Shown: piece by piece, positions 1 to 64,000 of the stretch
Position numbering within the stretch: position 1 is the stretch's first letter
Layout: every line of letters begins with the position of its first letter
Assembly: GCA_965250195.1 (NCBI GenBank)
Contig: OZ252295.1
Span: forward strand, 654,269 to 718,268
Reading direction: 5' to 3'
Source: Dehalococcoidia bacterium
Lineage (GTDB): Bacteria; Chloroflexota; Dehalococcoidia; Lucifugimonadales; UBA2962
Length of the DNA stretch: 64,000 nt
Made by a program: the position numbers and the translations under genes
The notes under the pieces: model-generated
Seen by the model: only the letters and a program-made list of their open reading frames with translations
The model's database searches: none
Told to the model about the DNA's origin: nothing

Positions 1-501
1 ATCCACTCTGCGGGGACGGCGACGGCAGGGACGGTTGAGAACACACCAGCGGACGAGTGGGACGGGATGATGGCTGTGCACGCTGGAGGGGTATTTCATG
101 GTACTAAACACGCGATCCCCGAGATGCGAAAGGGCGGGGGCGGCTCGATTGTCGTCGTCTCGTCCATCGACGCGCTGGTCGGGGGCTCCCATGGCACGGC
201 GTATTCGGCCGCGAAGGGTGCCAGCCGCAGCTTCACCAAGGCGGCCGCGATTCAGTACGCCGACGAAAACATCCGGGTGAACTCCATCCATCCCGGTTAC
301 ACAGACACGCCGCTGTCCAGGCGCGTGGTGTCCGAGATCATGGCCGACGGCTCAACCGACCCCCGGCTGCCACGAGTGCCCATGCAGCGACTCGCCACCG
401 CGCAGGAGATTGCCGCGCCGATCCTCTTCCTGGCGTCCGACGAGGCCTCTTATATAACCGGCACCGAGGTCGTCATCGACGGCGGAATTACTGCCCAATG
501 A
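1..501 (+). CDS. short-chain dehydrogenase/reductase (SDR), 5'-truncated by window edge
   Basis: Frame 1 is open from base 1 (IHSAGTATAGTVENTPADEW...) and continues into the listed 67..501 ORF. It has the SDR catalytic YxxxK (YSAAKGA) and a C-terminal ITGTEVVIDGG. Confidence 0.85.
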   Translation: MHSAGTATAGTVENTPADEWDGMMAVHAGGVFHGTKHAIPEMRKGGGGSIVVVSSIDALVGGSHGTAYSAAKGASRSFTKAAAIQYADENIRVNSIHPGYTDTPLSRRVVSEIMADGSTDPRLPRVPMQRLATAQEIAAPILFLASDEASYITGTEVVIDGGITAQ

Positions 502-538
502 CCGCCCAATGACTGGCCAATGACTGGCCAATGACTGG
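495..538. repeat. 4 tandem copies of an 11-bp unit (CCAATGACCGC, then CCAATGACTGG x3)
   Basis: Read directly. It spans the stop codon of the first SDR (TGA 499-501), and the last copy runs into the GGAG (537-540) upstream of the GTG start at 547. Confidence 0.95.
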
Positions 539-546
539 AGTACAAG

Positions 547-1332
547 GTGAAGCTTAAAGACAGGGTTGCTATCGTCACGGGCGCCAGCTCCGGCATCGGC
601 CGGGGGATCGCCCTGGAGATGGCGCGCGAGGGCGCGAGGGTCGTCGTTTCGGATGTCACCGCGACGCCGAAACGGGGCAAGTACCACGAGCAGGATGTCA
701 CCACCCCAACCGTGTCCGAGATCGAGAAACTCGGAGGCGAGGCCTTCTTCGTAACCGCCGATGTCTCCGACGAGGCTCAGGTGAGCGCGATGGTGCAGGT
801 GGCCATAGACCGCTTCGGGCGGCTGGACATCCTGGTGAACAACGCGGGCATATATTTCGACACGGGCGCCGTCGATACCGACTCGGAAGACTGGGACCGC
901 CTCATCGGCATCAACCTCAAGGGCGTTTTTCTGGGCGTTAAATACGCACTGCCTCACCTGCGGCGCTCACCCTCGGGCCGGGTTATCAACATTGCCTCAG
1001 TACACTCGTTTGGAGGAGGGGGCGGACCGGCCTACGCCTCGGCCAAGGCCGGCGTGCTGAACATGACCAGGGACACGGCGGTGGAGGCGGCGAGCGACGG
1101 CGTGACGGCCAACACCATCTGCCCCGGATACATTGAGACGGCCATCCAGGACTCGCTCTCACAGGAGCAGGTGGACCTGGCTGACAAGATGACGCCGCTG
1201 CCCCGGCTGGGGCTGCCCAGGGACATCGGCAAAGCGGCCGTCTTTTTAGCGTCCGACGACGCGGAGTGGATAACCGGAGCGGCGCTGCCGGTGGACGGCG
1301 GGCTGCTTTCGCCCGTCATGCCGGGTTATTAG
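547..1332 (+). CDS. short-chain dehydrogenase/reductase (classical SDR)
   Basis: GTG start preceded by GGAG. It has the Rossmann motif TGASSGIGRGIA, NNAG, and the catalytic YASAKAG. Confidence 0.9.
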   Translation: MKLKDRVAIVTGASSGIGRGIALEMAREGARVVVSDVTATPKRGKYHEQDVTTPTVSEIEKLGGEAFFVTADVSDEAQVSAMVQVAIDRFGRLDILVNNAGIYFDTGAVDTDSEDWDRLIGINLKGVFLGVKYALPHLRRSPSGRVINIASVHSFGGGGGPAYASAKAGVLNMTRDTAVEAASDGVTANTICPGYIETAIQDSLSQEQVDLADKMTPLPRLGLPRDIGKAAVFLASDDAEWITGAALPVDGGLLSPVMPGY

Positions 1333-1350
1333 GGGCCCAATGCCCGGCTA

Positions 1351-2610
1351 CTAGGAGATCACGCCCGCGTCTTGCAGGCCTGCGATGTCGTCCCAGCTAT
1401 AGCCGTGCTCCAGTAATACCTCTTCGGTGTGCTGGCCTATTTCCGGCGCCAGGCTCCGAATCGAGGCAGGGGTTTCACTGTACCCGATCGGGTGGTTGGC
1501 CAGCTTGACTCTGCCCAGCGCCGGGTGGTCGATCTCGACTATGTACTCGTTGGCCTGCACCTGCGGGTCGTCCCACAGTTCCATTAACCGCTGCACCGGG
1601 GCGTATATCTGGTCGCGGTTGGGCGACAGGACCTCGTCCCACTCGGCGTATGTTCTGGTGGCGAAGGTCTCGTCAAGGATGCGGATTAGCTCCTCGTTGT
1701 TGGTCGCCCTGGCCTCGGTATTTACGAACCTCTCGTCATCGGTCAAATGGCCCAACCCGATGGCTTCGGCGAACGAGGGCCAGTAGCGGTCGGCCTCCAG
1801 GTTGGCGAGCATGAGCCAGCGCCCGTCCTTGCACTTGTAGTAGTTGGATATGGGGTTGTAGGCCCGCGCCCTTGGCGGCTTGGCGGTCAGGTTTATCTCC
1901 GACGCCGGTTTGTGGGCGGTCAACATGCCCATGCTCACGCTCAGGCCCTGGAGCCAGATGGAGCTGCCGAGGTGCGAAGCATCGACCCGCTGTCCGATGC
2001 CCGTGCGCTCTCTCGCTACCAAAGCTGCGAGAACGCCCCAACTGAGCATGATGCCGCCGATCTGGTCGGAGACCACGCCCTGCACCGGGTAGGGGTCGGA
2101 GCCCTCCGGGCCGGTGGCGTACATGAGCCCGCTGCGGGCCTGGCCGACCGTGTCCAAAGCTGGCTTCTCGGCGTCCGGGCCTTCGGGTCCGTAGCCACTA
2201 CCCGACCCATAAATGAGCTTCGGATTTAGCTGTTTGAGGTCTTCGTATCCGAGTCCCAGCCGCTCGGCCACGCCCTTGCGAAAGTTCTGCAGGAAGACGT
2301 CCGCATCACCTACCAGTCGGCGAACGATCTCCACGCCCTCTGGCTGCTTTAGATCGATGGCGATGGCGCGCTTGTTGCGGTGGTTGGCCTCGAAGTAGGA
2401 GTTCCGGTCGCCCGGGAGGCTGCGGTCGATGCCGCTGACGGTGAACAGCCCCCGCCCCGGCTCACCCTCGAGCGCCTCGATCTTGATGACGTCCGCGCCC
2501 AGGTCGCCCAGCATCATGCCCGCCACCGGCCCGAACTGCCAGATCGTCCAGTCGATTACCTTGACGCCAGCCAGCGGGCCGGGCCGGGCTCCGTTCTGCG
2601 ATGCGGTCAC
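1351..2610 (-). CDS. family III (CaiB/BaiF/Frc-type) CoA-transferase
   Basis: N-terminal signature LAGVKVIDWTIWQFGPVAGMMLGDLGADVIKIE. The ORF-track start (TTG 2709) would overlap the divergent ThDP gene start. GTG 2610 follows GGAGGA (2614-2619), so it is preferred. Confidence 0.8.
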   Translation of the reverse strand: MTASQNGARPGPLAGVKVIDWTIWQFGPVAGMMLGDLGADVIKIEALEGEPGRGLFTVSGIDRSLPGDRNSYFEANHRNKRAIAIDLKQPEGVEIVRRLVGDADVFLQNFRKGVAERLGLGYEDLKQLNPKLIYGSGSGYGPEGPDAEKPALDTVGQARSGLMYATGPEGSDPYPVQGVVSDQIGGIMLSWGVLAALVARERTGIGQRVDASHLGSSIWLQGLSVSMGMLTAHKPASEINLTAKPPRARAYNPISNYYKCKDGRWLMLANLEADRYWPSFAEAIGLGHLTDDERFVNTEARATNNEELIRILDETFATRTYAEWDEVLSPNRDQIYAPVQRLMELWDDPQVQANEYIVEIDHPALGRVKLANHPIGYSETPASIRSLAPEIGQHTEEVLLEHGYSWDDIAGLQDAGVIS

Positions 2611-2693
2611 CGTTCCTCCTGCTGTCTCCCCCGTTAGGCCTGTGAGGCCCGAGTTTAGCACCGGTAACCCTGCCCCGTTAGAATGGCGTCGCC

Positions 2694-4481
2694 ATGTCTG
2701 ATTATTCAACTACCCCAGGTGTTTTGAGGGCCACTTCCGGGTCCGATTCTGCTGCCGCTTCTGGGGCCGCTTCCGGGACCGTGACAGGCGCCCACGTTCT
2801 CGCCCAGACCCTGGAGAGGCTCGGCGTTATCGAGGTCTTCACGATTGCCGGTGACCACGTTCTGCCCCTGCTCGATGTCATGGCCGACGGGCCGTTCCGC
2901 ATTATCGACACCCGGCACGAGTCGGCCGCCACACACATGGCCGACGCGTTCTGCCGGATTTCAGGCCGTCCGGGTGTGGTGATTTCCACGACGCCGGGCT
3001 TCGCCAACGTGGTACCCGCGCTGGCCAACGCGCTGCACGCCGAAGCCCCGATGCTGTCGATCTCCGGCTCCGCGCCCCTGTCCCAACTGGGCCGGGGCGC
3101 GATGCAGGAAATTGACCAGGTGGGCATGGCGCGGCCGGTAACGAAGCTGTCGGCCATGGTCACCGACCTGCGCCGCATTCCCGACACGGTCGCCCATGCC
3201 CTTCGCGTGGCCCTGGCCGGACGACGGGGTCCGGTGCACCTGACGGTCCCAGTGGATGTACAGCAGGCAGATGTGCAGCAGGCAGACGTACGGCAGGTGC
3301 CCCGGGACGCATCGGACGTGGCCTACTTACCCCTTCGCCCGCCGCCGACGACCCGCGCCAACCAGACCGCCGTGAGGGAGGCTATCAGTCTAATATCCGA
3401 GGCCCGGCAGCCGATAGCAATTGCCGGAACGGCCGCCTCATACGGCCTGTCGGGGGAGGCGCTGACACGCTTCGGGGAGACGACGCGGATTCCGGTGATG
3501 ACGGAGGGGGACGCGCGAGGGCTGATTGCGGACGACGACCCGTGGTGCGGGGGTTTTTACGATGTGGCCCTTAACCGGGCGGCCAAGCTGGTGCCCGAGG
3601 CCGACCTGGTGGTGCTGATAGGCAAGCGGCAGGACATTTCGATGGGCTACGCTTTGCCGCCCACAATTGGGCCGGACGCGAAGATCGTGCAGATCGACCC
3701 GGACGCCGGGGAGATAGGCAGGAACAGGGCAGTCGATGTGGCGCTACTGGGCGACGTGGACATGGTGCTGGGCCAGCTGGCCGACGAGGCTGCAGGCAGG
3801 CCCAGTGGCTCGGGGCCCGACCGGTCCGAGTGGCTGGAACGGATTGCCGCGGAGCGCCGGGAGATGGACGCGTGGCTGACGTCACTGGACGAGGACACGG
3901 TGCCGATTCACGCGATGTCTGTTTTCAAGGAGCTTCGGCCCCTGCTCACGGACGCCGACAGCGTGGCGTTCGACGGGGGCGACTTCGGCCACTTCGGACG
4001 CGCCTATCTGCCGGCCACGGAGCCGCTGTCCCGTCTGTACTTCTCCACCTTTGGCATGCTCGGTGCGTCTATGGGCACCGTCCTCGCCGCTAAATTGGCC
4101 CGGCCCGAAGGCAGGGCCGTCCTGGTCACCGGAGACGGGGCGTTCGGCTTTAACGCGATGGAGTTGGACACGGCCGTGCGACACAACATTCCCATAACCG
4201 TGATTGTGGGCAACGACGCGGCCTGGGGCATCGACCGACAGATACAGCTGGGAGCGTATGGGAGAGTCGTGGCGACCGACCTGCTGCCCACCCGCTACGA
4301 CATCGTCGCAGAGGGTCTGGGGGCCGTCGGTTTCCATGTAACGAAGCGGCAGGAACTCGCACCAGCGCTGAAATCCGCGCTGGCCTCCAACAGGCCCACG
4401 GTGGTCAATATCGAGATAAGCAGAACGGTCAGTCCGAGGGGCCAGATGGCGGTGGAGCGCTGGAAGGCCGGAGGCAACTAG
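2694..4481 (+). CDS. thiamine-diphosphate-dependent enzyme (acetolactate synthase / oxalyl-CoA decarboxylase / 2-hydroxyacyl-CoA lyase-like)
   Basis: The Pyr domain has the catalytic Glu context TRHESAATHMADAF. The PP domain has GDGAFGFNAMELDTAVRHNIP (GDG..N ThDP/Mg motif). The start is uncertain because of a low-complexity N-terminus; GTG 2781 is an alternative. Confidence 0.8.
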   Translation: MSDYSTTPGVLRATSGSDSAAASGAASGTVTGAHVLAQTLERLGVIEVFTIAGDHVLPLLDVMADGPFRIIDTRHESAATHMADAFCRISGRPGVVISTTPGFANVVPALANALHAEAPMLSISGSAPLSQLGRGAMQEIDQVGMARPVTKLSAMVTDLRRIPDTVAHALRVALAGRRGPVHLTVPVDVQQADVQQADVRQVPRDASDVAYLPLRPPPTTRANQTAVREAISLISEARQPIAIAGTAASYGLSGEALTRFGETTRIPVMTEGDARGLIADDDPWCGGFYDVALNRAAKLVPEADLVVLIGKRQDISMGYALPPTIGPDAKIVQIDPDAGEIGRNRAVDVALLGDVDMVLGQLADEAAGRPSGSGPDRSEWLERIAAERREMDAWLTSLDEDTVPIHAMSVFKELRPLLTDADSVAFDGGDFGHFGRAYLPATEPLSRLYFSTFGMLGASMGTVLAAKLARPEGRAVLVTGDGAFGFNAMELDTAVRHNIPITVIVGNDAAWGIDRQIQLGAYGRVVATDLLPTRYDIVAEGLGAVGFHVTKRQELAPALKSALASNRPTVVNIEISRTVSPRGQMAVERWKAGGN

Positions 4482-4510
4482 GGTGTCGAGAGCCCCGAGA
4501 TTGGAGCGAA

Positions 4511-4897
4511 ATGTCTGAAACAACAGGGCGGCGAGCCGTCGGACGCATGAGAGCCATCATCATCGACGTAGAAGACGTTGACCGGGCCGCGGCGTTCTGG
4601 TCCGCCATGTTCGGCGAGGAAGCCGGGGAGCGCCGGGGCCAATACCGGACGATCGGCAAGCCCCCGACCAGCCGAACCGGTGGACCGGCGGTGGTGTTGC
4701 AGGAAGTCCCCGAACCAAAGGTCGGCAAGGCCCGATTGCACCTGGACTTCGAGTGCGAAGACCTGGACGCCGCGATCACCTTCGTAGAGGGGATCGGAGG
4801 GAGTAAGGTTCACACGCTCACCGAGGACGGCTTCTCGTTGATCGTGGCGGCCGACACGGAGGGCAACGAGTTCTGCCTGATACCGAGTACCGGGTGA
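4511..4897 (+). CDS. VOC (glyoxalase/bleomycin-resistance) family protein
   Basis: Pattern MRAIIIDVEDVDRAAAFWSAMFG ... LHLDFECEDLDAAITFVEGIGG ... DTEGNEFCL. The start may instead be ATG 4547. Confidence 0.65.
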   Translation: MSETTGRRAVGRMRAIIIDVEDVDRAAAFWSAMFGEEAGERRGQYRTIGKPPTSRTGGPAVVLQEVPEPKVGKARLHLDFECEDLDAAITFVEGIGGSKVHTLTEDGFSLIVAADTEGNEFCLIPSTG

Positions 4898-4928
4898 CGG
4901 ACCCCTCGGTGAGGAGCCAAGAGAGAAC

Positions 4929-6011
4929 ATGACAATCGAAAAAACCGGTTTCGAAACGTACGTGGTGGGCAGCCTGCCGCGGCCACAGTGGGTGCGCGAC
5001 CTGATCGATGACCGCAAGTCGGGCGCCCTCAGCTGGCAGGCGGCCGATAAGCTGCTGGACTCGGCCGTGCCCGCCGCCATCGCCATGCAAGAGCGCGCCG
5101 GGCTCGACTACGTGTCGGACGGTGAGTGGCGGCGGGAGAGCTACGTAAAGGTGTTCGCTGACGCCGTCGGCGGCTTCGGCTACGACCTGCACACTGAGGA
5201 GGCGAGTATCAGGGTCTCGTCCCTGCCCTACCCGGCGGTGGTCGATAAGCTGAGCGCCGACCGGCCGATCGCAGTGGATGAGGCTCGGTTCCTCAAGGCC
5301 CACGCCACGGGGAAGGTCATCGTGGCCATCCCGTCGCCGTACACCATCGGCCGACGCATGTGGACGGCCGAGCACTCGACGGGCGCCTATGCAACCAGGG
5401 AAGAGTTCATCGACGCCTGCATACCAATCGTCCGCGACGAGGTCGCCCGCCTGACGGCCGAAGGAGTCGACGCCGTGCAGCTGGACAACCCCTGGCTGGC
5501 ACTGCTGGTGGACGAGGCCTACCGGGAACGGGAGAACATTACGGACGTCGATCACGAGATGGAGCTGTCGGTGAACTCGGTAAACGCCGTTGTAGAAGGC
5601 GCGACGGTGCCGATCTCCGTGCACCTGTGCCACGCTCATTTCAACCGAAAGCACGGCACGAAAGGCCCGTACGACCTGATCATGGGCGCGCTGGGGCAGA
5701 TGAATGCCGATCGCTTCGCCATCGAGCTGGCCACGCCGGACGCCGGAGGGATCGAGGCGCTCGCTCGTTTCCCCTCCAACAAGTTGTTGGGATTGGGAGT
5801 CATGGACCACACCGACAAGCATGTGGAGACGCCGGAGGAGGTGGTCGCGCGCGCCGAGGCCGCGATGCGCTACGTCGCGCCGGATAAGGTCACGCTCAAC
5901 CCAGACTGCGGCTTCTCCCCGTCGAGCCAGAACCCCATGGACATCGACGAGGCGTATCTGAAGCTGCGGGCCATGTCCGACGGCGCGGCGTTGCTCAGGG
6001 AGCGGCATTGA
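4929..6011 (+). CDS. cobalamin-independent methionine synthase (MetE C-terminal domain)-like family protein
   Basis: GSLPRPQW near the N-terminus. Zn-ligand contexts VHLCHAHF and NPDCGFS. 360 aa, typical of stand-alone MetE-like proteins. Confidence 0.7.
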   Translation: MTIEKTGFETYVVGSLPRPQWVRDLIDDRKSGALSWQAADKLLDSAVPAAIAMQERAGLDYVSDGEWRRESYVKVFADAVGGFGYDLHTEEASIRVSSLPYPAVVDKLSADRPIAVDEARFLKAHATGKVIVAIPSPYTIGRRMWTAEHSTGAYATREEFIDACIPIVRDEVARLTAEGVDAVQLDNPWLALLVDEAYRERENITDVDHEMELSVNSVNAVVEGATVPISVHLCHAHFNRKHGTKGPYDLIMGALGQMNADRFAIELATPDAGGIEALARFPSNKLLGLGVMDHTDKHVETPEEVVARAEAAMRYVAPDKVTLNPDCGFSPSSQNPMDIDEAYLKLRAMSDGAALLRERH

Positions 6012-6045
6012 ACGAAATGAACGAACTCAAGTGCCAGGAAGATAA

Positions 6046-7278
6046 ATGCCAAGCGCAGAACTTGTAGCTATTGGGTCTGAGCTTTTGCTCGGGCAGATTG
6101 TCGATACCAACTCGGCCTGGATGGCCCAGCGCCTTACCGCCGTGGGGGTGAACCTGTTCCATACCTCGGTGGTGGGCGATAACCCCGGGCGCATGGCGGA
6201 CGTGATCGACCGGGCGCTGGACCGTGCCGATATCGTGATTTGCGGCGGCGGGCTGGGTCCGACGCAGGACGACATCACACGAGAGGTGATCGCAGGCGCA
6301 ACCGGGCGCGAGCTGGTGCTGGACAAGGGCCTGCTGGAGACGATCGAGCGCATGTTCCGCAGCCGCGGGTTCCTCATGACTAAAAACAACGAGCGCCAGG
6401 CATTCATCCCCGCCGGGTCCATCCCCATCCACAACCCGAACGGGACGGCCCCGTCGTTTGCGGTGGAGGACCCGCGAGGCGTGGTCTTCGCGTTGCCGGG
6501 CGTGCCGTTCGAGCTCAAGTGGCTGTTCGACAACGAGGTGGTGCCGTATATCCGCAAGCGCTATGGCCTGTCTGAAGTAATCACGTACCGTGTGCTGAAG
6601 GTCGCGCAGCTGGGGGAGAGCAACGTGGACGACCTCATCGGCCACCTCATCGCCGGCTGTTCCAACCCGACGGTCGGCGTGCTTGCTCATCCTGGTCAAG
6701 TCGATGTGCGCATCGCCGCCAAGGCGTCGTCGATAGAGGAGGCGAACAAGATTATCGACCCGGTCGAACAAGAGGTCAGGGGCCTGCTGGGAGACCATGT
6801 ATTCGCCGTCGACGACGACAAGATGGAGGACGTGGTGGGCAGCCTGCTGGCCGAGCGCGACCTGACCATCGCCTCGTACGAGGATGTCACCCACGGCATG
6901 GTCGCCGAGCGTATGCGGGAGGCGACTCCAGAGCGCTTCATCGAAGCCGTTGTCGCCAACGGCGTCGGTCCCATCACGCGGCTGCTAAAAGGCGCCGCCG
7001 GGGGGGTGCCGAGCGACCCGGCCGCGCTGGCCGACGCCCTGGCGATGTCCGTGCGAGATCAGGCGAAGGCCGACCTCGGTGTCGCTGTTCATGGGGAACC
7101 GGATCCCGACGACCACGCCGAGAACCTGGCCAAGGGGCAGACCTACATTTCGGTGACCGACGGTGGGAACGTGCGGCGGCGCACGTTCAACCTGTCCGGC
7201 CGGGGCCGACCCGACCGCACCCGTATTAGCCTGGACGCCCTGGCGCTGGTGCGCGCGGCGCTGGTCGAGGGGTTTTAA
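6046..7278 (+). CDS. cinA: CinA-family competence/damage-inducible protein (MoCF-binding domain plus CinA/PncC-like domain)
   Basis: N-terminus AELVAIGSELLLGQIVDTNSAWMAQRL...ICGGGLGPTQDDITRE. 410 aa two-domain architecture. Confidence 0.8.
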   Translation: MPSAELVAIGSELLLGQIVDTNSAWMAQRLTAVGVNLFHTSVVGDNPGRMADVIDRALDRADIVICGGGLGPTQDDITREVIAGATGRELVLDKGLLETIERMFRSRGFLMTKNNERQAFIPAGSIPIHNPNGTAPSFAVEDPRGVVFALPGVPFELKWLFDNEVVPYIRKRYGLSEVITYRVLKVAQLGESNVDDLIGHLIAGCSNPTVGVLAHPGQVDVRIAAKASSIEEANKIIDPVEQEVRGLLGDHVFAVDDDKMEDVVGSLLAERDLTIASYEDVTHGMVAERMREATPERFIEAVVANGVGPITRLLKGAAGGVPSDPAALADALAMSVRDQAKADLGVAVHGEPDPDDHAENLAKGQTYISVTDGGNVRRRTFNLSGRGRPDRTRISLDALALVRAALVEGF

Positions 7279-7281
7279 AAA

Positions 7282-8238
7282 ATGGCAACTATTAACTCGG
7301 TTTTGGGTCCGCTCGATACGGCCGACCTGGGCTTCACCCTCTCCCACGACCACATCATCCTGTCCAGTGCGGGCATTCGGCAGGTCTACCCCGAATTCAT
7401 CGATCGCGCCAAGATCACCAGGGACGCCATTGAGCACCTGACCGAGTGCAAGGCCGAGGGGGTCGACACCATCGTGGACGTGACCCCGCTGGACCTCGGT
7501 CGTGATGTCGAAGCGTTGGCGACCGTATCCGAAAAGTCAGGCGTCAACATCATCTGCTGCACCGGTATCTGGCGTGACATCCCCCGCACGTTCTGGGAGG
7601 CCGACCCCGACGACATCGCCCCGCTGTTCATCCGGGAGATCGAAGAGGGCATCGAGGGAACCGGCATCAAGGCAGGGATCATCAAGGTGGCCAACGACGC
7701 CGAGGGGGTGACGCCGGAGGGCGAGATAATCTTACGGGCCGCTGCTCGGGCATCATTGGCAACCGGCGTGCCCATATCGGCCCATAGCTGGTCGCCCGGC
7801 CGCGTGGGCTTCCAGCAGATACCGATCTTCAAGGACGAGGGACTGGACATGGCCGGAGTCTACATTGGCCATTCAAACGACACGACGGATATGGACTACC
7901 TCACCGATCTGGCCAAGCAGGGCGTGTGGATAGGCATGGACCGCACGCCGGGTTCGCCGATGAGGAAGGATTCGCCATCGGCCGAGGACCGCACCCAGAC
8001 GATCAAGAAACTGGTGGACGCCGGGCACGCCGACCGGCTCATGGTGGGCCACGACTGGTCCGTCTATCTGGGCACCGGCGGCGAGTCCACCCGGCGCATC
8101 TATGACGAGCACAACCCCGACGGGTTCCTCTACATAACCCGCCGCCAGCTACCCAGACTGCGCGAACTGAGTGTAGCCGAAAGCGACATACACCGCATCA
8201 CGGTGGACAACCCGCGCCGGTTCTTTTCAGGACAATAA
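7282..8238 (+). CDS. phosphotriesterase-family (PTER/Php-like) amidohydrolase
   Basis: GFTLSHDHI (HxH metal site), GIIKVA, ISAHS, YIGHSND and MVGHDW match phosphotriesterase-homology proteins. Confidence 0.8.
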   Translation: MATINSVLGPLDTADLGFTLSHDHIILSSAGIRQVYPEFIDRAKITRDAIEHLTECKAEGVDTIVDVTPLDLGRDVEALATVSEKSGVNIICCTGIWRDIPRTFWEADPDDIAPLFIREIEEGIEGTGIKAGIIKVANDAEGVTPEGEIILRAAARASLATGVPISAHSWSPGRVGFQQIPIFKDEGLDMAGVYIGHSNDTTDMDYLTDLAKQGVWIGMDRTPGSPMRKDSPSAEDRTQTIKKLVDAGHADRLMVGHDWSVYLGTGGESTRRIYDEHNPDGFLYITRRQLPRLRELSVAESDIHRITVDNPRRFFSGQ

Positions 8239-8406
8239 GAAAGGCCCCGCCAAAAGGCGGGGCCTTAGGAGGTGATCCAGGGAACACCTACCGGGAGCAC
8301 CTCCAAGTACTACTGTCCAATGCGCATAACCTCCTTTCTGTAAGCAGCCCAAGCCCCCCGTACATTCACTGGCGATCGCCAGTTCCGCCAACGTCCCGTG
8401 CCTACA
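8236..8406 (-). ncRNA. candidate small RNA or structured 3'UTR carrying a 16S-3'-tail mimic
   Basis: The minus strand has a perfect TATAAT (complement of 8413-8418) about 170 nt upstream of the strong terminator. The transcript would contain AAAGGAGG, a GGAGGTG/CACCTCC hairpin, and CTGGATCACCTCCTAA. No family is recognised. Confidence 0.25.
8243..8264. terminator. bidirectional intrinsic terminator hairpin (GGCCCCGCC-AAAA-GGCGGGGCC)
   Basis: Perfect 9-bp GC stem between convergent genes. On the minus strand it is followed by TTTCTTATT (complement of 8234-8242). Confidence 0.75.
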
Positions 8407-8471
8407 AATCGGATTATAAACGCCCCCGGTCCAGCAAGGGAACGTCGCGTGCACCCACCTGTCCGTAAGAC

Positions 8472-9875
8472 CTAAAGAGCCGGGCGGCGCAGGTGGTGAT
8501 CGGTCGCCTGCTCGTAGGCATAGGCGGCCCGCAAGATGGTGGCCTCCTCGAACGGCCGACCGGCTAACTGCAACCCGGACGGCAACCCCGCTTTCGTAAA
8601 GCCACAAGGCACCGAGATGGCCGGGAGGCCCGTGAGGTTGTAGGGACCCGTATAACTGGGCATCGTTGTGACGGCAGTTCCTGGCCCGTCGTCGTGCCTC
8701 GGCGCTACTACCGCGAAGGTCGGTGAGGCGATCATGTCTACGCTCGTCAGCGCCTCAGCGTACTGGCGTTTAAGCACGTTGCGGGCCCGCTGGGCTCCGA
8801 CGTACTCGGCCATGGAGAAAAGCCCCCCTACACGAAACTCCGCCCTGTTCAGGTCGCCGTACAGTCCCGGCCGTTCGGCCAAATTACGTTCATGGAATGC
8901 GTAACCTTCTCCCAGCAAGATCACCAGGGCCGCGGCATCGGAAATTTCCAGCGCCGGGATTGTTATCCCCTCTACTTTTGCCCCCAGCTTCTCCAATTCC
9001 CCGATGGCCTTTTCGGCCAGCTCCAGGGGTTCGGGTTGTACGAATGGCATGTCTCCGTCAAAGAAGAAGTGGCGCGGGACGCCGACTCGCAGTCCCTCGA
9101 TGCCGCCCCCTAAAGCGCTGGCGTAGTCGGGCACCGGCTCGCCGGAGCTGGTCGGGTCATCCGGGTCGTACCCGGCGACGGCTCCGAGCATGAGCGCAGC
9201 GTCTTCCACTGTCCGGGTTATCGGCCCGGCGTGGTCCAGCGTCCAGCTAAGGGGCAGGACGCCGTGGCGGGACACGCGCCCGTAGGTCGCCTTGAGGCCG
9301 ACCACGTTGCAGAACGCCGCCGGGGCCCGGATCGAGCCCCGCGTGCATGAGCCCATTGTGCCCATGGCCAGCCCGGCCGATGCCGCCACGGCGGAACCGT
9401 TGGAGGAGCCGCCTGCGCCGTGCTCCAGGTTCCACGGATTGTTGGGGATGGGATATCCGTTGGACGGGTCCGGCCCCCCGGCGGCGTTCTCGCTCATGGC
9501 CAGCTTGCCCAGCAGCACCGCACCCGCCTCGCGGAGCCGGGCGGCGACGGTGCCGTCCGACTCCGGCACCCGATCGGCAAACACGCGGGAGCCAGAGGTG
9601 GTGGCGACACCGCCGGTGTCGAAAAGGTCCTTGAGGGCGATGGGGATGCCGTGCAGCGGGCCCCTGCGCTCGCCCGCGACCAGCTCGGCCTCGGCATGAG
9701 CCGCCTGCTCCATCGCAAGGTCCGCGGTAACGGTGATGTATGCGTTCAGCTTCGGGTCGAGTTTTTCGATACGGTCCAAAAAGGCCCTGGTCAGTTCGAC
9801 GGGGGACAGGGACCCGTTTTCGATCAGGCGTCCGGCCTCGGCGATCGCCAGGTGGTGCAAAGGGGTGGTCGTCAA
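8472..9875 (-). CDS. amidase-signature family amidohydrolase (GatA/AtzE-like)
   Basis: GGSSNGSAVAASAGLAMGTMGS and KDLFDTGGVATTSGS motifs. The TTG start at 9875 overlaps the upstream gene's TGA (TTGA). Confidence 0.85.
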   Translation of the reverse strand: MTTTPLHHLAIAEAGRLIENGSLSPVELTRAFLDRIEKLDPKLNAYITVTADLAMEQAAHAEAELVAGERRGPLHGIPIALKDLFDTGGVATTSGSRVFADRVPESDGTVAARLREAGAVLLGKLAMSENAAGGPDPSNGYPIPNNPWNLEHGAGGSSNGSAVAASAGLAMGTMGSCTRGSIRAPAAFCNVVGLKATYGRVSRHGVLPLSWTLDHAGPITRTVEDAALMLGAVAGYDPDDPTSSGEPVPDYASALGGGIEGLRVGVPRHFFFDGDMPFVQPEPLELAEKAIGELEKLGAKVEGITIPALEISDAAALVILLGEGYAFHERNLAERPGLYGDLNRAEFRVGGLFSMAEYVGAQRARNVLKRQYAEALTSVDMIASPTFAVVAPRHDDGPGTAVTTMPSYTGPYNLTGLPAISVPCGFTKAGLPSGLQLAGRPFEEATILRAAYAYEQATDHHLRRPAL

Positions 9876-10069
9876 GACCGGTCCCGGGTTGGCTCTGGCT
9901 CGGGGGAGAAGGCGATGGCCATCTCGTCGTCAGCAAGTTCGAGATCGCGAAGCGGCCGAAGGACGTCCATCGCCGCCTCGAACCGGGCCTTCAAATCGGC
10001 GAACTCGGCATCATCGAGGCTGAACCCGGCCCTGTCGGTCAGGGCCTTAAAGTGGGCATCGTCCATCAT
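9872..10069 (-). CDS. small acidic helical protein, GatC/AtzG-like partner of the amidase (tentative)
   Basis: 65 aa. Its stop overlaps the amidase start. The pattern GFSLDDAEFADLKARFEAAMDVLRPLRDLEL resembles GatC/AtzG-type helper subunits. The assignment rests on pattern and position only. Confidence 0.5.
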   Translation of the reverse strand: MMDDAHFKALTDRAGFSLDDAEFADLKARFEAAMDVLRPLRDLELADDEMAIAFSPEPEPTRDRS

Positions 10070-10109
10070 CGCCTCCTATTTTCGAATATTCGACTTTTTC
10101 GAAAAGCCG

Positions 10110-11291
10110 TTACCCGTCGTGCAGTTCTCCGAAATTACGCATGGGGAACTGCCGGTAGCCGTGAGGTTCCAGTGCCGCTTCGTCAAGATCGATGCCCAGG
10201 CCCCGTCCAGAGGGAACGGCTATGTGGCCGTCTTTCACACTGAACGGCCTGTCGGCGATCTCACGGGAAACGGCGTCCAGATTGACGAAGTATTCGGTTA
10301 TCACGAAGTTGGGCATTGCCGCTGACGCATGCGCCGTGGCCGCCAATCCGATGGAGGTGCTGTTGTAGTTGTGCGGCGCGACTCCTACGAAGTAAGTTTC
10401 GGCCGTCGCTGCTATTTCACGCATCTCCAGAATGCCGCCTACGTTGCATACGTCGGGGTTGATGATGTCGGCGGCTCCCGTCTCGAAGACCCGCCTGAAC
10501 TCGAACTTGGAGTAGAGCTCCTCGCCGGTAACTACCGGGATGCGGATTTCGGACCGGGCCTCCACCAGCGCCTCCATGTTCTCTGCCAACACCGGCTCCT
10601 CGAACCAGAAGGGCTCGTAGGGCTCAAGCCCTCGGGCCAGGCGCACGGCGTGCATGGGGGCCAGTCTACGGTGCACTTCTACCAATATGTCGATGTCGGG
10701 GCCTACGGCCGCCCGAACTGCGGCGACGTTTGCGATGGCGCATCGCTCCACATCCCGGTCTATGTAAGATCGCCAGGGGCCCGGTATCGGGTCGAACTTG
10801 AGGGCACCGAAGCCCATCTCGACCGTCTCTGCCGCGCGCTCGGCAAGCTCGGAGGGTTCGGTGGCACCGCCGTACCAGCCGTTGGCGTAGACCCGGAGCC
10901 GGTCCCGTACGGGGCCGCCAATGAGGGTGGCAACAGGCGCGCTGAGGGCCTTGCCGGAGATGTCCCACATGGCCTGCTCGAGGCCGCTGAGGGCGCTGAA
11001 CAGGTCCATCGAGCCGCGCCGGGCGGCGACGTCGTCGTAGACGATCTGGGTGAAGTTCTTGATCTGCGCCGGGTCACGCCCGATGAGATAGCGTGCGAGC
11101 TGCTCGACGTGGGCGACGATCTGGGTGTCCCTATCGGACTGGGTGTAGCACTCGCCCCAGCCATGCAGGCCCTCGTCGGTGACTACCTTTACGAAGCACA
11201 GGTTTTTCGCACCGGCCCCGTACGCGGGCCCATTCGCGGCCCCGCCGCCGCCGGGGTGCACGAGAAATGTCTTGACGCCGGTAACTAGCAT
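10110..11291 (-). CDS. enolase-superfamily (mandelate racemase/muconate lactonizing; acid-sugar dehydratase-like) enzyme
   Basis: FVKVVTDEGLHGWGE, ALKFDP, PFWFEEP and GEELYS metal-ligand contexts. 393 aa. Confidence 0.8.
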   Translation of the reverse strand: MLVTGVKTFLVHPGGGGAANGPAYGAGAKNLCFVKVVTDEGLHGWGECYTQSDRDTQIVAHVEQLARYLIGRDPAQIKNFTQIVYDDVAARRGSMDLFSALSGLEQAMWDISGKALSAPVATLIGGPVRDRLRVYANGWYGGATEPSELAERAAETVEMGFGALKFDPIPGPWRSYIDRDVERCAIANVAAVRAAVGPDIDILVEVHRRLAPMHAVRLARGLEPYEPFWFEEPVLAENMEALVEARSEIRIPVVTGEELYSKFEFRRVFETGAADIINPDVCNVGGILEMREIAATAETYFVGVAPHNYNSTSIGLAATAHASAAMPNFVITEYFVNLDAVSREIADRPFSVKDGHIAVPSGRGLGIDLDEAALEPHGYRQFPMRNFGELHDG

Positions 11292-11310
11292 GACGCTGCT
11301 ACCCCGCGCT

Positions 11311-11709
11311 CTAGCGCTTGGTGTACTGGGGCGCTTTGCGGGCCTTTTTCAGGCCGTACTTCTTGCTTTCCTTGACCCGCGAGTCTCTCGTCAGCAATCC
11401 GGCTCTCTTCAGCGCCGGCCTGTACTCGATATCGGCAACGAGGAGAGCCCTGGCGATGCCGTGACGCAGGGCGCCGGCCTGGCCCGTCGGGCCGCCACCG
11501 GAGACTTTTGCCACAACTCGGAACTGGCCACCTACTCCGGCCACTCGGAACGGTGCGTCGATCATCTGCTGCAGGGCCCGAATGGGAAACGCCTCTTCCA
11601 CGGGCCTGCCATTGACCACGATCGGCCCACGCTCTCGATACACCCTGACCCTGGCGACGGCTTCTTTGCGTCGGCCGGTGCCGTAATAGTAAGTCTGCTG
11701 GTCTACCAA
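11311..11709 (-). CDS. rpsI: 30S ribosomal protein S9
   Basis: [16 protein letters not shown] ... [12 protein letters not shown] terminus. Confidence 0.95.
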
Positions 11710-11767
11710 CTCGGTCTCCTCGTCATGCTAACGCTCCCATGACCCCGAGAACTCAGGGTGATGGCGT

Positions 11768-12505
11768 TCATTCGGCCTGGGCCGATTGCAGCGCCTCGAT
11801 TATATCGGCTTTGCGCGCCTTCGACGGCACTGTCACGCCCCGCTCCTGCGCCAGTTCCCGGAGCTTGGCGACGGTCAGGCTCGCAAGATCGTCGGTCGGC
11901 GCCTCCGGCTCCGGTGACGCGGCCTCGGGCTCCTGCGCGACGGGCTCTTGTGGGACGGGCGCTTCGGACTTCTTCGGCCCGGCTGTAGGCTTGGGCTTGG
12001 GCGTCTTGGGGATCTTGGGCTCGGTCACGGCCTCGGGCCTGGCGGTGTTCGCGCCCTTGCCCAGTTTCACGCCTTTGGCGGCGTTGACCTGGGCTTGGTG
12101 AGGGTGCTCCTCGCCGACGTACAGCTTCAGACGCAAGAGCATGTGCCGCCCCAGGGTGTTTTTGGGAAGCATCCCTTTGACGGCCTTTTTCAGGGCCCGT
12201 GTCGGGTCCTTCGCCAACACGTCGCCCAGCGTCTCCTCGGTAAGACCGCCGTGGTACCCGCTATGGCGATAGTACTTCTTGGCCGCCAGCTTGTTGCCGG
12301 AAACGCGGAACTTGTCGGCGTTGACGACCACTACGAAGTCGCCCGACACGAGATGCGGCGTGTAGCTGGGCTTGTGCTTGCCCTGAAGCAGCGTGGCGAT
12401 CTCGGTCGAGATCCTGCCCAGGGTCTTTTCACGGGCATCAATTACATGCCATTCGGCGGTCAGGTCCGATTGCCTGACGTTGTGCTGTTTCATTATCGTC
12501 GTCAT
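11768..12505 (-). CDS. rplM: 50S ribosomal protein L13 with ~105-aa C-terminal extension
   Basis: The L13 core covers aa 1-140 ([28 protein letters not shown]...). It is followed by a KP-rich linker and [30 protein letters not shown]. Confidence 0.9.
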
Positions 12506-12514
12506 CGTCTTTAC

Positions 12515-13282
12515 TCAGCCTATCGTTTTGTTCAGCCCGAATTCCTCGGGGTATCGTACTTCTACCAGATTCAGGCCTTGCGGCGGCATGGAATGTGCGA
12601 CCGCTCGTTTTTCGGTTCCACCCAGCAGTCCGGCGACCTCATCGGCGCTCATTCTGCCACGGCCGACGTCCACAAGGGCGCCGACCATTCTCCGTACCTG
12701 GTGCGGGAGGAATGCGTTTCCTTCCACTGCTATGTCTATTCGCTCTCCTTCGAGTTCTATGTCGATTCGGCTCACGGCTCTCACCGTACTCGCGTCCGGC
12801 CGGGCAAGCGGCCCGGCAAATCGGGCGAAGTCGTGGCTTCCGACCATCAACTTCGCCGCCTTACGCATCCTGTCAACGTCCAGCGAGACAGGGACCACCG
12901 CCGCCGAGCGCTCGGCCAACGGCGATCGGCTCGCCCGACGCAGCAACGTGTAACGGTACCTGCGCGACACCGCGGCTCTCCGGGGGTCGAAGCTCTCCGG
13001 CACCTCACTCACCCGTCGCACCGCCACGTCCCTGGGCAGGTGGAAGTTCATGCCCGCCGCGAAGCGTTCGGCGCCCAGTTCAGATGCCGTTTCGAATGCC
13101 ACCACCTGCCCCGAGGCATGTACCCCGGCGTCGGTCCGGCCCGCCCCGGCGATCCGGACGGTCTCGCCGGTCAGTCGCCCGATGGCGCTCTCCAACTCGG
13201 CCTGGACTGACAGTGCGTTCGCCTGGAACTGGAACCCGCTATAACGAGTGCCGTCGTATTCAATTATTAATGCAAGCCTCAC
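12515..13282 (-). CDS. truA: tRNA pseudouridine(38-40) synthase
   Basis: MRLALIIEYDGTRYSGFQFQ ... GAGRTDAGVHASGQV catalytic Asp motif. Confidence 0.9.
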   Translation of the reverse strand: MRLALIIEYDGTRYSGFQFQANALSVQAELESAIGRLTGETVRIAGAGRTDAGVHASGQVVAFETASELGAERFAAGMNFHLPRDVAVRRVSEVPESFDPRRAAVSRRYRYTLLRRASRSPLAERSAAVVPVSLDVDRMRKAAKLMVGSHDFARFAGPLARPDASTVRAVSRIDIELEGERIDIAVEGNAFLPHQVRRMVGALVDVGRGRMSADEVAGLLGGTEKRAVAHSMPPQGLNLVEVRYPEEFGLNKTIG

Positions 13283-13323
13283 CCAAATCTCGGGTGCATG
13301 GGCCCCGGCTTTCGCCGCCTGGA

Positions 13324-13677
13324 CTAGGGGACCAGCTCGATGAGGGCCATGGGGGCTGCGTCGCCCTTGCGCATGCCGATTTTTACGGTTCGGGTGTATC
13401 CACCGGGCCGGTCGGAATATCTCGGGCCAAGCTCTTCGAAGAGCTTGGCCACGACCGACTCGTCGGTGAGGAACGCGGCCGCCTGCCTACGCTGGTGCAG
13501 CGTCCCTTTCTTGCCACGGGTGATGGTTTTTTCGGCCAGTCGCCTGATCTCCCGCGCCTTGGCGTGAGTGGTCTCAAGCGATTCGTTGCGCAGGAGGTTG
13601 GTCACCGCCCCCCGCAGCATTGACATACGGTGCGCGGTCGGCCTGCTCAGTGCGGAGCCAGCTACTCGGTGCCTCAA
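13324..13677 (-). CDS. rplQ: 50S ribosomal protein L17
   Basis: A TTG start at 13677 sits 6 nt after AAGGAGG and gives MRHRVAGSALSRPTAHR..., the canonical L17 N-terminus. The track ORF extended to 13803 would overlap rpoA. Confidence 0.9.
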   Translation of the reverse strand: MRHRVAGSALSRPTAHRMSMLRGAVTNLLRNESLETTHAKAREIRRLAEKTITRGKKGTLHQRRQAAAFLTDESVVAKLFEELGPRYSDRPGGYTRTVKIGMRKGDAAPMALIELVP

Positions 13678-13696
13678 TTCAGTCCTCCTTAGACAC

Positions 13697-14788
13697 TTAG
13701 GGAGAGCCTTCGGGCCCGGAGCCCGCCGGGACTTCAGTGGCCGCACCAGACTCGTCGCCTGAGCCGTCTCCCTCTTCCCCGTCTTCGCTCGCCTGCGGCT
13801 CATCGCCGAACTCTGGCAGGGGAAGGTCCATCTCCGTCAGTTTCTCATTCAGCTCTGTCAACGATTTCTCGCCGAAATTGCGAATCTGCAACAGCTCGCT
13901 GGGCTTCATGGAAAGCAGCTGGCCGACCTTGTCCAGACCGGCGCGCTTGAGGCAATTGAGGGTCCGGGACGAGAGTTCGAGCCTCTCGACCGGGATGTTG
14001 TATTGCTCCGGCGAGATTCGCAGGGTAATCGGCGGGCCCTCTACTCCCCCGGCCTCGCCCTCCTGGGCGTTGGTGAACAGGAAGAAATGGGTGATGAGTA
14101 TGTTCGCGGCCTGCTTGACGGCCTCCACCGGCGAAATGGACCCATCCGTCCAGACCTCCAGCACCAGGCGTTCGAAGTCCGTCCGGCGGCCGACCCTGGT
14201 GGGCTCGACGCTGTAGTTGACCTTGCGAATGGGGGTGAAGATGGCGTCGACCGGCAATACGCCGATGGGCAGGTCTTCACCCAGTGCCGCCTCCTTGTAG
14301 CCCACGCCAGGCTCGACATTGAACTCCACAGACAGTTTGGCTTGATTGGAGGACAGGCTGGCCAGGTGCAACTCCGGGTTGACCACCTCGAAGTCGGAGG
14401 AGGCCATGATGTCGGACGCGCTCACCTCACCTTGCCCCGACACCTCCAGCCGGAGCTTGCCGGGGCGATCCACCTCCGACCGCAGCCGGATGCCCTTGAC
14501 GTTGAGGAGGAACTCGGAGACCTCCTCTTTGACGTGAGGGATGGTGGTGTACTCGTGCAGTACTTCGTCGATCTTCACCCACGTAATTGCGGTACCGTCG
14601 AGCGACCCGTAGAGGATGCGCCGCAGCGGGTTGCCCAGCGTAATGCCGTAGCCTCGCTCGAGCGGCTCCACCGCGAACTTACCGTAGCTGTCGTCGCTTT
14701 CCAGAACCGTGATCTGAGGACTGGGGATCGGCTCCTCTTCCTCAATGGGCAGTTCATTCGGGATTAATGTCTGAAATTCCAGGACCAT
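13697..14788 (-). CDS. rpoA: DNA-directed RNA polymerase subunit alpha (acidic C-terminal tail)
   Basis: N-terminal domain GYGITLGNPLRRILYGSL. The CTD has LELSSRTLNCLKRAGLDKVGQL. There is an extra ~35-aa acidic tail. Confidence 0.95.
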   Translation of the reverse strand: MVLEFQTLIPNELPIEEEEPIPSPQITVLESDDSYGKFAVEPLERGYGITLGNPLRRILYGSLDGTAITWVKIDEVLHEYTTIPHVKEEVSEFLLNVKGIRLRSEVDRPGKLRLEVSGQGEVSASDIMASSDFEVVNPELHLASLSSNQAKLSVEFNVEPGVGYKEAALGEDLPIGVLPVDAIFTPIRKVNYSVEPTRVGRRTDFERLVLEVWTDGSISPVEAVKQAANILITHFFLFTNAQEGEAGGVEGPPITLRISPEQYNIPVERLELSSRTLNCLKRAGLDKVGQLLSMKPSELLQIRNFGEKSLTELNEKLTEMDLPLPEFGDEPQASEDGEEGDGSGDESGAATEVPAGSGPEGSP

Positions 14789-14877
14789 GCCTGCTTACAC
14801 CTCTTAGTCTTCTTGGAAGGGCTACATGGCCAACAGCCCGGCGTTACCGCCGAACCGAGAGCGCATGACCCGTTTCG

Positions 14878-15507
14878 TTACTTCGAATAAAACTCCACTA
14901 TGAGCCGAACATCGATGTCGGAATCCAGGTGCTCCGCCGTGGGCTCACCCAGTACCTCCGCCGAACCGGCTCCCTGGTCGGGCTTGAGCCAGCCCGGTAC
15001 CGTTCGCTTGGACCCTGAGTCCATTATTGTTTTTGCAAAATCGGGTAGAGAGCCGTTGCTCGCTTTCCACTGTACGACGTCCCCGGGCTCCACCAGATAC
15101 GAGGGGATGTCCATTCGGCGGCCGTTGACCGTGAAGTGGCCGTGATTTACGAGCTGCCTGCCCTGCTTTCGCGACTCGGAGAATGACAGCCTGAACACGA
15201 CGTTGTCGAGCCTGCGCTCCAGTAGCTGAAGGAGAATGTCGCCGGTCACGCCGGTCCGCTCTCGGGCCATCTCGAAATAGTTGTGGAACTGGCGCTCCAG
15301 TACCCCGTAGGTAAAGCGCGCCTTCTGTTTTTCCCGCAACTGCAACGACCAGTCGGTTGCCCGCCTGCGCCTCAGGCTGCGGTCGCCCGGGGGTTTCTTG
15401 CGTCGCTCGACGGCGCAACGGGGCGTGTAGCACCGCTCGCCTTTGAGGAATAGTTTCTCACCTATGCGCCGGCACTGCCGACAGCTTGGATCCGTATACC
15501 TTGCCAT
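14878..15507 (-). CDS. rpsD: 30S ribosomal protein S4
   Basis: MARYTDPSCRQCRRIGEKLFLKGERC... S4 N-terminus and S4 RNA-binding domain. Confidence 0.95.
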   Translation of the reverse strand: MARYTDPSCRQCRRIGEKLFLKGERCYTPRCAVERRKKPPGDRSLRRRRATDWSLQLREKQKARFTYGVLERQFHNYFEMARERTGVTGDILLQLLERRLDNVVFRLSFSESRKQGRQLVNHGHFTVNGRRMDIPSYLVEPGDVVQWKASNGSLPDFAKTIMDSGSKRTVPGWLKPDQGAGSAEVLGEPTAEHLDSDIDVRLIVEFYSK

Positions 15508-16449
15508 TTAGTTAGCCGAGCCCGACCCGCCGCCAGAGGTTAGTCCCTCTTCGACGTCGATCTGATGCCCGCTGCCTCCTTCCTCGTGTTCCGTTTCCCG
15601 CTCACGCGTCGGTCCGTGTTGACCGGGCTGAGTTGTTCCGTTCGCCACGCCCACCGGGGCGAGCGCGAGTTCTGATTCCAATATTTGCAGGCTGAAGTCC
15701 TCGCGCCTGTTCCTCAGATCGAGGTACATCAGCGCGTAACCGATAGCTATGATCGGCGGGACCACCACTACCGAGATCGCCGTTCCGGCCCATCCAATAA
15801 AAACGGCACTGCTAGAACTGTCGCCAAACACCGTTTCCGAAATGATCCCCGGTACCAGGGCGATCAGCAGGCTCACGCCGATGGCCACCAACCACAGGGC
15901 CAATAGGAACCCGAAGACCCGCCACCAGCTACCGGCAACCAGTTTTCGGCTTCTCTTGAGCGCCGCGACCATCCGGCTCTTTTCTACCACGACCACCGAC
16001 GAGCCAAAGGACCATGTCACGGCGTACGCGAGAACGGCCGCGAATGGCACGATGATGATGATGGTTGGCGCCGCGAGAGTCATAACGATTCCCAGCCCGA
16101 CGGACACCGCCAGGACGGCGGCAATCCGTGGCAGAACGCGTTGATAGGCCTCGCGCACGTCTATTCGACGCCGAAGGTAGTGCTGCCCCACCGCCACGAC
16201 TCCCGCGCCCGCCACTATGGAGACACCGACGAACAACAGTAATGCGGCGGCAATGTACGCCCACAGGCTGGTCAACCCAACCAGCAGCGAAAACGCGGCC
16301 GCAGGCACCATCGCCACCCCGGACAGGAGCATGAACTGGCGGGGATGCCGGAGGTAGATATCCATGGTCGCCAAGAGCAACTCGAACGAGCCGCGCTCTC
16401 TGAGCGTGGCTGCGTTACCGGCTACCGGACTGTGTCGTACCAATTCCAT
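15508..16449 (-). CDS. polytopic integral membrane protein of unknown function (GlpQ-membrane-domain/DUF975-like by pattern)
   Basis: 313 aa with about 6 hydrophobic helices, YALMYLDLRNRRED after the last helix, and an acidic/Gly-rich tail. Its ATG lies 9 nt after the rpsK stop, and its TAA abuts the rpsD ATG (TAAATG). Confidence 0.7.
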   Translation of the reverse strand: MELVRHSPVAGNAATLRERGSFELLLATMDIYLRHPRQFMLLSGVAMVPAAAFSLLVGLTSLWAYIAAALLLFVGVSIVAGAGVVAVGQHYLRRRIDVREAYQRVLPRIAAVLAVSVGLGIVMTLAAPTIIIIVPFAAVLAYAVTWSFGSSVVVVEKSRMVAALKRSRKLVAGSWWRVFGFLLALWLVAIGVSLLIALVPGIISETVFGDSSSSAVFIGWAGTAISVVVVPPIIAIGYALMYLDLRNRREDFSLQILESELALAPVGVANGTTQPGQHGPTRERETEHEEGGSGHQIDVEEGLTSGGGSGSAN

Positions 16450-16458
16450 GCGTCCTGG

Positions 16459-16845
16459 CTAAACTCTTCGCCGCTTTCGGGGGCGACAGCCGTTGTGCGG
16501 CAGGGGGGTGACGTCGCGAATCGAGGTGACCGCGATTCCCGAGGCGATGAGCGCCCGGACGGCGGCCTCTCGACCGGCCCCGGAACCGCGCATGAGCACG
16601 TCGACCTCTCGCAGGCCCTGCTCCTTGCCCTTGCGGGCCGCGTCTTCGGCAGCTCGTTGGGCGGCGAAGGCTGTTGACTTGCGCGAGCCCTTGAAGCCCG
16701 CGGTGCCCGCGCTGCCCCAGCACACGACTCCCCCGGTGAGATCGGTGATCGTAACGATGGTGTTGTTAAAGGTTGACTGGACGTAGGCCCTTCCGACGGG
16801 GACGGACGTGCGGTCTCTCCTCTTGGTGCGTGATCTTTTTGCCAT
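16459..16845 (-). CDS. rpsK: 30S ribosomal protein S11
   Basis: [18 protein letters not shown] ... [15 protein letters not shown]. Confidence 0.95.
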
Positions 16846-16848
16846 GAC

Positions 16849-17232
16849 TTACTTGGTCTTCGCTCTCTGGCCCCGACCGGCGACCGGGCGCCTGGGACCG
16901 CGTTTTGCCCGGGCGTTCGTGCGCGTGCGCTGCCCGTGCGCGGGTAGCCCCCGACGATGCCGCTGACCCCGATAAGAGCCGATGTCGATGAGACGCCTGA
17001 TGTTGAGGTTGACCTCTCGGCGCAGGTCGCCTTCGACGGTCAACTCCCGCTCAATGATCTCCCTGATCCGCACGAGGTCCGTCTCGCTCAGGTCGCGGAC
17101 CCGGGGATTGTCGGCGACCCCGACCCGGTCGAGTACCTCTCGGGCCTGGTGAGGGCCGATGCCGTAAATGCGTGTGAGCGAGTACTCCACGCGCTTGTCG
17201 TCGGGGATGTTCACCCCTGCCACTAGTGCCAT
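16849..17232 (-). CDS. rpsM: 30S ribosomal protein S13
   Basis: The internal ATG at 17232 gives [26 protein letters not shown], the canonical S13 start. The longer track ORF would overlap rpmJ. Confidence 0.9.
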
Positions 17233-17234
17233 GG

Positions 17235-17348
17235 TTAGCCCTGCCTCTGCTTGTGCCTGCGGTTCTCGCAGATTATGTGGACGCGACCCTTGCGCCGGAT
17301 GACCCGACACTTGGCGCACCTCTTTTTTACCGAAGCCGATACCTTCAT
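17235..17348 (-). CDS. rpmJ: 50S ribosomal protein L36 (zinc type)
   Basis: Hand-translated as [37 protein letters not shown] (37 aa). It is below the ORF-track length cutoff. Confidence 0.9.
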
Positions 17349-17363
17349 GTTGTTCCCAACTTT

Positions 17364-17585
17364 CTACCTGAAACGGTAGGTGATCCTGCCCCTGGTCAGG
17401 TCGTAGGGCGATAGCACGACCAATACCCGGTCGCCGGGGAGAACCCTGATGAAGTTCTTGCGGATTTTCCCCGAAATGTAGGCGTGTACCTCGTGGCCGT
17501 TGGCCAGCTCAACTTTGAACGTCGCATTACGCAGCGACTCCTTGATGAGCCCTTCGACCTCTATGGTGTCTGTTTTCTTAGGCAT
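17364..17585 (-). CDS. infA: translation initiation factor IF-1
   Basis: [47 protein letters not shown]. Confidence 0.95.
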
Positions 17586-17606
17586 AATCGCTCTTATTCT
17601 GTGGCC

Positions 17607-18356
17607 CTATGGGGCCGTCGTAACTACCGGACCCTGCTCGGTGATGAGCACGGTGTCCTCGAAGTGGGCGGAAAGACTGCCGTCAGCCGTTACGACCGTC
17701 CATTCGTCTTCCAAGACGTCGGTCTTGTAGGTTCCCAGGTTCAGCATCGGCTCTATCGCTATCGCCATTCCCTGTCTGAGCAGCGGCCCTCGCCCCGCTT
17801 CACCAAAGTTCGGCACCGACGGGTCCTCGTGCATTGCGTACCCGATTCCATGCCCGACGTACTTTTGCACCAGGGCGTAGCCTTTGCCCTCGGCATAAGC
17901 CTGGATGGCGGCCGATACGTCCCCGACCCTTGCCCCTATTTTCACCTTTTCAATTCCTCGAAGAAGCGACTCACGAGTCGCGTCGATCAGGTCCGCCGCC
18001 TCCTGCGTAATCTCTCCCACACCGATGCTGAATGCGCTGTCGGCGTGCAGGCCGCCCACGATGGCCCCGACGTCCACGCTCAGGACATCGCCCTCAGCAA
18101 GCACCCGTGACCCGGGTATTCCGTGCACTATTTCTTCGTTTATCGACGTGCAGATGCTCGCCGGGAAGCCGAGGTAGCCCTTGAACGACGGGATGGCCCC
18201 GGCGGCCCGTATGGCGCGTTCGGCGATCGCGTCCAGGTTGCCGGTGGTTACGCCGGGCCCGATGGCGGCCGCAACCAGAGCCTTGACCTCGGACACAACC
18301 TGGCCAGCTTCCTTCATCAGCCGCAATTCGGCATCAGACTTGATCGTTATCCCCAC
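17607..18356 (-). CDS. map: type I methionine aminopeptidase
   Basis: GTG start after GAGAGG. Metal-site contexts VSVDVGA, HGIGYAMHE and IAIEPM. Confidence 0.9.
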   Translation of the reverse strand: MGITIKSDAELRLMKEAGQVVSEVKALVAAAIGPGVTTGNLDAIAERAIRAAGAIPSFKGYLGFPASICTSINEEIVHGIPGSRVLAEGDVLSVDVGAIVGGLHADSAFSIGVGEITQEAADLIDATRESLLRGIEKVKIGARVGDVSAAIQAYAEGKGYALVQKYVGHGIGYAMHEDPSVPNFGEAGRGPLLRQGMAIAIEPMLNLGTYKTDVLEDEWTVVTADGSLSAHFEDTVLITEQGPVVTTAP

Positions 18357-18449
18357 AGGCCTCTCGTTGGCCAGTGCGACTGAGCGCTCTATTTCGAGCC
18401 TCCCTTTGTCCGCTTTTCTACTTATCCACTCAATTATAGGTTGGAAGGC

Positions 18450-19091
18450 TTACGAAACGGCCGTTTCCAGCGCCTTCCAGACCTGTTCAATTGTCGAGCC
18501 ACCGTCGATCTCGGTCAGTACGCCGGTGCGCCGATAGTGCTCGACCACGGGCGCGGTGTGCTTTTCGTACACCTCCAGCCGGTTGGCCACAGCCTCTGGC
18601 TTGTCGTCCTGCCGCTCGTACAACTGTCCGCCGCATTTATCACAGACGCCGTCTTTACTCGGCGGCGACGATGTCGCGTGATATGGCGTCTGACAGTCCC
18701 TGCATATGGACCGACCACCCAACCTCCTGACCAGTTCCTCCCGAGAAACGTTTATGTACAACACGCCGTCTATGCCGCCCCGCTCGGCCATTTCGGCGTC
18801 CAGCGCCCGGGCCTGGCCCAGGCTCCTGGGGAAGCCGTCCAGGACGAATCCTGCCGACTGGTCCAGGGCGGTCACCCACTCCATCACCATCGCTATGGTC
18901 ACGTCGTCGGGGACCAGCTCCCCGGCTTTCATGAACGAACGAGCCTTTAGGCCCAGCTCCGTTTCCCTGGCCAGATGGTCTCGGAACAGGTCTCCCGAGG
19001 AGACCAGGTTAACTCCGAGCTTTTCCGCCAGACGGGACGCCTGAGTCCCTTTGCCCGCACCGGGCGGGCCGAGCAATATTGCTTTTTTCAA
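18450..19091 (-). CDS. adk: adenylate kinase (zinc-lid type)
   Basis: P-loop GPPGAGKGTQ. Lid CRDCQTPYH...CDKCGG. Confidence 0.95.
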   Translation of the reverse strand: MKKAILLGPPGAGKGTQASRLAEKLGVNLVSSGDLFRDHLARETELGLKARSFMKAGELVPDDVTIAMVMEWVTALDQSAGFVLDGFPRSLGQARALDAEMAERGGIDGVLYINVSREELVRRLGGRSICRDCQTPYHATSSPPSKDGVCDKCGGQLYERQDDKPEAVANRLEVYEKHTAPVVEHYRRTGVLTEIDGGSTIEQVWKALETAVS

Positions 19092-19143
19092 TGTGCTGAG
19101 ATTCAGAGTTTCCAGGGGGCGGTCGCCATGTGATGGGCGCTCG

Positions 19144-20484
19144 TCACCTCAGGAAGCCCTCGTAGTTGCGCATCAGTAACTGCGCTTCCAATTGACGCAT
19201 TGTATCGAGCGCTACGCCGACCATTATCAGCAAGCTCGTTGAGCTTATGGTCAGGGCGCGAACGTCCGTGACTTGAGTAATACCGAACGGCAGCACGGCG
19301 ATGAAACCTAAGAACAAAGCGCCGCCCCAGGTAATTCGTAAAATTACCCGATTGAGGTAGTCCTGGGTCGGCTTGCCGGGCCTAATGCCCGGTATGAAGC
19401 CCCCGTTTCTTTGCAGGTTTTCGGCCAGCCTCTGTTGCTGGAAAATTACGAGGGTGTAAAAGAACGCGAATATGACGACGAGAATGAACACAGCTAGCCA
19501 GTACGGCCACCGGCTAGGGTCGAATGTGTCGGAGAAGAACCGCGCCGCACGAGGCACAAAGCCGTCGCTCAGAGGGTTCCTGAAATAACTGGCGATCGTG
19601 GTCGGCAAGATGATTATCGAGAACGCGAAAATGAGCGGAATCATGCCGGCAGAGTTAACCCGCAAAGGCAAAAAGGTCGAGCCCGATTGCCGCTGCATCC
19701 GCCCGCCTCTGAATACGCTCCGCCCGTACTGGACCGGGACCCTCCTCTGGGCCTCGGTGAACATGACGATCAGATAGATGATGGCCAGGCCGAATACCGC
19801 TAATAGCAGCAGTCCCCCGGCCTCGTCTCTCTGGAGGAAGCCCTGACCGATGATCCTCGGGAAGCTAGCGACAATCCCGCCAAAGATGATTAGAGATATT
19901 CCGTTGCCCAGCCCGCGCTCGGTTATCAACTCGCCCAGCCAGACGAGGAACATCGTCCCGGCGACCATTGAGGCCACCATCGCGAGCGTCGCGAGGTTGA
20001 GTCCGAATTCGACGTTGGGCAAGACGCCGGACTGGCGCAGCAACGTGAGCTGACCCCAGGCCTGCAAGAGCGCTATGGGGACGGTGAGCCAGTGGGTGTA
20101 CTGGTTGATTTTTTGCCGGCCGTAGTCGCCCTCTTGCGACAGGGCCTTGAGCGATGGCACGACGGGAGTGAGTATCTGCATCACGATCGAGGACGTGATG
20201 TACGGGTAGACGCCTAGCGCGGCTATGCTCAGGTTCGCCAGCGCCCCGCCGCTGAACAGGTCGAGGAAGCCCAAAAGGGCGTTCTGCTCGAAGGCTCGAT
20301 TCAGTGCGTCTGTGTCAACGCCGGGGACCGGGACGTGGGCGACGAACCGGAAGATCACCAGCATCGCCAGGGTGAACAGAATTTTCGAACGAAGGTCCGG
20401 CACCCTCATCGCGTCGATCATCGACTGGATGAGCTGGGGCCGTGAGACCTCCTGCTGGCGCGCCGCCGCTCCCCTCTGTACCAC
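19144..20484 (-). CDS. secY: preprotein translocase subunit SecY
   Basis: 446 aa with 10 TM helices and motifs such as GISLIIFGGI. It sits in the spc operon between rplO and adk. Confidence 0.95.
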   Translation of the reverse strand: MVQRGAAARQQEVSRPQLIQSMIDAMRVPDLRSKILFTLAMLVIFRFVAHVPVPGVDTDALNRAFEQNALLGFLDLFSGGALANLSIAALGVYPYITSSIVMQILTPVVPSLKALSQEGDYGRQKINQYTHWLTVPIALLQAWGQLTLLRQSGVLPNVEFGLNLATLAMVASMVAGTMFLVWLGELITERGLGNGISLIIFGGIVASFPRIIGQGFLQRDEAGGLLLLAVFGLAIIYLIVMFTEAQRRVPVQYGRSVFRGGRMQRQSGSTFLPLRVNSAGMIPLIFAFSIIILPTTIASYFRNPLSDGFVPRAARFFSDTFDPSRWPYWLAVFILVVIFAFFYTLVIFQQQRLAENLQRNGGFIPGIRPGKPTQDYLNRVILRITWGGALFLGFIAVLPFGITQVTDVRALTISSTSLLIMVGVALDTMRQLEAQLLMRNYEGFLR

Positions 20485-20948
20485 TAGTCGGCCTGCTTCG
20501 CCGTTCCGCCTGCGGCCTCGATCTTGGCCCGTGCGGACTCTGAGAACCGGTCAGCGACTACGGTCATGGGGCCTTCCACTTCGCCCCTGCCGAGCACCTT
20601 GACCGGCCGGTCGGCGTAGTCGATCAATCCTGCATCGGCGAGGATCTGTGCGTTGACCTCAACCCCGTCGGGGATGCTGGCAAGCTGGTCGACGTTGACC
20701 AGCTGAAACTCTTTATGCGACCGCGCGGTGAAGCCCCGGATCATGGGCAGTGACTTGATGAGGGCCAGCTGTCCGCCCTGGAAGCCCACCCTGACTCCGC
20801 CACCGGCGCGAGCCTTCTGGCCCTTCATTCCTTTGCCGGAGTAGTTGCCGTGGCCGCTACCGTTGCCGCGCCCAACCCTGGTGCGGTTCTTTTTGGCGCC
20901 ACGGGGCGGCCCAAGTTCGTTTAGGTTCAAGGATTTGTGTTCAGGCAT
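20484..20948 (-). CDS. rplO: 50S ribosomal protein L15
   Basis: LNELGPPRGAKKNRTRVGRGNGSGHGNYSGKGMKGQKAR. ATG 20948 avoids overlap with rpmD. The track start at 20984 is an alternative. Confidence 0.85.
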   Translation of the reverse strand: MPEHKSLNLNELGPPRGAKKNRTRVGRGNGSGHGNYSGKGMKGQKARAGGGVRVGFQGGQLALIKSLPMIRGFTARSHKEFQLVNVDQLASIPDGVEVNAQILADAGLIDYADRPVKVLGRGEVEGPMTVVADRFSESARAKIEAAGGTAKQAD

Positions 20949-20967
20949 TGTGTTGCGCTCTGTCTCT

Positions 20968-21150
20968 TTAGTTAACCGGCTCAACTTGAACCAGGTGGCG
21001 GACCTTGTGAACCATGCCCCTGATGGAAGCGGTGTCCTCGTGTACGACCGTGTGGTTGAGCTTCCTCAATCCCAGGCATTCGACGGTGCGTCTCTGGTCC
21101 TGCTTGTTGCCTATTACGCTGTTGACCAGCGTGATGGATAACTTGGCCAT
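20968..21150 (-). CDS. rpmD: 50S ribosomal protein L30
   Basis: [32 protein letters not shown]. Confidence 0.9.
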
Positions 21151-21155
21151 GGTGA

Positions 21156-21755
21156 TTAGCTCTTTTCAGCCGCGGCTGCCGCGGCGGCGGCGGCGGTCGC
21201 GCGGGCCTGTGCTCTGCGGGCCATGCGAACTGCGCCGATCTCTTTAACTGTGCGTCTGCGGGCCTTTTCCGTTTGGTGCTCCCGGAGCAGGGCGAGGGCC
21301 TTGAAGGTCGCCTTGACGCTGTTGACCGGGTTGGTGGAGCGCCGGGCCTTGCTCAGGATGTCTTTGATCCCCGCCAGCTCTACCACTGCTCGCACGGAGC
21401 CACCGGCAATTACGCCGGTACCCGGTACGGCCGGCATGAGCATTACCTCGGCACCGCTGAATTTGGCGGTTATTTCGTGGGGAATGGTGCTGCCGTCCAG
21501 CGGCACGTTGATCATGTTGCGGCGGGCGTAGTAAGCGCCTTTCTTGACTGCATCGGGAACGGCGTCCGCCTTCCCCAGGCCCACGCCGACGTTGCCCGCG
21601 CCATCGCCGACGACGACGACCGCGTTGAAGCTGAGATGCCGCCCGCCCTTGACGACCTTGGCGACCCGGGAGATCTTCACCACCCGCTCCTCCATGCCGT
21701 CCTCGGGCCCGCGATCCCTATCGCGCCCTCCACCGTAACCCCTGTTGGAGTTCAA
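21156..21755 (-). CDS. rpsE: 30S ribosomal protein S5 (Ala-rich C-terminal tail)
   Basis: [27 protein letters not shown] ... tail [15 protein letters not shown]. Confidence 0.95.
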
Positions 21756-22120
21756 ATGACCAGACCTCCCTCTCGCGCGGCTTCGGCCAGGGCCTTGACC
21801 CGGCCATGGTATTTGTTGCCGCCGCGGTCGAATACCGCCGTCTTGATGCCCTTTTCGGCAGCCCTTTTGGCGACCAGTTCGCCGACGGCCCGAGATGTCA
21901 CGGTCTTGGTGCGTCCCTTAGAGCCGGTCCTGACCTCGCCTTCCAGGCTCGATGCGGCGGTCAGGGTCTCGCCCAGTTCATCGTCGATGAGCTGGGCGTA
22001 GACGTGCTGGCTGCTACGAAACACGGCCAGGCGCGGCCGCGCGGCCGTTCCGCTCACCCGCTTGCGAACACGGGCGTGCCTTATGCGCACCCGGTGTTTA
22101 GATGTCTTTCTCAGTGCCAA
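21752..22120 (-). CDS. rplR: 50S ribosomal protein L18
   Basis: [20 protein letters not shown] ... [24 protein letters not shown]. Confidence 0.95.
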
Positions 22121-22192
22121 CTACCACTCTCCAAAAAAAATCAAAACGGCCCAAATTCCGTCTTGCCTGATTTCGACTTCGAAGGGGCCAAT

Positions 22193-22738
22193 CTACTGGA
22201 CTCTTCGGGCAGACTTGCCCGGCTTGAGTTTGATCTGCTCGCCGCCATAACGAATGCCTTTGCCGGTGTAGGCGTTGGGTGGCCTGACCATGCGGATCTG
22301 CGCCGCCAACTGCCCGACTTTCTGTTTGTCTATTCCGCTGACGCTTATGAGGTTCTGCCCCTCGACCTTGACGGTCACGCCCTCGGCGGGGGTGACGGTG
22401 ACGGTGTGGCTGAGCATTACGTTCAGAGCCACTCCCTTGCCCTCCTGCTGGGCCCGGTAGCCGACCCCGACGAGGTCGAGCTGCTTGACGTAGCCTTCGC
22501 TAACACCGACGACCATGTTGGCCAGCAGGCTACGGGTGAGGCCGTGCAGTGACCGGTGCCGCCCTTCGTCCGACGGGCGTTTTACCGTAACTACGCCGCT
22601 GTCGTTTGCGATCGACATCTCGGAGTCGAAGCTCTGACGCAGCTCGCCTTTCGGCCCTTTGACGGTTACATCGGACCCGGAGATCGTCACGTTCACGCCA
22701 CTGGGCACGGCTATGGGTTTGTTTCCTATACGAGACAT
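22193..22738 (-). CDS. rplF: 50S ribosomal protein L6
   Basis: MSRIGNKPIAVPSGVNVTISGSDVTVKGPKGEL. Confidence 0.95.
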   Translation of the reverse strand: MSRIGNKPIAVPSGVNVTISGSDVTVKGPKGELRQSFDSEMSIANDSGVVTVKRPSDEGRHRSLHGLTRSLLANMVVGVSEGYVKQLDLVGVGYRAQQEGKGVALNVMLSHTVTVTPAEGVTVKVEGQNLISVSGIDKQKVGQLAAQIRMVRPPNAYTGKGIRYGGEQIKLKPGKSARRVQ

Positions 22739-22768
22739 ATATAGTTCACAGATCGGTCGGGGCCGCAG

Positions 22769-23170
22769 CTACCACACATAGCACAGCAACTCCCCACCGA
22801 TACCCTTTTTCCATGCGTCCCGGCCGGTCATTATGCCCTTAGACGTGGACAGGAACGACACCCCCAGGCCACCGAAGTACCGGGGGATTTCTCCCTTCCT
22901 GACGTACACACGGAGGCCCGGTCGGCTCACTCGCTTCAGTCCGGCGATTCCCGGGTCTCCGCGGTCGTGATAATGCAGGAAGATTCTTATCTCTCCCTGC
23001 GGGCCGTCGGTCTCTTCCAGCTCGTAACCCAAAATGAAACCTTCGCTGGTTAGAAGCTCGGCTAACGAGACCTTCATCTTGGAGGCGGGAACGTGCACGC
23101 TGTCGTGTTCCGCCGTTACGGCGTTGCGAATTCGCGTGAGCATGTCGGCTATTGGATCAGTAACTGACAT
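22769..23170 (-). CDS. rpsH: 30S ribosomal protein S8
   Basis: The internal ATG at 23170 gives MSVTDPIADMLTRIRNA, the canonical S8 start. The longer track ORF would overlap rpsN. Confidence 0.9.
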   Translation of the reverse strand: MSVTDPIADMLTRIRNAVTAEHDSVHVPASKMKVSLAELLTSEGFILGYELEETDGPQGEIRIFLHYHDRGDPGIAGLKRVSRPGLRVYVRKGEIPRYFGGLGVSFLSTSKGIMTGRDAWKKGIGGELLCYVW

Positions 23171-23175
23171 AGCGC

Positions 23176-23361
23176 TTACCAGCTGGCCTTTCGAATGCCC
23201 GGCAACGTGCCGCGAAGCGCTAGTTCCCTGAAACAGATGCGGCACAATCCGACGTGCCTGATGTAGGCGCGCGGACGGCTGCACCGGTTGCACCGGTTGT
23301 ATTTCTGGGTCGAGTACTTTTGCGGCTTTTTCCAGCGCGCAACCATTGAGGCCTTTGCCAA
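23176..23361 (-). CDS. rpsN: 30S ribosomal protein S14, type Z (zinc-binding)
   Basis: 61 aa with CNRC...CRIC and a terminal KASW. Confidence 0.95.
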
Positions 23362-23403
23362 TCTACGTCCTCCCCTACTGCCGTTCGCCCGGGATGTGTG
23401 CCA

Positions 23404-24282
23404 TTACCCGACCGTTCCTTCGCCTGTTTTGGTGAAGGGCATCCCGAGCAACTCAAGCAGTCTCAGGCCCTCCCTGTCGTTTGGAGCGGTGGTCGTCACG
23501 ACGACTTGCAGGCCCCGCATCCGGTCTACCGCGTTGTAATCGATCTCGGGGAACATTACCTGCTCCCTGAAGCCGATGGCGTAATTGCCCCGGCCATCGA
23601 ATGACTTTCTGGACAGGCCACGGAAGTCCCGGATACGGGGCAGGGCGGAGGCGACGAGTCGATCGAAAAACTCCCACATCCGACGACCGCGCATTGTCGT
23701 GCTCACACCGACGGGCATCCCCTCGCGCAACTTGTAATTGGCGATGGACTTGCGCGCCCGATTCGTGATCGGCCGCTGACCGGTAATCTGGCTGATGTCA
23801 TTGGTGGCGTTTTCCAATGCGCGAGGGTTCGTGAGCGCCTCGCCCAGGCCTATGTTGACGATGATCTTCTCAATGGTCGGCACCTGCATCGGAGAGCTGT
23901 AGTTGAACTCCTTTATCAGCGCCGGACCGACGGTGCTGATGTGGAGCGCCTTGAGCCTGGGCAGGGACCGGGCCGCCCCATTAGCGGAAACGCCAGTCTC
24001 GGCGACGCCAGTCTCGGCGACGGGCGCATCGGCCACGGCGGCTACCGCGGCCGGAGCGGCCTTACGACGGGTCGTGCGCTTTTTGGCAGGAGCCTTCGGC
24101 TTGGCCGCACCAGTTGCAGTTGCCGGAGCAGCCTTGGCAGGCTTTTTGGCTTTCGCCTTGGCCTTGGCCTTGGGCTCGTCGGCCGCAGTTGCGGACGCGG
24201 GCTTTTTGGCTTTTGCGGTGGCCTTGCGAACCCGCTTGGGCTTGCCGTCTTCGCTTTTGGTTTTTTCTTCTGTATCAGCCAT
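23404..24282 (-). CDS. rplE: 50S ribosomal protein L5 with ~106-aa Lys/Ala/Pro-rich N-terminal extension
   Basis: The L5 core starts near [22 protein letters not shown]...IVNIGLGEA. It is preceded by [16 protein letters not shown]-type low complexity. Confidence 0.9.
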
Positions 24283-24301
24283 GATCGGTGTTGGTGAAGC
24301 T

Positions 24302-24613
24302 CTACTCGATTATTTCGTCACAGCTCTTGCACACGCGCGCCTTGGAGCCGTCCGCCAGAAACCTGTGCCCAATCTTGCCGGGCTCGTTGCAGGATGGGCA
24401 TACCAGCACCACTTTGGAGACCGGCATGGGCACTTCTTTGTCGATGATTCCGGCCTGGCGCAGGCTGGCCGAGGCCTTGGTGTGTCGCTTGACGACGTTG
24501 ACACCCTCTACCTGGATGGTTCCCTTGTCGGGGAACGATCTGACCACCTTGCCCTGCTTGCCGCGATCTCGCCCGCTTATTACCAGTACGGTATCTTCCG
24601 CTCTAATCTTCAT
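24302..24613 (-). CDS. rplX: 50S ribosomal protein L24 (CxxC...CxxC zinc-ribbon type)
   Basis: [26 protein letters not shown] motif. C-terminal CPSC...CKSC, as in Thermus-type L24. Confidence 0.95.
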
Positions 24614-24637
24614 GTTCCGTCGCTCCGGCCGGCCAGC

Positions 24638-25006
24638 CTAGAGCACCTCCGGCGCCAACGAGACTATTCTCATAAAGTTCTTGTCTCTCAATTCACGAGC
24701 GACCGGACCGAATATCCGCGTTCCCCTGGGCAGGTTCTCCGGGCTGACGAGTACCGCGGCGTTGTCGTCGAAGCGAATGTGCGACCCGTCACGCCTGCGA
24801 TAGGACTTGGAGGTTCGCACGATTACCGCGCGCACAACCTCGCCCTTTTTCACACCGGCGGCCGGGGCGGCCTCTTTGACCGAGGCCACGATGATGTCGC
24901 CCAGGCCGGCGTATCGGCGACCGCTGCCGCCGGGCACCCCGATGCAGCTGATTACCTTTGCGCCGGAATTGTCGGCGACCCTGAGGCGAGAGTAGATCTG
25001 AATCAC
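24638..25006 (-). CDS. rplN: 50S ribosomal protein L14
   Basis: [24 protein letters not shown]. Confidence 0.95.
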
Positions 25007-25776
25007 TCTTTGTCCTCTTTGTCTTCTGCTTCGGTCTCAGGTTCGGCCTTATCTTCGGCTTCAGGCTCTGGCTCGGCTTCAGGCTCAGCTTCGGGCTCGG
25101 CCTCTACGGCGGCCTCTGGCTCAGCTTCGTCTTCGACGACGGCCTCGGGCTCCTCTTCGGCTGCGGGCTCTGGCTCGGCCTCTACGGTGGCCTCAGGCTC
25201 CGACTCAGCTTCTGGCTCGGCCTCAGGCTCCGGCTCGGCTTCTGGCTCGGCCTCAGGCTCCTGTTCGGCTGCGGGCTCAGGCTCGGGCTCTTCTTCTACG
25301 ACGGCCCCGGGCTCATCCTCTGCGGCGGCCTCAGGCTCAGCTTCCGGCTCGGGCTCGGGCTCTTCAGAAGCGGTCTCGGCTTCTTCGAGGGCAGCGGCCT
25401 CTCTCGCCGCCGCCGCCGCTGCCGTGGTGGCTGCGACCGCCGCTTCCTGCTCCTCGGCGGAAAGCCTCTGGGCTACCTGCACGTCTTCGGCCAGCTTGAT
25501 GTCGTCGGGCTGGACCTCGGCGACGTCACCGCGCTCCAAGATCTCGGCCAGACGCCATCGCTTGGTCTTGGATATCGGCCGGGACTCCACGAGCTTGACT
25601 AGGTCGCCCAACCGGGCGTCGTTCTCCGGGTCGTGAGCAACGTATCGCTTGCGCACCTGGATGGACTTTTTGTAGAGCCGGTGCGAGCGACGGCGCTCGA
25701 TATAGACCACGACGGTCTTGTCCATCTTGTCGCTTATCACGCGACCAACTCGAGCCTTGCGTCTTTCAAAGCTCAT
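25003..25776 (-). CDS. rpsQ: 30S ribosomal protein S17 with ~170-aa acidic Pro/Glu/Ala repeat C-terminal extension
   Basis: S17 core [32 protein letters not shown]...[15 protein letters not shown], followed by [15 protein letters not shown] repeats. Its stop overlaps the rplN start (ATGA). Confidence 0.9.
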
Positions 25777-25976
25777 GCTTCGGCCCTGGCCAGTTCACGT
25801 TCCCGCAAAACGGTCTTGAGCTGCGCCACGCGCCGCCGCGAGGTCTTGATCTCGTTAACGTCGGATAGTTGCATGGTGGCCGCCCTGAACCGCAGGTTCA
25901 TCAGCGCCTTTTGCGTCTCGTCCAACTCCTCGGCAAGCTCATAGTCGCCGAGCGTTCTTATTTCATCTGCCGCCAA
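25773..25976 (-). CDS. rpmC: 50S ribosomal protein L29
   Basis: [29 protein letters not shown]. Confidence 0.9.
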
Positions 25977-26010
25977 ATCGATCCCCTAGCGTGCTTCCAG
26001 CCACCGGCGG

Positions 26011-26424
26011 CTAGAACGCATCCTTTTTGACTATTTTTGTCGCCATCGGCAGCTTCGCAGCAGCCAATCGCAGTCCCTCGCGCGCCACCTCTTCAGGTAC
26101 GCCCGCCATTTCGAAAAGTACTCTTCCGGGCTTTACGACAGCGACCCAATGGTCCACCGCACCCTTGCCGCTTCCCATCCGCGTCTCGGCCGCGCGAGCG
26201 GTCACGGACTTGTCGGGGAAGATTCTTATCCAGATTTTCCCGCCACGCTTGGCGTAACGGGTCATCGCCCGGCGAGCCGCCTCAATCTGGCGAGCCGTAA
26301 CCCAGCTGGGTTCCATCGCTTTTAACGCAAATTCACCAAGGTTGATGGTGCTGCCAGCGTTCGCGACGCCCTTGAGCCTACCCCGATGGTGGTTGCGAAA
26401 TTTGAGCCGCTTGGGTTGAAGCAT
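26011..26424 (-). CDS. rplP: 50S ribosomal protein L16
   Basis: [19 protein letters not shown]...[24 protein letters not shown]. Confidence 0.95.
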
Positions 26425-27410
26425 TACTTCTTCTTTGCCTCCGGCTCGTCTGAAGGTTCTTCGACCGTCTCATCTGCGGCCGGCGCCTCTTCGGCGGGCT
26501 CCTCGGTGTCAGGCGCCTCTTGTTCTGGCGCCTCTTCCTGCGCGGCTTCTTCTTGCCCGGCCTCTGGGGCTTCAGGCTCTGCCACAGCAACGGGGGCCGC
26601 CATGGATGGAGATGCGTCTGTCACTCCGGTTGCTGCCGCCACTTCCGACGCCGCCGCGACCGACGCCGCCTCCGCCGCCGCCGCCGCCGCCGCCTCGGCC
26701 GCCTCCTGGGCCGCCGACTCTTCGGGACTGAGCGTCACTTCAATTGGCGCCATGTCCTCGATGTCCGGCTCTTTCTCTTGTTTGATGATGTCTCCGTGGT
26801 AGAGCCAGACTTTCACGCCGATTCGGCCAAAGTCAGTTGCCGCCTCGGCGATGGCGAAATCTACATCAGCGCGTAGCGTGTGCAACGGCACCCGGCCCTC
26901 CATGGCCTTTTCTCGCCTGGCGATGTCGGCGCCGCCCAGGCGACCGGCGATGACGATTTTTACGCCCTTCGCCCCGGCCTGCACGGTCCGGCTCACCGCC
27001 TGCCTGATCGCCCGTCTGTAGGCGATTCGGCGCTCTAGCTGGTCGGCCACGCTGCGAGCGACGAGGAATGCGTCCAATTCCGGCTGGCGGATCTCCTGGA
27101 CGTTCAGACGCGCTCTTCGGTTGGTCAGCGACTCGAGCATCTTGCGCAGCTCTTCGACCCTCTGGCCGCCCCGGCCGATGACGATGCCCGGTCTGGCGGT
27201 GTGGACAGTAACGACTACTTCAGACGAGTTGCGCTCAATCTCGACTTTTGAAATGCCCGCGTCCGGATATCGGGTCGCAATGTTGTTACGGATCGACAGG
27301 TCCTCTTTGACCAGCTCTCTGTAGTCGGCCGTCTTGGCAGCGAACCACGTCGCCTGCCAGTCCTTGATGATTCCCAGGCGGAAGCCTATGGGATGGGTCT
27401 TATGCCCCAA
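26424..27410 (-). CDS. rpsC: 30S ribosomal protein S3 with ~118-aa acidic Ala/Glu-rich C-terminal extension
   Basis: [24 protein letters not shown]... KH and S3-C domains run to about aa 210, followed by a low-complexity tail ending EPEAKKK. Confidence 0.95.
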
Positions 27411-27756
27411 CTAGATCCTCCCCCTCGTCCTCGTCAACGACCACGGTGATGTGGCTGTTACGACGGATGATCCTGGCAGATCGCCCGCGTGCCCGTGCCC
27501 GGAAACGCTTTGTACTGGTGCCTTCGTTTGCGCATATAGAAACAATCTTTAAGTCCCCGACCCCGGACGCCAGCTCGTTTTCGGCGTTGGCGTTGGCGGA
27601 GCGAACGACTTTCGCGATAACTGCCGCCGCGGGCGAAGGCAAAAATTCAAGCGTGTGTAGCGCCTCATCGACAAACATGCCGCGCACGAGGTCGACTATG
27701 GGCCTGACCCGCTTGACCGAAAGTCCTGTGTTTTTAACTGTTGCAGTGGATGCCAT
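27400..27756 (-). CDS. rplV: 50S ribosomal protein L22
   Basis: RVRPIVDLVRGMFVDEALHTLEF...RFRARARGRSARIIRRNSHITVVV. Confidence 0.95.
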   Translation of the reverse strand: MASTATVKNTGLSVKRVRPIVDLVRGMFVDEALHTLEFLPSPAAAVIAKVVRSANANAENELASGVGDLKIVSICANEGTSTKRFRARARGRSARIIRRNSHITVVVDEDEGEDLVGA

Positions 27757-27777
27757 CTCTGTTGCCTTCGAAAGGGT

Positions 27778-28062
27778 CTACGTGACCGTGCTGGTCCTGT
27801 CCGACCTGCCCATGTGTCCCCTGAACGTACGGGTGGGAGCGAACTCCCCAAGCCGGTGCCCCACCATGTTTTCCGTTATGTAAATGGGCACGTGCCGCCT
27901 ACCGTCATGGACGGCGATGGTGAGCCCCAGCATGTCGGGCATGATCATCGAGGGCCGTGACCAGGTCTTAATGACGGTCTTGTCTGTGCCCTGGCGAGCC
28001 CTATCGACCTTCTTGGCCAACTTGGCGTCAACGAATGGGCCTTTCTTGATAGACCTGGACAT
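27778..28062 (-). CDS. rpsS: 30S ribosomal protein S19
   Basis: [12 protein letters not shown]...[32 protein letters not shown]. Confidence 0.95.
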
Positions 28063-28893
28063 CTACTTTTTGCCCCGCCTTCTGATTATGTTTTTGCCAG
28101 TGGCCTTGTTGCGCCTGGTGCGGTAACCCAGCGTGGGCTTGCCCCAAGGCGTTTTAGGACCGGGCATGCCAATCGGCGACTTGCCCTCCCCACCACCGTG
28201 CGGATGATCCCTCGGTGACATAACGACACCACGTACAGAGGGCCGCCAACCCATGTTCCGCCTGCGCCCGGCCTTGCCGTATTTGACGTTTTTGTTGTCG
28301 ACCGCCCCCAGCTGACCGATGCTGGCCATGCACTCGCTGTGCAGCTTCCGCACCTCGCCAGATGGCAGGCGAACGAGGGTGTGATCTTCTTCCTTGGCCA
28401 GCACCTGGGCCGAGCCACCGGCGCTGCGAACCATCTGGCCGCCACGCCCGATACTCATCTCTATGTTATGGATCTCGGTACCGGTGGGAATTGCCCGCAG
28501 AGGCAGGGCGTTGCCGGGGCGGATTTCCGCCTGGTCGCCCGCCATGACGGTGTCGCCAATCTTCAGGAGTTGGGGCGCGAGGATGTAGCGCCAGTCGCCG
28601 TCCGCATACTTGATGAGAGCTATGCGGGACGAGCGGTTGGGGTCGTACTCAATTGAGGTGACCTCGCCCGGGACGCCGGTCTTGTTTCTCTTGAAATCTA
28701 TCTCCCGGTAGCGGCGCTTGTGCCCGCCGCCCCTGTGCCGCACAGAGATTCTGCCCTTGTTGTCTCGGCCGGCCCGTCTTTTCAGACCCTTGGTCAGCGA
28801 CTTTTTCGGGTGGCGCGTGGTTATGTCGTCGGTCGTCTGGAGAACGACTCCCCTCTGACCGGGGGTATTTGGCTTAAGTGCTCTCAGTGGCAT
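28063..28893 (-). CDS. rplB: 50S ribosomal protein L2
   Basis: [22 protein letters not shown]...[13 protein letters not shown]. Confidence 0.95.
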
Positions 28894-28895
28894 AT

Positions 28896-29180
28896 CTACA
28901 CGCCCTCGAAGATGGTGATTGATTCGCCGGGAGCCAGTTTCACGATGGCCTTTTTCCAGCTCTTGGCAAACGTGGGCCGGGGACCGAAGCGCTTGGACTT
29001 GCCTTTTACGATCATGGTGTTGACACCGGTCACCCTGACCTCGAACGCCGTCTCGACGGCTTCCTTAATTTCCAACTTTGTTGCTCTGGTAGCGACCTCG
29101 AAAACGTACCGTCCTCGTTCTTGTAGAGCGGTGCTTTTTTCCGTTACTACCGGCCTGCGAATTACCAATGCGGTGTCCAT
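28896..29180 (-). CDS. rplW: 50S ribosomal protein L23
   Basis: The internal ATG at 29180 gives [19 protein letters not shown], 2 nt after the rplD stop. The track's Arg-rich N-extension would overlap rplD. Confidence 0.9.
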
Positions 29181-29182
29181 AT

Positions 29183-29911
29183 TTATGCGTCTTCTGTCCC
29201 GGTATCGCCGCTGGCCGCGTCGCCATCGGCCCCGTCGCTTTTGGCCGCGTCGTCGTTGCCTGCCGAGCCCTTGCCTTTTCTCACGAAGGGACCGCCCCAC
29301 AGCCTCTCGGCCTCTCGGACGGCGTCCAGCGTCATGACGATTCGCCGGTGCTTGAGCAGATCAACCGTGTTGAGCTGGAAGGCTGGCATCATGGTCAGCT
29401 TGGGCACGTTCTTGGCCGAGCGCAGGACCTCGGGCTCCGCCCCGTCGGCGACCAGCAGCACCGAGCCGCTCACGTTGAGCGACGCCAGCGCGGCAACGAG
29501 GTGCCGTGTCTTGGCTTCGGCGAGGTTGAGTTTGTCGATGACGAGCAGTTCGCCGTCCCTGGCCCGCGATGACAGGGACGACTTCAAGGCCGCCCGCCGC
29601 ATACGTTTGGGGGTGCGCTGGGTATAGTCCCTGGGCGAAGGCCCGAACGTGATGCCGCCACCCCGCCAGATTGGCGACCGGATCGAGCCGACACGAGCAC
29701 GGCCGGTGCCCTTCTGGCGCCAGGGCTTTCGGCCCCCGCCGGACACCTGGGCACGGGTCTTAGTGCCGACCGTGCCCTGGCGGGCGTTGGCCTGCTGGGC
29801 GACGACCACCTGGTGGACGAGCGCCGGCTTGGCCGGGGCGTCGAACAGGTCGTCGAGGACATCGATGTGCCCGAGGGACTTGCCCTCTATGTCGAGCAGC
29901 CTGAGTTTCAC
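29183..29911 (-). CDS. rplD: 50S ribosomal protein L4 (acidic ~35-aa C-terminal tail)
   Basis: GTKTRAQVSGGGRKPWRQKGTGRARVGSIRSPIWRGGG. Confidence 0.95.
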   Translation of the reverse strand: MKLRLLDIEGKSLGHIDVLDDLFDAPAKPALVHQVVVAQQANARQGTVGTKTRAQVSGGGRKPWRQKGTGRARVGSIRSPIWRGGGITFGPSPRDYTQRTPKRMRRAALKSSLSSRARDGELLVIDKLNLAEAKTRHLVAALASLNVSGSVLLVADGAEPEVLRSAKNVPKLTMMPAFQLNTVDLLKHRRIVMTLDAVREAERLWGGPFVRKGKGSAGNDDAAKSDGADGDAASGDTGTEDA

Positions 29912-30561
29912 TTTGAGCCGGTTCCTTTGATCGAGCTACGAATGTAGACCAGCGAGTTTCTCGCCCCCGGCAGCGCGCCTTTTACGAAAAGCAGGTTGCG
30001 CTCCGGGTCGGTGGAAACAATTTCCAGGCCCTGCACGGTGATCTGGGCGGCGCCGAAGTGCCCCGCCATTTTCTGGCCCTTCAGTACTTTGCCCGGCGTG
30101 GTACCGGCCCCGATGGAGCCGGGAGCGCGGTGACGGTCTGACTGGCCGTGGGTCTTGGGGCCGCCGTGGAAGCCGTGCCGTTTGACGACGCCAGCAAAGC
30201 CGCGTCCCTTCGATGTCCCGGTGGCGTCCACCCTGTCGCCCTCTTCGAAGGCACTGACGTCGAGCTGGGCGCCCACCTCGACCTCGCTCAGGTCGAATCC
30301 GGAGCCATGGTCCGCTCGAATCTCGCGCAGATGCCGAAACGTCTTCCCAGAGCGCTTCTGGTGGCCTTCTAACGGCCTGGTGGCGGACTTAACCTCTTCG
30401 AACCCGATCTGGATGGCCTCATAGCCATCGGCCTCGGGGGTCTTAATCTGAACGACGGTGCAGGGACCGGCCAGGACCGCGGTCACGCAGTCCACATTGC
30501 CGCTCTCGCGCACCACCTCGGTGGTACCGATTTTTTTTCCCAATATCGCTTTTACGCTCAT
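29908..30561 (-). CDS. rplC: 50S ribosomal protein L3
   Basis: ILGKKIGTTEVV...TSKGRGFAGVVKRHGFHGGPKTHGQSDRHRAPGSIG. Confidence 0.95.
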   Translation of the reverse strand: MSVKAILGKKIGTTEVVRESGNVDCVTAVLAGPCTVVQIKTPEADGYEAIQIGFEEVKSATRPLEGHQKRSGKTFRHLREIRADHGSGFDLSEVEVGAQLDVSAFEEGDRVDATGTSKGRGFAGVVKRHGFHGGPKTHGQSDRHRAPGSIGAGTTPGKVLKGQKMAGHFGAAQITVQGLEIVSTDPERNLLFVKGALPGARNSLVYIRSSIKGTGSK

Positions 30562-30577
30562 GCTCGTGGTCTTGCCC

Positions 30578-30889
30578 TTAGAGCTTTATGGAGATGTCGA
30601 CGCCCGCCGGGACGTTGAGGCTGGTCAGTGAGTCAATCGTCTTGGGAGTGGGCTCAAGGATGTCGATGAGCCGGTTGTGCGTGCGCAGCTCGAAGTGCTC
30701 GCGCGAGTCCTTGAACACGTGCGGGGAACGGATTACGCAGAAACGCTTTATCGACGTGGGCAGGGGTATCGGTCCCGCCACCTGGGCCCCGGTGCGCTCG
30801 GCCGCTTCCACGATCTGCCCGGCTGACTGGTCGAGGATGCGGTGATCGAATGCCTTGAGGATGATGCGAATTTTTTGTTTGGTGACCAT
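30578..30889 (-). CDS. rpsJ: 30S ribosomal protein S10
   Basis: [40 protein letters not shown]. Confidence 0.95.
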
Positions 30890-30893
30890 GTGC

Positions 30894-33002
<2,109 letters not shown>

Positions 33003-33069
33003 GGGCGATACCTTGGGGTCGTGGGCTAATCGTGCGGCGAGAGGTTGATGGGGGGAGGGGAGGAGTCGC

Positions 33070-33540
33070 TTACCAGCGGTAATGCGCGAACGCCCGGTTG
33101 GCCTCGGCCATACGGTGCAGGTCTTCCTTATGCTTAACTGCGGTGCCCTCGCCCCGGGATGCTTCCATTAGTTCTTGCGCCAACCGGTCCGCGATCGGTC
33201 GCCCAGACCGCTTCCGCGCAGATGCGATGAGCCAGCGCATGGCCAGCGCCACTCGACGCTCCGGCCTGACGTCGATGGGCACCTGGTATGTGGCGCCGCC
33301 GACTCGCCGGGACTTGACCTCTAGTGCGGGCACCGCGTTACGAACGGCAAGATCGAATATGTCGATGCCGGGCCGTTTCGCCTGGTCTTCAGCTATGTCC
33401 AGTGCCGCATAGACGGCCCGCTGGGCGGTCGACTTTTTGCCTCCGATCATCACCCGGTTGATGAACTTGGCGAGATCGGTGCTCCCATACTTGGGATCGG
33501 CGGTGATGAGTCGTTTTACTGCTCTGTGTCTGCGCGCCAT
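33070..33540 (-). CDS. rpsG: 30S ribosomal protein S7
   Basis: [20 protein letters not shown]...[13 protein letters not shown]. Confidence 0.95.
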
Positions 33541-33552
33541 GAGAGTTGTGCT

Positions 33553-33999
33553 CTAACCGCCTGCGCCAGCCGCGCCGCCCGCGTTCTGCGATTTCTTGGC
33601 GCCGTACTTGCTCCGACCACGCCTGCGTTCGTCCACTCCAGAGGTGTCGAGCGCGCCGCGAATGATGTGATATCTCACACCGGGAAGGTCCTTCACCCGG
33701 CCGCCCCTGAGCATGACCACAGAGTGCTCCTGCAGGTTGTGGCCCTCTCCGGGGATGTAGGCCGTGACCTCCATGCCGTTGGTGAGCCTGACTCTGGCAA
33801 CTTTGCGCAGAGCTGAATTCGGTTTCTTGGGGGTCTGGGTGCGCACCAAGACGCAGACGCCTCGCTTCTGCGGCGAGCCGCCCGGGTCTCTCCGGCCCCG
33901 GTTCTTCAAGGTGTTGAAGATGTATCCGAGCGCGGGCGCCTTGTCCTTTTTGCGTTTGGTCTTGCGACCCTTGCGCACTAATTGGTTAACTGTCGGCAT
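33553..33999 (-). CDS. rpsL: 30S ribosomal protein S12
   Basis: [12 protein letters not shown]...[19 protein letters not shown]... with a short Gly/Ala C-terminal tail. Confidence 0.95.
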
Positions 34000-34022
34000 T
34001 ATTCGCTGTGTCCGAACTCTCT

Positions 34023-34064
34023 TGTCGAATCACCGGTGTCGAATCACCGGGGTTAAATCACCGC
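34023..34064. repeat. 14-bp tandem repeat (TGTCGAATCACCGG x2 plus degenerate GGTTAAATCACCGC) in the rpsL leader
   Basis: Read directly. On the mRNA strand it reads GGTGATTTAACC-CCGGTGATTCGACA-CCGGTGATTCGACA, 23-64 nt upstream of the rpsL ATG. Confidence 0.9.
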
Positions 34065-34182
34065 AGCGTGCGCGCTGGCACGCCGTCGCCCGACGGGCGT
34101 TCCTGGGCCGGCTCAAGGGTTCAAATCGCGCCTTTTACGAGACACAGTAACACCCCTTCGCCCAGGTAGGCGACAAACAGCT

Positions 34183-34212
34183 ATGCTACAGGCCCGGCGA
34201 GCCGGGTGTCAA
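34183..34212 (-). promoter_or_regulatory. candidate sigma-70-type promoter of the rpsL superoperon
   Basis: The minus strand reads TTGACA (34212-34207), an 18-nt spacer, then TAGCAT (34188-34183). This implies a leader of about 175 nt. Confidence 0.5.
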
Positions 34213-34260
34213 CAGGCGCAGCGCACATTGATGGTACGATTCTCAGCATCCTGAGCGGGG

Positions 34261-35274
34261 GTGGCGTTTATGGCGGAGGCAGAGGCTACGGAGCACGGTG
34301 AAAAAGAGTCTTTCGAAGAGTTCCTGGGCTCGTTCGCATATGGGTCGAGGAATGACCTTCTGTTCAAGTTTTTGCACACCAGAAACGGGCTCAAGGAGCG
34401 GGGCGGAGCGGAGTTTTTCCGCCGGTTGCTGGAGCTCCTCGGCGATGCTTTCGATACCGGGGACTACACGGAGGTCATGGCGCACTGCGTCAACTCGCAG
34501 ATAGACGGCTACACTCCCGCGGAGGATGCCGAACCTCTTTGGAGCTACGACGAAACGCCCTGGAGCCCCCTGAAAAAGCCGCTTGGCGAGTCCCGGTTGG
34601 CGCTGGTGTCCACCGGCGGTCTGTTCGTAGATGGGGACGACCCGCTCCCCGACGCGCCTACCCAGCGCCAGGCCATTCCCCGCATCGACGAGTTTCTCCG
34701 AATGGAGCCAACTCTCTCTGAGATACCCCTCGGTTTGGACCGAAGCTCGCTGCGCGTTCGCCACCCCGGCTACGACATAAGGGGGACCGAACGCGACCAC
34801 AACGTAATCTTCCCCATCGACCGACTGACAGAGGCCCAGCAAGAGGGACTTGTGGGCGAGATCGCCGAGACGGCCTACTCGTTCGTCGGAGCCACCTCGC
34901 AGCTGCGCCTGAAAAAGCACGCCGCCCCCAGGTGGGCAGAGATGCTCATCGGACGGGGGGTCGACGCCGCCCTCCTCGTAGGTGCCTGACCCGAGTGCCA
35001 TGTGTCCGTAGGACACACAGCAAGGATTTTCGAAGAGGCCGGAATTGCCACCGTGTGCGTCTACATTCGGGCGTTCGCGCACCAGGCCCGGTTCATCAAG
35101 CCGCCTCGCGTGCTGGTGACCAGGCACGTCCTTGGGCGTACCATCGGGGCACCGGGGGACGTCGATCGCCAGTCGGAGGTCGTGGCCGCGGCACTCGACT
35201 TGCTGGCCACGGCTACCGAGCCGAACACGGTCAGGGAGCTGACCGCCGAGTACCGCACGGCGCCAGCCCCATAA
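34261..35274 (+). CDS. GrdB-family (glycine/sarcosine/betaine reductase protein B-like) selenoprotein; Sec encoded by in-frame TGA at 34987-34989
   Basis: Track ORFs 34261..34989 and 35002..35274 are in the same frame and are interrupted only by one TGA. Read-through gives ...GVDAALLVGA-U-PEC-HVSVGHTARIFEEAGIATVCVY..., with a UxxC motif and GrdB-like flanks. A hairpin follows directly. The start may be ATG 34270. Confidence 0.75.
34996..35022 (+). promoter_or_regulatory. candidate bacterial SECIS element
   Basis: UGC-CA-UGUGUCC-GUA-GGACACA-CA-GCA. It has a 7-bp upper stem (35001-35007 with 35011-35017), a CA/CA internal loop and a 3-bp lower stem. The apical G and U lie 22-23 nt from the U of the UGA. 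Confidence 0.6.
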
Positions 35275-35412
35275 CTCTGGTGCTCCAGACCACCCGCCCG
35301 TTCGTTGACCGGCTTACGGGTCGGTGCTAAATTCGACGCCATGGCCACCGGACAGCCCATTAAGCGCCCTACCCGGCGGGGCAAGACCTCGACCAGAGAG
35401 GTTCGCCTCTCC

Positions 35413-36102
35413 ATGGCGGCCGAGAACTACCTGGTTTCGATTTTCCAATTGGAGGAGGTCAGCATACGGGTGACCCCCACCCACCTGGCCGATCAGTTGA
35501 AGCGGTTGCCGGAGGGAGAGGGCCTGGGCACGTCGCTGCCCTCGGTTGGGGGCATGCTGCGGCGGCTGGTGCGCGAGGGCATGGTGGAGATGTCGCCAGA
35601 CAAGGACGTCGAGCTGACAACTACAGGCCGCCGGAGTGCCGAGAAGATCGTGCGGCGTCAACGATTGGCAAAGCGCATGGTGGTGGACTTGCTGGGACTG
35701 GAACCCTACAAGGCCCACGAGGAGGCGCATCGGCTGGAGCACGCGATCTCAGAGGAGTTGGCCGAGAAGATAGACGAGCGCCTGGGCCACCCCACCACCT
35801 GCCCGTTTGGACACCCGATCCCGGGTAGCGGCTTCGTCCGTGACCGGCTCACCGTTCCCCTGGAAAAGATAGTCTCGGGAACCACGGTCACCATCGACCG
35901 GATACCGGAGGACGACCGGGAGCTGCTCGAGTACTTCGTGGCCAGCGATGTCATGCCCGGTGTCAGCGCCCTGGTCAAGGACGCGGCGCCGTACCGGGGC
36001 GTGGTTACTCTGAACACGGGCGCCGGGGACGTGGTTGTTAGCTACGAGGTTGCCCAACGCATCTGGGTTACGCCGGTGGGCGTGCCCCAAACGCCGGGTT
36101 GA
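35413..36102 (+). CDS. DtxR/MntR-family metal-dependent transcriptional regulator with C-terminal FeoA/SH3-like domain
   Basis: AENYLVSIFQLEE..., dimerisation and metal-site region EEAHRLEHAISEEL...HPTTCPFGHPIP. ATG 35413 follows GAGAGG. The track ORF begins at TTG 35305. Confidence 0.75.
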   Translation: MAAENYLVSIFQLEEVSIRVTPTHLADQLKRLPEGEGLGTSLPSVGGMLRRLVREGMVEMSPDKDVELTTTGRRSAEKIVRRQRLAKRMVVDLLGLEPYKAHEEAHRLEHAISEELAEKIDERLGHPTTCPFGHPIPGSGFVRDRLTVPLEKIVSGTTVTIDRIPEDDRELLEYFVASDVMPGVSALVKDAAPYRGVVTLNTGAGDVVVSYEVAQRIWVTPVGVPQTPG

Positions 36103-36122
36103 CGGGGGTTAAGGGCAACAAA

Positions 36123-36148
36123 AAAGCCGTCTCTGAAGCGAGACGGCT
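36123..36148. terminator. intrinsic terminator hairpin (AAGCCGTCTC-TGAAGC-GAGACGGCTT) between convergent genes
   Basis: 10-bp stem. The A-tract on the plus side (CAACAAAAAA) supplies a U-tract for the minus-strand ACIII transcript. Confidence 0.7.
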
Positions 36149-36174
36149 TGAGCCGGTTCACTGCAGTTTTGGAG

Positions 36175-36897
36175 TTAGCGGCCCTGCTTACCGAAGATGT
36201 ACTGGACGAGGTGCCAGCGATCTTCTTCCGTCAGTAGACTGCGAAACACTGGCATGACGGTCGGGTTGGGCTGGTCGACCATGGCCAGCGCGAAGCCGGT
36301 GCGAGAGCCGAAGGAGATCCAGGCGAATAGCTCGCCCTCGGTCGCCGTCGATCCGTCGCCATCCATCATGTTGGCCGGTGCCGCACTCCCTCCTGCGGTT
36401 AGAAGCTTGCTGGCCATCACCCCGTCGCCGCGCAGGCTTTCGCCGTGACAGACCATGCAGTTGACCCGGTACAGTTCGGCGGCTTCAGCCTGTTCGTAGG
36501 AGGCGGCGAAGGCCTCCGGCAGCGTCAGTGCAGGGTACTCCTCAGCGGTATATGAAATCTCCACCGGCGCCCTGACGGTCGTGTCCGGTCCGCCGATGGC
36601 CACCGAACCCTCGGGCGGCAGCAGCCTGGGACCCTCTTGTACCTTGAACGAGGGAGCGTAGTGCATCTCGGAGAACACGATAACGGCGTGGCTACCGGTC
36701 TCGGGGAAGGCGGGCAATTTGAAGTTGGCGACGCCCAGCACGCCGGTCTCGCCGGTGTTGTTGTTGTAGCAACCGGCGAGTGCGACGAGCGCCAACGCCA
36801 ACATGGGTAACACCCATGTTCGGCGCCAATTTGCCCCCGACAGGGCGGCTCTCGTGGGACCCGGGCGATCAGTCGAAATCGTTCTGCTCCCAGCCAC
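36175..36897 (-). CDS. actE: Alternative Complex III monohaem cytochrome c subunit (ActE-like lipoprotein)
   Basis: Lipobox LALVALAGC and a single haem motif CMVCH. It is the last gene of the cluster. The start is uncertain (GTG 36897 overlaps actD; ATG 36804 is an alternative). Confidence 0.7.
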   Translation of the reverse strand: MAGSRTISTDRPGPTRAALSGANWRRTWVLPMLALALVALAGCYNNNTGETGVLGVANFKLPAFPETGSHAVIVFSEMHYAPSFKVQEGPRLLPPEGSVAIGGPDTTVRAPVEISYTAEEYPALTLPEAFAASYEQAEAAELYRVNCMVCHGESLRGDGVMASKLLTAGGSAAPANMMDGDGSTATEGELFAWISFGSRTGFALAMVDQPNPTVMPVFRSLLTEEDRWHLVQYIFGKQGR

Positions 36898-37399
36898 GCT
36901 TAACGTCCTCGGCTCCGGCGCCCTTGAGGATCTCTTCAGCCTTCCCTACTCGCTCGGCGTCGGTGGTGACCGTAAGGCCGATGAACCCTTCGGTTACGCG
37001 GGTGTCGTAGGCGCCCATGAACACTCGTGGCAGCCGGGACTCGATGATGATGCCGATCACCGTGAAGATGATCGCCCCCAGCATCGTGCCCTCGTACATG
37101 ATGATCGACATGGGCGGAATGGACAGGATCGGCTTTCCGCCGGTGACCAGCGGGTAGGCGAGCTGCGTGCCGGCGGTGAGAATGAGGCCGATGATGAAGC
37201 CACAGGCGGCCCCGATCAACGGGTAGCGATAGAGGCTGTGATGAGTCTCGTCCTCACCGAACGCTCCCTCGGGGTAGGGGGTGCCGGTGAGTATCTCGTA
37301 CTCATTGGACTCGAACCCGCCCGCGCGAACGGCGTCGAGGGCGTCGGCCGCCTCATCGACTCCCTTGAACAGACCTATGACGCTTCTTCTGGCTATCAT
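36869..37399 (-). CDS. actD: Alternative Complex III membrane subunit ActD (DUF3341-type)
   Basis: The internal ATG at 37399 gives MIARRSVIGLFKGVDEAADALDAVRAGGF, followed by two TM helices. The track's basic N-extension is probably not translated. Confidence 0.7.
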   Translation of the reverse strand: MIARRSVIGLFKGVDEAADALDAVRAGGFESNEYEILTGTPYPEGAFGEDETHHSLYRYPLIGAACGFIIGLILTAGTQLAYPLVTGGKPILSIPPMSIIMYEGTMLGAIIFTVIGIIIESRLPRVFMGAYDTRVTEGFIGLTVTTDAERVGKAEEILKGAGAEDVKRGWEQNDFD

Positions 37400-37476
37400 G
37401 GCGAAACCTCGCCCTTTCCTCTTTTTAGCTGGACCGCTTTTTGCAGCCGCTTTTCTACCCGACTTATCGGGGGCCG

Positions 37477-38847
37477 TTACTCTCTTATCGAGGCCGGAAC
37501 CACCCGTCGGCCTATCATAATGGTGTCCCTCAATCGCGTCCCTTCCTTCATGTCGAAGACCGGTATCAGCGGGAAAATCTTGGCGAAGACGAGTATGCCC
37601 ATGCCGACGAATGCGAACGTGGAGGCCACCAGCAGTATCTCGATAACGCTTGGAGCGTAGCTGCCCCAATCGAATTCAAACGGCTGCCTGCGCTGCAAAC
37701 CGGGGATGATTATGAGGAACCGCTCCATCCACATGCCGATGTTCACCAGAATTGTGGTAAAGAACATCCACATGGGGCTGCGCCGGACCGCCTTAAACAG
37801 CCAGGCCGGAACCGGGATGAAGTACGCGGTAATCATGAACGTCAGGAACAGCGGACCCATGGGCAGTCTGAATACCTGCCACTCCCTCAGCGCCAGCTCC
37901 GGTCCCTCAAGCGTGTAGAGGGCGAAGATCCACTCCAGGGCGAAGAAGAAGAACCAGGTGGTCGCCACGATGATGAGCAGCCTGCCGATGGCGTCGAAAT
38001 GGTCGGGGGTTATGTACTTGTCCCACTTCCACAGCCACACCATCAGCGCCATGACCATGGCCACCGCCGAGACGCCGGAGTGTATGGCCCCGATGATGAA
38101 GTAAGGCGCGAATATCGTAGAGTGCCAGCCCTCCACGCCGATGGAGACGGCGAAGTCCCATGACACGATGCTGTGTACCGACACGAAGACGGGCAGGACC
38201 AGGGCCGAGAGCAATATGCCCGCGACGGCCTGAAGCTTCCACTGGCTTGGCGTGCCTCTGAAGCCCAGTGACATGCCCGCGTAGAACTTGCGCATGAGCC
38301 CTGAACTGCGGTCTCTCAGCGCCGCCAGGTCCGGTATCAGCGCGATGTAAACGAAGAGGGAGCTGCCGATCAGGTAGGTGCCGACCGCGGCCGGGTCCCA
38401 CACGAACGGGGACCGGATGTTGGGCCACACGCCCCTCTCGAAGTCGTAGGGCGCCACCCAGTAGAGCCGCCAGGGCCGCCCAACGTGGAACATGATGTTG
38501 GACAGGGCCGCCAGCAACGAGAATAACGTCAACACCTCGGCTGCACGAGTAACCGGGCGCCGCCACTCTGCCTGTGTCAACCGGAGGATGGCCGAGACCA
38601 TGATTCCAGCGTGGCTGATGCCGATCCAGAATACGAAGTTGGTGATGAGGAAGCCCCAGTAGACGGGCCGGTTCACACCCAGCACACCCACGCCCTGGTT
38701 CAACTCCCAACCGTACGCGCCTATGCCTGTCAGCCATACGAGGAACAAGAATCCGACGGCCCCCAGCCACCACTTGGGCATGCCGAGGACGTCCTTGAGC
38801 AGGCCGTGGTTGAGTTCTTTGTCCGTGGAGTACGTGTATTCCTGCAT
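37477..38847 (-). CDS. NrfD/PsrC-family quinol-interacting membrane subunit (ActC/ActF paralog, canonical-looking)
   Basis: GVNRPVYWGFLITNFVFWIGISHAGIMVSAILRL..WRRPVTRAAE... is typical of NrfD-like ACIII subunits. 456 aa, about 10 TM. Confidence 0.8.
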   Translation of the reverse strand: MQEYTYSTDKELNHGLLKDVLGMPKWWLGAVGFLFLVWLTGIGAYGWELNQGVGVLGVNRPVYWGFLITNFVFWIGISHAGIMVSAILRLTQAEWRRPVTRAAEVLTLFSLLAALSNIMFHVGRPWRLYWVAPYDFERGVWPNIRSPFVWDPAAVGTYLIGSSLFVYIALIPDLAALRDRSSGLMRKFYAGMSLGFRGTPSQWKLQAVAGILLSALVLPVFVSVHSIVSWDFAVSIGVEGWHSTIFAPYFIIGAIHSGVSAVAMVMALMVWLWKWDKYITPDHFDAIGRLLIIVATTWFFFFALEWIFALYTLEGPELALREWQVFRLPMGPLFLTFMITAYFIPVPAWLFKAVRRSPMWMFFTTILVNIGMWMERFLIIIPGLQRRQPFEFDWGSYAPSVIEILLVASTFAFVGMGILVFAKIFPLIPVFDMKEGTRLRDTIMIGRRVVPASIRE

Positions 38848-38853
38848 GCCCCG

Positions 38854-40266
38854 TTACTCCGGCTTACCCAGCACCATCACGACCGTGCGGTGGTACTTCT
38901 TATGCTCTTTGTAAAGGAGCAACTCTTTTTGCTCCCAGAGGTTGATAACCGGGATGACCCGGGTGGCCATCAGGTACAAAAACACCGCTCCGCCAATCGC
39001 ACCGACGACGATGAACACGTCCGCAACGTCCGGATAGATCGTGGGCGGAATTACCTCGATACCCTCGTGGTTGGCGGATTGATCGCTGACCGAGTAGGAC
39101 GCGACGTACAGCCGGACCCGGTCGAAGAAGGTTCCGATCAAGACAGAGACGGCGATGAGGGTCGGCCCCCAGATGCTGCGGCGCAGGAAGTTCCAAATCA
39201 TGGTGAAGAGCGGGAACACGAAGACCGTAACGAAAGTCAGGTAGAAGATGGGCATGTACGGCCCCTTGATGAACAGGTCGAATACCGCCTGCTCGTTGGG
39301 CTTTTTGCCGTACCACATCACGTTAAAGCTGGAGAACCAGAACCAGAACCAGAGCAGTGAGAGGGCGAACAGCAGCTTACCCAACCCCCAGAACTGGTCG
39401 TAGCCGATCTCCTTGTAACCACATACAAATCTTAGGAAGGCCATCGTCAACACGACCGTAGCCACTCCCGCCTGCAACGCGTTGGCGGCGTGAGTCGCCG
39501 GGTAGAGCGCGTCTATCCAGCCCGGCACCAGAGTCATGAGGAAGTCGATGGAGAACAGGAAGTGGACCGTGATGAGCATGATGAAGTAGAAGGCGCCGAG
39601 TATGCCGATGCGGTGCTTTTGCCAGTCCCACTGCGCCGCCGTGCCCTTCCAGCCTCGCGCCAGCCACTCGTAGCGCCGTCTTGCAGCGCTGCCCTTGGGC
39701 AAGCGGTCGCGAATTGCCGCGAGGTCCGGCAGCGCCGAGACCCAGAGCAGGAAAAAACCAACTATGACCAGCGAGACGATGGCGAGCGCCGTCCACAGGT
39801 GCGGCGAATATGGGTAGACCTCGCCGGGGTGGTAGAACCACATCGACCGCCTGCCGTCCTCTAGGCTGGGCAGAACCCAGAGCATGGGGATGAATAGCAG
39901 CAGGCTGATAAGACCCGCGACCGACCACATCTCAGCCGGACGGGAGATGATCCTGCGCCAGTGGCCCTTTGCGACCCTTGGCGCGATGGCGACCATCGGC
40001 GCGGCCGATGCGGTCGTGAGCATGAACGACAGGACCGCCGCCGTGTAGCCCCACTGGGCGGTGTCCGAGACGCCGTCGATGAGCCGCATGACCATGCCCA
40101 CCACGCCGAGCACGAGCAGCCCGCCGAAGACGGCCGACGCTATCCAGAAGGTGTTACCGGCTTTCTCCCGGCGACCCAACAGGTCGTCGGTAATGATCTC
40201 CGGACTGACCCACTCGGGGTTGTCGGCGTAGAAACCTAGGGGAGGGTGAGCGGACTCGCTAGCCAT
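38854..40266 (-). CDS. second, more divergent NrfD-family membrane subunit (ActC/ActF paralog)
   Basis: 470 aa polytopic protein. Its start overlaps the stop of the FeS subunit gene. It is hydrophobic throughout and shares NrfD-like spacing, but its motifs are weaker. Confidence 0.65.
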   Translation of the reverse strand: MASESAHPPLGFYADNPEWVSPEIITDDLLGRREKAGNTFWIASAVFGGLLVLGVVGMVMRLIDGVSDTAQWGYTAAVLSFMLTTASAAPMVAIAPRVAKGHWRRIISRPAEMWSVAGLISLLLFIPMLWVLPSLEDGRRSMWFYHPGEVYPYSPHLWTALAIVSLVIVGFFLLWVSALPDLAAIRDRLPKGSAARRRYEWLARGWKGTAAQWDWQKHRIGILGAFYFIMLITVHFLFSIDFLMTLVPGWIDALYPATHAANALQAGVATVVLTMAFLRFVCGYKEIGYDQFWGLGKLLFALSLLWFWFWFSSFNVMWYGKKPNEQAVFDLFIKGPYMPIFYLTFVTVFVFPLFTMIWNFLRRSIWGPTLIAVSVLIGTFFDRVRLYVASYSVSDQSANHEGIEVIPPTIYPDVADVFIVVGAIGGAVFLYLMATRVIPVINLWEQKELLLYKEHKKYHRTVVMVLGKPE

Positions 40267-41005
40267 GCGCCTCCTCCGTCACCTTCTGGGACTTATCGAC
40301 CTTCTTGAGGTAGACGACGCTCGGGTTTGTGCCGAGCTCTTCGAGCAGATGGTAGCCGCGCCCGTCGTGGCCGTGAAGTTCTTTCTCAGCCAGCTTCGCG
40401 ACCTGGCTGTCTTCGTCGTTAACGTCACCGAATACCAGCGTGCCGGTCGGGCAGGCGTTGACACACGCCGGGTTCAGCGCCCTGTCGCCGTCTTCGACGA
40501 CGGTGCCGTCTCGCTTGGCGTTCCGGCCGGTTCGTCGGATGCGCTGGATGCAGAAGGTGCACTTTTCCATGATGCCCCGGCTGCGCACAGTCACGTCCGG
40601 GTTGAGCTGGTTTTTCAGGCTCTCGGGCCACTCCGGCTCCCAGAAGTTGAAGAATCGCACCTGGTAGGGGCAGTTGTTTCCACAGAACCGGGTGCCGATG
40701 CACCGGTTGTAGACCTGAACGTTGAGGCCCTCGGCGTTGTGGTAGGTGGCGTACACAGGGCAGACGGGCTCACAGGGAGCGTCGTCACAGTGCTGGCACA
40801 GCACCGGAATGAAGCGCGCCTTGACGTCTGGGTACTCGCCCTCCCAGGTGCGCTCAATGCGTATCCACTGGTTGGCGCGCTGCTGATTGAACAGGCCCTC
40901 GTCGTTAATGGGGATGTTGTTTTCCGACTGGCATGCGATCACGCAGGCCTGGCAACCGGTGCACCGGTCGATGTCGATAACCATTCCCCATTTTTCGTCC
41001 GCCAT
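40259..41005 (-). CDS. actB2: 4Fe-4S ferredoxin-type iron-sulfur subunit (ActB2-like)
   Basis: Cys clusters CTGCQACVIAC, CQHCDDAPCEPVCP, CIGTRFCGNNCP, CTFCIQR and CVNACP. Confidence 0.85.
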   Translation of the reverse strand: MADEKWGMVIDIDRCTGCQACVIACQSENNIPINDEGLFNQQRANQWIRIERTWEGEYPDVKARFIPVLCQHCDDAPCEPVCPVYATYHNAEGLNVQVYNRCIGTRFCGNNCPYQVRFFNFWEPEWPESLKNQLNPDVTVRSRGIMEKCTFCIQRIRRTGRNAKRDGTVVEDGDRALNPACVNACPTGTLVFGDVNDEDSQVAKLAEKELHGHDGRGYHLLEELGTNPSVVYLKKVDKSQKVTEEAHG

Positions 41006-41020
41006 TTTGCTTATCTTCCC

Positions 41021-43324
41021 TTAGCTGTCGGTCGGCGTGATCTTGATTATTCTCTGCTCTTCGTCTCGGGCGAAGTCCGGGTTATTGTTCTCGAACTTCG
41101 GCAGTCTCTTCCAGTCGCCGACCTTCTCGATTTTCACCCTGGTGGCGGCCCAGGCCAGCGCGCCCGACTCATCGTCGAGACGGGGAGCGAGTATGGACAG
41201 CGCGTTCCCCCCTCGGCCTTCGGCGTAGCGTCCGCCGGCCCTGTGGCCCTGGCCAAGCGGAATCGAAACTACGTCAGGCGGCACCCCGGGATGGGGATAT
41301 GCGATGGCCGTAATGCCATCCCCGGCAAGGCCATTGGAGCCGTGCGCCGAAACAACTCTGAGTACATCGCCTTCGCGTATGTCCATACGCTCGGCGACTT
41401 TGTGGTTGATCTCGACCCAGGTCTCCCAGGTAGCCGAGGTAAGCGGGTCCGGCAGTGCTTGCAACCAGGGAAGATGAGCGCCTTGCCCCTCACCGAGGGA
41501 CGTTGACGAGAACGGAACGAGGTGGAAGGTCTCACCTTCTGCCCCGGCGGGTCCGGCGAATTCGGGCTCCTGCGCCTCGGCGGGCAGCTCCTTTGTGGTG
41601 GCTGCCGGGCCGTTATAAAGCGAGGTAGTGTCCCACCAGCCACCACGCTGTAGGACACCCGCCCGGAAGGCGCGGAAATCGTTGGCTCTCACCGAGCCCC
41701 GGCCCAGATCGAACAGCTGCCGGGCGGCGTTTTCGACAAGTTCCTTCATATTTCCTGCTCCAAGGCCCAGGTCCAGCCCCAGCTCGCCGGCGATCGCCAT
41801 GAGGGCGTCAGGCATGGACCTGGTTCCCAGCTCATCACCACGATTTTCGAAGAACGGCCGCACCACCGGCTGCTGGAAGCCCACCACCTGGTGACCCGGT
41901 CCGGCGGCCGGGACGTCTGTGTCCCACTCCTCGAGCGAGGTGTGCGTCGGTAGGATCAGGTCGGCCATGGAGGTCGTGTCGTCCAGATGGCTGGCGAAGC
42001 TAAAGATGAACGGCACGTTGAACGAGGCCTCTCGCAGGCCCATCGCGTCCGGCAGGCCGTACATGGGGTCTGACCCATCGATCAAAAGGGCCTTGACTTT
42101 ACCGTCAGTCATCGCCCGTATGAGGTCGCGCCAATCCCCCGCCGAGCCCACCTTCAGGTTGGCCTCGGCACTGACCAGATCATCGGTCGCGGGAGGGGGG
42201 TTGAATACTAGTCCTCCGCGAGAATGCACCGCCCCAACAAGGTAGTTGAGGGAGTAGATGGCCGTCAGGTTGAACAGGCCGTTGGTGTGTGCGCCGGCGG
42301 ACCCACCACCGATCGCGAGGGCCGGCCGGTTGGTGGCGAACTGCTCTGCGATACGTTTTATCTTCTCTGCCGGGACTCCGGTCTCTTCGGCCACGAGCTC
42401 GGGCGCCCAGCGGTCGATATCCACGTTGCCCGCACCGGTTATGTCTCGGGCCGGAATGGGGTCACCGAGGCCGCCGGTGACGATTACTTGAATCATGCTA
42501 AGAGCTAGCAGGCCCTCGCGGCCGGGCTTTACGAAAACGTTCTCGTCGGCGTTGGCACCGGTCATCGAGAATCGAGAGTCGACGTGTACCAGCGTTCCCC
42601 GCGTCCTGTCGCCCTGGCGGAACTCACCGTACGCTCGCATGTAGCGCACGGGCGAGATCCAGGTGTTGAGGAAGTCCGCTCCGAACGAGAGCAGATATTT
42701 GGTGTTTTCTATGTCGAATTCGGGGAGCCTATCCTGGTCGAACAGGTTTTTCATTACCGTCCGCAGGTTCGTGTTTTCCAGCGCCTCGTACCCGATGTGG
42801 GTCCCCCGGTACGCATCGACGAAGCTGTCCACGACGACGCCGGCGTGCGAGACCATGGGTCCGGTTACAACGACCACCTCACGGTTCTGCCGGGCGTCAC
42901 TGACCTGTCCGAGTTGATGGGAGATTCGGGCAACGCCGTCCGACCACCCGATCTCCTCCCAGTTGCCCGCGCCCCTCTCGCCGACTCGGGCCATCGGCCC
43001 CTTTATGCGGTCGGGGTTGTACAGGTCCTGTAAGAGCGCCTCGCTGCGGGGGCTATGCCGTCCCTGGTTGATCGGGTAGTCGACGTTGCCTTCGACCTTC
43101 TTGGCCCGCCCTTCCATCACCCGAACAACAACGCCCTCTGAGGTCGGGAAGCCACGGCTGATCGTCGCGTACCAGTTGTCCAGCCCCGTTACGAGGTCCT
43201 CCGGCATGCCCACCGGAGACTGTACGAACAGCTCGTCTTCGGGAATGCCGCAAGCGGCGGCTATGACGGCGCCGAGCGTGCCACCGCCGACCGTGGTCAG
43301 GAACTGTCGTCTGGTTAGAGCCAT
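41021..43324 (-). CDS. actB1: molybdopterin-oxidoreductase-like subunit with Tat signal (ActB1-like; probably cofactor-less)
   Basis: Twin-arginine signal MALTRRQFLTTVGGG. It has the CISM catalytic-subunit fold pattern, but the positions of the N-terminal FS0 cysteines are non-Cys (YATISRGFPTSEG...NQGRHSPRSEA). Confidence 0.8.
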   Translation of the reverse strand: MALTRRQFLTTVGGGTLGAVIAAACGIPEDELFVQSPVGMPEDLVTGLDNWYATISRGFPTSEGVVVRVMEGRAKKVEGNVDYPINQGRHSPRSEALLQDLYNPDRIKGPMARVGERGAGNWEEIGWSDGVARISHQLGQVSDARQNREVVVVTGPMVSHAGVVVDSFVDAYRGTHIGYEALENTNLRTVMKNLFDQDRLPEFDIENTKYLLSFGADFLNTWISPVRYMRAYGEFRQGDRTRGTLVHVDSRFSMTGANADENVFVKPGREGLLALSMIQVIVTGGLGDPIPARDITGAGNVDIDRWAPELVAEETGVPAEKIKRIAEQFATNRPALAIGGGSAGAHTNGLFNLTAIYSLNYLVGAVHSRGGLVFNPPPATDDLVSAEANLKVGSAGDWRDLIRAMTDGKVKALLIDGSDPMYGLPDAMGLREASFNVPFIFSFASHLDDTTSMADLILPTHTSLEEWDTDVPAAGPGHQVVGFQQPVVRPFFENRGDELGTRSMPDALMAIAGELGLDLGLGAGNMKELVENAARQLFDLGRGSVRANDFRAFRAGVLQRGGWWDTTSLYNGPAATTKELPAEAQEPEFAGPAGAEGETFHLVPFSSTSLGEGQGAHLPWLQALPDPLTSATWETWVEINHKVAERMDIREGDVLRVVSAHGSNGLAGDGITAIAYPHPGVPPDVVSIPLGQGHRAGGRYAEGRGGNALSILAPRLDDESGALAWAATRVKIEKVGDWKRLPKFENNNPDFARDEEQRIIKITPTDS

Positions 43325-43358
43325 CTAGTGACCGATTTCGCAACCGGAGTGTTTCGCA

Positions 43359-43982
43359 TTAGTAGTGGCACGTCGTGCAGTCTGTGGGTGCGCTGTTGTC
43401 CCGGTGACAATCGACGCAGTTGCCCATTTTCAGGGGTTCGACCTGGCGCACTTTCTCCATTTTTGCCACGGAGCCGTGACAGGTGGAGCACACGGCAGAC
43501 GCCGGGATGCCGTCCTTTTCAGAGAAAAACGAGATGTGGGCCTGGTGGTTGAATCGGACGTGGTCCGGCACCCTGTGAACCCTGACCCAGTCGATGGGCT
43601 GGCCCAACGCCGCGTACTCGCGCAGCTTTTCTACCTCGGCAAGGCCGTCCCCAACAGCGGCGTGGCAGGTCATGCAGAGGCCGACTGACGGCACCGTGGC
43701 CGCCGGGCCCTCGGTGACGTTGCGGTGACAGAAGGTGCAGTCCAGGCCGATGCCGCCGTCTTCAACAGTGCCGGCATGAACGGTGTGCGGGAAGGCTATG
43801 GGCTGGTCCGGGCCCTCGGTATAGCCGAAGACGCTAAGCGGCCGACCAAGCCACGCGGAGATGACGAAAAGGAGAACGAATACCACCGCGGCGAGGCTGA
43901 CGAGGCTGACAACTCCAAGCACTCCGAGGAGCGCCATTTGCCTGGGCTCGGGTCTCTTAGGTTGGAAATCGCCCGGAAGCAA
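43359..43982 (-). CDS. actA: pentahaem cytochrome c subunit (ActA-like)
   Basis: One N-terminal TM helix, then five CxxCH motifs: CTFCH, CMTCH, CSTCH, CVDCH and CTTCH. The start is uncertain (TTG 43982 or ATG 43937). Confidence 0.85.
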   Translation of the reverse strand: MLPGDFQPKRPEPRQMALLGVLGVVSLVSLAAVVFVLLFVISAWLGRPLSVFGYTEGPDQPIAFPHTVHAGTVEDGGIGLDCTFCHRNVTEGPAATVPSVGLCMTCHAAVGDGLAEVEKLREYAALGQPIDWVRVHRVPDHVRFNHQAHISFFSEKDGIPASAVCSTCHGSVAKMEKVRQVEPLKMGNCVDCHRDNSAPTDCTTCHY

Positions 43983-44014
43983 GTATCGGTGTTAAGGGCT
44001 CAGATTGCGGGGGG

Positions 44015-44305
44015 TTAAATCCAGTAGTTCGGCCAGAAGTCGCGCAAGACGCCAGCATGATCGACGACTCGCGACAGCATGTACATGGCGGCGCCGAAAG
44101 AGCTGATCGCCACCGCGTAGAACATGGGCCTGGCCTTCGATAGCCCCTGGCTCAAGTGGCGCGAACGTATGAAAGACTGCAACCAGTTGTGGGCGATCAG
44201 CATGTTGGTGGCGAAGAAAACGATGAACGCCACCATGATCCAGAGATTGGTAAGCAAGTGTCCGAGTTCAGACCACTGTGGATGCGCTAGAACTTCCGGG
44301 TCCAC
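44015..44305 (-). CDS. small two-TM membrane protein of unknown function, immediately upstream of actA
   Basis: 96 aa with hydrophobic helices LWIMVAFIVFFATNMLIA and MFYAVAISSFGAAMYML. It is on the same strand as actA and its stop lies 32 nt from the longest actA start. Confidence 0.5.
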   Translation of the reverse strand: MDPEVLAHPQWSELGHLLTNLWIMVAFIVFFATNMLIAHNWLQSFIRSRHLSQGLSKARPMFYAVAISSFGAAMYMLSRVVDHAGVLRDFWPNYWI

Positions 44306-44424
44306 TGCCTACCTTTCAGCAAATTCGATCAGCGATCAGACGACGCGGCTCGACGGCCTGAGATGGTCCAATCGACGCCGGGCCCGCAGCGCCAAACCCC
44401 AGCAGGGAGGACGCCCGCGAAACC

Positions 44425-44440
44425 TAGTGAAAATTATCAC
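44425..44440. promoter_or_regulatory. CRP/FNR-family-like palindrome AGTGA-N6-TCACA
   Basis: AGTGAAAATTATCACA lies in the AT-richest part of the divergent intergenic region, about 120 bp upstream of the 44305 start. It has one mismatch to TGTGA-N6-TCACA. Confidence 0.35.
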
Positions 44441-44596
44441 ACCGCATTTTTAGTGTCAAGCATCCGTTTACCCCTATAGACAGAGGAAAACGGCCCTCTC
44501 CGGGTTCTCGAAAATCGGCTTTCGGGCCGCACATTTTTCCCACCCTTGTAACGTCGCTGATTGCGCCACTAATATGGCCGTTCAAAGGGGCTAACG

Positions 44597-45238
44597 ATGA
44601 GTCATGGCGGTCACAGCCATCAGCACGATTTCGCGGAAAAATTCTCCTCCCCTGAGGCGGTCGCCGAGTACGCGCGCAGGTCCCAGCGGCTGCCCCTACG
44701 CAACCTGGGCCTGTGGACGGCGCTTCGGGGGCTGGCGCCAACCGGTACGTGGCTGGACCTCGGTTGCGGCCCCGGCCTGGTGACGTTGGAGGCCGCCCAC
44801 CACTTCCCTGACCTGCGTCTGATCGGCCTCGACTCGTCCGAGCACATGATCGACTACGCCAGTGACCGGGCGTCGGCGTCGGGCGTCGCGGATCGGGTGG
44901 AGTTCAGGGTGGGCGACGCCGCCGATCCCGACGTATTGCGAGGACTTGCACCCGCAGACGGCATCATCTCGACCTACACGCTTCACCACTTCGATGACGG
45001 GGTCGAGGCGATCAAGGCGATGGCCGGAGCGCTGGGGCCCGGCGGGCCGATGTTGCTACATGACTTCAGACGAATCTGGTGGCTCAAGCGGTGGCTGCCC
45101 ACGGCGGACGCCTATCGGCCCGATCGGGCCGCCATGCTGATGGCCGACGCCGGGATGGCCGAAGTACGGGTCAAAAACCACTTCCCGTACGCGATGACCG
45201 TGGTGGGCCAACGACCGGTTACACGAACAGGCGATTAG
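44597..45238 (+). CDS. class I SAM-dependent methyltransferase
   Basis: Motif I WLDLGCGPG, followed by LIGLDSSEHM and DGIISTYTLHHF. Confidence 0.8.
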   Translation: MSHGGHSHQHDFAEKFSSPEAVAEYARRSQRLPLRNLGLWTALRGLAPTGTWLDLGCGPGLVTLEAAHHFPDLRLIGLDSSEHMIDYASDRASASGVADRVEFRVGDAADPDVLRGLAPADGIISTYTLHHFDDGVEAIKAMAGALGPGGPMLLHDFRRIWWLKRWLPTADAYRPDRAAMLMADAGMAEVRVKNHFPYAMTVVGQRPVTRTGD

Positions 45239-45248
45239 AGGAGAAAAG

Positions 45249-45929
45249 ATGGCTGAGGCGCATTTCGGGCAGGAGATATTCCAGTTCCTGGCCGAACTAA
45301 AGGTAAACAACGACCGGGAGTGGTTCCAGGCCAACAAGGGCCGCTATGAACAGCACGTGAAGGCCCCGCTGCTGGAGTTCATCGCAGAGTTTGGCGAGGT
45401 CCTGCCGATAATCAGCGGCCACTTCGTGGCCGATGCCCGGGGCAACGGAGGGTCGATGTTTCGTATCTACCGGGACGTGCGATTTTCAAAGGACAAGTCC
45501 CCTTATAAGACCCACGCCGCCGTGCACTTCAGGCACGAGCAGGCGAGGAACGTGCACACCCCCGGTTTCTACCTGCACCTTGAGCCCGGTAACGTGGCGG
45601 CCGGGTGTGGCATCTGGAAGCCCGATTCGGCTGCTCTTGCCAAGATCCGTGATGCGATCGCGGCCAACCCCGTTGGCTGGACACAGGCAACCGAGGGCGT
45701 AGACGGCATGACCACAATGGACGGCGACCCGCTCAAGCGGCCGCCCAAGGGGTACGACCCAGACCACCCCTTGATCGACGTGCTTAAAAACCGAAGCTTC
45801 GGCCTGTGGGCGAAGTTTGACGAAAAAGAAGCCACCGCCCCGGACTTCATGGAGCGCTACCACGCAACGTGCCTTAAGGCCGCGCCTATGACGGACTTCA
45901 TCTGCAGGGCGCTGGGATTGGAATTTTAA
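45249..45929 (+). CDS. DUF2461 (TIGR02453) family protein
   Basis: IFQFLAELKVNNDREWFQANKGRYEQHV...FRIYRDVRFSKDKSPYK is characteristic of this family. Confidence 0.75.
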   Translation: MAEAHFGQEIFQFLAELKVNNDREWFQANKGRYEQHVKAPLLEFIAEFGEVLPIISGHFVADARGNGGSMFRIYRDVRFSKDKSPYKTHAAVHFRHEQARNVHTPGFYLHLEPGNVAAGCGIWKPDSAALAKIRDAIAANPVGWTQATEGVDGMTTMDGDPLKRPPKGYDPDHPLIDVLKNRSFGLWAKFDEKEATAPDFMERYHATCLKAAPMTDFICRALGLEF

Positions 45930-45931
45930 CC

Positions 45932-46138
45932 ATGTGCCGAAGCATCAAGGTTTTACGAACGCTTGACCCGGCCGCGACGGGCGAAGACACACAGGCTGCC
46001 GCGCTCCAATACGTGCGCAAGATAAGCGGCTACAGGCAGCCGTCCAAGGCGAACGAAGCTGCCTTCGACCGGGCCGTCAAAGAGATCGCGGCGGCATCGG
46101 ACGCCCTGCTCGGGAGTCTCGTCAGCCGCGCTGGTTGA
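45932..46138 (+). CDS. DUF2277 family protein
   Basis: MCRSIKVLR...AALQYVRKISGYRQPSKANEAAF matches the MCRNI-type DUF2277 pattern. Confidence 0.7.
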   Translation: MCRSIKVLRTLDPAATGEDTQAAALQYVRKISGYRQPSKANEAAFDRAVKEIAAASDALLGSLVSRAG

Positions 46139-46300
46139 GTGCCGGACGTCAGGTTGCAACGCCGCTCGACCGCACCCTAAGATAGCTTCGCCCCGCTCCC
46201 ACGGGCGGGCGAGCATCGAGGAAAGGCGGTAGCGAGGCGGCCCATCGCGAGGCGATGAGCGCTTGCGCGAAGAGTACCAAGAGCGGAGCGGAGAACTTTT

Positions 46301-47644
46301 ATGCCCACACCCATTGAGCAGCAGTACATCGACCAGCACCCCAAGTCGATAGAGCGCTTCTCTGTCTCCAAGGACCTGTTCCCCGACGGCGTCACCCACG
46401 ACGCCCGCCGGTTGCAGCCGTTCCCCATGTACGTCACCCACGCCGAGGGCTCCCGCAAGTGGGACGTCGACGGCCACGAGATAATCGACTTCAAGACCGG
46501 CCACGGCGCCATGATCCTCGGTCACTCGCATCCCAAGGTCGTAGCGGCCGTGCAAGAGGCGATGTCCAAGGGCACCCAGATGGGGTCGTCCACCGACGCC
46601 GAGATCCGCTGGGGTGGGCTCGTACGTGAGCTGGTACCCTGCGCCGAGAAGGTGCGCTTCCACAGCTCCGGCACCGAGGCAGTGATGATGGCTATGCGGC
46701 TGGCCCGCGCATACACGGGCAAGTCCAAAATCATCAAATTCGACGACCACTTCCACGGCTGGAGCGACTACGCCACGGCTGGCGGCGCCGGGCTCGGCGG
46801 TATCCCGCAAGAGACCCTCGACACCATGATCGTCCTACCACCGAACGACTTCGGGCTGGTGGAAAAGACGATCACGGGGCGCGACGACATCGCGGCGATC
46901 ATGCTGGAGCCGACCGGCTCCCACATGGGCCTGCACCCCATCGCGCCGGAGTTCCTGCATCAGCTTCGTGACCTCACTGCCCGCACCGGAGTCGTCTTCC
47001 TCATGGACGAAGTAGTGACCGGGTTCCGGCTGTCGTCCGGCGGAGCGTCCAAGAAGTTCGACGTCACCCCCGACATCACCACCCTCGCCAAGATCGTCGG
47101 CGGCGGGTTGCCCGGCGCTGCGGTGGCCGGTAAGGCGGACATCATCAACCAGATTGAGTTCCACAACGACCCGGAATACGACACCAACCAGCGCGTCGGC
47201 CACCCCGGCACCTTCAACGCAAACCCCCTTTCGGCCGCAGCCGGGATAGCCGCGCTGGAGATGGTGCGGGACGGCCAGGTCAACGAAGATGCCGATACCG
47301 CTGCGAACAAGGTCAAGGCCGGGCTGAACGAACTGCTGGGCAAGATGGAGATCCCCGGCCAGGTGACCGGCCACGGCTCTCTGCTGTTCATGCGCCTCGG
47401 CGTCGACTTCGAAGTGGAAGACGATGGCGCGACCTTCGATCTCTCCGAAGCGGACTGGGCGAAGGTCAACGACGGCGCCCGCAACTCGCAGTTGCACCTA
47501 GCACTGCTCAACAACGGCATCGACCCCATGAGCAACGGCACCCGGCTGATCGTCGGGCAGGCGCACACCGACCAGGACGTCGCCGAGACCGTCGACGCCT
47601 ACGAGAAGTCGCTAGGCGAGGTTCGGGACATCGGGCTCCTCTAG
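46301..47644 (+). CDS. class III PLP-dependent aminotransferase (glutamate-1-semialdehyde aminomutase-like)
   Basis: FHSSGTEAVMMAMRLARAYTGK, MDEVVTGFR and TLAKIVGGGLP (PLP Lys context). Confidence 0.85.
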   Translation: MPTPIEQQYIDQHPKSIERFSVSKDLFPDGVTHDARRLQPFPMYVTHAEGSRKWDVDGHEIIDFKTGHGAMILGHSHPKVVAAVQEAMSKGTQMGSSTDAEIRWGGLVRELVPCAEKVRFHSSGTEAVMMAMRLARAYTGKSKIIKFDDHFHGWSDYATAGGAGLGGIPQETLDTMIVLPPNDFGLVEKTITGRDDIAAIMLEPTGSHMGLHPIAPEFLHQLRDLTARTGVVFLMDEVVTGFRLSSGGASKKFDVTPDITTLAKIVGGGLPGAAVAGKADIINQIEFHNDPEYDTNQRVGHPGTFNANPLSAAAGIAALEMVRDGQVNEDADTAANKVKAGLNELLGKMEIPGQVTGHGSLLFMRLGVDFEVEDDGATFDLSEADWAKVNDGARNSQLHLALLNNGIDPMSNGTRLIVGQAHTDQDVAETVDAYEKSLGEVRDIGLL

Positions 47645-47668
47645 CCCGACTGCTTACCAGGTCCCTTT

Positions 47669-47702
47669 AGAGGCGGCGCGCCGGTGCGCCGCCTCTTTTT
47701 TT
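47669..47702 (+). terminator. rho-independent terminator
   Basis: AGAGGCGGCGC-GCCGGT-GCGCCGCCTCT followed by TTTTTTT, 25 nt after the aminotransferase stop. Confidence 0.85.
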
Positions 47703-47790
47703 GCCCAGAATACAGGCAATAATCGAGGCTTCGAGTTCGTAACCTTCATGTAACGCCCGTGCAACTCGTGGCTTGGATACTGGCCCCGTT

Positions 47791-49673
47791 ATGAGCAAAT
47801 TCCAACTATCTGTCTGGCAAATCCTAGCTATCACTCTCGTCATCGCTGCGATCGCAGCGGCAGGAGTATCAGCGTTCTTGCTTTCCCGATCGGATGGCGT
47901 TGCACAGGTGGCCGCCCCGACCACAGTGGCGGTGAGCAGCGGCGACGTGACGCTCTCCATAGCCGCACCGGGCAGGGTGGCCGCCACCCGCACCGAGACG
48001 CTCGCAGCGCCGGTGGCCGGGCGGCTGGCCTCGCTCAACGTCCGACCGGGCAGCGTCGTGCAGGCCGGTGACGTCATCGCCACCGTTGACACCGAAGACC
48101 TGGAGCGGGCCGTCGATAGCGCCGAGACGCGCCTCGCCGTTGCGACCATCGACTGGGCAGACGCACTTGATGGTGCAGAACATGACCTGGCGATTTCCGA
48201 GAGCGCGCTGGCCGACTACATGGCGGGCCTCCCACTGGCGCTGGCCTCGGCCGAGGCCGACGTGGCTTCGGCTCTCGTTGCGGTCGATGACGCCAACCGG
48301 GCCCGGCCCGGACCGACTGACGAAGGGATGGCCGAAGCGCGAGAACAGGTCGACCTGGCTGAGGCCGCGCTTGAGGCCACCGGACGCGACATCGAATTAC
48401 AGGAGGCCCGGTCGGTCGAGTCTCTTGCCATAGCGACCGAAGCGCGAGACGCCGCAGCGGTCGAGTATTTGAAAACCTTCGAACGCTGGTTGGGCATCTC
48501 TGAACTGCCACAACCAGTCGAGCCGGACGTCTTGCTCGCCCTGTGGGGCGTTGACCTGGTCGCACTGTTCGACGGTCCTGACACAGGACTTACGCCTTCA
48601 TTCGGCTACGACGACCCTGACACCGCCTGGGACGAGTGGACCGTACACGTCTGGAACAACGTCTTCGTCGGAGACGTGGCCGCCGACTGCAATAACGCTG
48701 ACACGACAGAGGGCGCACTCTGTGTGCGCCAAGAGTTCGACGCTGCCTGGCAGACTCTCCGCGCTGCTGCGCTCGCACTGATCGTCGCCACGGCCGAGTC
48801 AGAGGGGACCGGGGCCCGCGCCGACGGCATGTGGATCGCCGCCCGGCGAGATGTCACCAACGCCGTGCAGGCCCTGACGAACCTGGAAGCCCTGTTCGAG
48901 CCGGACCGGGTGCGAGAGCGTGAGGCCGCCGTTTCCCAGGCCGAAGTCGGGCTGGTTGAAGCCCGCGAGTATCTGGCCGCACTTTCGGCGCTCGACGCGG
49001 ACGGCTCGGCGCTGCCGATGACGGGCGAAGCAAAGGCGTTGCGACGAGGAGTGCTGCAAAACCGCGCGACCGTAGAAGCCCTGGAGCGAGGCGTCGACCC
49101 GTCCCTCGCGCTCGACGTGGACCAGGCCCAGTCCAACATGGCACGCGCTGTGCTGCGCGCACCGTTTGACGGCGTTGTTGTCGAAATTATGGCCGAGGCG
49201 GGCGACGTGCTCTTCCCCGGGACACCCGTCGCCCGACTAACCGATCCGACCGCCATAGAGATACGCACCACCGTTATCGAGGAGGACCTGCCGTTCGTGC
49301 AGGTCGGCCAGATCGCCGTTGTGTTCTTCGACGCCGAACCGGACGCCGCGGTCCTCGGCACCGTGGCCCGCATCGTCCCGACGAGAGTTGACGGACAGGA
49401 CAGGCCTCTCTACCACGTTTACGTCGCCACCAACGGCGTCCCCGAGTCGGTACTGCCGGGCATGACCGCCGACACATCCCTCGTCGTCGTCGCCAGCGTG
49501 GATGTGCTGCGACTGCCCAGGTCACTCGTGAGGGGACCCAGCGGCGGCGCGGCGGTTCTCAAGGTCTGGGACGGCGTCGCGAGCACTGAAAGAGTCGTAG
49601 AGGTGGGACTCAAGGGCGACGTGAACGTCGAGATCGTCAGCGGCCTCTTCGAAGGCGACCGGGTGATCGCAGA

Positions 49674-49677
<4 letters not shown>
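47791..49677 (+). CDS. HlyD/MacA-type periplasmic adaptor (membrane fusion protein), unusually long
   Basis: N-terminal TM helix. Lipoyl-like halves [28 protein letters not shown] and [27 protein letters not shown] are separated by about 330 aa. The ORF-track start is TTG 47773. Confidence 0.75.
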
Positions 49678-50386
<709 letters not shown>

Positions 50387-50387
<1 letters not shown>

Positions 50388-51679
50388 TGTCCCCTCTAGA
50401 AACCCTCATGACCGCCCTGCGGGGCCTCAACGGCAACAAACTGCGGGCCGCGCTGACCACGCTGGGCATCATCATCGGCGTCACCTCGGTAATCACCGTG
50501 CTGGCGCTGGGGAACGGTGCCAGGGCGGCGGTGGAAGAGAATTTCCGATTCCTCGGCTCGGACAACATCCGCATCACCTCCCGCAACAAGCTCGACAACG
50601 ACGAACTCGTGCCTGCGGGCCAAATCCTGTCCTACGAAGATGGGCTCTTGCTCCCGACTGAGGCGCCACTGGTTTTCAGGGTAGCGATGTCGGTGGGCGG
50701 CTCGGCCCGGGTGCGCCATGAGCGGACCGTACTGGACATGGGCATAAGCGGGGTTACGGCCGAGGCGCTGGACCTGCTGGCGATACAGGGCACCGTGCAG
50801 CCGGTGGACTGGTCGGGCAACGGTCTGCTGTTCGGGAGTCACCTGCTGGACAGCGGCCGATTTTTCACCCCGGTAGAGGTGCTGGCCGGTGCCGACATCT
50901 GCGTACTGGGCCACAAGACAGCGGCCGACCTGTTCGGCGGGGACGACCCGCTGGACCAGTCCATCTGGGTCAACAGGAGCCGATGCACCGTTGTCGGCGT
51001 GCTGGCCGAACTGGAGGCTACCGACCCGTCTCAGAGGCTTCGCAGTCGGCCCAACGAGGCGATTTATCTGCCCATCTCGACGGCGATTTCCAACCTGTTC
51101 GACGGCGAGCCCTCGGTGACTCTCACAGCACAAGTGACTGAAGAAAGCCGTATGGAAGAGGCCAAGACGCAGGTAATCGACTTTCTCCGTGACCGGCACG
51201 AGGTCGAACAGGGGCTGGACGGGAGCTTCGAGGACGACTTTGACCTGATGACCAGGCGTGACGTGCTGGGCGCCCAACAGGAGTCGGCCCGCACGTTCTC
51301 GCTCTTGCTCGCGGCCATGGCGGTGGTGTCGCTCATCGTCGGCGGAATCGGCGTGATGAACGTGATGCTGGTGACCGTCACCGAGCGCACCCGTGAGATC
51401 GGAGTTCGGCTGGCCGTCGGGGCAACTCCAACGGACGTGATCGCCCAGTTCCTGCTGGAGGCGGTCGTCATCAGCGCCATCGGCGGCCTGGCGGGCATCG
51501 GGCTCGGCATCCTGACGATCCCAACGGCGGCGGCGCTAAACGACGGTATCGCGGTGCTGGCGCCCGGCAGCATTCCCATCGCCTTCGCGGTCGCGGTGGC
51601 GACCGGCGTCATCTTCGGCATCTACCCGGCTATCAGGGCCTCACGGCTCGACCCCATCGAGGCCCTGCGCCACGACTGA
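50387..51679 (+). CDS. ABC transporter permease (MacB-type, FtsX domain with large periplasmic loop)
   Basis: N-terminus LRGLNGNKLRAALTTLGIIIGV. C-terminal FtsX motifs MNVMLVTVTERTREIGVRLAVGA...RASRLDPIEALRH. Confidence 0.9.
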
Positions 51680-51738
51680 TCGAGCCCAAACACCCACAAC
51701 ACCTGAAACAACTCACAAACGTACAAAGGAGAATCGAG

Positions 51739-52398
51739 ATGGAAACCAGGAAACTAGTTATCGGAATGGGCGCGATCATGGTGGTCGCCGCGCTGGTGGC
51801 GGTGTCGGTGACACTGGGGCTGCTGGCGGCCGGAGGCTCCGACTCGGACGGTGAGATCGTGTCGGCCGCCCCGTCAAATCAGGCCAGTCAGCAAGCCGAC
51901 TCGGGCGCTCGCAGGCCCGCGGGCCGGGTAATGGAGACCGTGATCGACGACGGTAACGGGCCGGTGGCTTCCAGGATAGAGATCCTGCCCTCACCCGACC
52001 TGCCCGTCCGTGAGTCCGAGACGTCCGGCATTTTCCTCCGGCAAATCGACAACTCGATATTCGTCGGCACCGGCGCCACCGAGCTCAACGTGCAGATCGA
52101 GCAGGCGGCCGACGGTTCGATCGTACCCAGCGTGAGCCTGAGTAGCAACGGTCCAGAGGTTGAAGTGGTCATCACCCACGACACGGTCTTGTACCAGGAC
52201 GTTACCGAGATCCCCGGCCAGGGTGGCGTACCGGGCAAAGCCGGTGATACCACCGTCACCCAAAAAGTCGAGTTGATCGACACTCTCGACGACCTCAAGG
52301 GCAACGCCGAACTCCAGGTGTGGGGCACCAGGCGTGCCGACCGGGTGGTGGCCGACATTCTCGTTTTCGGCATCGTCGATCCGAACCTCGGGTTTTAA
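51739..52398 (+). CDS. membrane-anchored or secreted hypothetical protein
   Basis: N-terminal TM/signal anchor (LVIGMGAIMVVAALVAVSVTLGLLAAGG), then a beta-rich-looking domain. No family is recognised. Confidence 0.5.
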   Translation: METRKLVIGMGAIMVVAALVAVSVTLGLLAAGGSDSDGEIVSAAPSNQASQQADSGARRPAGRVMETVIDDGNGPVASRIEILPSPDLPVRESETSGIFLRQIDNSIFVGTGATELNVQIEQAADGSIVPSVSLSSNGPEVEVVITHDTVLYQDVTEIPGQGGVPGKAGDTTVTQKVELIDTLDDLKGNAELQVWGTRRADRVVADILVFGIVDPNLGF

Positions 52399-52430
52399 GA
52401 GTCCCAGATCCCGAACACCGGCGCGCCCGT

Positions 52431-53831
52431 TCACTCGTCCAGGTGAGGCGCCCCGAGGCGGTCGAGTTCGGCCCTCATCTCAGCAAGTTCGCCCGCGGGG
52501 GGCTCGTGCCCCCCGTAAAACGCGGCATTGAAAGCCTCGGTCGATATGCCGGCAAGGTCGCCGGGCACGAGTCGAGCCAACTCTTTTCGGTACTCGCCCG
52601 GCGTCGACGACCGGGGCCTGTCGCCACCCCGAGCACCGGCGTGCAGCAAGAGTCTGTAGTAGGCGCGCATGGCCGCCACGACGCCGGGCGGACCGGACGG
52701 CAGCTCGATCCGGGCTCCGGCTCGGCGACGACGGAGCGCGGAGGGCAGCAGGCCGAAGAGCATGTTGGCTGCGTCCAAAAATGGGTCGGATTCCCCGAGC
52801 ACGGACTCCCGGATCGCGTCAACCTGTTGGGGGCGTCTGCGGCGGCGGCGGCGCAGGGCGCGGGCGACTATGTACAGGACGATGGCGACAACAACGGCCA
52901 ACAACGTCCACTCCAGCGCGATGACGTAAAGCGGGGTGGGACCGGCCTCGCGCTGTAAGAACTGCTCCCCGAACGATTCTCCGAGGGGGGTTAACTCCCG
53001 GCCCGGCTCGTCGCCGGAAAGCAGACCTAGGAACAGGCTGACGACTCCGGTTATCACCCATGCCACCGGGACGATGAACACGAAAAACAGGACCGTGCCC
53101 ATCCAGCCGAGTACCTCGCTGACCGGTGCCCGGACTGTTTCCAGGAACTCTTTGCGCACGAGGCTGAATGCAAACCCGACAGCCAGCACCCCAACGACCG
53201 TGGCTCCGACTACTCGGAGCCAGATCGCGGCCCCCTTTTCCCCTCCCGCTCCCCGGCCCAGCCTCGATATCCCGAGTCCCGCCAGGGTGCCGGCGAAAAA
53301 GACGAACAGCGCGCCGAAGGTGCTGAGCGCCTCTTCCGAGACCGCGTCCACCAGCACGGCGATAGCCATGAGCAACATGCCGAACTTGTAGCTCCGGTTC
53401 AGTGACTCTGAGGGCTCTTCAGCCGAGCCCAGTACGCCGCCGCGCCACCACAGCAGTAAGGCTGCGAAGGCTCCCACCGTGGCAGAGAAATTGGCGCCCT
53501 CGACCTCGGAGCCGCCGGAGGCGAACCGGGGCCATGCCAGGTCCCAAAACGCCTCTGACCCGGCGACCTGAGTGCTTATCGTCAAGTAAATGGCTGTCGC
53601 CCCGGCGGCGATCTGAAGGACGTACGGCGCCAGCCCTCCGACCGGCAGCCCCGAGAGCACGCGAGTGGTTAGCGCCCCGGCGGCCATCAACGCGAGCACG
53701 GCCAGCCACCCGAGCGGACTGCCGTGCGTTCCCATGCCCACGCCGATGATGCCCAGCAGTGCGAACAGCCATGCGCTCTCCGCCGCCACCAGTGAGGCGA
53801 TTACCGCCCGGTCGCGAGAAGCGGTGCTCAT
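52431..53831 (-). CDS. polytopic membrane protein with C-terminal DUF4129-like domain
   Basis: About 8 TM helices and an RRRRRRR stop-transfer sequence, followed by MRAYYRLLLHAGARGGDRPRSSTPGEYRKEL... typical of DUF4129. It is the last gene of the MoxR-DUF58 triad. Confidence 0.65.
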   Translation of the reverse strand: MSTASRDRAVIASLVAAESAWLFALLGIIGVGMGTHGSPLGWLAVLALMAAGALTTRVLSGLPVGGLAPYVLQIAAGATAIYLTISTQVAGSEAFWDLAWPRFASGGSEVEGANFSATVGAFAALLLWWRGGVLGSAEEPSESLNRSYKFGMLLMAIAVLVDAVSEEALSTFGALFVFFAGTLAGLGISRLGRGAGGEKGAAIWLRVVGATVVGVLAVGFAFSLVRKEFLETVRAPVSEVLGWMGTVLFFVFIVPVAWVITGVVSLFLGLLSGDEPGRELTPLGESFGEQFLQREAGPTPLYVIALEWTLLAVVVAIVLYIVARALRRRRRRRPQQVDAIRESVLGESDPFLDAANMLFGLLPSALRRRRAGARIELPSGPPGVVAAMRAYYRLLLHAGARGGDRPRSSTPGEYRKELARLVPGDLAGISTEAFNAAFYGGHEPPAGELAEMRAELDRLGAPHLDE

Positions 53832-55060
53832 GCCCCGGACCCGGACCGTTCGTCGAACGCCGCCATGTGTGTGCCGATGTCGTGCAGCACGACGCCCGCC
53901 GGGACAACGGGCGCCGGGGCTTCGCCGACGTAGACCAGCGACACCGGGTGGGCCCGGGCCCGGAGCCTGCCCAGGACATCGATTAGCTCATCCGAGTAAT
54001 GGGCCACCACCAACAACACGGTGGCGCCGTGCGGCAGGGTGGTCATCTTCTCTTCCAAATGCGCCGCCATATTCGCCAGCGAGATGGCCTGCAACGTCGC
54101 CAGTGTCTCGAGCACCGCCTTTAGCTGCGGCTGGCTGCGCGACGGCCGTAGCTCCGCCGGACGGTCCGTAACCATGGGAACGCCGTTGGAGAGCAGGCCC
54201 AGCGAGTAGCCCTGTTCCACGCAATACGAGGCAAGAGATGCGCCCGCCGTTATCGCCCTCTCCAGGTGAATTGGCGAATACCCCTGCCAGTAGTGAGGGG
54301 TCGTCTCCACCGACACCGCCAGCACGACAGTTACGTTGGCGCTGGGGTCGAAGGTGCGCACCCTGAGCCTCTGGCTCCGGGCGGTCGCCTTCCAGTCGAT
54401 GGTGTTGAGGGGGTCGCCGGGGACGTAGTCCCTGGGCGCCGCCGGCCGAGACGGGTCCTGGAAGATGCGTGAGCCACCCCTCACCTCCCCCAGTGGCCGA
54501 CCGCCAGGTATGCCAATGTCCGGGAGCGGCACAACGCGGGGGTAGACGAGTACCCCGTCCCTGGCTTCCACTCGCATGCGGGAGTCGAACAGGCCGAACA
54601 TGTCCCCCGAGTCGACCTGCGCCGGACCCAATCTGAAGTAGCCGCGCCGGTTGAATTTTACCGAGTAGTTCCAGCGGATCCGCTCGTACCAGCCAACGGA
54701 GGTTCGGTGCTCCAGCGTGGACGAGTTTGGGCTGGCGCTGTGAGTCACTCTCGCACCTTCTACCGTCACGGCGTCGGGGATGGCGTCCTCGGTTCTCACC
54801 CAGGCCAGGGGGACCGGCTTTCGGTTGGTGAGCACCACCGACATAGGCACGCTCTCACCTATGAACACGCGCCGCTTGGGCAAGATGCGCTCGTACGTGA
54901 CGTGGTCGAGTGAGACCCGGCCCCACAGGTAGCTGATGCCGGTCATGAGCAGGCCCATGGCACCGAAGGCGATGACGATGCTCTGCCCGGCGAAGACGCC
55001 GATGATGATCAGGACGACAAAGAGCCCGGTCCACAGCTCCTGCCACAGTTGGGACAGCAA
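53828..55060 (-). CDS. DUF58 domain protein (vWA-like)
   Basis: Two N-terminal TM helices. Motif FQDPSRPAAPRDYVPGDPLNTIDWKATARSQRLRVRTFD is the DUF58 signature. The stop overlaps the next gene's start. Confidence 0.8.
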   Translation of the reverse strand: MLSQLWQELWTGLFVVLIIIGVFAGQSIVIAFGAMGLLMTGISYLWGRVSLDHVTYERILPKRRVFIGESVPMSVVLTNRKPVPLAWVRTEDAIPDAVTVEGARVTHSASPNSSTLEHRTSVGWYERIRWNYSVKFNRRGYFRLGPAQVDSGDMFGLFDSRMRVEARDGVLVYPRVVPLPDIGIPGGRPLGEVRGGSRIFQDPSRPAAPRDYVPGDPLNTIDWKATARSQRLRVRTFDPSANVTVVLAVSVETTPHYWQGYSPIHLERAITAGASLASYCVEQGYSLGLLSNGVPMVTDRPAELRPSRSQPQLKAVLETLATLQAISLANMAAHLEEKMTTLPHGATVLLVVAHYSDELIDVLGRLRARAHPVSLVYVGEAPAPVVPAGVVLHDIGTHMAAFDERSGSGA

Positions 55061-55065
55061 GTGCT

Positions 55066-56046
55066 CTAGTCGGCGAGGTTGCAGGGCGTCGGCGGGTCGC
55101 GCTCTATTGGCACGGGCACGGCGGCGAGCACCTCGGCGACGATGTCCGACCCGACGACGCCGCGCAGCCGAGAGCCCCCGCCCATGATCATGCGATGGCC
55201 CAGCACCGGCGAAGCGAGCGCCTTGACGTCGTCGGGCAGCACGTAGTCTCGACCGACAACGGCCGCTCTCGCCTGTGCGGTCTTGTAAAGGGCCAGTCCG
55301 GCCCGGGGGCTGGCGCCCAGCTCGACACCGTCGTGGTCGCGTGTAGCCCGCACCACCTCAGCGACGTAAGCCCGCACGAGTTCATCGACGCGTACGCCCG
55401 GCACGGCGGCGCGGGCCTGGCCAATGGCTGCGGCGTCCGTGACGGGAGCTAAAGTCGGTGCCCCAGAGGGATCGTCAAATCGCAGGAAGATGTCGAGTTC
55501 TTCGTCTTTCGTCGGATACCCCAACTCGACACGGACCATGAACCGGTCCAACTGTGCTTCAGGAAGGGGGAAGGTGCCCTCCAGCTCGATGGGGTTCTGG
55601 GTGGCCAGCACGAGAAACGGGTCGGGCAGCGGCATGGTGTCGCCGTCGATGGTGGCCTGTTGTTCTTGCATCGCCTCCAGCAACGCCGATTGTGTTCGGG
55701 GAGTCGCCCGGTTTATCTCGTCGGCCAACAGCACCTGACTGAACACCGGCCCGGCCCTGAACTGGAAATCGCCGGTCTTCTGGTTGAAGAAGTTGACGCC
55801 GAGGACATCGGAGGGCATGAGGTCGGAGGTGAATTGGATGCGCTTGAAGGTGCAGCCCAGCGAGTCGGCCAGCGCACGGGCGAGGGTCGTCTTGCCGATA
55901 CCGGGTACGTCCTCGATGAGCACGTGTCCACCGCACAGCAGGGCTATGAGGGCGAGTTCGATGGCCTCGCCTTTGCCCACGACCACCCGCTGGACGTTTT
56001 CTCGAACGGATTTTACGAGGGTCTGTATTTGCCCGACATCTGCCAT
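55066..56046 (-). CDS. MoxR-family AAA+ ATPase
   Basis: HVLIEDVPGIGKTTLARALA (Walker A), LLADEINRATPRTQSALLEAMQE (Walker B/sensor) and the LATQNPIE motif. Confidence 0.9.
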   Translation of the reverse strand: MADVGQIQTLVKSVRENVQRVVVGKGEAIELALIALLCGGHVLIEDVPGIGKTTLARALADSLGCTFKRIQFTSDLMPSDVLGVNFFNQKTGDFQFRAGPVFSQVLLADEINRATPRTQSALLEAMQEQQATIDGDTMPLPDPFLVLATQNPIELEGTFPLPEAQLDRFMVRVELGYPTKDEELDIFLRFDDPSGAPTLAPVTDAAAIGQARAAVPGVRVDELVRAYVAEVVRATRDHDGVELGASPRAGLALYKTAQARAAVVGRDYVLPDDVKALASPVLGHRMIMGGGSRLRGVVGSDIVAEVLAAVPVPIERDPPTPCNLAD

Positions 56047-56059
56047 TGCGTTGGCCGCT

Positions 56060-57544
56060 TTACCCGTTTACCTGCGCCTGGCCGAGCCCGGCCGCGTGGG
56101 CACCGCCCAGTCGGCCGAATACGGAACCGTGCATCAACCCCGCCGCGCGCAGGCTGCCGTGGTAAAAGATGCCGCCGACAATTTCGCCGGCCGCATACAG
56201 GCCAGCAATGGGGCGGTCTTCCATGTCCAACACCCTGGCGTCGGCGTCGATCCTCAGGCCACCGTAGGTGTAGGTGATGCCGCCGGTGACCCGGTAGGCG
56301 AAGAAGGGCGGACGGTCGATGCGGATAGCCCAGTTGGTCTTGGGCGGAGTGAGCGTTTTGGTGGATCTGCCGTCCAGCAGCCGGGGCGCGTAGTCGCCTT
56401 CGTGCGCCTCGGCGTTATAGGCATCGATGGTGGCTCTGAGCACGCCCGCGTTTACGTCGATGGCCTCGGCCAATCCTTCGATAGTGTCTGACTGGGCGGG
56501 GGTCGAACCGCCGTAACGAGGCTCAAGAAGGGGGGCGGAGCGGGCGTCAAAGAGCTGGTAGGCGATGCTGCGCTCCTGCTCCAATACGGCCTCCCCTACC
56601 CTTACGAAGGTCTGCTCGGCAAAGGACGCGCCCTCGTCGATGAAGCGCAGACCACCAACATTGACCATTATTCCGAGGGGATAGGAGCGCCTGGGCATGG
56701 CGTCGGTTATGGGCAGCTCTCCGGTCACCGGCGCGTCCACGTCGATAGGCGTGCCGTGACAGCCGGTCCACTGCCCCGCCGGAGCCGCCCCCGCGTCGAG
56801 CGCCGCCCGGTGCCCATCGCCGGTGTTGTAACGCGAGCCCCGAACCCTGGCCTTTTCCCAGTGGCCACCAAGGTACTTGACCCGCATCTCGGGGTTGGCC
56901 TCGAAGCCTCCGCAGGCGAGCACGACGGCTTTTGCCCGGATGGCGTGCCTGCCATCGCCGTCCTGTACTATGAGGCCTGTGACCTCACCGCGCTCACCCA
57001 GCGTTAGCTCGACCATCTTGGTTTCGAACAGGACCTGGACGCCCGCCCTCACGGCAGACCTCGTGAGCATCTCGACCAGGCCGGGGCCCGAGCCGTGAGC
57101 GGCCAGGCCCACCTGGTTGGGAATGACCGAGGGGGCGTTCTCCAGATTGGGATTTATGTATAGCTCCCAGACGACGCCCCGAGAGTGCATCCAGTCCACG
57201 GTGGGACGGGACTGGGCGATCACGACCTCGGCCAACTCTGCGCTGGTGTCGCCATGAGTAGCCTCGCCGAAGTGCCGCCGAAAGTCGTCAGCGGTGTACG
57301 GGTCCATAGAGGCGCGGCCGACGTCGGCGTCGGGAGGGAGCAGGTTTTCTCGCAGATCGGCCAGCCCCTCGTGGGTGAAGCGGAATCCGCCGCCGGTGAA
57401 GGGGCAGTTCCCGCCCTGGGCAGAGGCGGGGGCCTTTTCCAATACAACGACACTCGCGCCAGCTTCCCGGGCGGACAGCGCGGCGCACAGGGCGGCGTTA
57501 CCGGCGCCGACCACGATAACGTCGAAGTAGATTTCTTCGGTCAT
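56060..57544 (-). CDS. FAD-binding dehydrogenase (TcuA / fumarate-reductase-flavoprotein-like)
   Basis: DVIVVGAGNAALCAALSAREAGASVVVLEK dinucleotide fold, GGNCPFTGGGFRF, and C-terminal GLYAAGEIVGGIFYH. Confidence 0.8.
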   Translation of the reverse strand: MTEEIYFDVIVVGAGNAALCAALSAREAGASVVVLEKAPASAQGGNCPFTGGGFRFTHEGLADLRENLLPPDADVGRASMDPYTADDFRRHFGEATHGDTSAELAEVVIAQSRPTVDWMHSRGVVWELYINPNLENAPSVIPNQVGLAAHGSGPGLVEMLTRSAVRAGVQVLFETKMVELTLGERGEVTGLIVQDGDGRHAIRAKAVVLACGGFEANPEMRVKYLGGHWEKARVRGSRYNTGDGHRAALDAGAAPAGQWTGCHGTPIDVDAPVTGELPITDAMPRRSYPLGIMVNVGGLRFIDEGASFAEQTFVRVGEAVLEQERSIAYQLFDARSAPLLEPRYGGSTPAQSDTIEGLAEAIDVNAGVLRATIDAYNAEAHEGDYAPRLLDGRSTKTLTPPKTNWAIRIDRPPFFAYRVTGGITYTYGGLRIDADARVLDMEDRPIAGLYAAGEIVGGIFYHGSLRAAGLMHGSVFGRLGGAHAAGLGQAQVNG

Positions 57545-57681
57545 TCAGACACCCCTGTCATGCAAAAACCCCTGGCATTTAGGCGACCGTGGCGCTCGGG
57601 CACCCGTCGCAGGGTCGGCCAAGTATAATGCGTGGTCAGCCGTTGAGTGCCTACCCTCTAAGTGCCCACGAGGTAGCGATC

Positions 57682-58068
57682 GTGACCAGGCCAAACAAAC
57701 TTAAGACCGCAATCTTTCTGTTTACCGTCGCCACGGTCGCCTGCTCGATAAGGTCGAAGAAGTCCCACGGTCGCTTTCTCGGCGTGCCCTTCGACTGGCG
57801 AGTGCCTTCCCTAAACAAGGTCAGGCAGAAGCTGTGGAACCCGACTGATGATCGGCTCTTCACCCCGACGACCTTCGGAATTGGCTGGGTGCCGAACGCT
57901 CATCAGTTGCTCCAGCGCCTGGGCTATCTGGGGGGAGGTCCTCGATCCGCTCCGGCTATCGACGACGCGTCCGATGACGCCCCCAGTCGCGGCGACGGGG
58001 GCCCCGATGCCCCCGATGACGAAGACGAGGACGGGCCCCATAGCGGAGAGGGCGAGCGGCTGACCTGA
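57682..58068 (+). CDS. small membrane protein (DUF5808-like FGIGW motif) with acidic tail
   Basis: GTG 57682 lies 8 nt after GAGG. It has the TM helix KTAIFLFTVATVACSI, then LFTPTTFGIGWVPN. The longer track ORF (57589) is less likely. Confidence 0.45.
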   Translation: MTRPNKLKTAIFLFTVATVACSIRSKKSHGRFLGVPFDWRVPSLNKVRQKLWNPTDDRLFTPTTFGIGWVPNAHQLLQRLGYLGGGPRSAPAIDDASDDAPSRGDGGPDAPDDEDEDGPHSGEGERLT

Positions 58069-58122
58069 GGCTCCGTATTTTTTGGGGCTCTCTAGTCCAC
58101 GGCTCTCTTGGGCCCCAGACTT

Positions 58123-58193
58123 TGCCCGGTGGTGTAGTGGTAGCACAGGGGCCTTTGGAGCCTCTAACCCAGGTTCGAATCCTGGCCGGGCAG
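58123..58193 (+). tRNA. tRNA-Gln (anticodon UUG)
   Basis: Hand-folded cloverleaf: acceptor TGCCCGG/CCGGGCA (U1-A72, G73), D arm GTGT-AGTGGTA-GCAC, anticodon arm GGGGC-CTTTGGA-GCCTC, and T arm CCAGG-TTCGAAT-CCTGG. CCA is not encoded directly after G73. Confidence 0.85.
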
Positions 58194-58222
58194 CACCAAA
58201 ATTCATTAACGAAGCCGAGGCG

Positions 58223-59461
58223 ATGCCAAACAACATCTATAAATTTCTGAACCCGGTACACGCACCGTCGATTGGCACTGGACGCCGGTTGCCCTCGGCC
58301 ATCGCGGCTCTGGTCGCCTTGTCCCTGGTCGTCCTGGCACTGGCGGCCTGCAGCAGCTCGCCCGCCACCGACTCGATTTCTACGAATGAAGAGGGCGCTG
58401 GAGGTGATGTAGCAGGCGGGTCGGTAGCCTCATCTGGACCCGTTGGAAAATTTGTCCTTACCGGCGAGATGGGCAATGACCGCCAGTACCACGGCGCGGT
58501 CAAGCTGTCCGACGGCCGGGTCCTGGCCGTGGGCGGCCGGGGTAAGGGCGTCAGCGAATGGCCCATAGTGCACCAGACCGCCGAGATCTACGACCCCGCC
58601 ACGGGCAGGTGGACGAGCACGGGCAGCACGCTTGAGGACCGCCAGTTCCCGACTATTGCGCTGTTGCCCGATGGCAAAGTGTTGGTCGCCGGGGGCAACG
58701 ACAACCGGCTCGTCCCCCACAAGACCTCTGAGTTGTGGGATCCGGCGACGGGCGAATGGACCATGACCGGCAAGATGCTCAAGCACCGGGAACTGGGGGC
58801 ATCGGTCGTTCTGCTCGACGGTCGCATCATAGTCACGGGCGGCAAGTCCAAGACCTTCCAGCAGCAGGCCCACGCCGAGATCTACGACCCGGTGTCTGGC
58901 GAGTGGACCCTGACGAGCGAGATGAGCATCGGTCGGGCCCTGCACACCGCCACGCTCCTATCAGACGGGCGCATCCTCGTTACCGGAGGCGGAAAAGTGG
59001 ACGGCCCTTACTACGAGACGGCCGAACTTTACGACCCGGCGACGGATAGCTGGTCGGGCGCCAGGGAAATGGGCACAGGCAGGGCTCTGCATACCGCAAC
59101 ATTGCTGTCCGACGGCCGGGTGCTGGTAGCCGGGGGAGTTGGCAAACGGTCGTCGGCGGACGTATACGACCCGGCGACCAACTCGTGGTCCGACGCAGGG
59201 GAGATGTCGATATCCCGTGCTGAACACACCGCCACTTTGTTGACGGACGGCCGGGTGCTCATAGCAGGGGGAGTGGGCAAGCGCCAATCGGCCGAACTGT
59301 ACGACTCGGTCACCAACTCCTGGCAGTCGGCCGGGGACATGAACTTCGACCGGTACCGGTATACGGCGAACCTGCTCGACGACGGACGGGTGCTGCTGGT
59401 GGGCGGTCAGAGCGCCATCGCCGTGACCGTCCTGGCCGAGACGGAACTGTACACGCCGTAG
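58223..59461 (+). CDS. Kelch-repeat beta-propeller lipoprotein (7 blades)
   Basis: ATG 58223 follows GAGG. Lipobox LALAACSSS. Seven repeats of the type E(L/I)YDPATxxWxxxxxMxxxRxxHTATLLxDGRVLVxGG. The track ORF start (58082) overlaps the tRNA. Confidence 0.85.
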   Translation: MPNNIYKFLNPVHAPSIGTGRRLPSAIAALVALSLVVLALAACSSSPATDSISTNEEGAGGDVAGGSVASSGPVGKFVLTGEMGNDRQYHGAVKLSDGRVLAVGGRGKGVSEWPIVHQTAEIYDPATGRWTSTGSTLEDRQFPTIALLPDGKVLVAGGNDNRLVPHKTSELWDPATGEWTMTGKMLKHRELGASVVLLDGRIIVTGGKSKTFQQQAHAEIYDPVSGEWTLTSEMSIGRALHTATLLSDGRILVTGGGKVDGPYYETAELYDPATDSWSGAREMGTGRALHTATLLSDGRVLVAGGVGKRSSADVYDPATNSWSDAGEMSISRAEHTATLLTDGRVLIAGGVGKRQSAELYDSVTNSWQSAGDMNFDRYRYTANLLDDGRVLLVGGQSAIAVTVLAETELYTP

Positions 59462-59540
59462 CTCCCGAAACCGACCTTGCCAGCCTCCTCAAGCGCAATT
59501 CTCGCGCGCCTTGTCCATTTAGTTGTAGTGAAGACGAGTT

Positions 59541-59816
59541 GTGGAATCTCTAACTGAAATAGAAGCTGGCCCCTGGGGAGAGTTCGAAGCCGTTCGTAGC
59601 TGGGCTATCGAGTTTCCGTTGCCAAGACCGGAGATTCCGGCATTCTGCGAAGCGCTTGAGATCGTGATCTCTGCCAAAGGCGGGGCCACCTACTACGCCC
59701 GCGATTTCCCGTCCGTAGGGACCAAACGCTGTCGATATGAGTGCCCTTGCGTTTTCATGGTCATCCGCGGAGTCTCCGCGTCTCAATGGTGTTCGACGTC
59801 GGTGACGGAGACCTAA
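59541..59816 (+). CDS. hypothetical 91-aa protein (orphan), first ORF of the low-GC cassette
   Basis: GTG start. Its TAA overlaps the ATG of the next ORF (TAATG). No family is recognised, and its coding status is uncertain. Confidence 0.35.
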   Translation: MESLTEIEAGPWGEFEAVRSWAIEFPLPRPEIPAFCEALEIVISAKGGATYYARDFPSVGTKRCRYECPCVFMVIRGVSASQWCSTSVTET

Positions 59817-60994
59817 TGAGTTTGACGGGAAACTACGCGTTAGGTGAACCGCACCTCGGACAGCATCAACTCATGGATCGGCGAACGTTGAGAAGGCTGT
59901 CGGGACAGGTACGAAGCGTCATTGAAACTGCTGTGGGGATCGTGGAAGGAAGCGCACTCGACCTGTTTAATCCCTTCGGTTATGTCGAGTTGCCTAAAGC
60001 TCACTCCCTTCTACAAACCATTCATTTCAATGGCCGGTCATTATTAGCATCTGCGCGTGACAAAGAATCGACGGACTCGATTTCAGCCTTCCGCGTAATG
60101 GCAAGGACCTACAATGCCGCTTCCTCGGAGCCCGTACTGAACTCCGACATTGAACACTTGGTAGCACTACTTACCGTCCTAGTTGGGCAGTCAGTGAAGC
60201 AGGGGCACATCGAGTGGCCTCGGGGCCAGAACCGTCAACTGCTCTATTCCGGCCCACGTCAAGTCAAGTCGTTCTATCCAGGCCGCCGTTATCTGTACCC
60301 AGATCCTTCTGGCACCTATTCGACTGACGTGACAAGTACAGCCCAGACCGCGCTGGAAATTCTAGCGAAGACCTCCGTAAATCAAAATCCTAGCTTGTGG
60401 CGTGCGATCCTTGCCTACTCAAGCGGCATTTCCCTGCACAGCAAGGAGCCAACCCTAGCTTCTGTGGCATTTATTGCAACCCTGAATAGTCTCGTGGAAA
60501 AAAAGCACTGCCCCGGCAAGGTCACATGTTCAGAATGCGGTGCGAGGCCATCTCACCCGGAGCCTAGTGAACCGAACGCAGTGGCAAACTCGATGATTAA
60601 GGATCTCTCCATCGAAGGGGACGATGCCGGGCGTGTTACACGGCTATTGAAGCGCGTCTACAGAGAACAACGCTCTGCTTACGTCCACGACGCCGTGCTT
60701 CGACACTCAGAGTTGGGCCAAGGGCGAGGAGGGGCAACAATGAGGCCGTCAACTGGCAGCATTAACAGCGACGGCCTGCTCTCCGCGGATGACCTCATGT
60801 CGATTAGCCACCTGGCAAGACGAGTATTGTTAGTTCGACTCAGTCCTTTAAGCGATGGCGTTAGTCAAATACAGGAGCGGCTCGGCAACCATCTCTTTCT
60901 AAGCAGCGGAGTTGGGAGCTTGATCTCGATTGGCCGCCAGCCGACAGGCCTCAGGCTGCCGGAAGTCGTACGCAATGGCTATCCCATTCATTAG
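59816..60994 (+). CDS. hypothetical 392-aa protein with C-terminal HEPN-like Rx4H motif (orphan)
   Basis: ATG 59816 lies 5 nt after GGAG. It is a long ORF in an AT-richer segment. It has HCPGKVTCSECG, then LLKRVYREQRSAYVHDAVL. Alternative in-frame starts are GTG 59741 and ATG 59786. Confidence 0.6.
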   Translation: MSLTGNYALGEPHLGQHQLMDRRTLRRLSGQVRSVIETAVGIVEGSALDLFNPFGYVELPKAHSLLQTIHFNGRSLLASARDKESTDSISAFRVMARTYNAASSEPVLNSDIEHLVALLTVLVGQSVKQGHIEWPRGQNRQLLYSGPRQVKSFYPGRRYLYPDPSGTYSTDVTSTAQTALEILAKTSVNQNPSLWRAILAYSSGISLHSKEPTLASVAFIATLNSLVEKKHCPGKVTCSECGARPSHPEPSEPNAVANSMIKDLSIEGDDAGRVTRLLKRVYREQRSAYVHDAVLRHSELGQGRGGATMRPSTGSINSDGLLSADDLMSISHLARRVLLVRLSPLSDGVSQIQERLGNHLFLSSGVGSLISIGRQPTGLRLPEVVRNGYPIH

Positions 60995-61006
60995 AAAAAC
61001 GGTCGC

Positions 61007-62071
61007 TTGAATTTAGCAGAGTTGAAGAAGTCCTCTGGGCCTCAAAACGGCCACCTCTATGGACTCCTGAAGCGCAACTCGCGGGCGTTTTATCTGACGC
61101 TGCGGGTGCTGCCCGGCGCGCTGCGGGCGCCGGTGGGGCTGGCGTACCTGCTGGCCCGGGCGGCGGATACGATTTCTGATTCTCGTGCCATCCCCTCCGA
61201 CCGGCGCCTGGCCCATTTGCTGGCGTTCCGTGCGCAGGTCGCCGGTCCGGTGTCGCAGGCCGCGCTCGATGCCATCTCCGGCGACCTCGTCGACTCACAA
61301 GCGTCAGCCGCCGAGGCCGACTTGCTGCGGTCGCTTGTTCCGATCTTTTCGGAGCTGGACCGTACGGACGAGGCCGACCGGGGCCGGATTCGCGCGGTCG
61401 TGACCACGCTGACCGAGGGCATGGAGATGGACCTGGCCGGCTTTCCCGCTGGCGAAAAAAGTGAACTGACTGCCCTGCCCGATGCTGCCATGCTGGACCG
61501 CTATGTCTACCTGGTCGCGGGCTGCGTGGGGGAGTTTTGGACGGAGATGTCGGTCGCCCACACCCCCTCGCTTGCCAATTGGGACGTCGAGGCGATGTCA
61601 GGAACCGGCGTCCGGTTCGGCAAGGCGTTGCAACTGACCAACGTGCTGCGCGACGTACCCGCCGACCTGCGCAACGGCCGCTGCTACCTGCCGCTCAACG
61701 AATTGGCGGCGCTGGACCTTACTCCGCAGGACCTTATCGACGCCAGCGTCTCCGACCGGGCACGCCCGGTGCTCGGTGCCTGGGTCAACGTTGCCCTGGA
61801 ACATTACGCACAGGCGGAAAGCTACGTCCTGGCCATTCCCCGGCGCGAGAGGCGGCTCCGGCTGGCCGCGCTGTGGCCGGTGCTGATGGGCCTGCAAACC
61901 CTATCGATATTGGCCAATCAACGGGATTGGCTGGCGCCCGGCCATCCGGCGAAAGTTTCGAAAAATTGGGTCTACTGGATGATGGCCCGGTCGGCCGTGG
62001 TTGGCTCCTCCGACGCGCTCGTCTCGCGCTGGATCGCCGGCCTGCGGCGGCGCGTTGGCGCGGCAATCTAG
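61007..62071 (+). CDS. squalene/phytoene synthase family protein
   Basis: LLKRNSRAFYLTLRVLPGALRAPVGLAYLLARAADTISD and LQLTNVLRDVPADLRNGRCYLP match the two substrate-binding regions of the family. TTG start. Confidence 0.75.
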   Translation: MNLAELKKSSGPQNGHLYGLLKRNSRAFYLTLRVLPGALRAPVGLAYLLARAADTISDSRAIPSDRRLAHLLAFRAQVAGPVSQAALDAISGDLVDSQASAAEADLLRSLVPIFSELDRTDEADRGRIRAVVTTLTEGMEMDLAGFPAGEKSELTALPDAAMLDRYVYLVAGCVGEFWTEMSVAHTPSLANWDVEAMSGTGVRFGKALQLTNVLRDVPADLRNGRCYLPLNELAALDLTPQDLIDASVSDRARPVLGAWVNVALEHYAQAESYVLAIPRRERRLRLAALWPVLMGLQTLSILANQRDWLAPGHPAKVSKNWVYWMMARSAVVGSSDALVSRWIAGLRRRVGAAI

Positions 62072-62117
62072 CCGCCTCTTTTCCCCCAGGCAGTAATCAC
62101 CCAGGTCTGGGCCCGCG

Positions 62118-62146
62118 TTGACGACCCCGGTTGCCCGTGATACAAC
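62118..62146 (+). promoter_or_regulatory. candidate sigma-70-type promoter (TTGACG-N17-TACAAC)
   Basis: Read directly. It lies about 70 nt upstream of the 62218 start. Confidence 0.4.
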
Positions 62147-62217
62147 GTGCTCACCCCGGCGAGGCGGTGCCACCGCCGCTGCGGCGCCAGAGTAACGGTG
62201 ATTTCGAGGAGGCAGCA

Positions 62218-63273
62218 TTGGCTCGAAAAGGCCCCACGGGCATGATTCAGACGGTCCTCGGACCGGTCTCGCCTGAGGGGTTCGGCATCACACTGATGCA
62301 CGAGCACATGGTGCTGGACACGACCTGCTACTTTCGGGAGTCGGAGTACGCCTCCGTCCGGGCGCTGAGGGACATCCCATTCTACCCTGAGATGACCTCC
62401 CGGTCGGACGGGCTCTACAACCACCACCTGGACGGAAGCAGGATGTTCGACGAGACTTCGGCGACCGAGGACGTGCTGGAGTTCAAGCACGTCGGCGGCA
62501 GTTCGTTCGTCGATACCACCAGCATCGGCATTGGCCGCGACCCCCTGGCGCTGGCGCGCATCTCCCGGGCCACCGGGCTCAACGTGGTGATGGGGTCGAG
62601 CTACTACGTGACCTACTCCCACCCGCCCGACATGGACGAGCGCACCGAAGACCAGATCACCGAGGAAATAATCGGCGACGTCACGGTGGGCGTGGGTGAT
62701 ACGGGCGTTAAGAGCGGCATCATCGGCGAGGTGGGCAATTTCCACCCTCTCAGCGACAACGAAATTAAGGTGCTCCGGGCATCCGGCCGGGCGCAGGCCG
62801 AGACGGGCGCCGCGGTCACCATTCACTCCGGCGCCGACAACCAGTCTCCGGCAAACATCCTGGACGAACTGGTCGCCGGGGGCGCCGACCCCGTCCGCTG
62901 CATTCTGGGGCACCTCGACGCCGCCATCGAGGACCGTGGCGCGCTCAGATCGCTGGCCCAGACCGGGTGCTTCCTTGAGTACGACATCTTTAGCTGGGAG
63001 GACACCGGGCCGTTTGTGGACGGGGTCATCGATATGCCGAACGACGGCGGGCGCCTGAGCAAAATCGCCTTCCTCATCGACGAGGGCTTCGAAGACCAGA
63101 TCGTCATCGCCCACGACATATGCCGCAAGTGGCACATGCGCCGCAACGGCGGCAAGGGCTACGCCCACATCATCGAAAATATTGTCCCGCGCATGAGGGG
63201 CATGGGCATTACCCAGGACCAGATCGACAAAATTCTCGTGCACAACCCGGCCCGGGCACTGACCTTTGGCTAG
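62218..63273 (+). CDS. phosphotriesterase-family (PTER/Php-like) amidohydrolase, second paralog
   Basis: TTG 62218 lies 5 nt after GAGGAGG. Motifs GFGITLMHEHMVLD (HxH), GIIGEVG, VTIHSG, LGHLD and IAHDI. Confidence 0.8.
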   Translation: MARKGPTGMIQTVLGPVSPEGFGITLMHEHMVLDTTCYFRESEYASVRALRDIPFYPEMTSRSDGLYNHHLDGSRMFDETSATEDVLEFKHVGGSSFVDTTSIGIGRDPLALARISRATGLNVVMGSSYYVTYSHPPDMDERTEDQITEEIIGDVTVGVGDTGVKSGIIGEVGNFHPLSDNEIKVLRASGRAQAETGAAVTIHSGADNQSPANILDELVAGGADPVRCILGHLDAAIEDRGALRSLAQTGCFLEYDIFSWEDTGPFVDGVIDMPNDGGRLSKIAFLIDEGFEDQIVIAHDICRKWHMRRNGGKGYAHIIENIVPRMRGMGITQDQIDKILVHNPARALTFG

Positions 63274-63348
63274 GGCGACGGTCAAGGAGAGCAGAAGAAA
63301 GGCCTTTGACTAGGTCGGCTCTCCCAACCGGTTCGATAGGAGGAAACC

Positions 63349-64000
63349 ATGGCGAATAGCAACTCCACCATCGCCGACCTCGTAAGGGGTTGGGGCACCC
63401 AGGGCGTCACCCACGTCCAGTTCGAGTTGCCGGATATGCACGGGGTGAGCCGGTCGAAGCTGGTCCCCCTGGCCCACGTCGAGAGCTATGCGGACAAGGG
63501 CCTGAACATGTACGGCGGCACCGTGGTGCTGGACACGGCGTCGTCGGTTGTGCCCGGAACTCTTTACAACGAGGAGGTCAACTACGCCGACCAGTACCTC
63601 AAGCCAGACCTGAGCACGGCCCTCGTCGTCCCCTGGTTGGATAACACGGCCCGGCTGATTTGTGAGGGAGAGTGGGAGGACGGCACTCCCCACGAGGTGG
63701 GCCCCAGGTGGATTTTACGGCAACTTTTGAAAAAGGCCGACGCCATGGGCTACGAGGTGAAGGTCGGGCTCGAATACGAATTCTACGTCCTGTCTCCCGA
63801 CGACTCGAAACCCTATTTCGGCGGACTGCACATTTTCAACACGATCCGCAATCGGTACGTGCCGGTCATCGATCGGATACTGGAGGAGATGCCCAGGGCG
63901 GGAATCGACATAATCACCGCCAACTGTGAGTACGCCCCGTCCCAGTTCGAGATCAACTTCGCACCCGCAGAGGGGTTAGCGGCCGCCGACCAGGGCTTCA
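63349..64000 (+). CDS. glutamine synthetase-family (gamma-glutamyl ligase-like) protein, 3'-truncated by window edge
   Basis: ATG 63349 follows TAGGAGG. Hand-translated as MANSNSTIADLVRGWGTQGVTHVQFELPDMHGVSRSKLVP...GLEYEFYVL...NCEYAPSQFEINF. It is open to the window end and is not in the ORF track. Confidence 0.8.
   Translation, partial: MANSNSTIADLVRGWGTQGVTHVQFELPDMHGVSRSKLVPLAHVESYADKGLNMYGGTVVLDTASSVVPGTLYNEEVNYADQYLKPDLSTALVVPWLDNTARLICEGEWEDGTPHEVGPRWILRQLLKKADAMGYEVKVGLEYEFYVLSPDDSKPYFGGLHIFNTIRNRYVPVIDRILEEMPRAGIDIITANCEYAPSQFEINFAPAEGLAAADQGF

Follow-up and report, generated by a model that had tools for sequence, protein, structure and literature searches.

A UGA-interrupted gene of the GRDB superfamily in Dehalococcoidia probably encodes a PrdB-like selenoprotein

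In a 64-kb stretch of DNA (the window), two open reading frames, 34261..34989 and 35002..35274, lie in the same frame and are interrupted only by a TGA at 34987-34989. This raises the question of whether the TGA ends a protein or encodes a residue within one. The original prediction joined the two frames into a read-through protein of 337 aa that starts at the GTG at 34261, and its coordinates proved exact. Because homologues start at the ATG at 34270 (MAEAEATEH...), the product probably has 334 aa, with selenocysteine (Sec) as residue 240. The sequence across this site reads LLVGA-U-PECHVSVGHTAR. The current database entry (P0001, 239 aa) covers 34270-34986. From the sequence comparisons reported here, we estimate a probability of about 0.92 that 34270-35274 is one gene for a 334-residue selenoprotein, with the UGA as its Sec codon, and that the protein is a PrdB-like orphan member of the GRDB superfamily. 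The parts of the gene are listed in Table 1. A scan of the window for other genes interrupted by TGA gave only shadow-frame artefacts.

Table 1. Parts of the putative selenoprotein gene and their positions in the window.
Feature	Position	Strand	Remarks
Complete gene (putative selenoprotein)	34270..35274	+	334 codons including the predicted UGA-Sec codon, plus TAA 35272-35274
Start codons	ATG 34270; GTG 34261	+	ATG common with homologues; GTG is the mechanical ORF start
Subfamily-specific N-terminal domain	34270..34554	+	about 95 residues, predicted helical
PrdB-like core (GRDB superfamily)	34558..35259	+	residues 97-330, spans the Sec site; TIGR04483, Pfam GRDB
Predicted UGA selenocysteine codon	34987..34989	+	U240, opens the U-P-E-C redox motif
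TGC, Cys243	34996..34998	+	candidate resolving cysteine of UxxC; Cys invariant in 84/84 copies
Tail	34990..35271	+	94 codons, read only when UGA is decoded; conserved in frame
Putative bacterial SECIS hairpin	34996..35022	+	within the codons for C-H-V-S-V-G-H-T-A

We compared the window copy with 83 other loci, giving 84 copies from at least eight phyla, with 81 distinct loci used for the tail and hairpin counts. Every one of the 84 copies has TGA at the Sec column, and these copies occur in Chloroflexota, Actinomycetota, Acidobacteriota, SAR324, Spirochaetota, Desulfobacterota, Gemmatimonadota, and Armatimonadota. The TGA is followed by the pattern P-x-C-H-[V/M]-S-V-G-H, in which P-x-C is invariant across the 84 copies, and the frame between the TGA and the tail is not shifted in any of them. 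The in-frame tail is 84-116 codons long in 80 of the 81 distinct loci, the exception being a locus (L068) with an extra TAG. Comparative data also indicate purifying selection on the tail. Thus, homologues continue beyond the TGA, as the original prediction had anticipated.

These observations bear on the possibility that the TGA is a true stop and that the locus encodes two products, a GRDB-like protein of 239 residues and a second protein of 90 residues whose start is the GTG at 35002. Gene callers annotate the family in just this way, and it had been predicted that they would truncate or split the gene. The entries of 118 of the best 120 database homologues end exactly at the Sec column, under names such as "PrdB" (several were called so by JGI), "GrdB family protein" or "hypothetical", and the tail is found in the databases, in several assemblies, as a separately called ORF of 76-110 aa. 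Six loci even have an ATG at the would-be start codon. However, the four codons between the TGA and this "start" (P-x-C-H) are conserved as protein in 84/84 copies with no shift of frame, and the alignments to the PrdB and GrdB profiles do not break off at the site but carry on into the tail. Wherever ATG occurs, the RNA hairpin described below has a compensating change in its stem, which points to RNA structure and not to start-codon selection. We consider a true stop extremely improbable, and relatives with Cys at the site provide a further argument against it.

Searching with the tail alone recovered only the separately called tail ORFs and no Cys forms. The Cys forms came from an exhaustive search in which, as for the structure model, a homologue (P0009) that is 62% identical and has AGA at the site served as a proxy. 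The original prediction had proposed to ask whether Cys or Sec occupies this column in homologues, and we found Cys at the UGA column in 12 of 15 full-length relatives. Five of these Cys forms share the N-terminal domain (P0137, P0139, P0141, P0144, and P0147), and many core-only CxxC relatives likewise place Cys at this column. The Cys-form proteins run continuously across the junction, tail included.

It might also be supposed that the gene is a pseudogene or that a Cys codon (TGC or TGT) was turned into TGA by an error of sequencing or assembly. A single base change would suffice for this, and isolated variants exist: only two of the best 120 homologues are "full-length", with AGA (L084) and TGG (L085) at the site, each 1 nt from TGA, and there is the locus with the extra TAG. 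By contrast, the same TGA is present in 84 independent assemblies from at least eight phyla, and both flanks have GC3 values of the coding type (0.77 and 0.80) in addition to the purifying selection on the tail. We give this explanation next to no probability and regard it, on these sequence comparisons, as already refuted.

If the UGA is decoded as Sec, a bacterial SECIS element would be expected near it, and the original prediction described a hairpin directly downstream. Computing the fold gave the geometry that had been described, with an upper stem of 7 bp (35001-35007 with 35011-35017) closed by an apical GUA loop (35008-35010), a CA/CA internal loop, and a 3-bp lower stem (34996-34998 with 35020-35022), at a minimum free energy (MFE) of -14.5 kcal/mol. 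The TGC for Cys243 doubles as the 5' side of the lower stem. The published consensus for bacterial SECIS elements has a loop of 3-9 nt with a G in its first two positions, an upper stem of 4-16 bp, a distance of 16-37 nt from the UGA, and an MFE of at most -7.5 kcal/mol (PMC13188914). The window hairpin falls within all four published criteria, with its 3-nt GUA loop, 7-bp stem, spacing of 18 nt, and MFE of -14.5 kcal/mol; the stem-loop begins 11 nt after the UGA only when the lower stem is ignored. Rfam contained no SECIS match to it at the gathering threshold or at permissive E-values.

The likeness to the SECIS of Escherichia coli fdhF, which had also been proposed, is confined to the placement of the loop GU. 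With the U of the UGA counted as 1, the G occupies nucleotide 22 and the U nucleotide 23, close to G23 and U24 of fdhF. However, the window hairpin has no bulged U equivalent to U17 of fdhF, which is needed for SelB binding in E. coli; it has seven uninterrupted pairs instead, and the sole interruption in its stem is the symmetric CA/CA internal loop.

Taken alone, the window hairpin is only modestly more stable than chance (z = -1.94, with 7 of 200 shuffled sequences folding as well), and its significance comes from the comparative data, not from the window sequence by itself. The stem lies within codons for a strongly conserved peptide, and some of its pairing therefore follows simply from conservation of the protein. 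The pattern of substitutions in the 81 loci is nevertheless that of a paired RNA. Pair 16-30 is G-C in 71 loci, A-U in six, and G-U in four, with no mismatch. Six G-to-A changes, independent on a tree made with the hairpin peptide masked, are each matched by a C-to-U change (Fisher p = 6e-7), and the doubly changed cells number 21 against 6.2 expected, a value reached in 0 of 500 shuffles. Changes at the wobble position of the His codon go together with changes at the first base of the codon it pairs with (p = 2e-8). Synonymous sites are frozen as well, with Val encoded by GTG in 74/74 cases (28.9 expected) and Gly by GGR in 81/81 (33 expected). In 26 orthologues the hairpin has a second class of loop, the pentaloop G-GUC-G. 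In four Cys-form genes the hairpin has decayed, with 7, 4, 6, and 4 of 8 pairs kept and GTC where the Sec forms have GTG; one of the four has also lost the loop G. These pair counts and compensatory changes agree with the prediction that a conserved, covarying hairpin would be found in orthologues.

From the comparative evidence we infer that the UGA at 34987-34989 is decoded as Sec. The hairpin 18 nt downstream, with G-U in its apical loop, would act as a bacterial SECIS that recruits SelB-GTP-Sec-tRNA(Sec) to a ribosome paused at the UGA, and translation would then proceed through the 94-codon tail. In the finished protein, the selenolate of Sec240 would be the catalytic nucleophile, and Cys243 may resolve the intermediate, giving a selenenyl-sulfide for re-reduction by a thiol or NADPH-linked system. 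We infer this chemistry of U240 and C243 entirely by analogy with PrdB and GrdB.

Read-through could in principle occur without Sec, by near-cognate insertion of Trp, Cys, or Arg or through a lineage-specific reassignment of UGA, with the hairpin stimulating the process independently of SelB. Consistent with this, we found none of selA, selB, selD, or tRNA-Sec in the 64-kb window or adjoining the gene in the 60 loci scanned, where ARAGORN also detected no tRNA-Sec next to the gene, and some natural variants have TGG (Trp) or AGA (Arg) at the site. The genes for Sec machinery are usually unlinked to selenoprotein genes, and the absence of a linked tRNA-Sec is therefore uninformative. TGA terminates 6 of 25 other window genes checked and 34 of the 81 orthologues themselves; it is thus an ordinary stop elsewhere in the window, which argues against a reassigned code. 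The TGG variant looks like gene decay and not like an equivalent form, since it has a decaying hairpin and an odd insertion. Furthermore, relatives without the UGA have Cys in a CxxC motif, which is the signature of Sec/Cys exchange, and the loop G, stem length, and spacing of the hairpin fit a SelB-dependent element. Sec-decoding members have been reported in Chloroflexi, Actinobacteria, Acidobacteria, Spirochaetes, and Deltaproteobacteria (PMC1794560). Read-through by any residue other than Sec seems very improbable. If the annotated fragments of 239 aa and 90 aa are one selenoprotein, the organism must decode Sec.

We next consider which protein the gene encodes. The original prediction assigned it to the GrdB family, and its proposed profile searches support this at the level of the superfamily: Pfam GRDB (PF07355) scores 43.6 bits, above the gathering cutoff of 22, with residues 92-237 aligned to positions 210-345 of a 347-position profile, and homology to the GrdB and PrdB models crosses the Sec site into the tail. 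As in truncated GrdB entries, the Pfam match stops three residues before the Sec column. The narrower assignment to GrdB did not hold. The best curated match is the PrdB model (TIGR04483; residues 97-330 against positions 19-236 of 238, E 4.9e-32), and even here the score is 111.3 bits, below the equivalog cutoff of 300. The subfamily model for selenoprotein B of glycine/betaine/sarcosine/D-proline reductase (TIGR01918) gives 40.9 bits against a cutoff of 65.45, and the GrdB equivalog (TIGR01917) gives 38.4 against 602.2, with only positions 267-429 of an architecture of about 430 residues matched. All of the curated thresholds for GrdB, PrdB, GrdF, and GrdH are missed widely, and the family stays below the cutoff of every curated NCBIfam model. 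Local matches to GrdB, GrdF, and GrdH (TIGR01917, NF040794, NF040795) have E-values of 1e-9 to 1e-12 and cross the Sec site, but they reach 36-47 bits against cutoffs of 600-800, and the first ~210 residues of GrdB are absent. GrdB has the motif UxxCxxC (PMC13188914), which is absent here: the window motif is U-P-E-C-H-V-S (UxxC-H-V-S), and the second Cys is missing from all 84 copies.

The protein resembles PrdB of Clostridioides difficile and Clostridium sticklandii in having a UxxC Sec motif at the corresponding position, a core of ~240 residues, a tail of ~90 residues, and a bacterial SECIS just downstream of the UGA. It differs from PrdB in having ~95 additional N-terminal residues and no prd partner genes nearby. 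No Pfam or NCBIfam model covers this N-terminal domain, and profile matches begin at residues 92-97. The domain has the conserved pattern E-x-F-x-x-S-F-x-Y-G-S-R-x-D-L-x-F-K-F-L and is missing from core-only relatives of ~250 aa. An AlphaFold2 (AF2) model of the P0009 homologue (pTM 0.79) has N-terminal helices at 9-14, 24-30, 36-56, and 60-74 and places the Sec column between a strand (230-234) and a helix (241-253). Redox-active UxxC pairs usually sit in this way, in the loop between a strand and the N-terminus of a helix. Searches of the PDB by sequence found nothing, and those by fold gave a best TM-score of 0.27 and nothing with E <= 0.001; the GrdB/PrdB fold has no solved representative from which a structural mechanism could be transferred. 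We considered the N-terminal Y-G-S-R as a self-processing pyruvoyl site that might replace PrdA and rejected this idea, as the Ser is T, R, or E in some members. From its sequence, we place the protein in the GRDB superfamily as an orphan with a PrdB-like core and a subfamily-specific helical domain of ~95 residues.

The best profile match being PrdB, over nearly the whole model and with UxxC at the homologous position, the protein could be a true B subunit of a D-proline or glycine/betaine/sarcosine reductase of the Stickland type whose PrdA or GrdE and other components are encoded elsewhere; the several PrdB annotations by JGI agree with this. However, PrdA, PrdB, and PrdH are co-encoded in real systems, where PrdA maturation needs PrdB (PMC11229817), and we found no PrdA/GrdE-type gene within 5.5 kb on either side of the gene in 81 loci or in the 64-kb window. 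The same was true of prdA, prdH, prdC, prdD, prdE, and prdF in the neighbourhood, of grdA, grdE, and grdC/D in the window and the 81 neighbourhoods, and of any other Grd or Prd gene in the window. Without prd genes in the neighbourhood, pyruvoyl-dependent D-proline cleavage is not supported, and with no PrdA/GrdE gene alongside, the reaction and substrate probably differ from those of the Stickland reductases for D-proline and glycine. Also against a Stickland subunit are the scores, which fall short for PrdB (111 bits, cutoff 300) and for the selenoprotein B subfamily (41 bits, cutoff 65), the extra N-terminal domain, the lack of the UxxCxxC of GrdB, and respiratory neighbours such as alternative complex III, which do not suggest amino-acid-fermenting anaerobes. 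Such a role is unlikely.

Respiratory genes, for example those for alternative complex III, adjoin the gene in host lineages. Each neighbour family is present in at most 9 of the 81 loci; the sporadic families possibly reflect clade-specific synteny and are too rare to assign a pathway. We discarded the two largest neighbourhood clusters, which consisted of shadow ORFs antisense to the gene itself.

We tentatively suggest, as a possibility that we hold with some doubt, that partner-less PrdB-like proteins with the N-terminal domain form a distinct, almost obligately Sec-dependent, pyruvoyl-independent class of non-Stickland enzymes. Such enzymes might carry out a selenol/thiol-based reductive cleavage or detoxification and be recycled by thioredoxin and NADPH. 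They would be widespread among respiring Chloroflexota, Actinomycetota, Acidobacteriota, SAR324, and others.

Homologues called "PrdB" (pfam07355, UxxC) have been described as abundant marine selenoproteins in the Sargasso Sea in 2005 (PMC1088965) and in the GOS data in 2008, where 235 Sec and 110 Cys homologues were counted (PMC2398784). The window gene shares with this set the Pfam family, the UxxC Sec motif, an origin in non-clostridial environmental bacteria, the existence of Cys homologues, and the truncation or omission of the genes by ORF callers. Most simply, it is one more member of the set, which may belong to the same subfamily. Both papers list the set only by the clostridial enzyme's name and do not report the N-terminal domain, the absence of PrdA, or covariation in the SECIS. 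The family is thus already catalogued as a common environmental selenoprotein, to which the window gene adds a member that databases routinely truncate. Inferring Stickland proline or glycine reduction from such entries in Dehalococcoidia, Anaerolineae, Acidimicrobiia, and SAR324 is probably wrong. The 81-sequence alignment, with the SECIS in the codons for H-V-S-V-G-H, would support dedicated protein and covariance models for annotation. What an abundant environmental enzyme that occurs almost only in the Sec form does is a question of modest interest, and if the partner-less proteins are indeed a class of their own, the abundant "PrdB" selenoprotein of the ocean would be a different enzyme and not a proline reductase.

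At a score below the cutoff (16 against 25 bits), for which we claim no membership, residues 211-276 also show a weak likeness (E 0.013) in the strand-U-x-x-C-helix region to the UGSC family (PF24696 / NF041046), which is likewise an abundant marine UxxC selenoprotein.

The two same-frame open reading frames, 34261..34989 and 35002..35274, are split by TGA 34987-34989 only, and reading through this codon yields a single gene as originally predicted. The predicted length of 337 aa needs revision; homologues begin at ATG 34270, so the product has 334 residues with the recoded position at residue 240. Profile scans were made with the read-through protein carrying C in place of U. Pfam GRDB matched residues 92-237, ending three residues before the TGA, with 43.6 bits against a gathering cutoff of 22. 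The top NCBIfam match was PrdB (TIGR04483, E 4.9e-32), which aligned query residues 97-330 with positions 19-236 of the 238-position profile, so that homology crosses the Sec site and runs to the end of the tail. The PrdB score of 111 bits is nevertheless far under the 300-bit equivalog cutoff, and the NCBIfam models for GrdH, GrdB, GrdF and the general selenoprotein-B subfamily also scored under their cutoffs. True GrdB has a UxxCxxC motif that is absent from the window protein. Thus, membership in Pfam GRDB stands, but the narrower label of GrdB does not, PrdB being the closest model. No Pfam or NCBIfam model matched residues 1 to ~95. The strand-U-x-x-C-helix unit at residues 211-276 (34900-35097) has sub-threshold similarity to the UGSC selenoprotein family (E 0.013), and these two abundant marine UxxC selenoprotein families, UGSC and GRDB-like, may be distantly related.

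We examined the TGA among homologues. Among the best 120 database homologues, 118 have lengths of 183-263 aa and terminate at exactly the Sec column because the same TGA is present, and a query with the tail alone retrieved nothing but separately called ORFs of 76-110 aa. Gene callers therefore truncate or split this gene, as had been expected. The other two are full-length through single-nucleotide variants of TGA: P0009 (L084:1400-1450) has AGA (Arg) with the hairpin intact, and P0091 (L085:2640-2680) has TGG (Trp) together with an odd EVEVEV insertion and a hairpin that has decayed in part. A third locus (L068:6676-6720) has an extra in-frame TAG 14 codons past the UGA. These three variants are either sequencing errors or genes being lost. 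When one genome per species was scanned, relatives were encoded at 208 loci, and the best 80 of these match over essentially the whole 334 residues. These 80 come from Chloroflexota (Dehalococcoidia, Anaerolineae and others), Actinomycetota (Acidimicrobiia, Nitriliruptorales and others), Acidobacteriota, SAR324, Spirochaetota, Desulfobacterota, Gemmatimonadota and Armatimonadota, and the closest among them are Dehalococcoidia MAGs with 78-88% identity. The window and all 83 loci compared with it have TGA at the Sec codon followed by P-x-C-H-[V/M/A]-S-V-G-H. Past the TGA an in-frame tail of 84-116 codons continues in 80 of 81 distinct loci, L068 being the exception, so the downstream segment is conserved in frame. 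TGA is the real terminator in 34 of the same orthologues and ends six of 25 ordinary window genes, including rplC and the neighbouring dtxR-like gene, so the codon is not reassigned genome-wide.

An exhaustive HMMER search with full-length P0009 (62% identical to the window protein) as proxy query returned 1299 relatives. Five representatives have the same N-terminal domain and continue without interruption, with Cys at the Sec column (for example P0137, ...ILVPV-C-PVCHVSIGH), and many core-only relatives of ~250-400 residues have CxxC there. Cys lies opposite the UGA in 12 of 15 aligned full-length sequences, the remaining three having S, D or N. An aligned Sec/Cys pair is a standard criterion of the selenoproteome literature (PMC13188914). 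The Cys-form loci (L087:2516-4343 and others) have varied gene contexts with no common partner, in catabolic or redox-related settings. In one, the GRDB-like gene shares an apparent operon, behind a TetR regulator, with genes for an AhpD-like CMD protein and a glyoxalase; another gene follows a copper amine oxidase, and a third lies inside a P450/luciferase-like monooxygenase/thiolase cluster.

Folding 34984-35035 reproduced the predicted hairpin (MFE -14.5 kcal/mol). By itself this fold is only marginally unusual (z = -1.94; 7 of 200 shuffles fold equally well), so the window alone proves nothing. We scored the 11-pair structure in an ungapped alignment of 81 distinct segments, each covering 45 nt from the TGA onwards. 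Standard pairs occupy 89.7% of cells, and sliding the 3' partner by 1-3 columns lowers this share to 20-55%. Pair 16-30 is unbroken (71 G-C, 6 A-U, 4 G-U), and pair 15-31 includes 46 C-G, 15 U-A and 3 U-G. There are 21 doubly changed cells against 6.2 expected, a number reached in none of 500 shuffles.

Because the stem lies on conserved codons (CAY-GTG-TCC, GTN, GGA-CAC-NNN), protein conservation alone would create much pairing. Three controls were used to part RNA from protein signal: synonymous sites, independent events and Cys forms. All 74 stem Val codons are GTG, where the codon usage of the individual genes predicts 28.9, and all 81 stem Gly codons are GGA or GGG (33 expected), even though these genes use GGC most often for Gly. 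A neighbour-joining tree, for which the hairpin-encoded peptide was masked, shows six independent Val-to-Met changes (GTG to ATG); in every one the paired His is CAT and not CAC (Fisher p = 6e-7), and the nearest neighbours of each such locus carry the G-C pair. The upstream His wobble base tracks the first base of the pairing codon (p = 2e-8). Four Cys-form genes keep 7, 4, 6 and 4 of the eight upper-stem pairs, compared with 6-8 in all Sec forms; they have GTC where Sec forms invariably have GTG, and the loop of one is AUU, lacking a G. Their peptide is correspondingly relaxed (HLTIGH, HMSVAH, HLTISQ). Cys forms, which need no SECIS, thus lose the hairpin. With six compensated Val-to-Met events and the excess of double changes, the hairpin is conserved and covaries in orthologues, and these comparisons show that it is a selected RNA structure. 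Taken together, the sequence comparisons show that the UGA is kept by selection, the downstream hairpin is kept as RNA and the tail is translated.

Published bSECIS criteria are a loop of 3-9 nt, a stem of 4-16 bp, G in the first two loop positions, a spacing of 16-37 nt and an MFE of at most -7.5 kcal/mol (PMC13188914 Fig. 2). The window hairpin lies within all of these, having a 3-nt GUA loop, a 7-bp stem, a spacing of 18 nt and an MFE of -14.5 kcal/mol. The proposed likeness to the E. coli fdhF SECIS is partial: the loop G/U is at nucleotides 22/23, compared with G23/U24 in fdhF, but the window hairpin has no equivalent of the fdhF bulged U17. No Rfam family matched the hairpin. Two apical-loop classes occur at alignment columns 21-25 (window 35007-35011). 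The triloop class is C-G-closed, C-GUN-G (53 loci, mostly GUG). In the pentaloop class, G-GUC-G (L014, L022, L024, L025, L030, L031 and others), the Ser codon TCG precedes the Val codon GTC without exception (26/26; Fisher p = 1.6e-14), and the Ser wobble changed ~8 times on the tree. The fdhF loop sequence is GGUC, and by this analogy the TCG/GTC coupling may preserve a SelB contact.

Coordinates of features in the window
Feature	Position	Strand	Basis or remark
Selenoprotein gene	ATG 34270 (MAEAEATEH...) to TAA 35272-35274	+	start common to homologues
Hairpin upper stem, 7 bp	35001-35007 with 35011-35017	+	fold
Hairpin apical loop GUA	35008-35010	+	fold
Hairpin symmetric CA/CA internal loop	between upper and lower stem	+	fold
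Hairpin lower stem, 3 bp	34996-34998 with 35020-35022	+	fold
DtxR/MntR-type metal-dependent repressor with FeoA domain	35305-36102	+	directly downstream, same strand
Alternative complex III (Act) operon	36175-44305	-	gene content
Ribosomal protein L13 (rplM), 244 residues	11768-12502	-	C-terminal extension
Two phosphotriesterase-family (PF02126) paralogues	7282-8235, 62131-63270	+	family assignment
Kelch-repeat protein, mechanical ORF, TTG start 58082	58082-59461	+	ORF call
tRNA-Gln(UUG)	58123-58194	+	overlaps Kelch-repeat ORF, same strand
MoxR-type AAA+ ATPase (AAA_3), DUF58 and DUF4129 cluster	52431-56046	-	common MoxR-associated module

Real systems co-encode PrdA, PrdB and PrdH, and PrdA maturation needs PrdB (PMC11229817). 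By contrast, the defining gene context of true PrdB/GrdB is missing around the window gene. When ORFs within 5.5 kb were clustered across 81 loci, no family occurred in more than nine loci and none was of PrdA/GrdE type. Sporadic neighbours at these loci were a SAM methyltransferase, a class-I pyridine-nucleotide disulfide oxidoreductase, G6PDH, 6-phosphogluconolactonase, 6PGDH, a Grx-TrxR fusion and an AhpC/TSA_2 protein; they hint weakly at thiol and NADPH redox but may reflect clade-specific synteny only. The window gene is flanked by a divergently transcribed rpsL-rpsG-fusA cluster and the DtxR-type repressor, with the Act operon beyond, and only the closest relative, from Dehalococcoidia (L001), has this arrangement too. 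Separate transcription of the repressor is suggested by a sigma-70-like promoter match at 35305-35333, and the ATG near 35342 is probably its real start. Of the other probable genes in the 64 kb, apart from the ribosomal-protein block, none encodes a Grd/Prd component, SelA, SelB or SelD, and tRNA-Gln is the only tRNA. A Stickland-type role, with the PrdA/GrdE gene located at a distance, is conceivable in view of the PrdB match but quite unlikely; the Act operon points to a respiratory and not a Stickland-fermenting lifestyle. This operon encodes a cytochrome c, ActD-like and NrfD-like ActC proteins, a 470-aa membrane protein, a multihaem cytochrome and a 96-aa ORF, and the parts of ActB are apparently separate ORFs, FeS (Fer4, 40259-41005) and molybdopterin-like (41021-43324).

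The AlphaFold2 model of P0009 (pTM 0.79, mean pLDDT 76.9) has a helical N-terminal domain and an alpha/beta core, with the Sec column in a loop that joins strand 230-234 to helix 241-253. In this model the location is typical of a redox-active UxxC pair. The PDB has no relative by sequence or by fold. Following the established bacterial pathway, SelB-GTP-Sec-tRNA(Sec) would bind the apical loop and deliver Sec at the UGA. By analogy with PrdB/GrdB, the Sec240 selenolate would act as nucleophile, Cys243 would resolve the intermediate, giving a selenenyl-sulfide, and the pair would be regenerated by a dithiol or NADPH system.

In the Sargasso Sea, 'proline reductase PrdB' ranked third in abundance among selenoprotein families, with 42 genes (PMC1088965). 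As pfam07355 with UxxC (235 Sec and 110 Cys forms) it was among the top families in GOS data (PMC2398784), and it is listed too for non-Stickland bacteria, Anaeromyxobacter and Geobacter among them (PMC1794560). Thus, a UxxC GRDB-family selenoprotein of environmental bacteria that gene callers miss was already known. Our literature search found no paper that sets this orphan subfamily apart from true PrdB or treats its function. The finding is solid and useful for annotation, and the enzyme is nearly Sec-only and partner-less.

Elsewhere in the window, L13 has a ~100-residue C-terminal extension ending in a Rho_N/HeH (SAP-like) nucleic-acid-binding motif (Pfam E 2e-8), an unusual feature in a bacterial rplM. 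The Kelch-repeat ORF overlaps tRNA-Gln(UUG), so its real start must be downstream of the tRNA. Besides the phosphotriesterases, further catabolic enzymes at 1351-2706, 8472-9872 and 10110-11288 comprise a family III CoA-transferase, an amidase, an enolase-superfamily (MR_MLE) protein and SDRs; the catabolic repertoire of the window is paralogue-rich.
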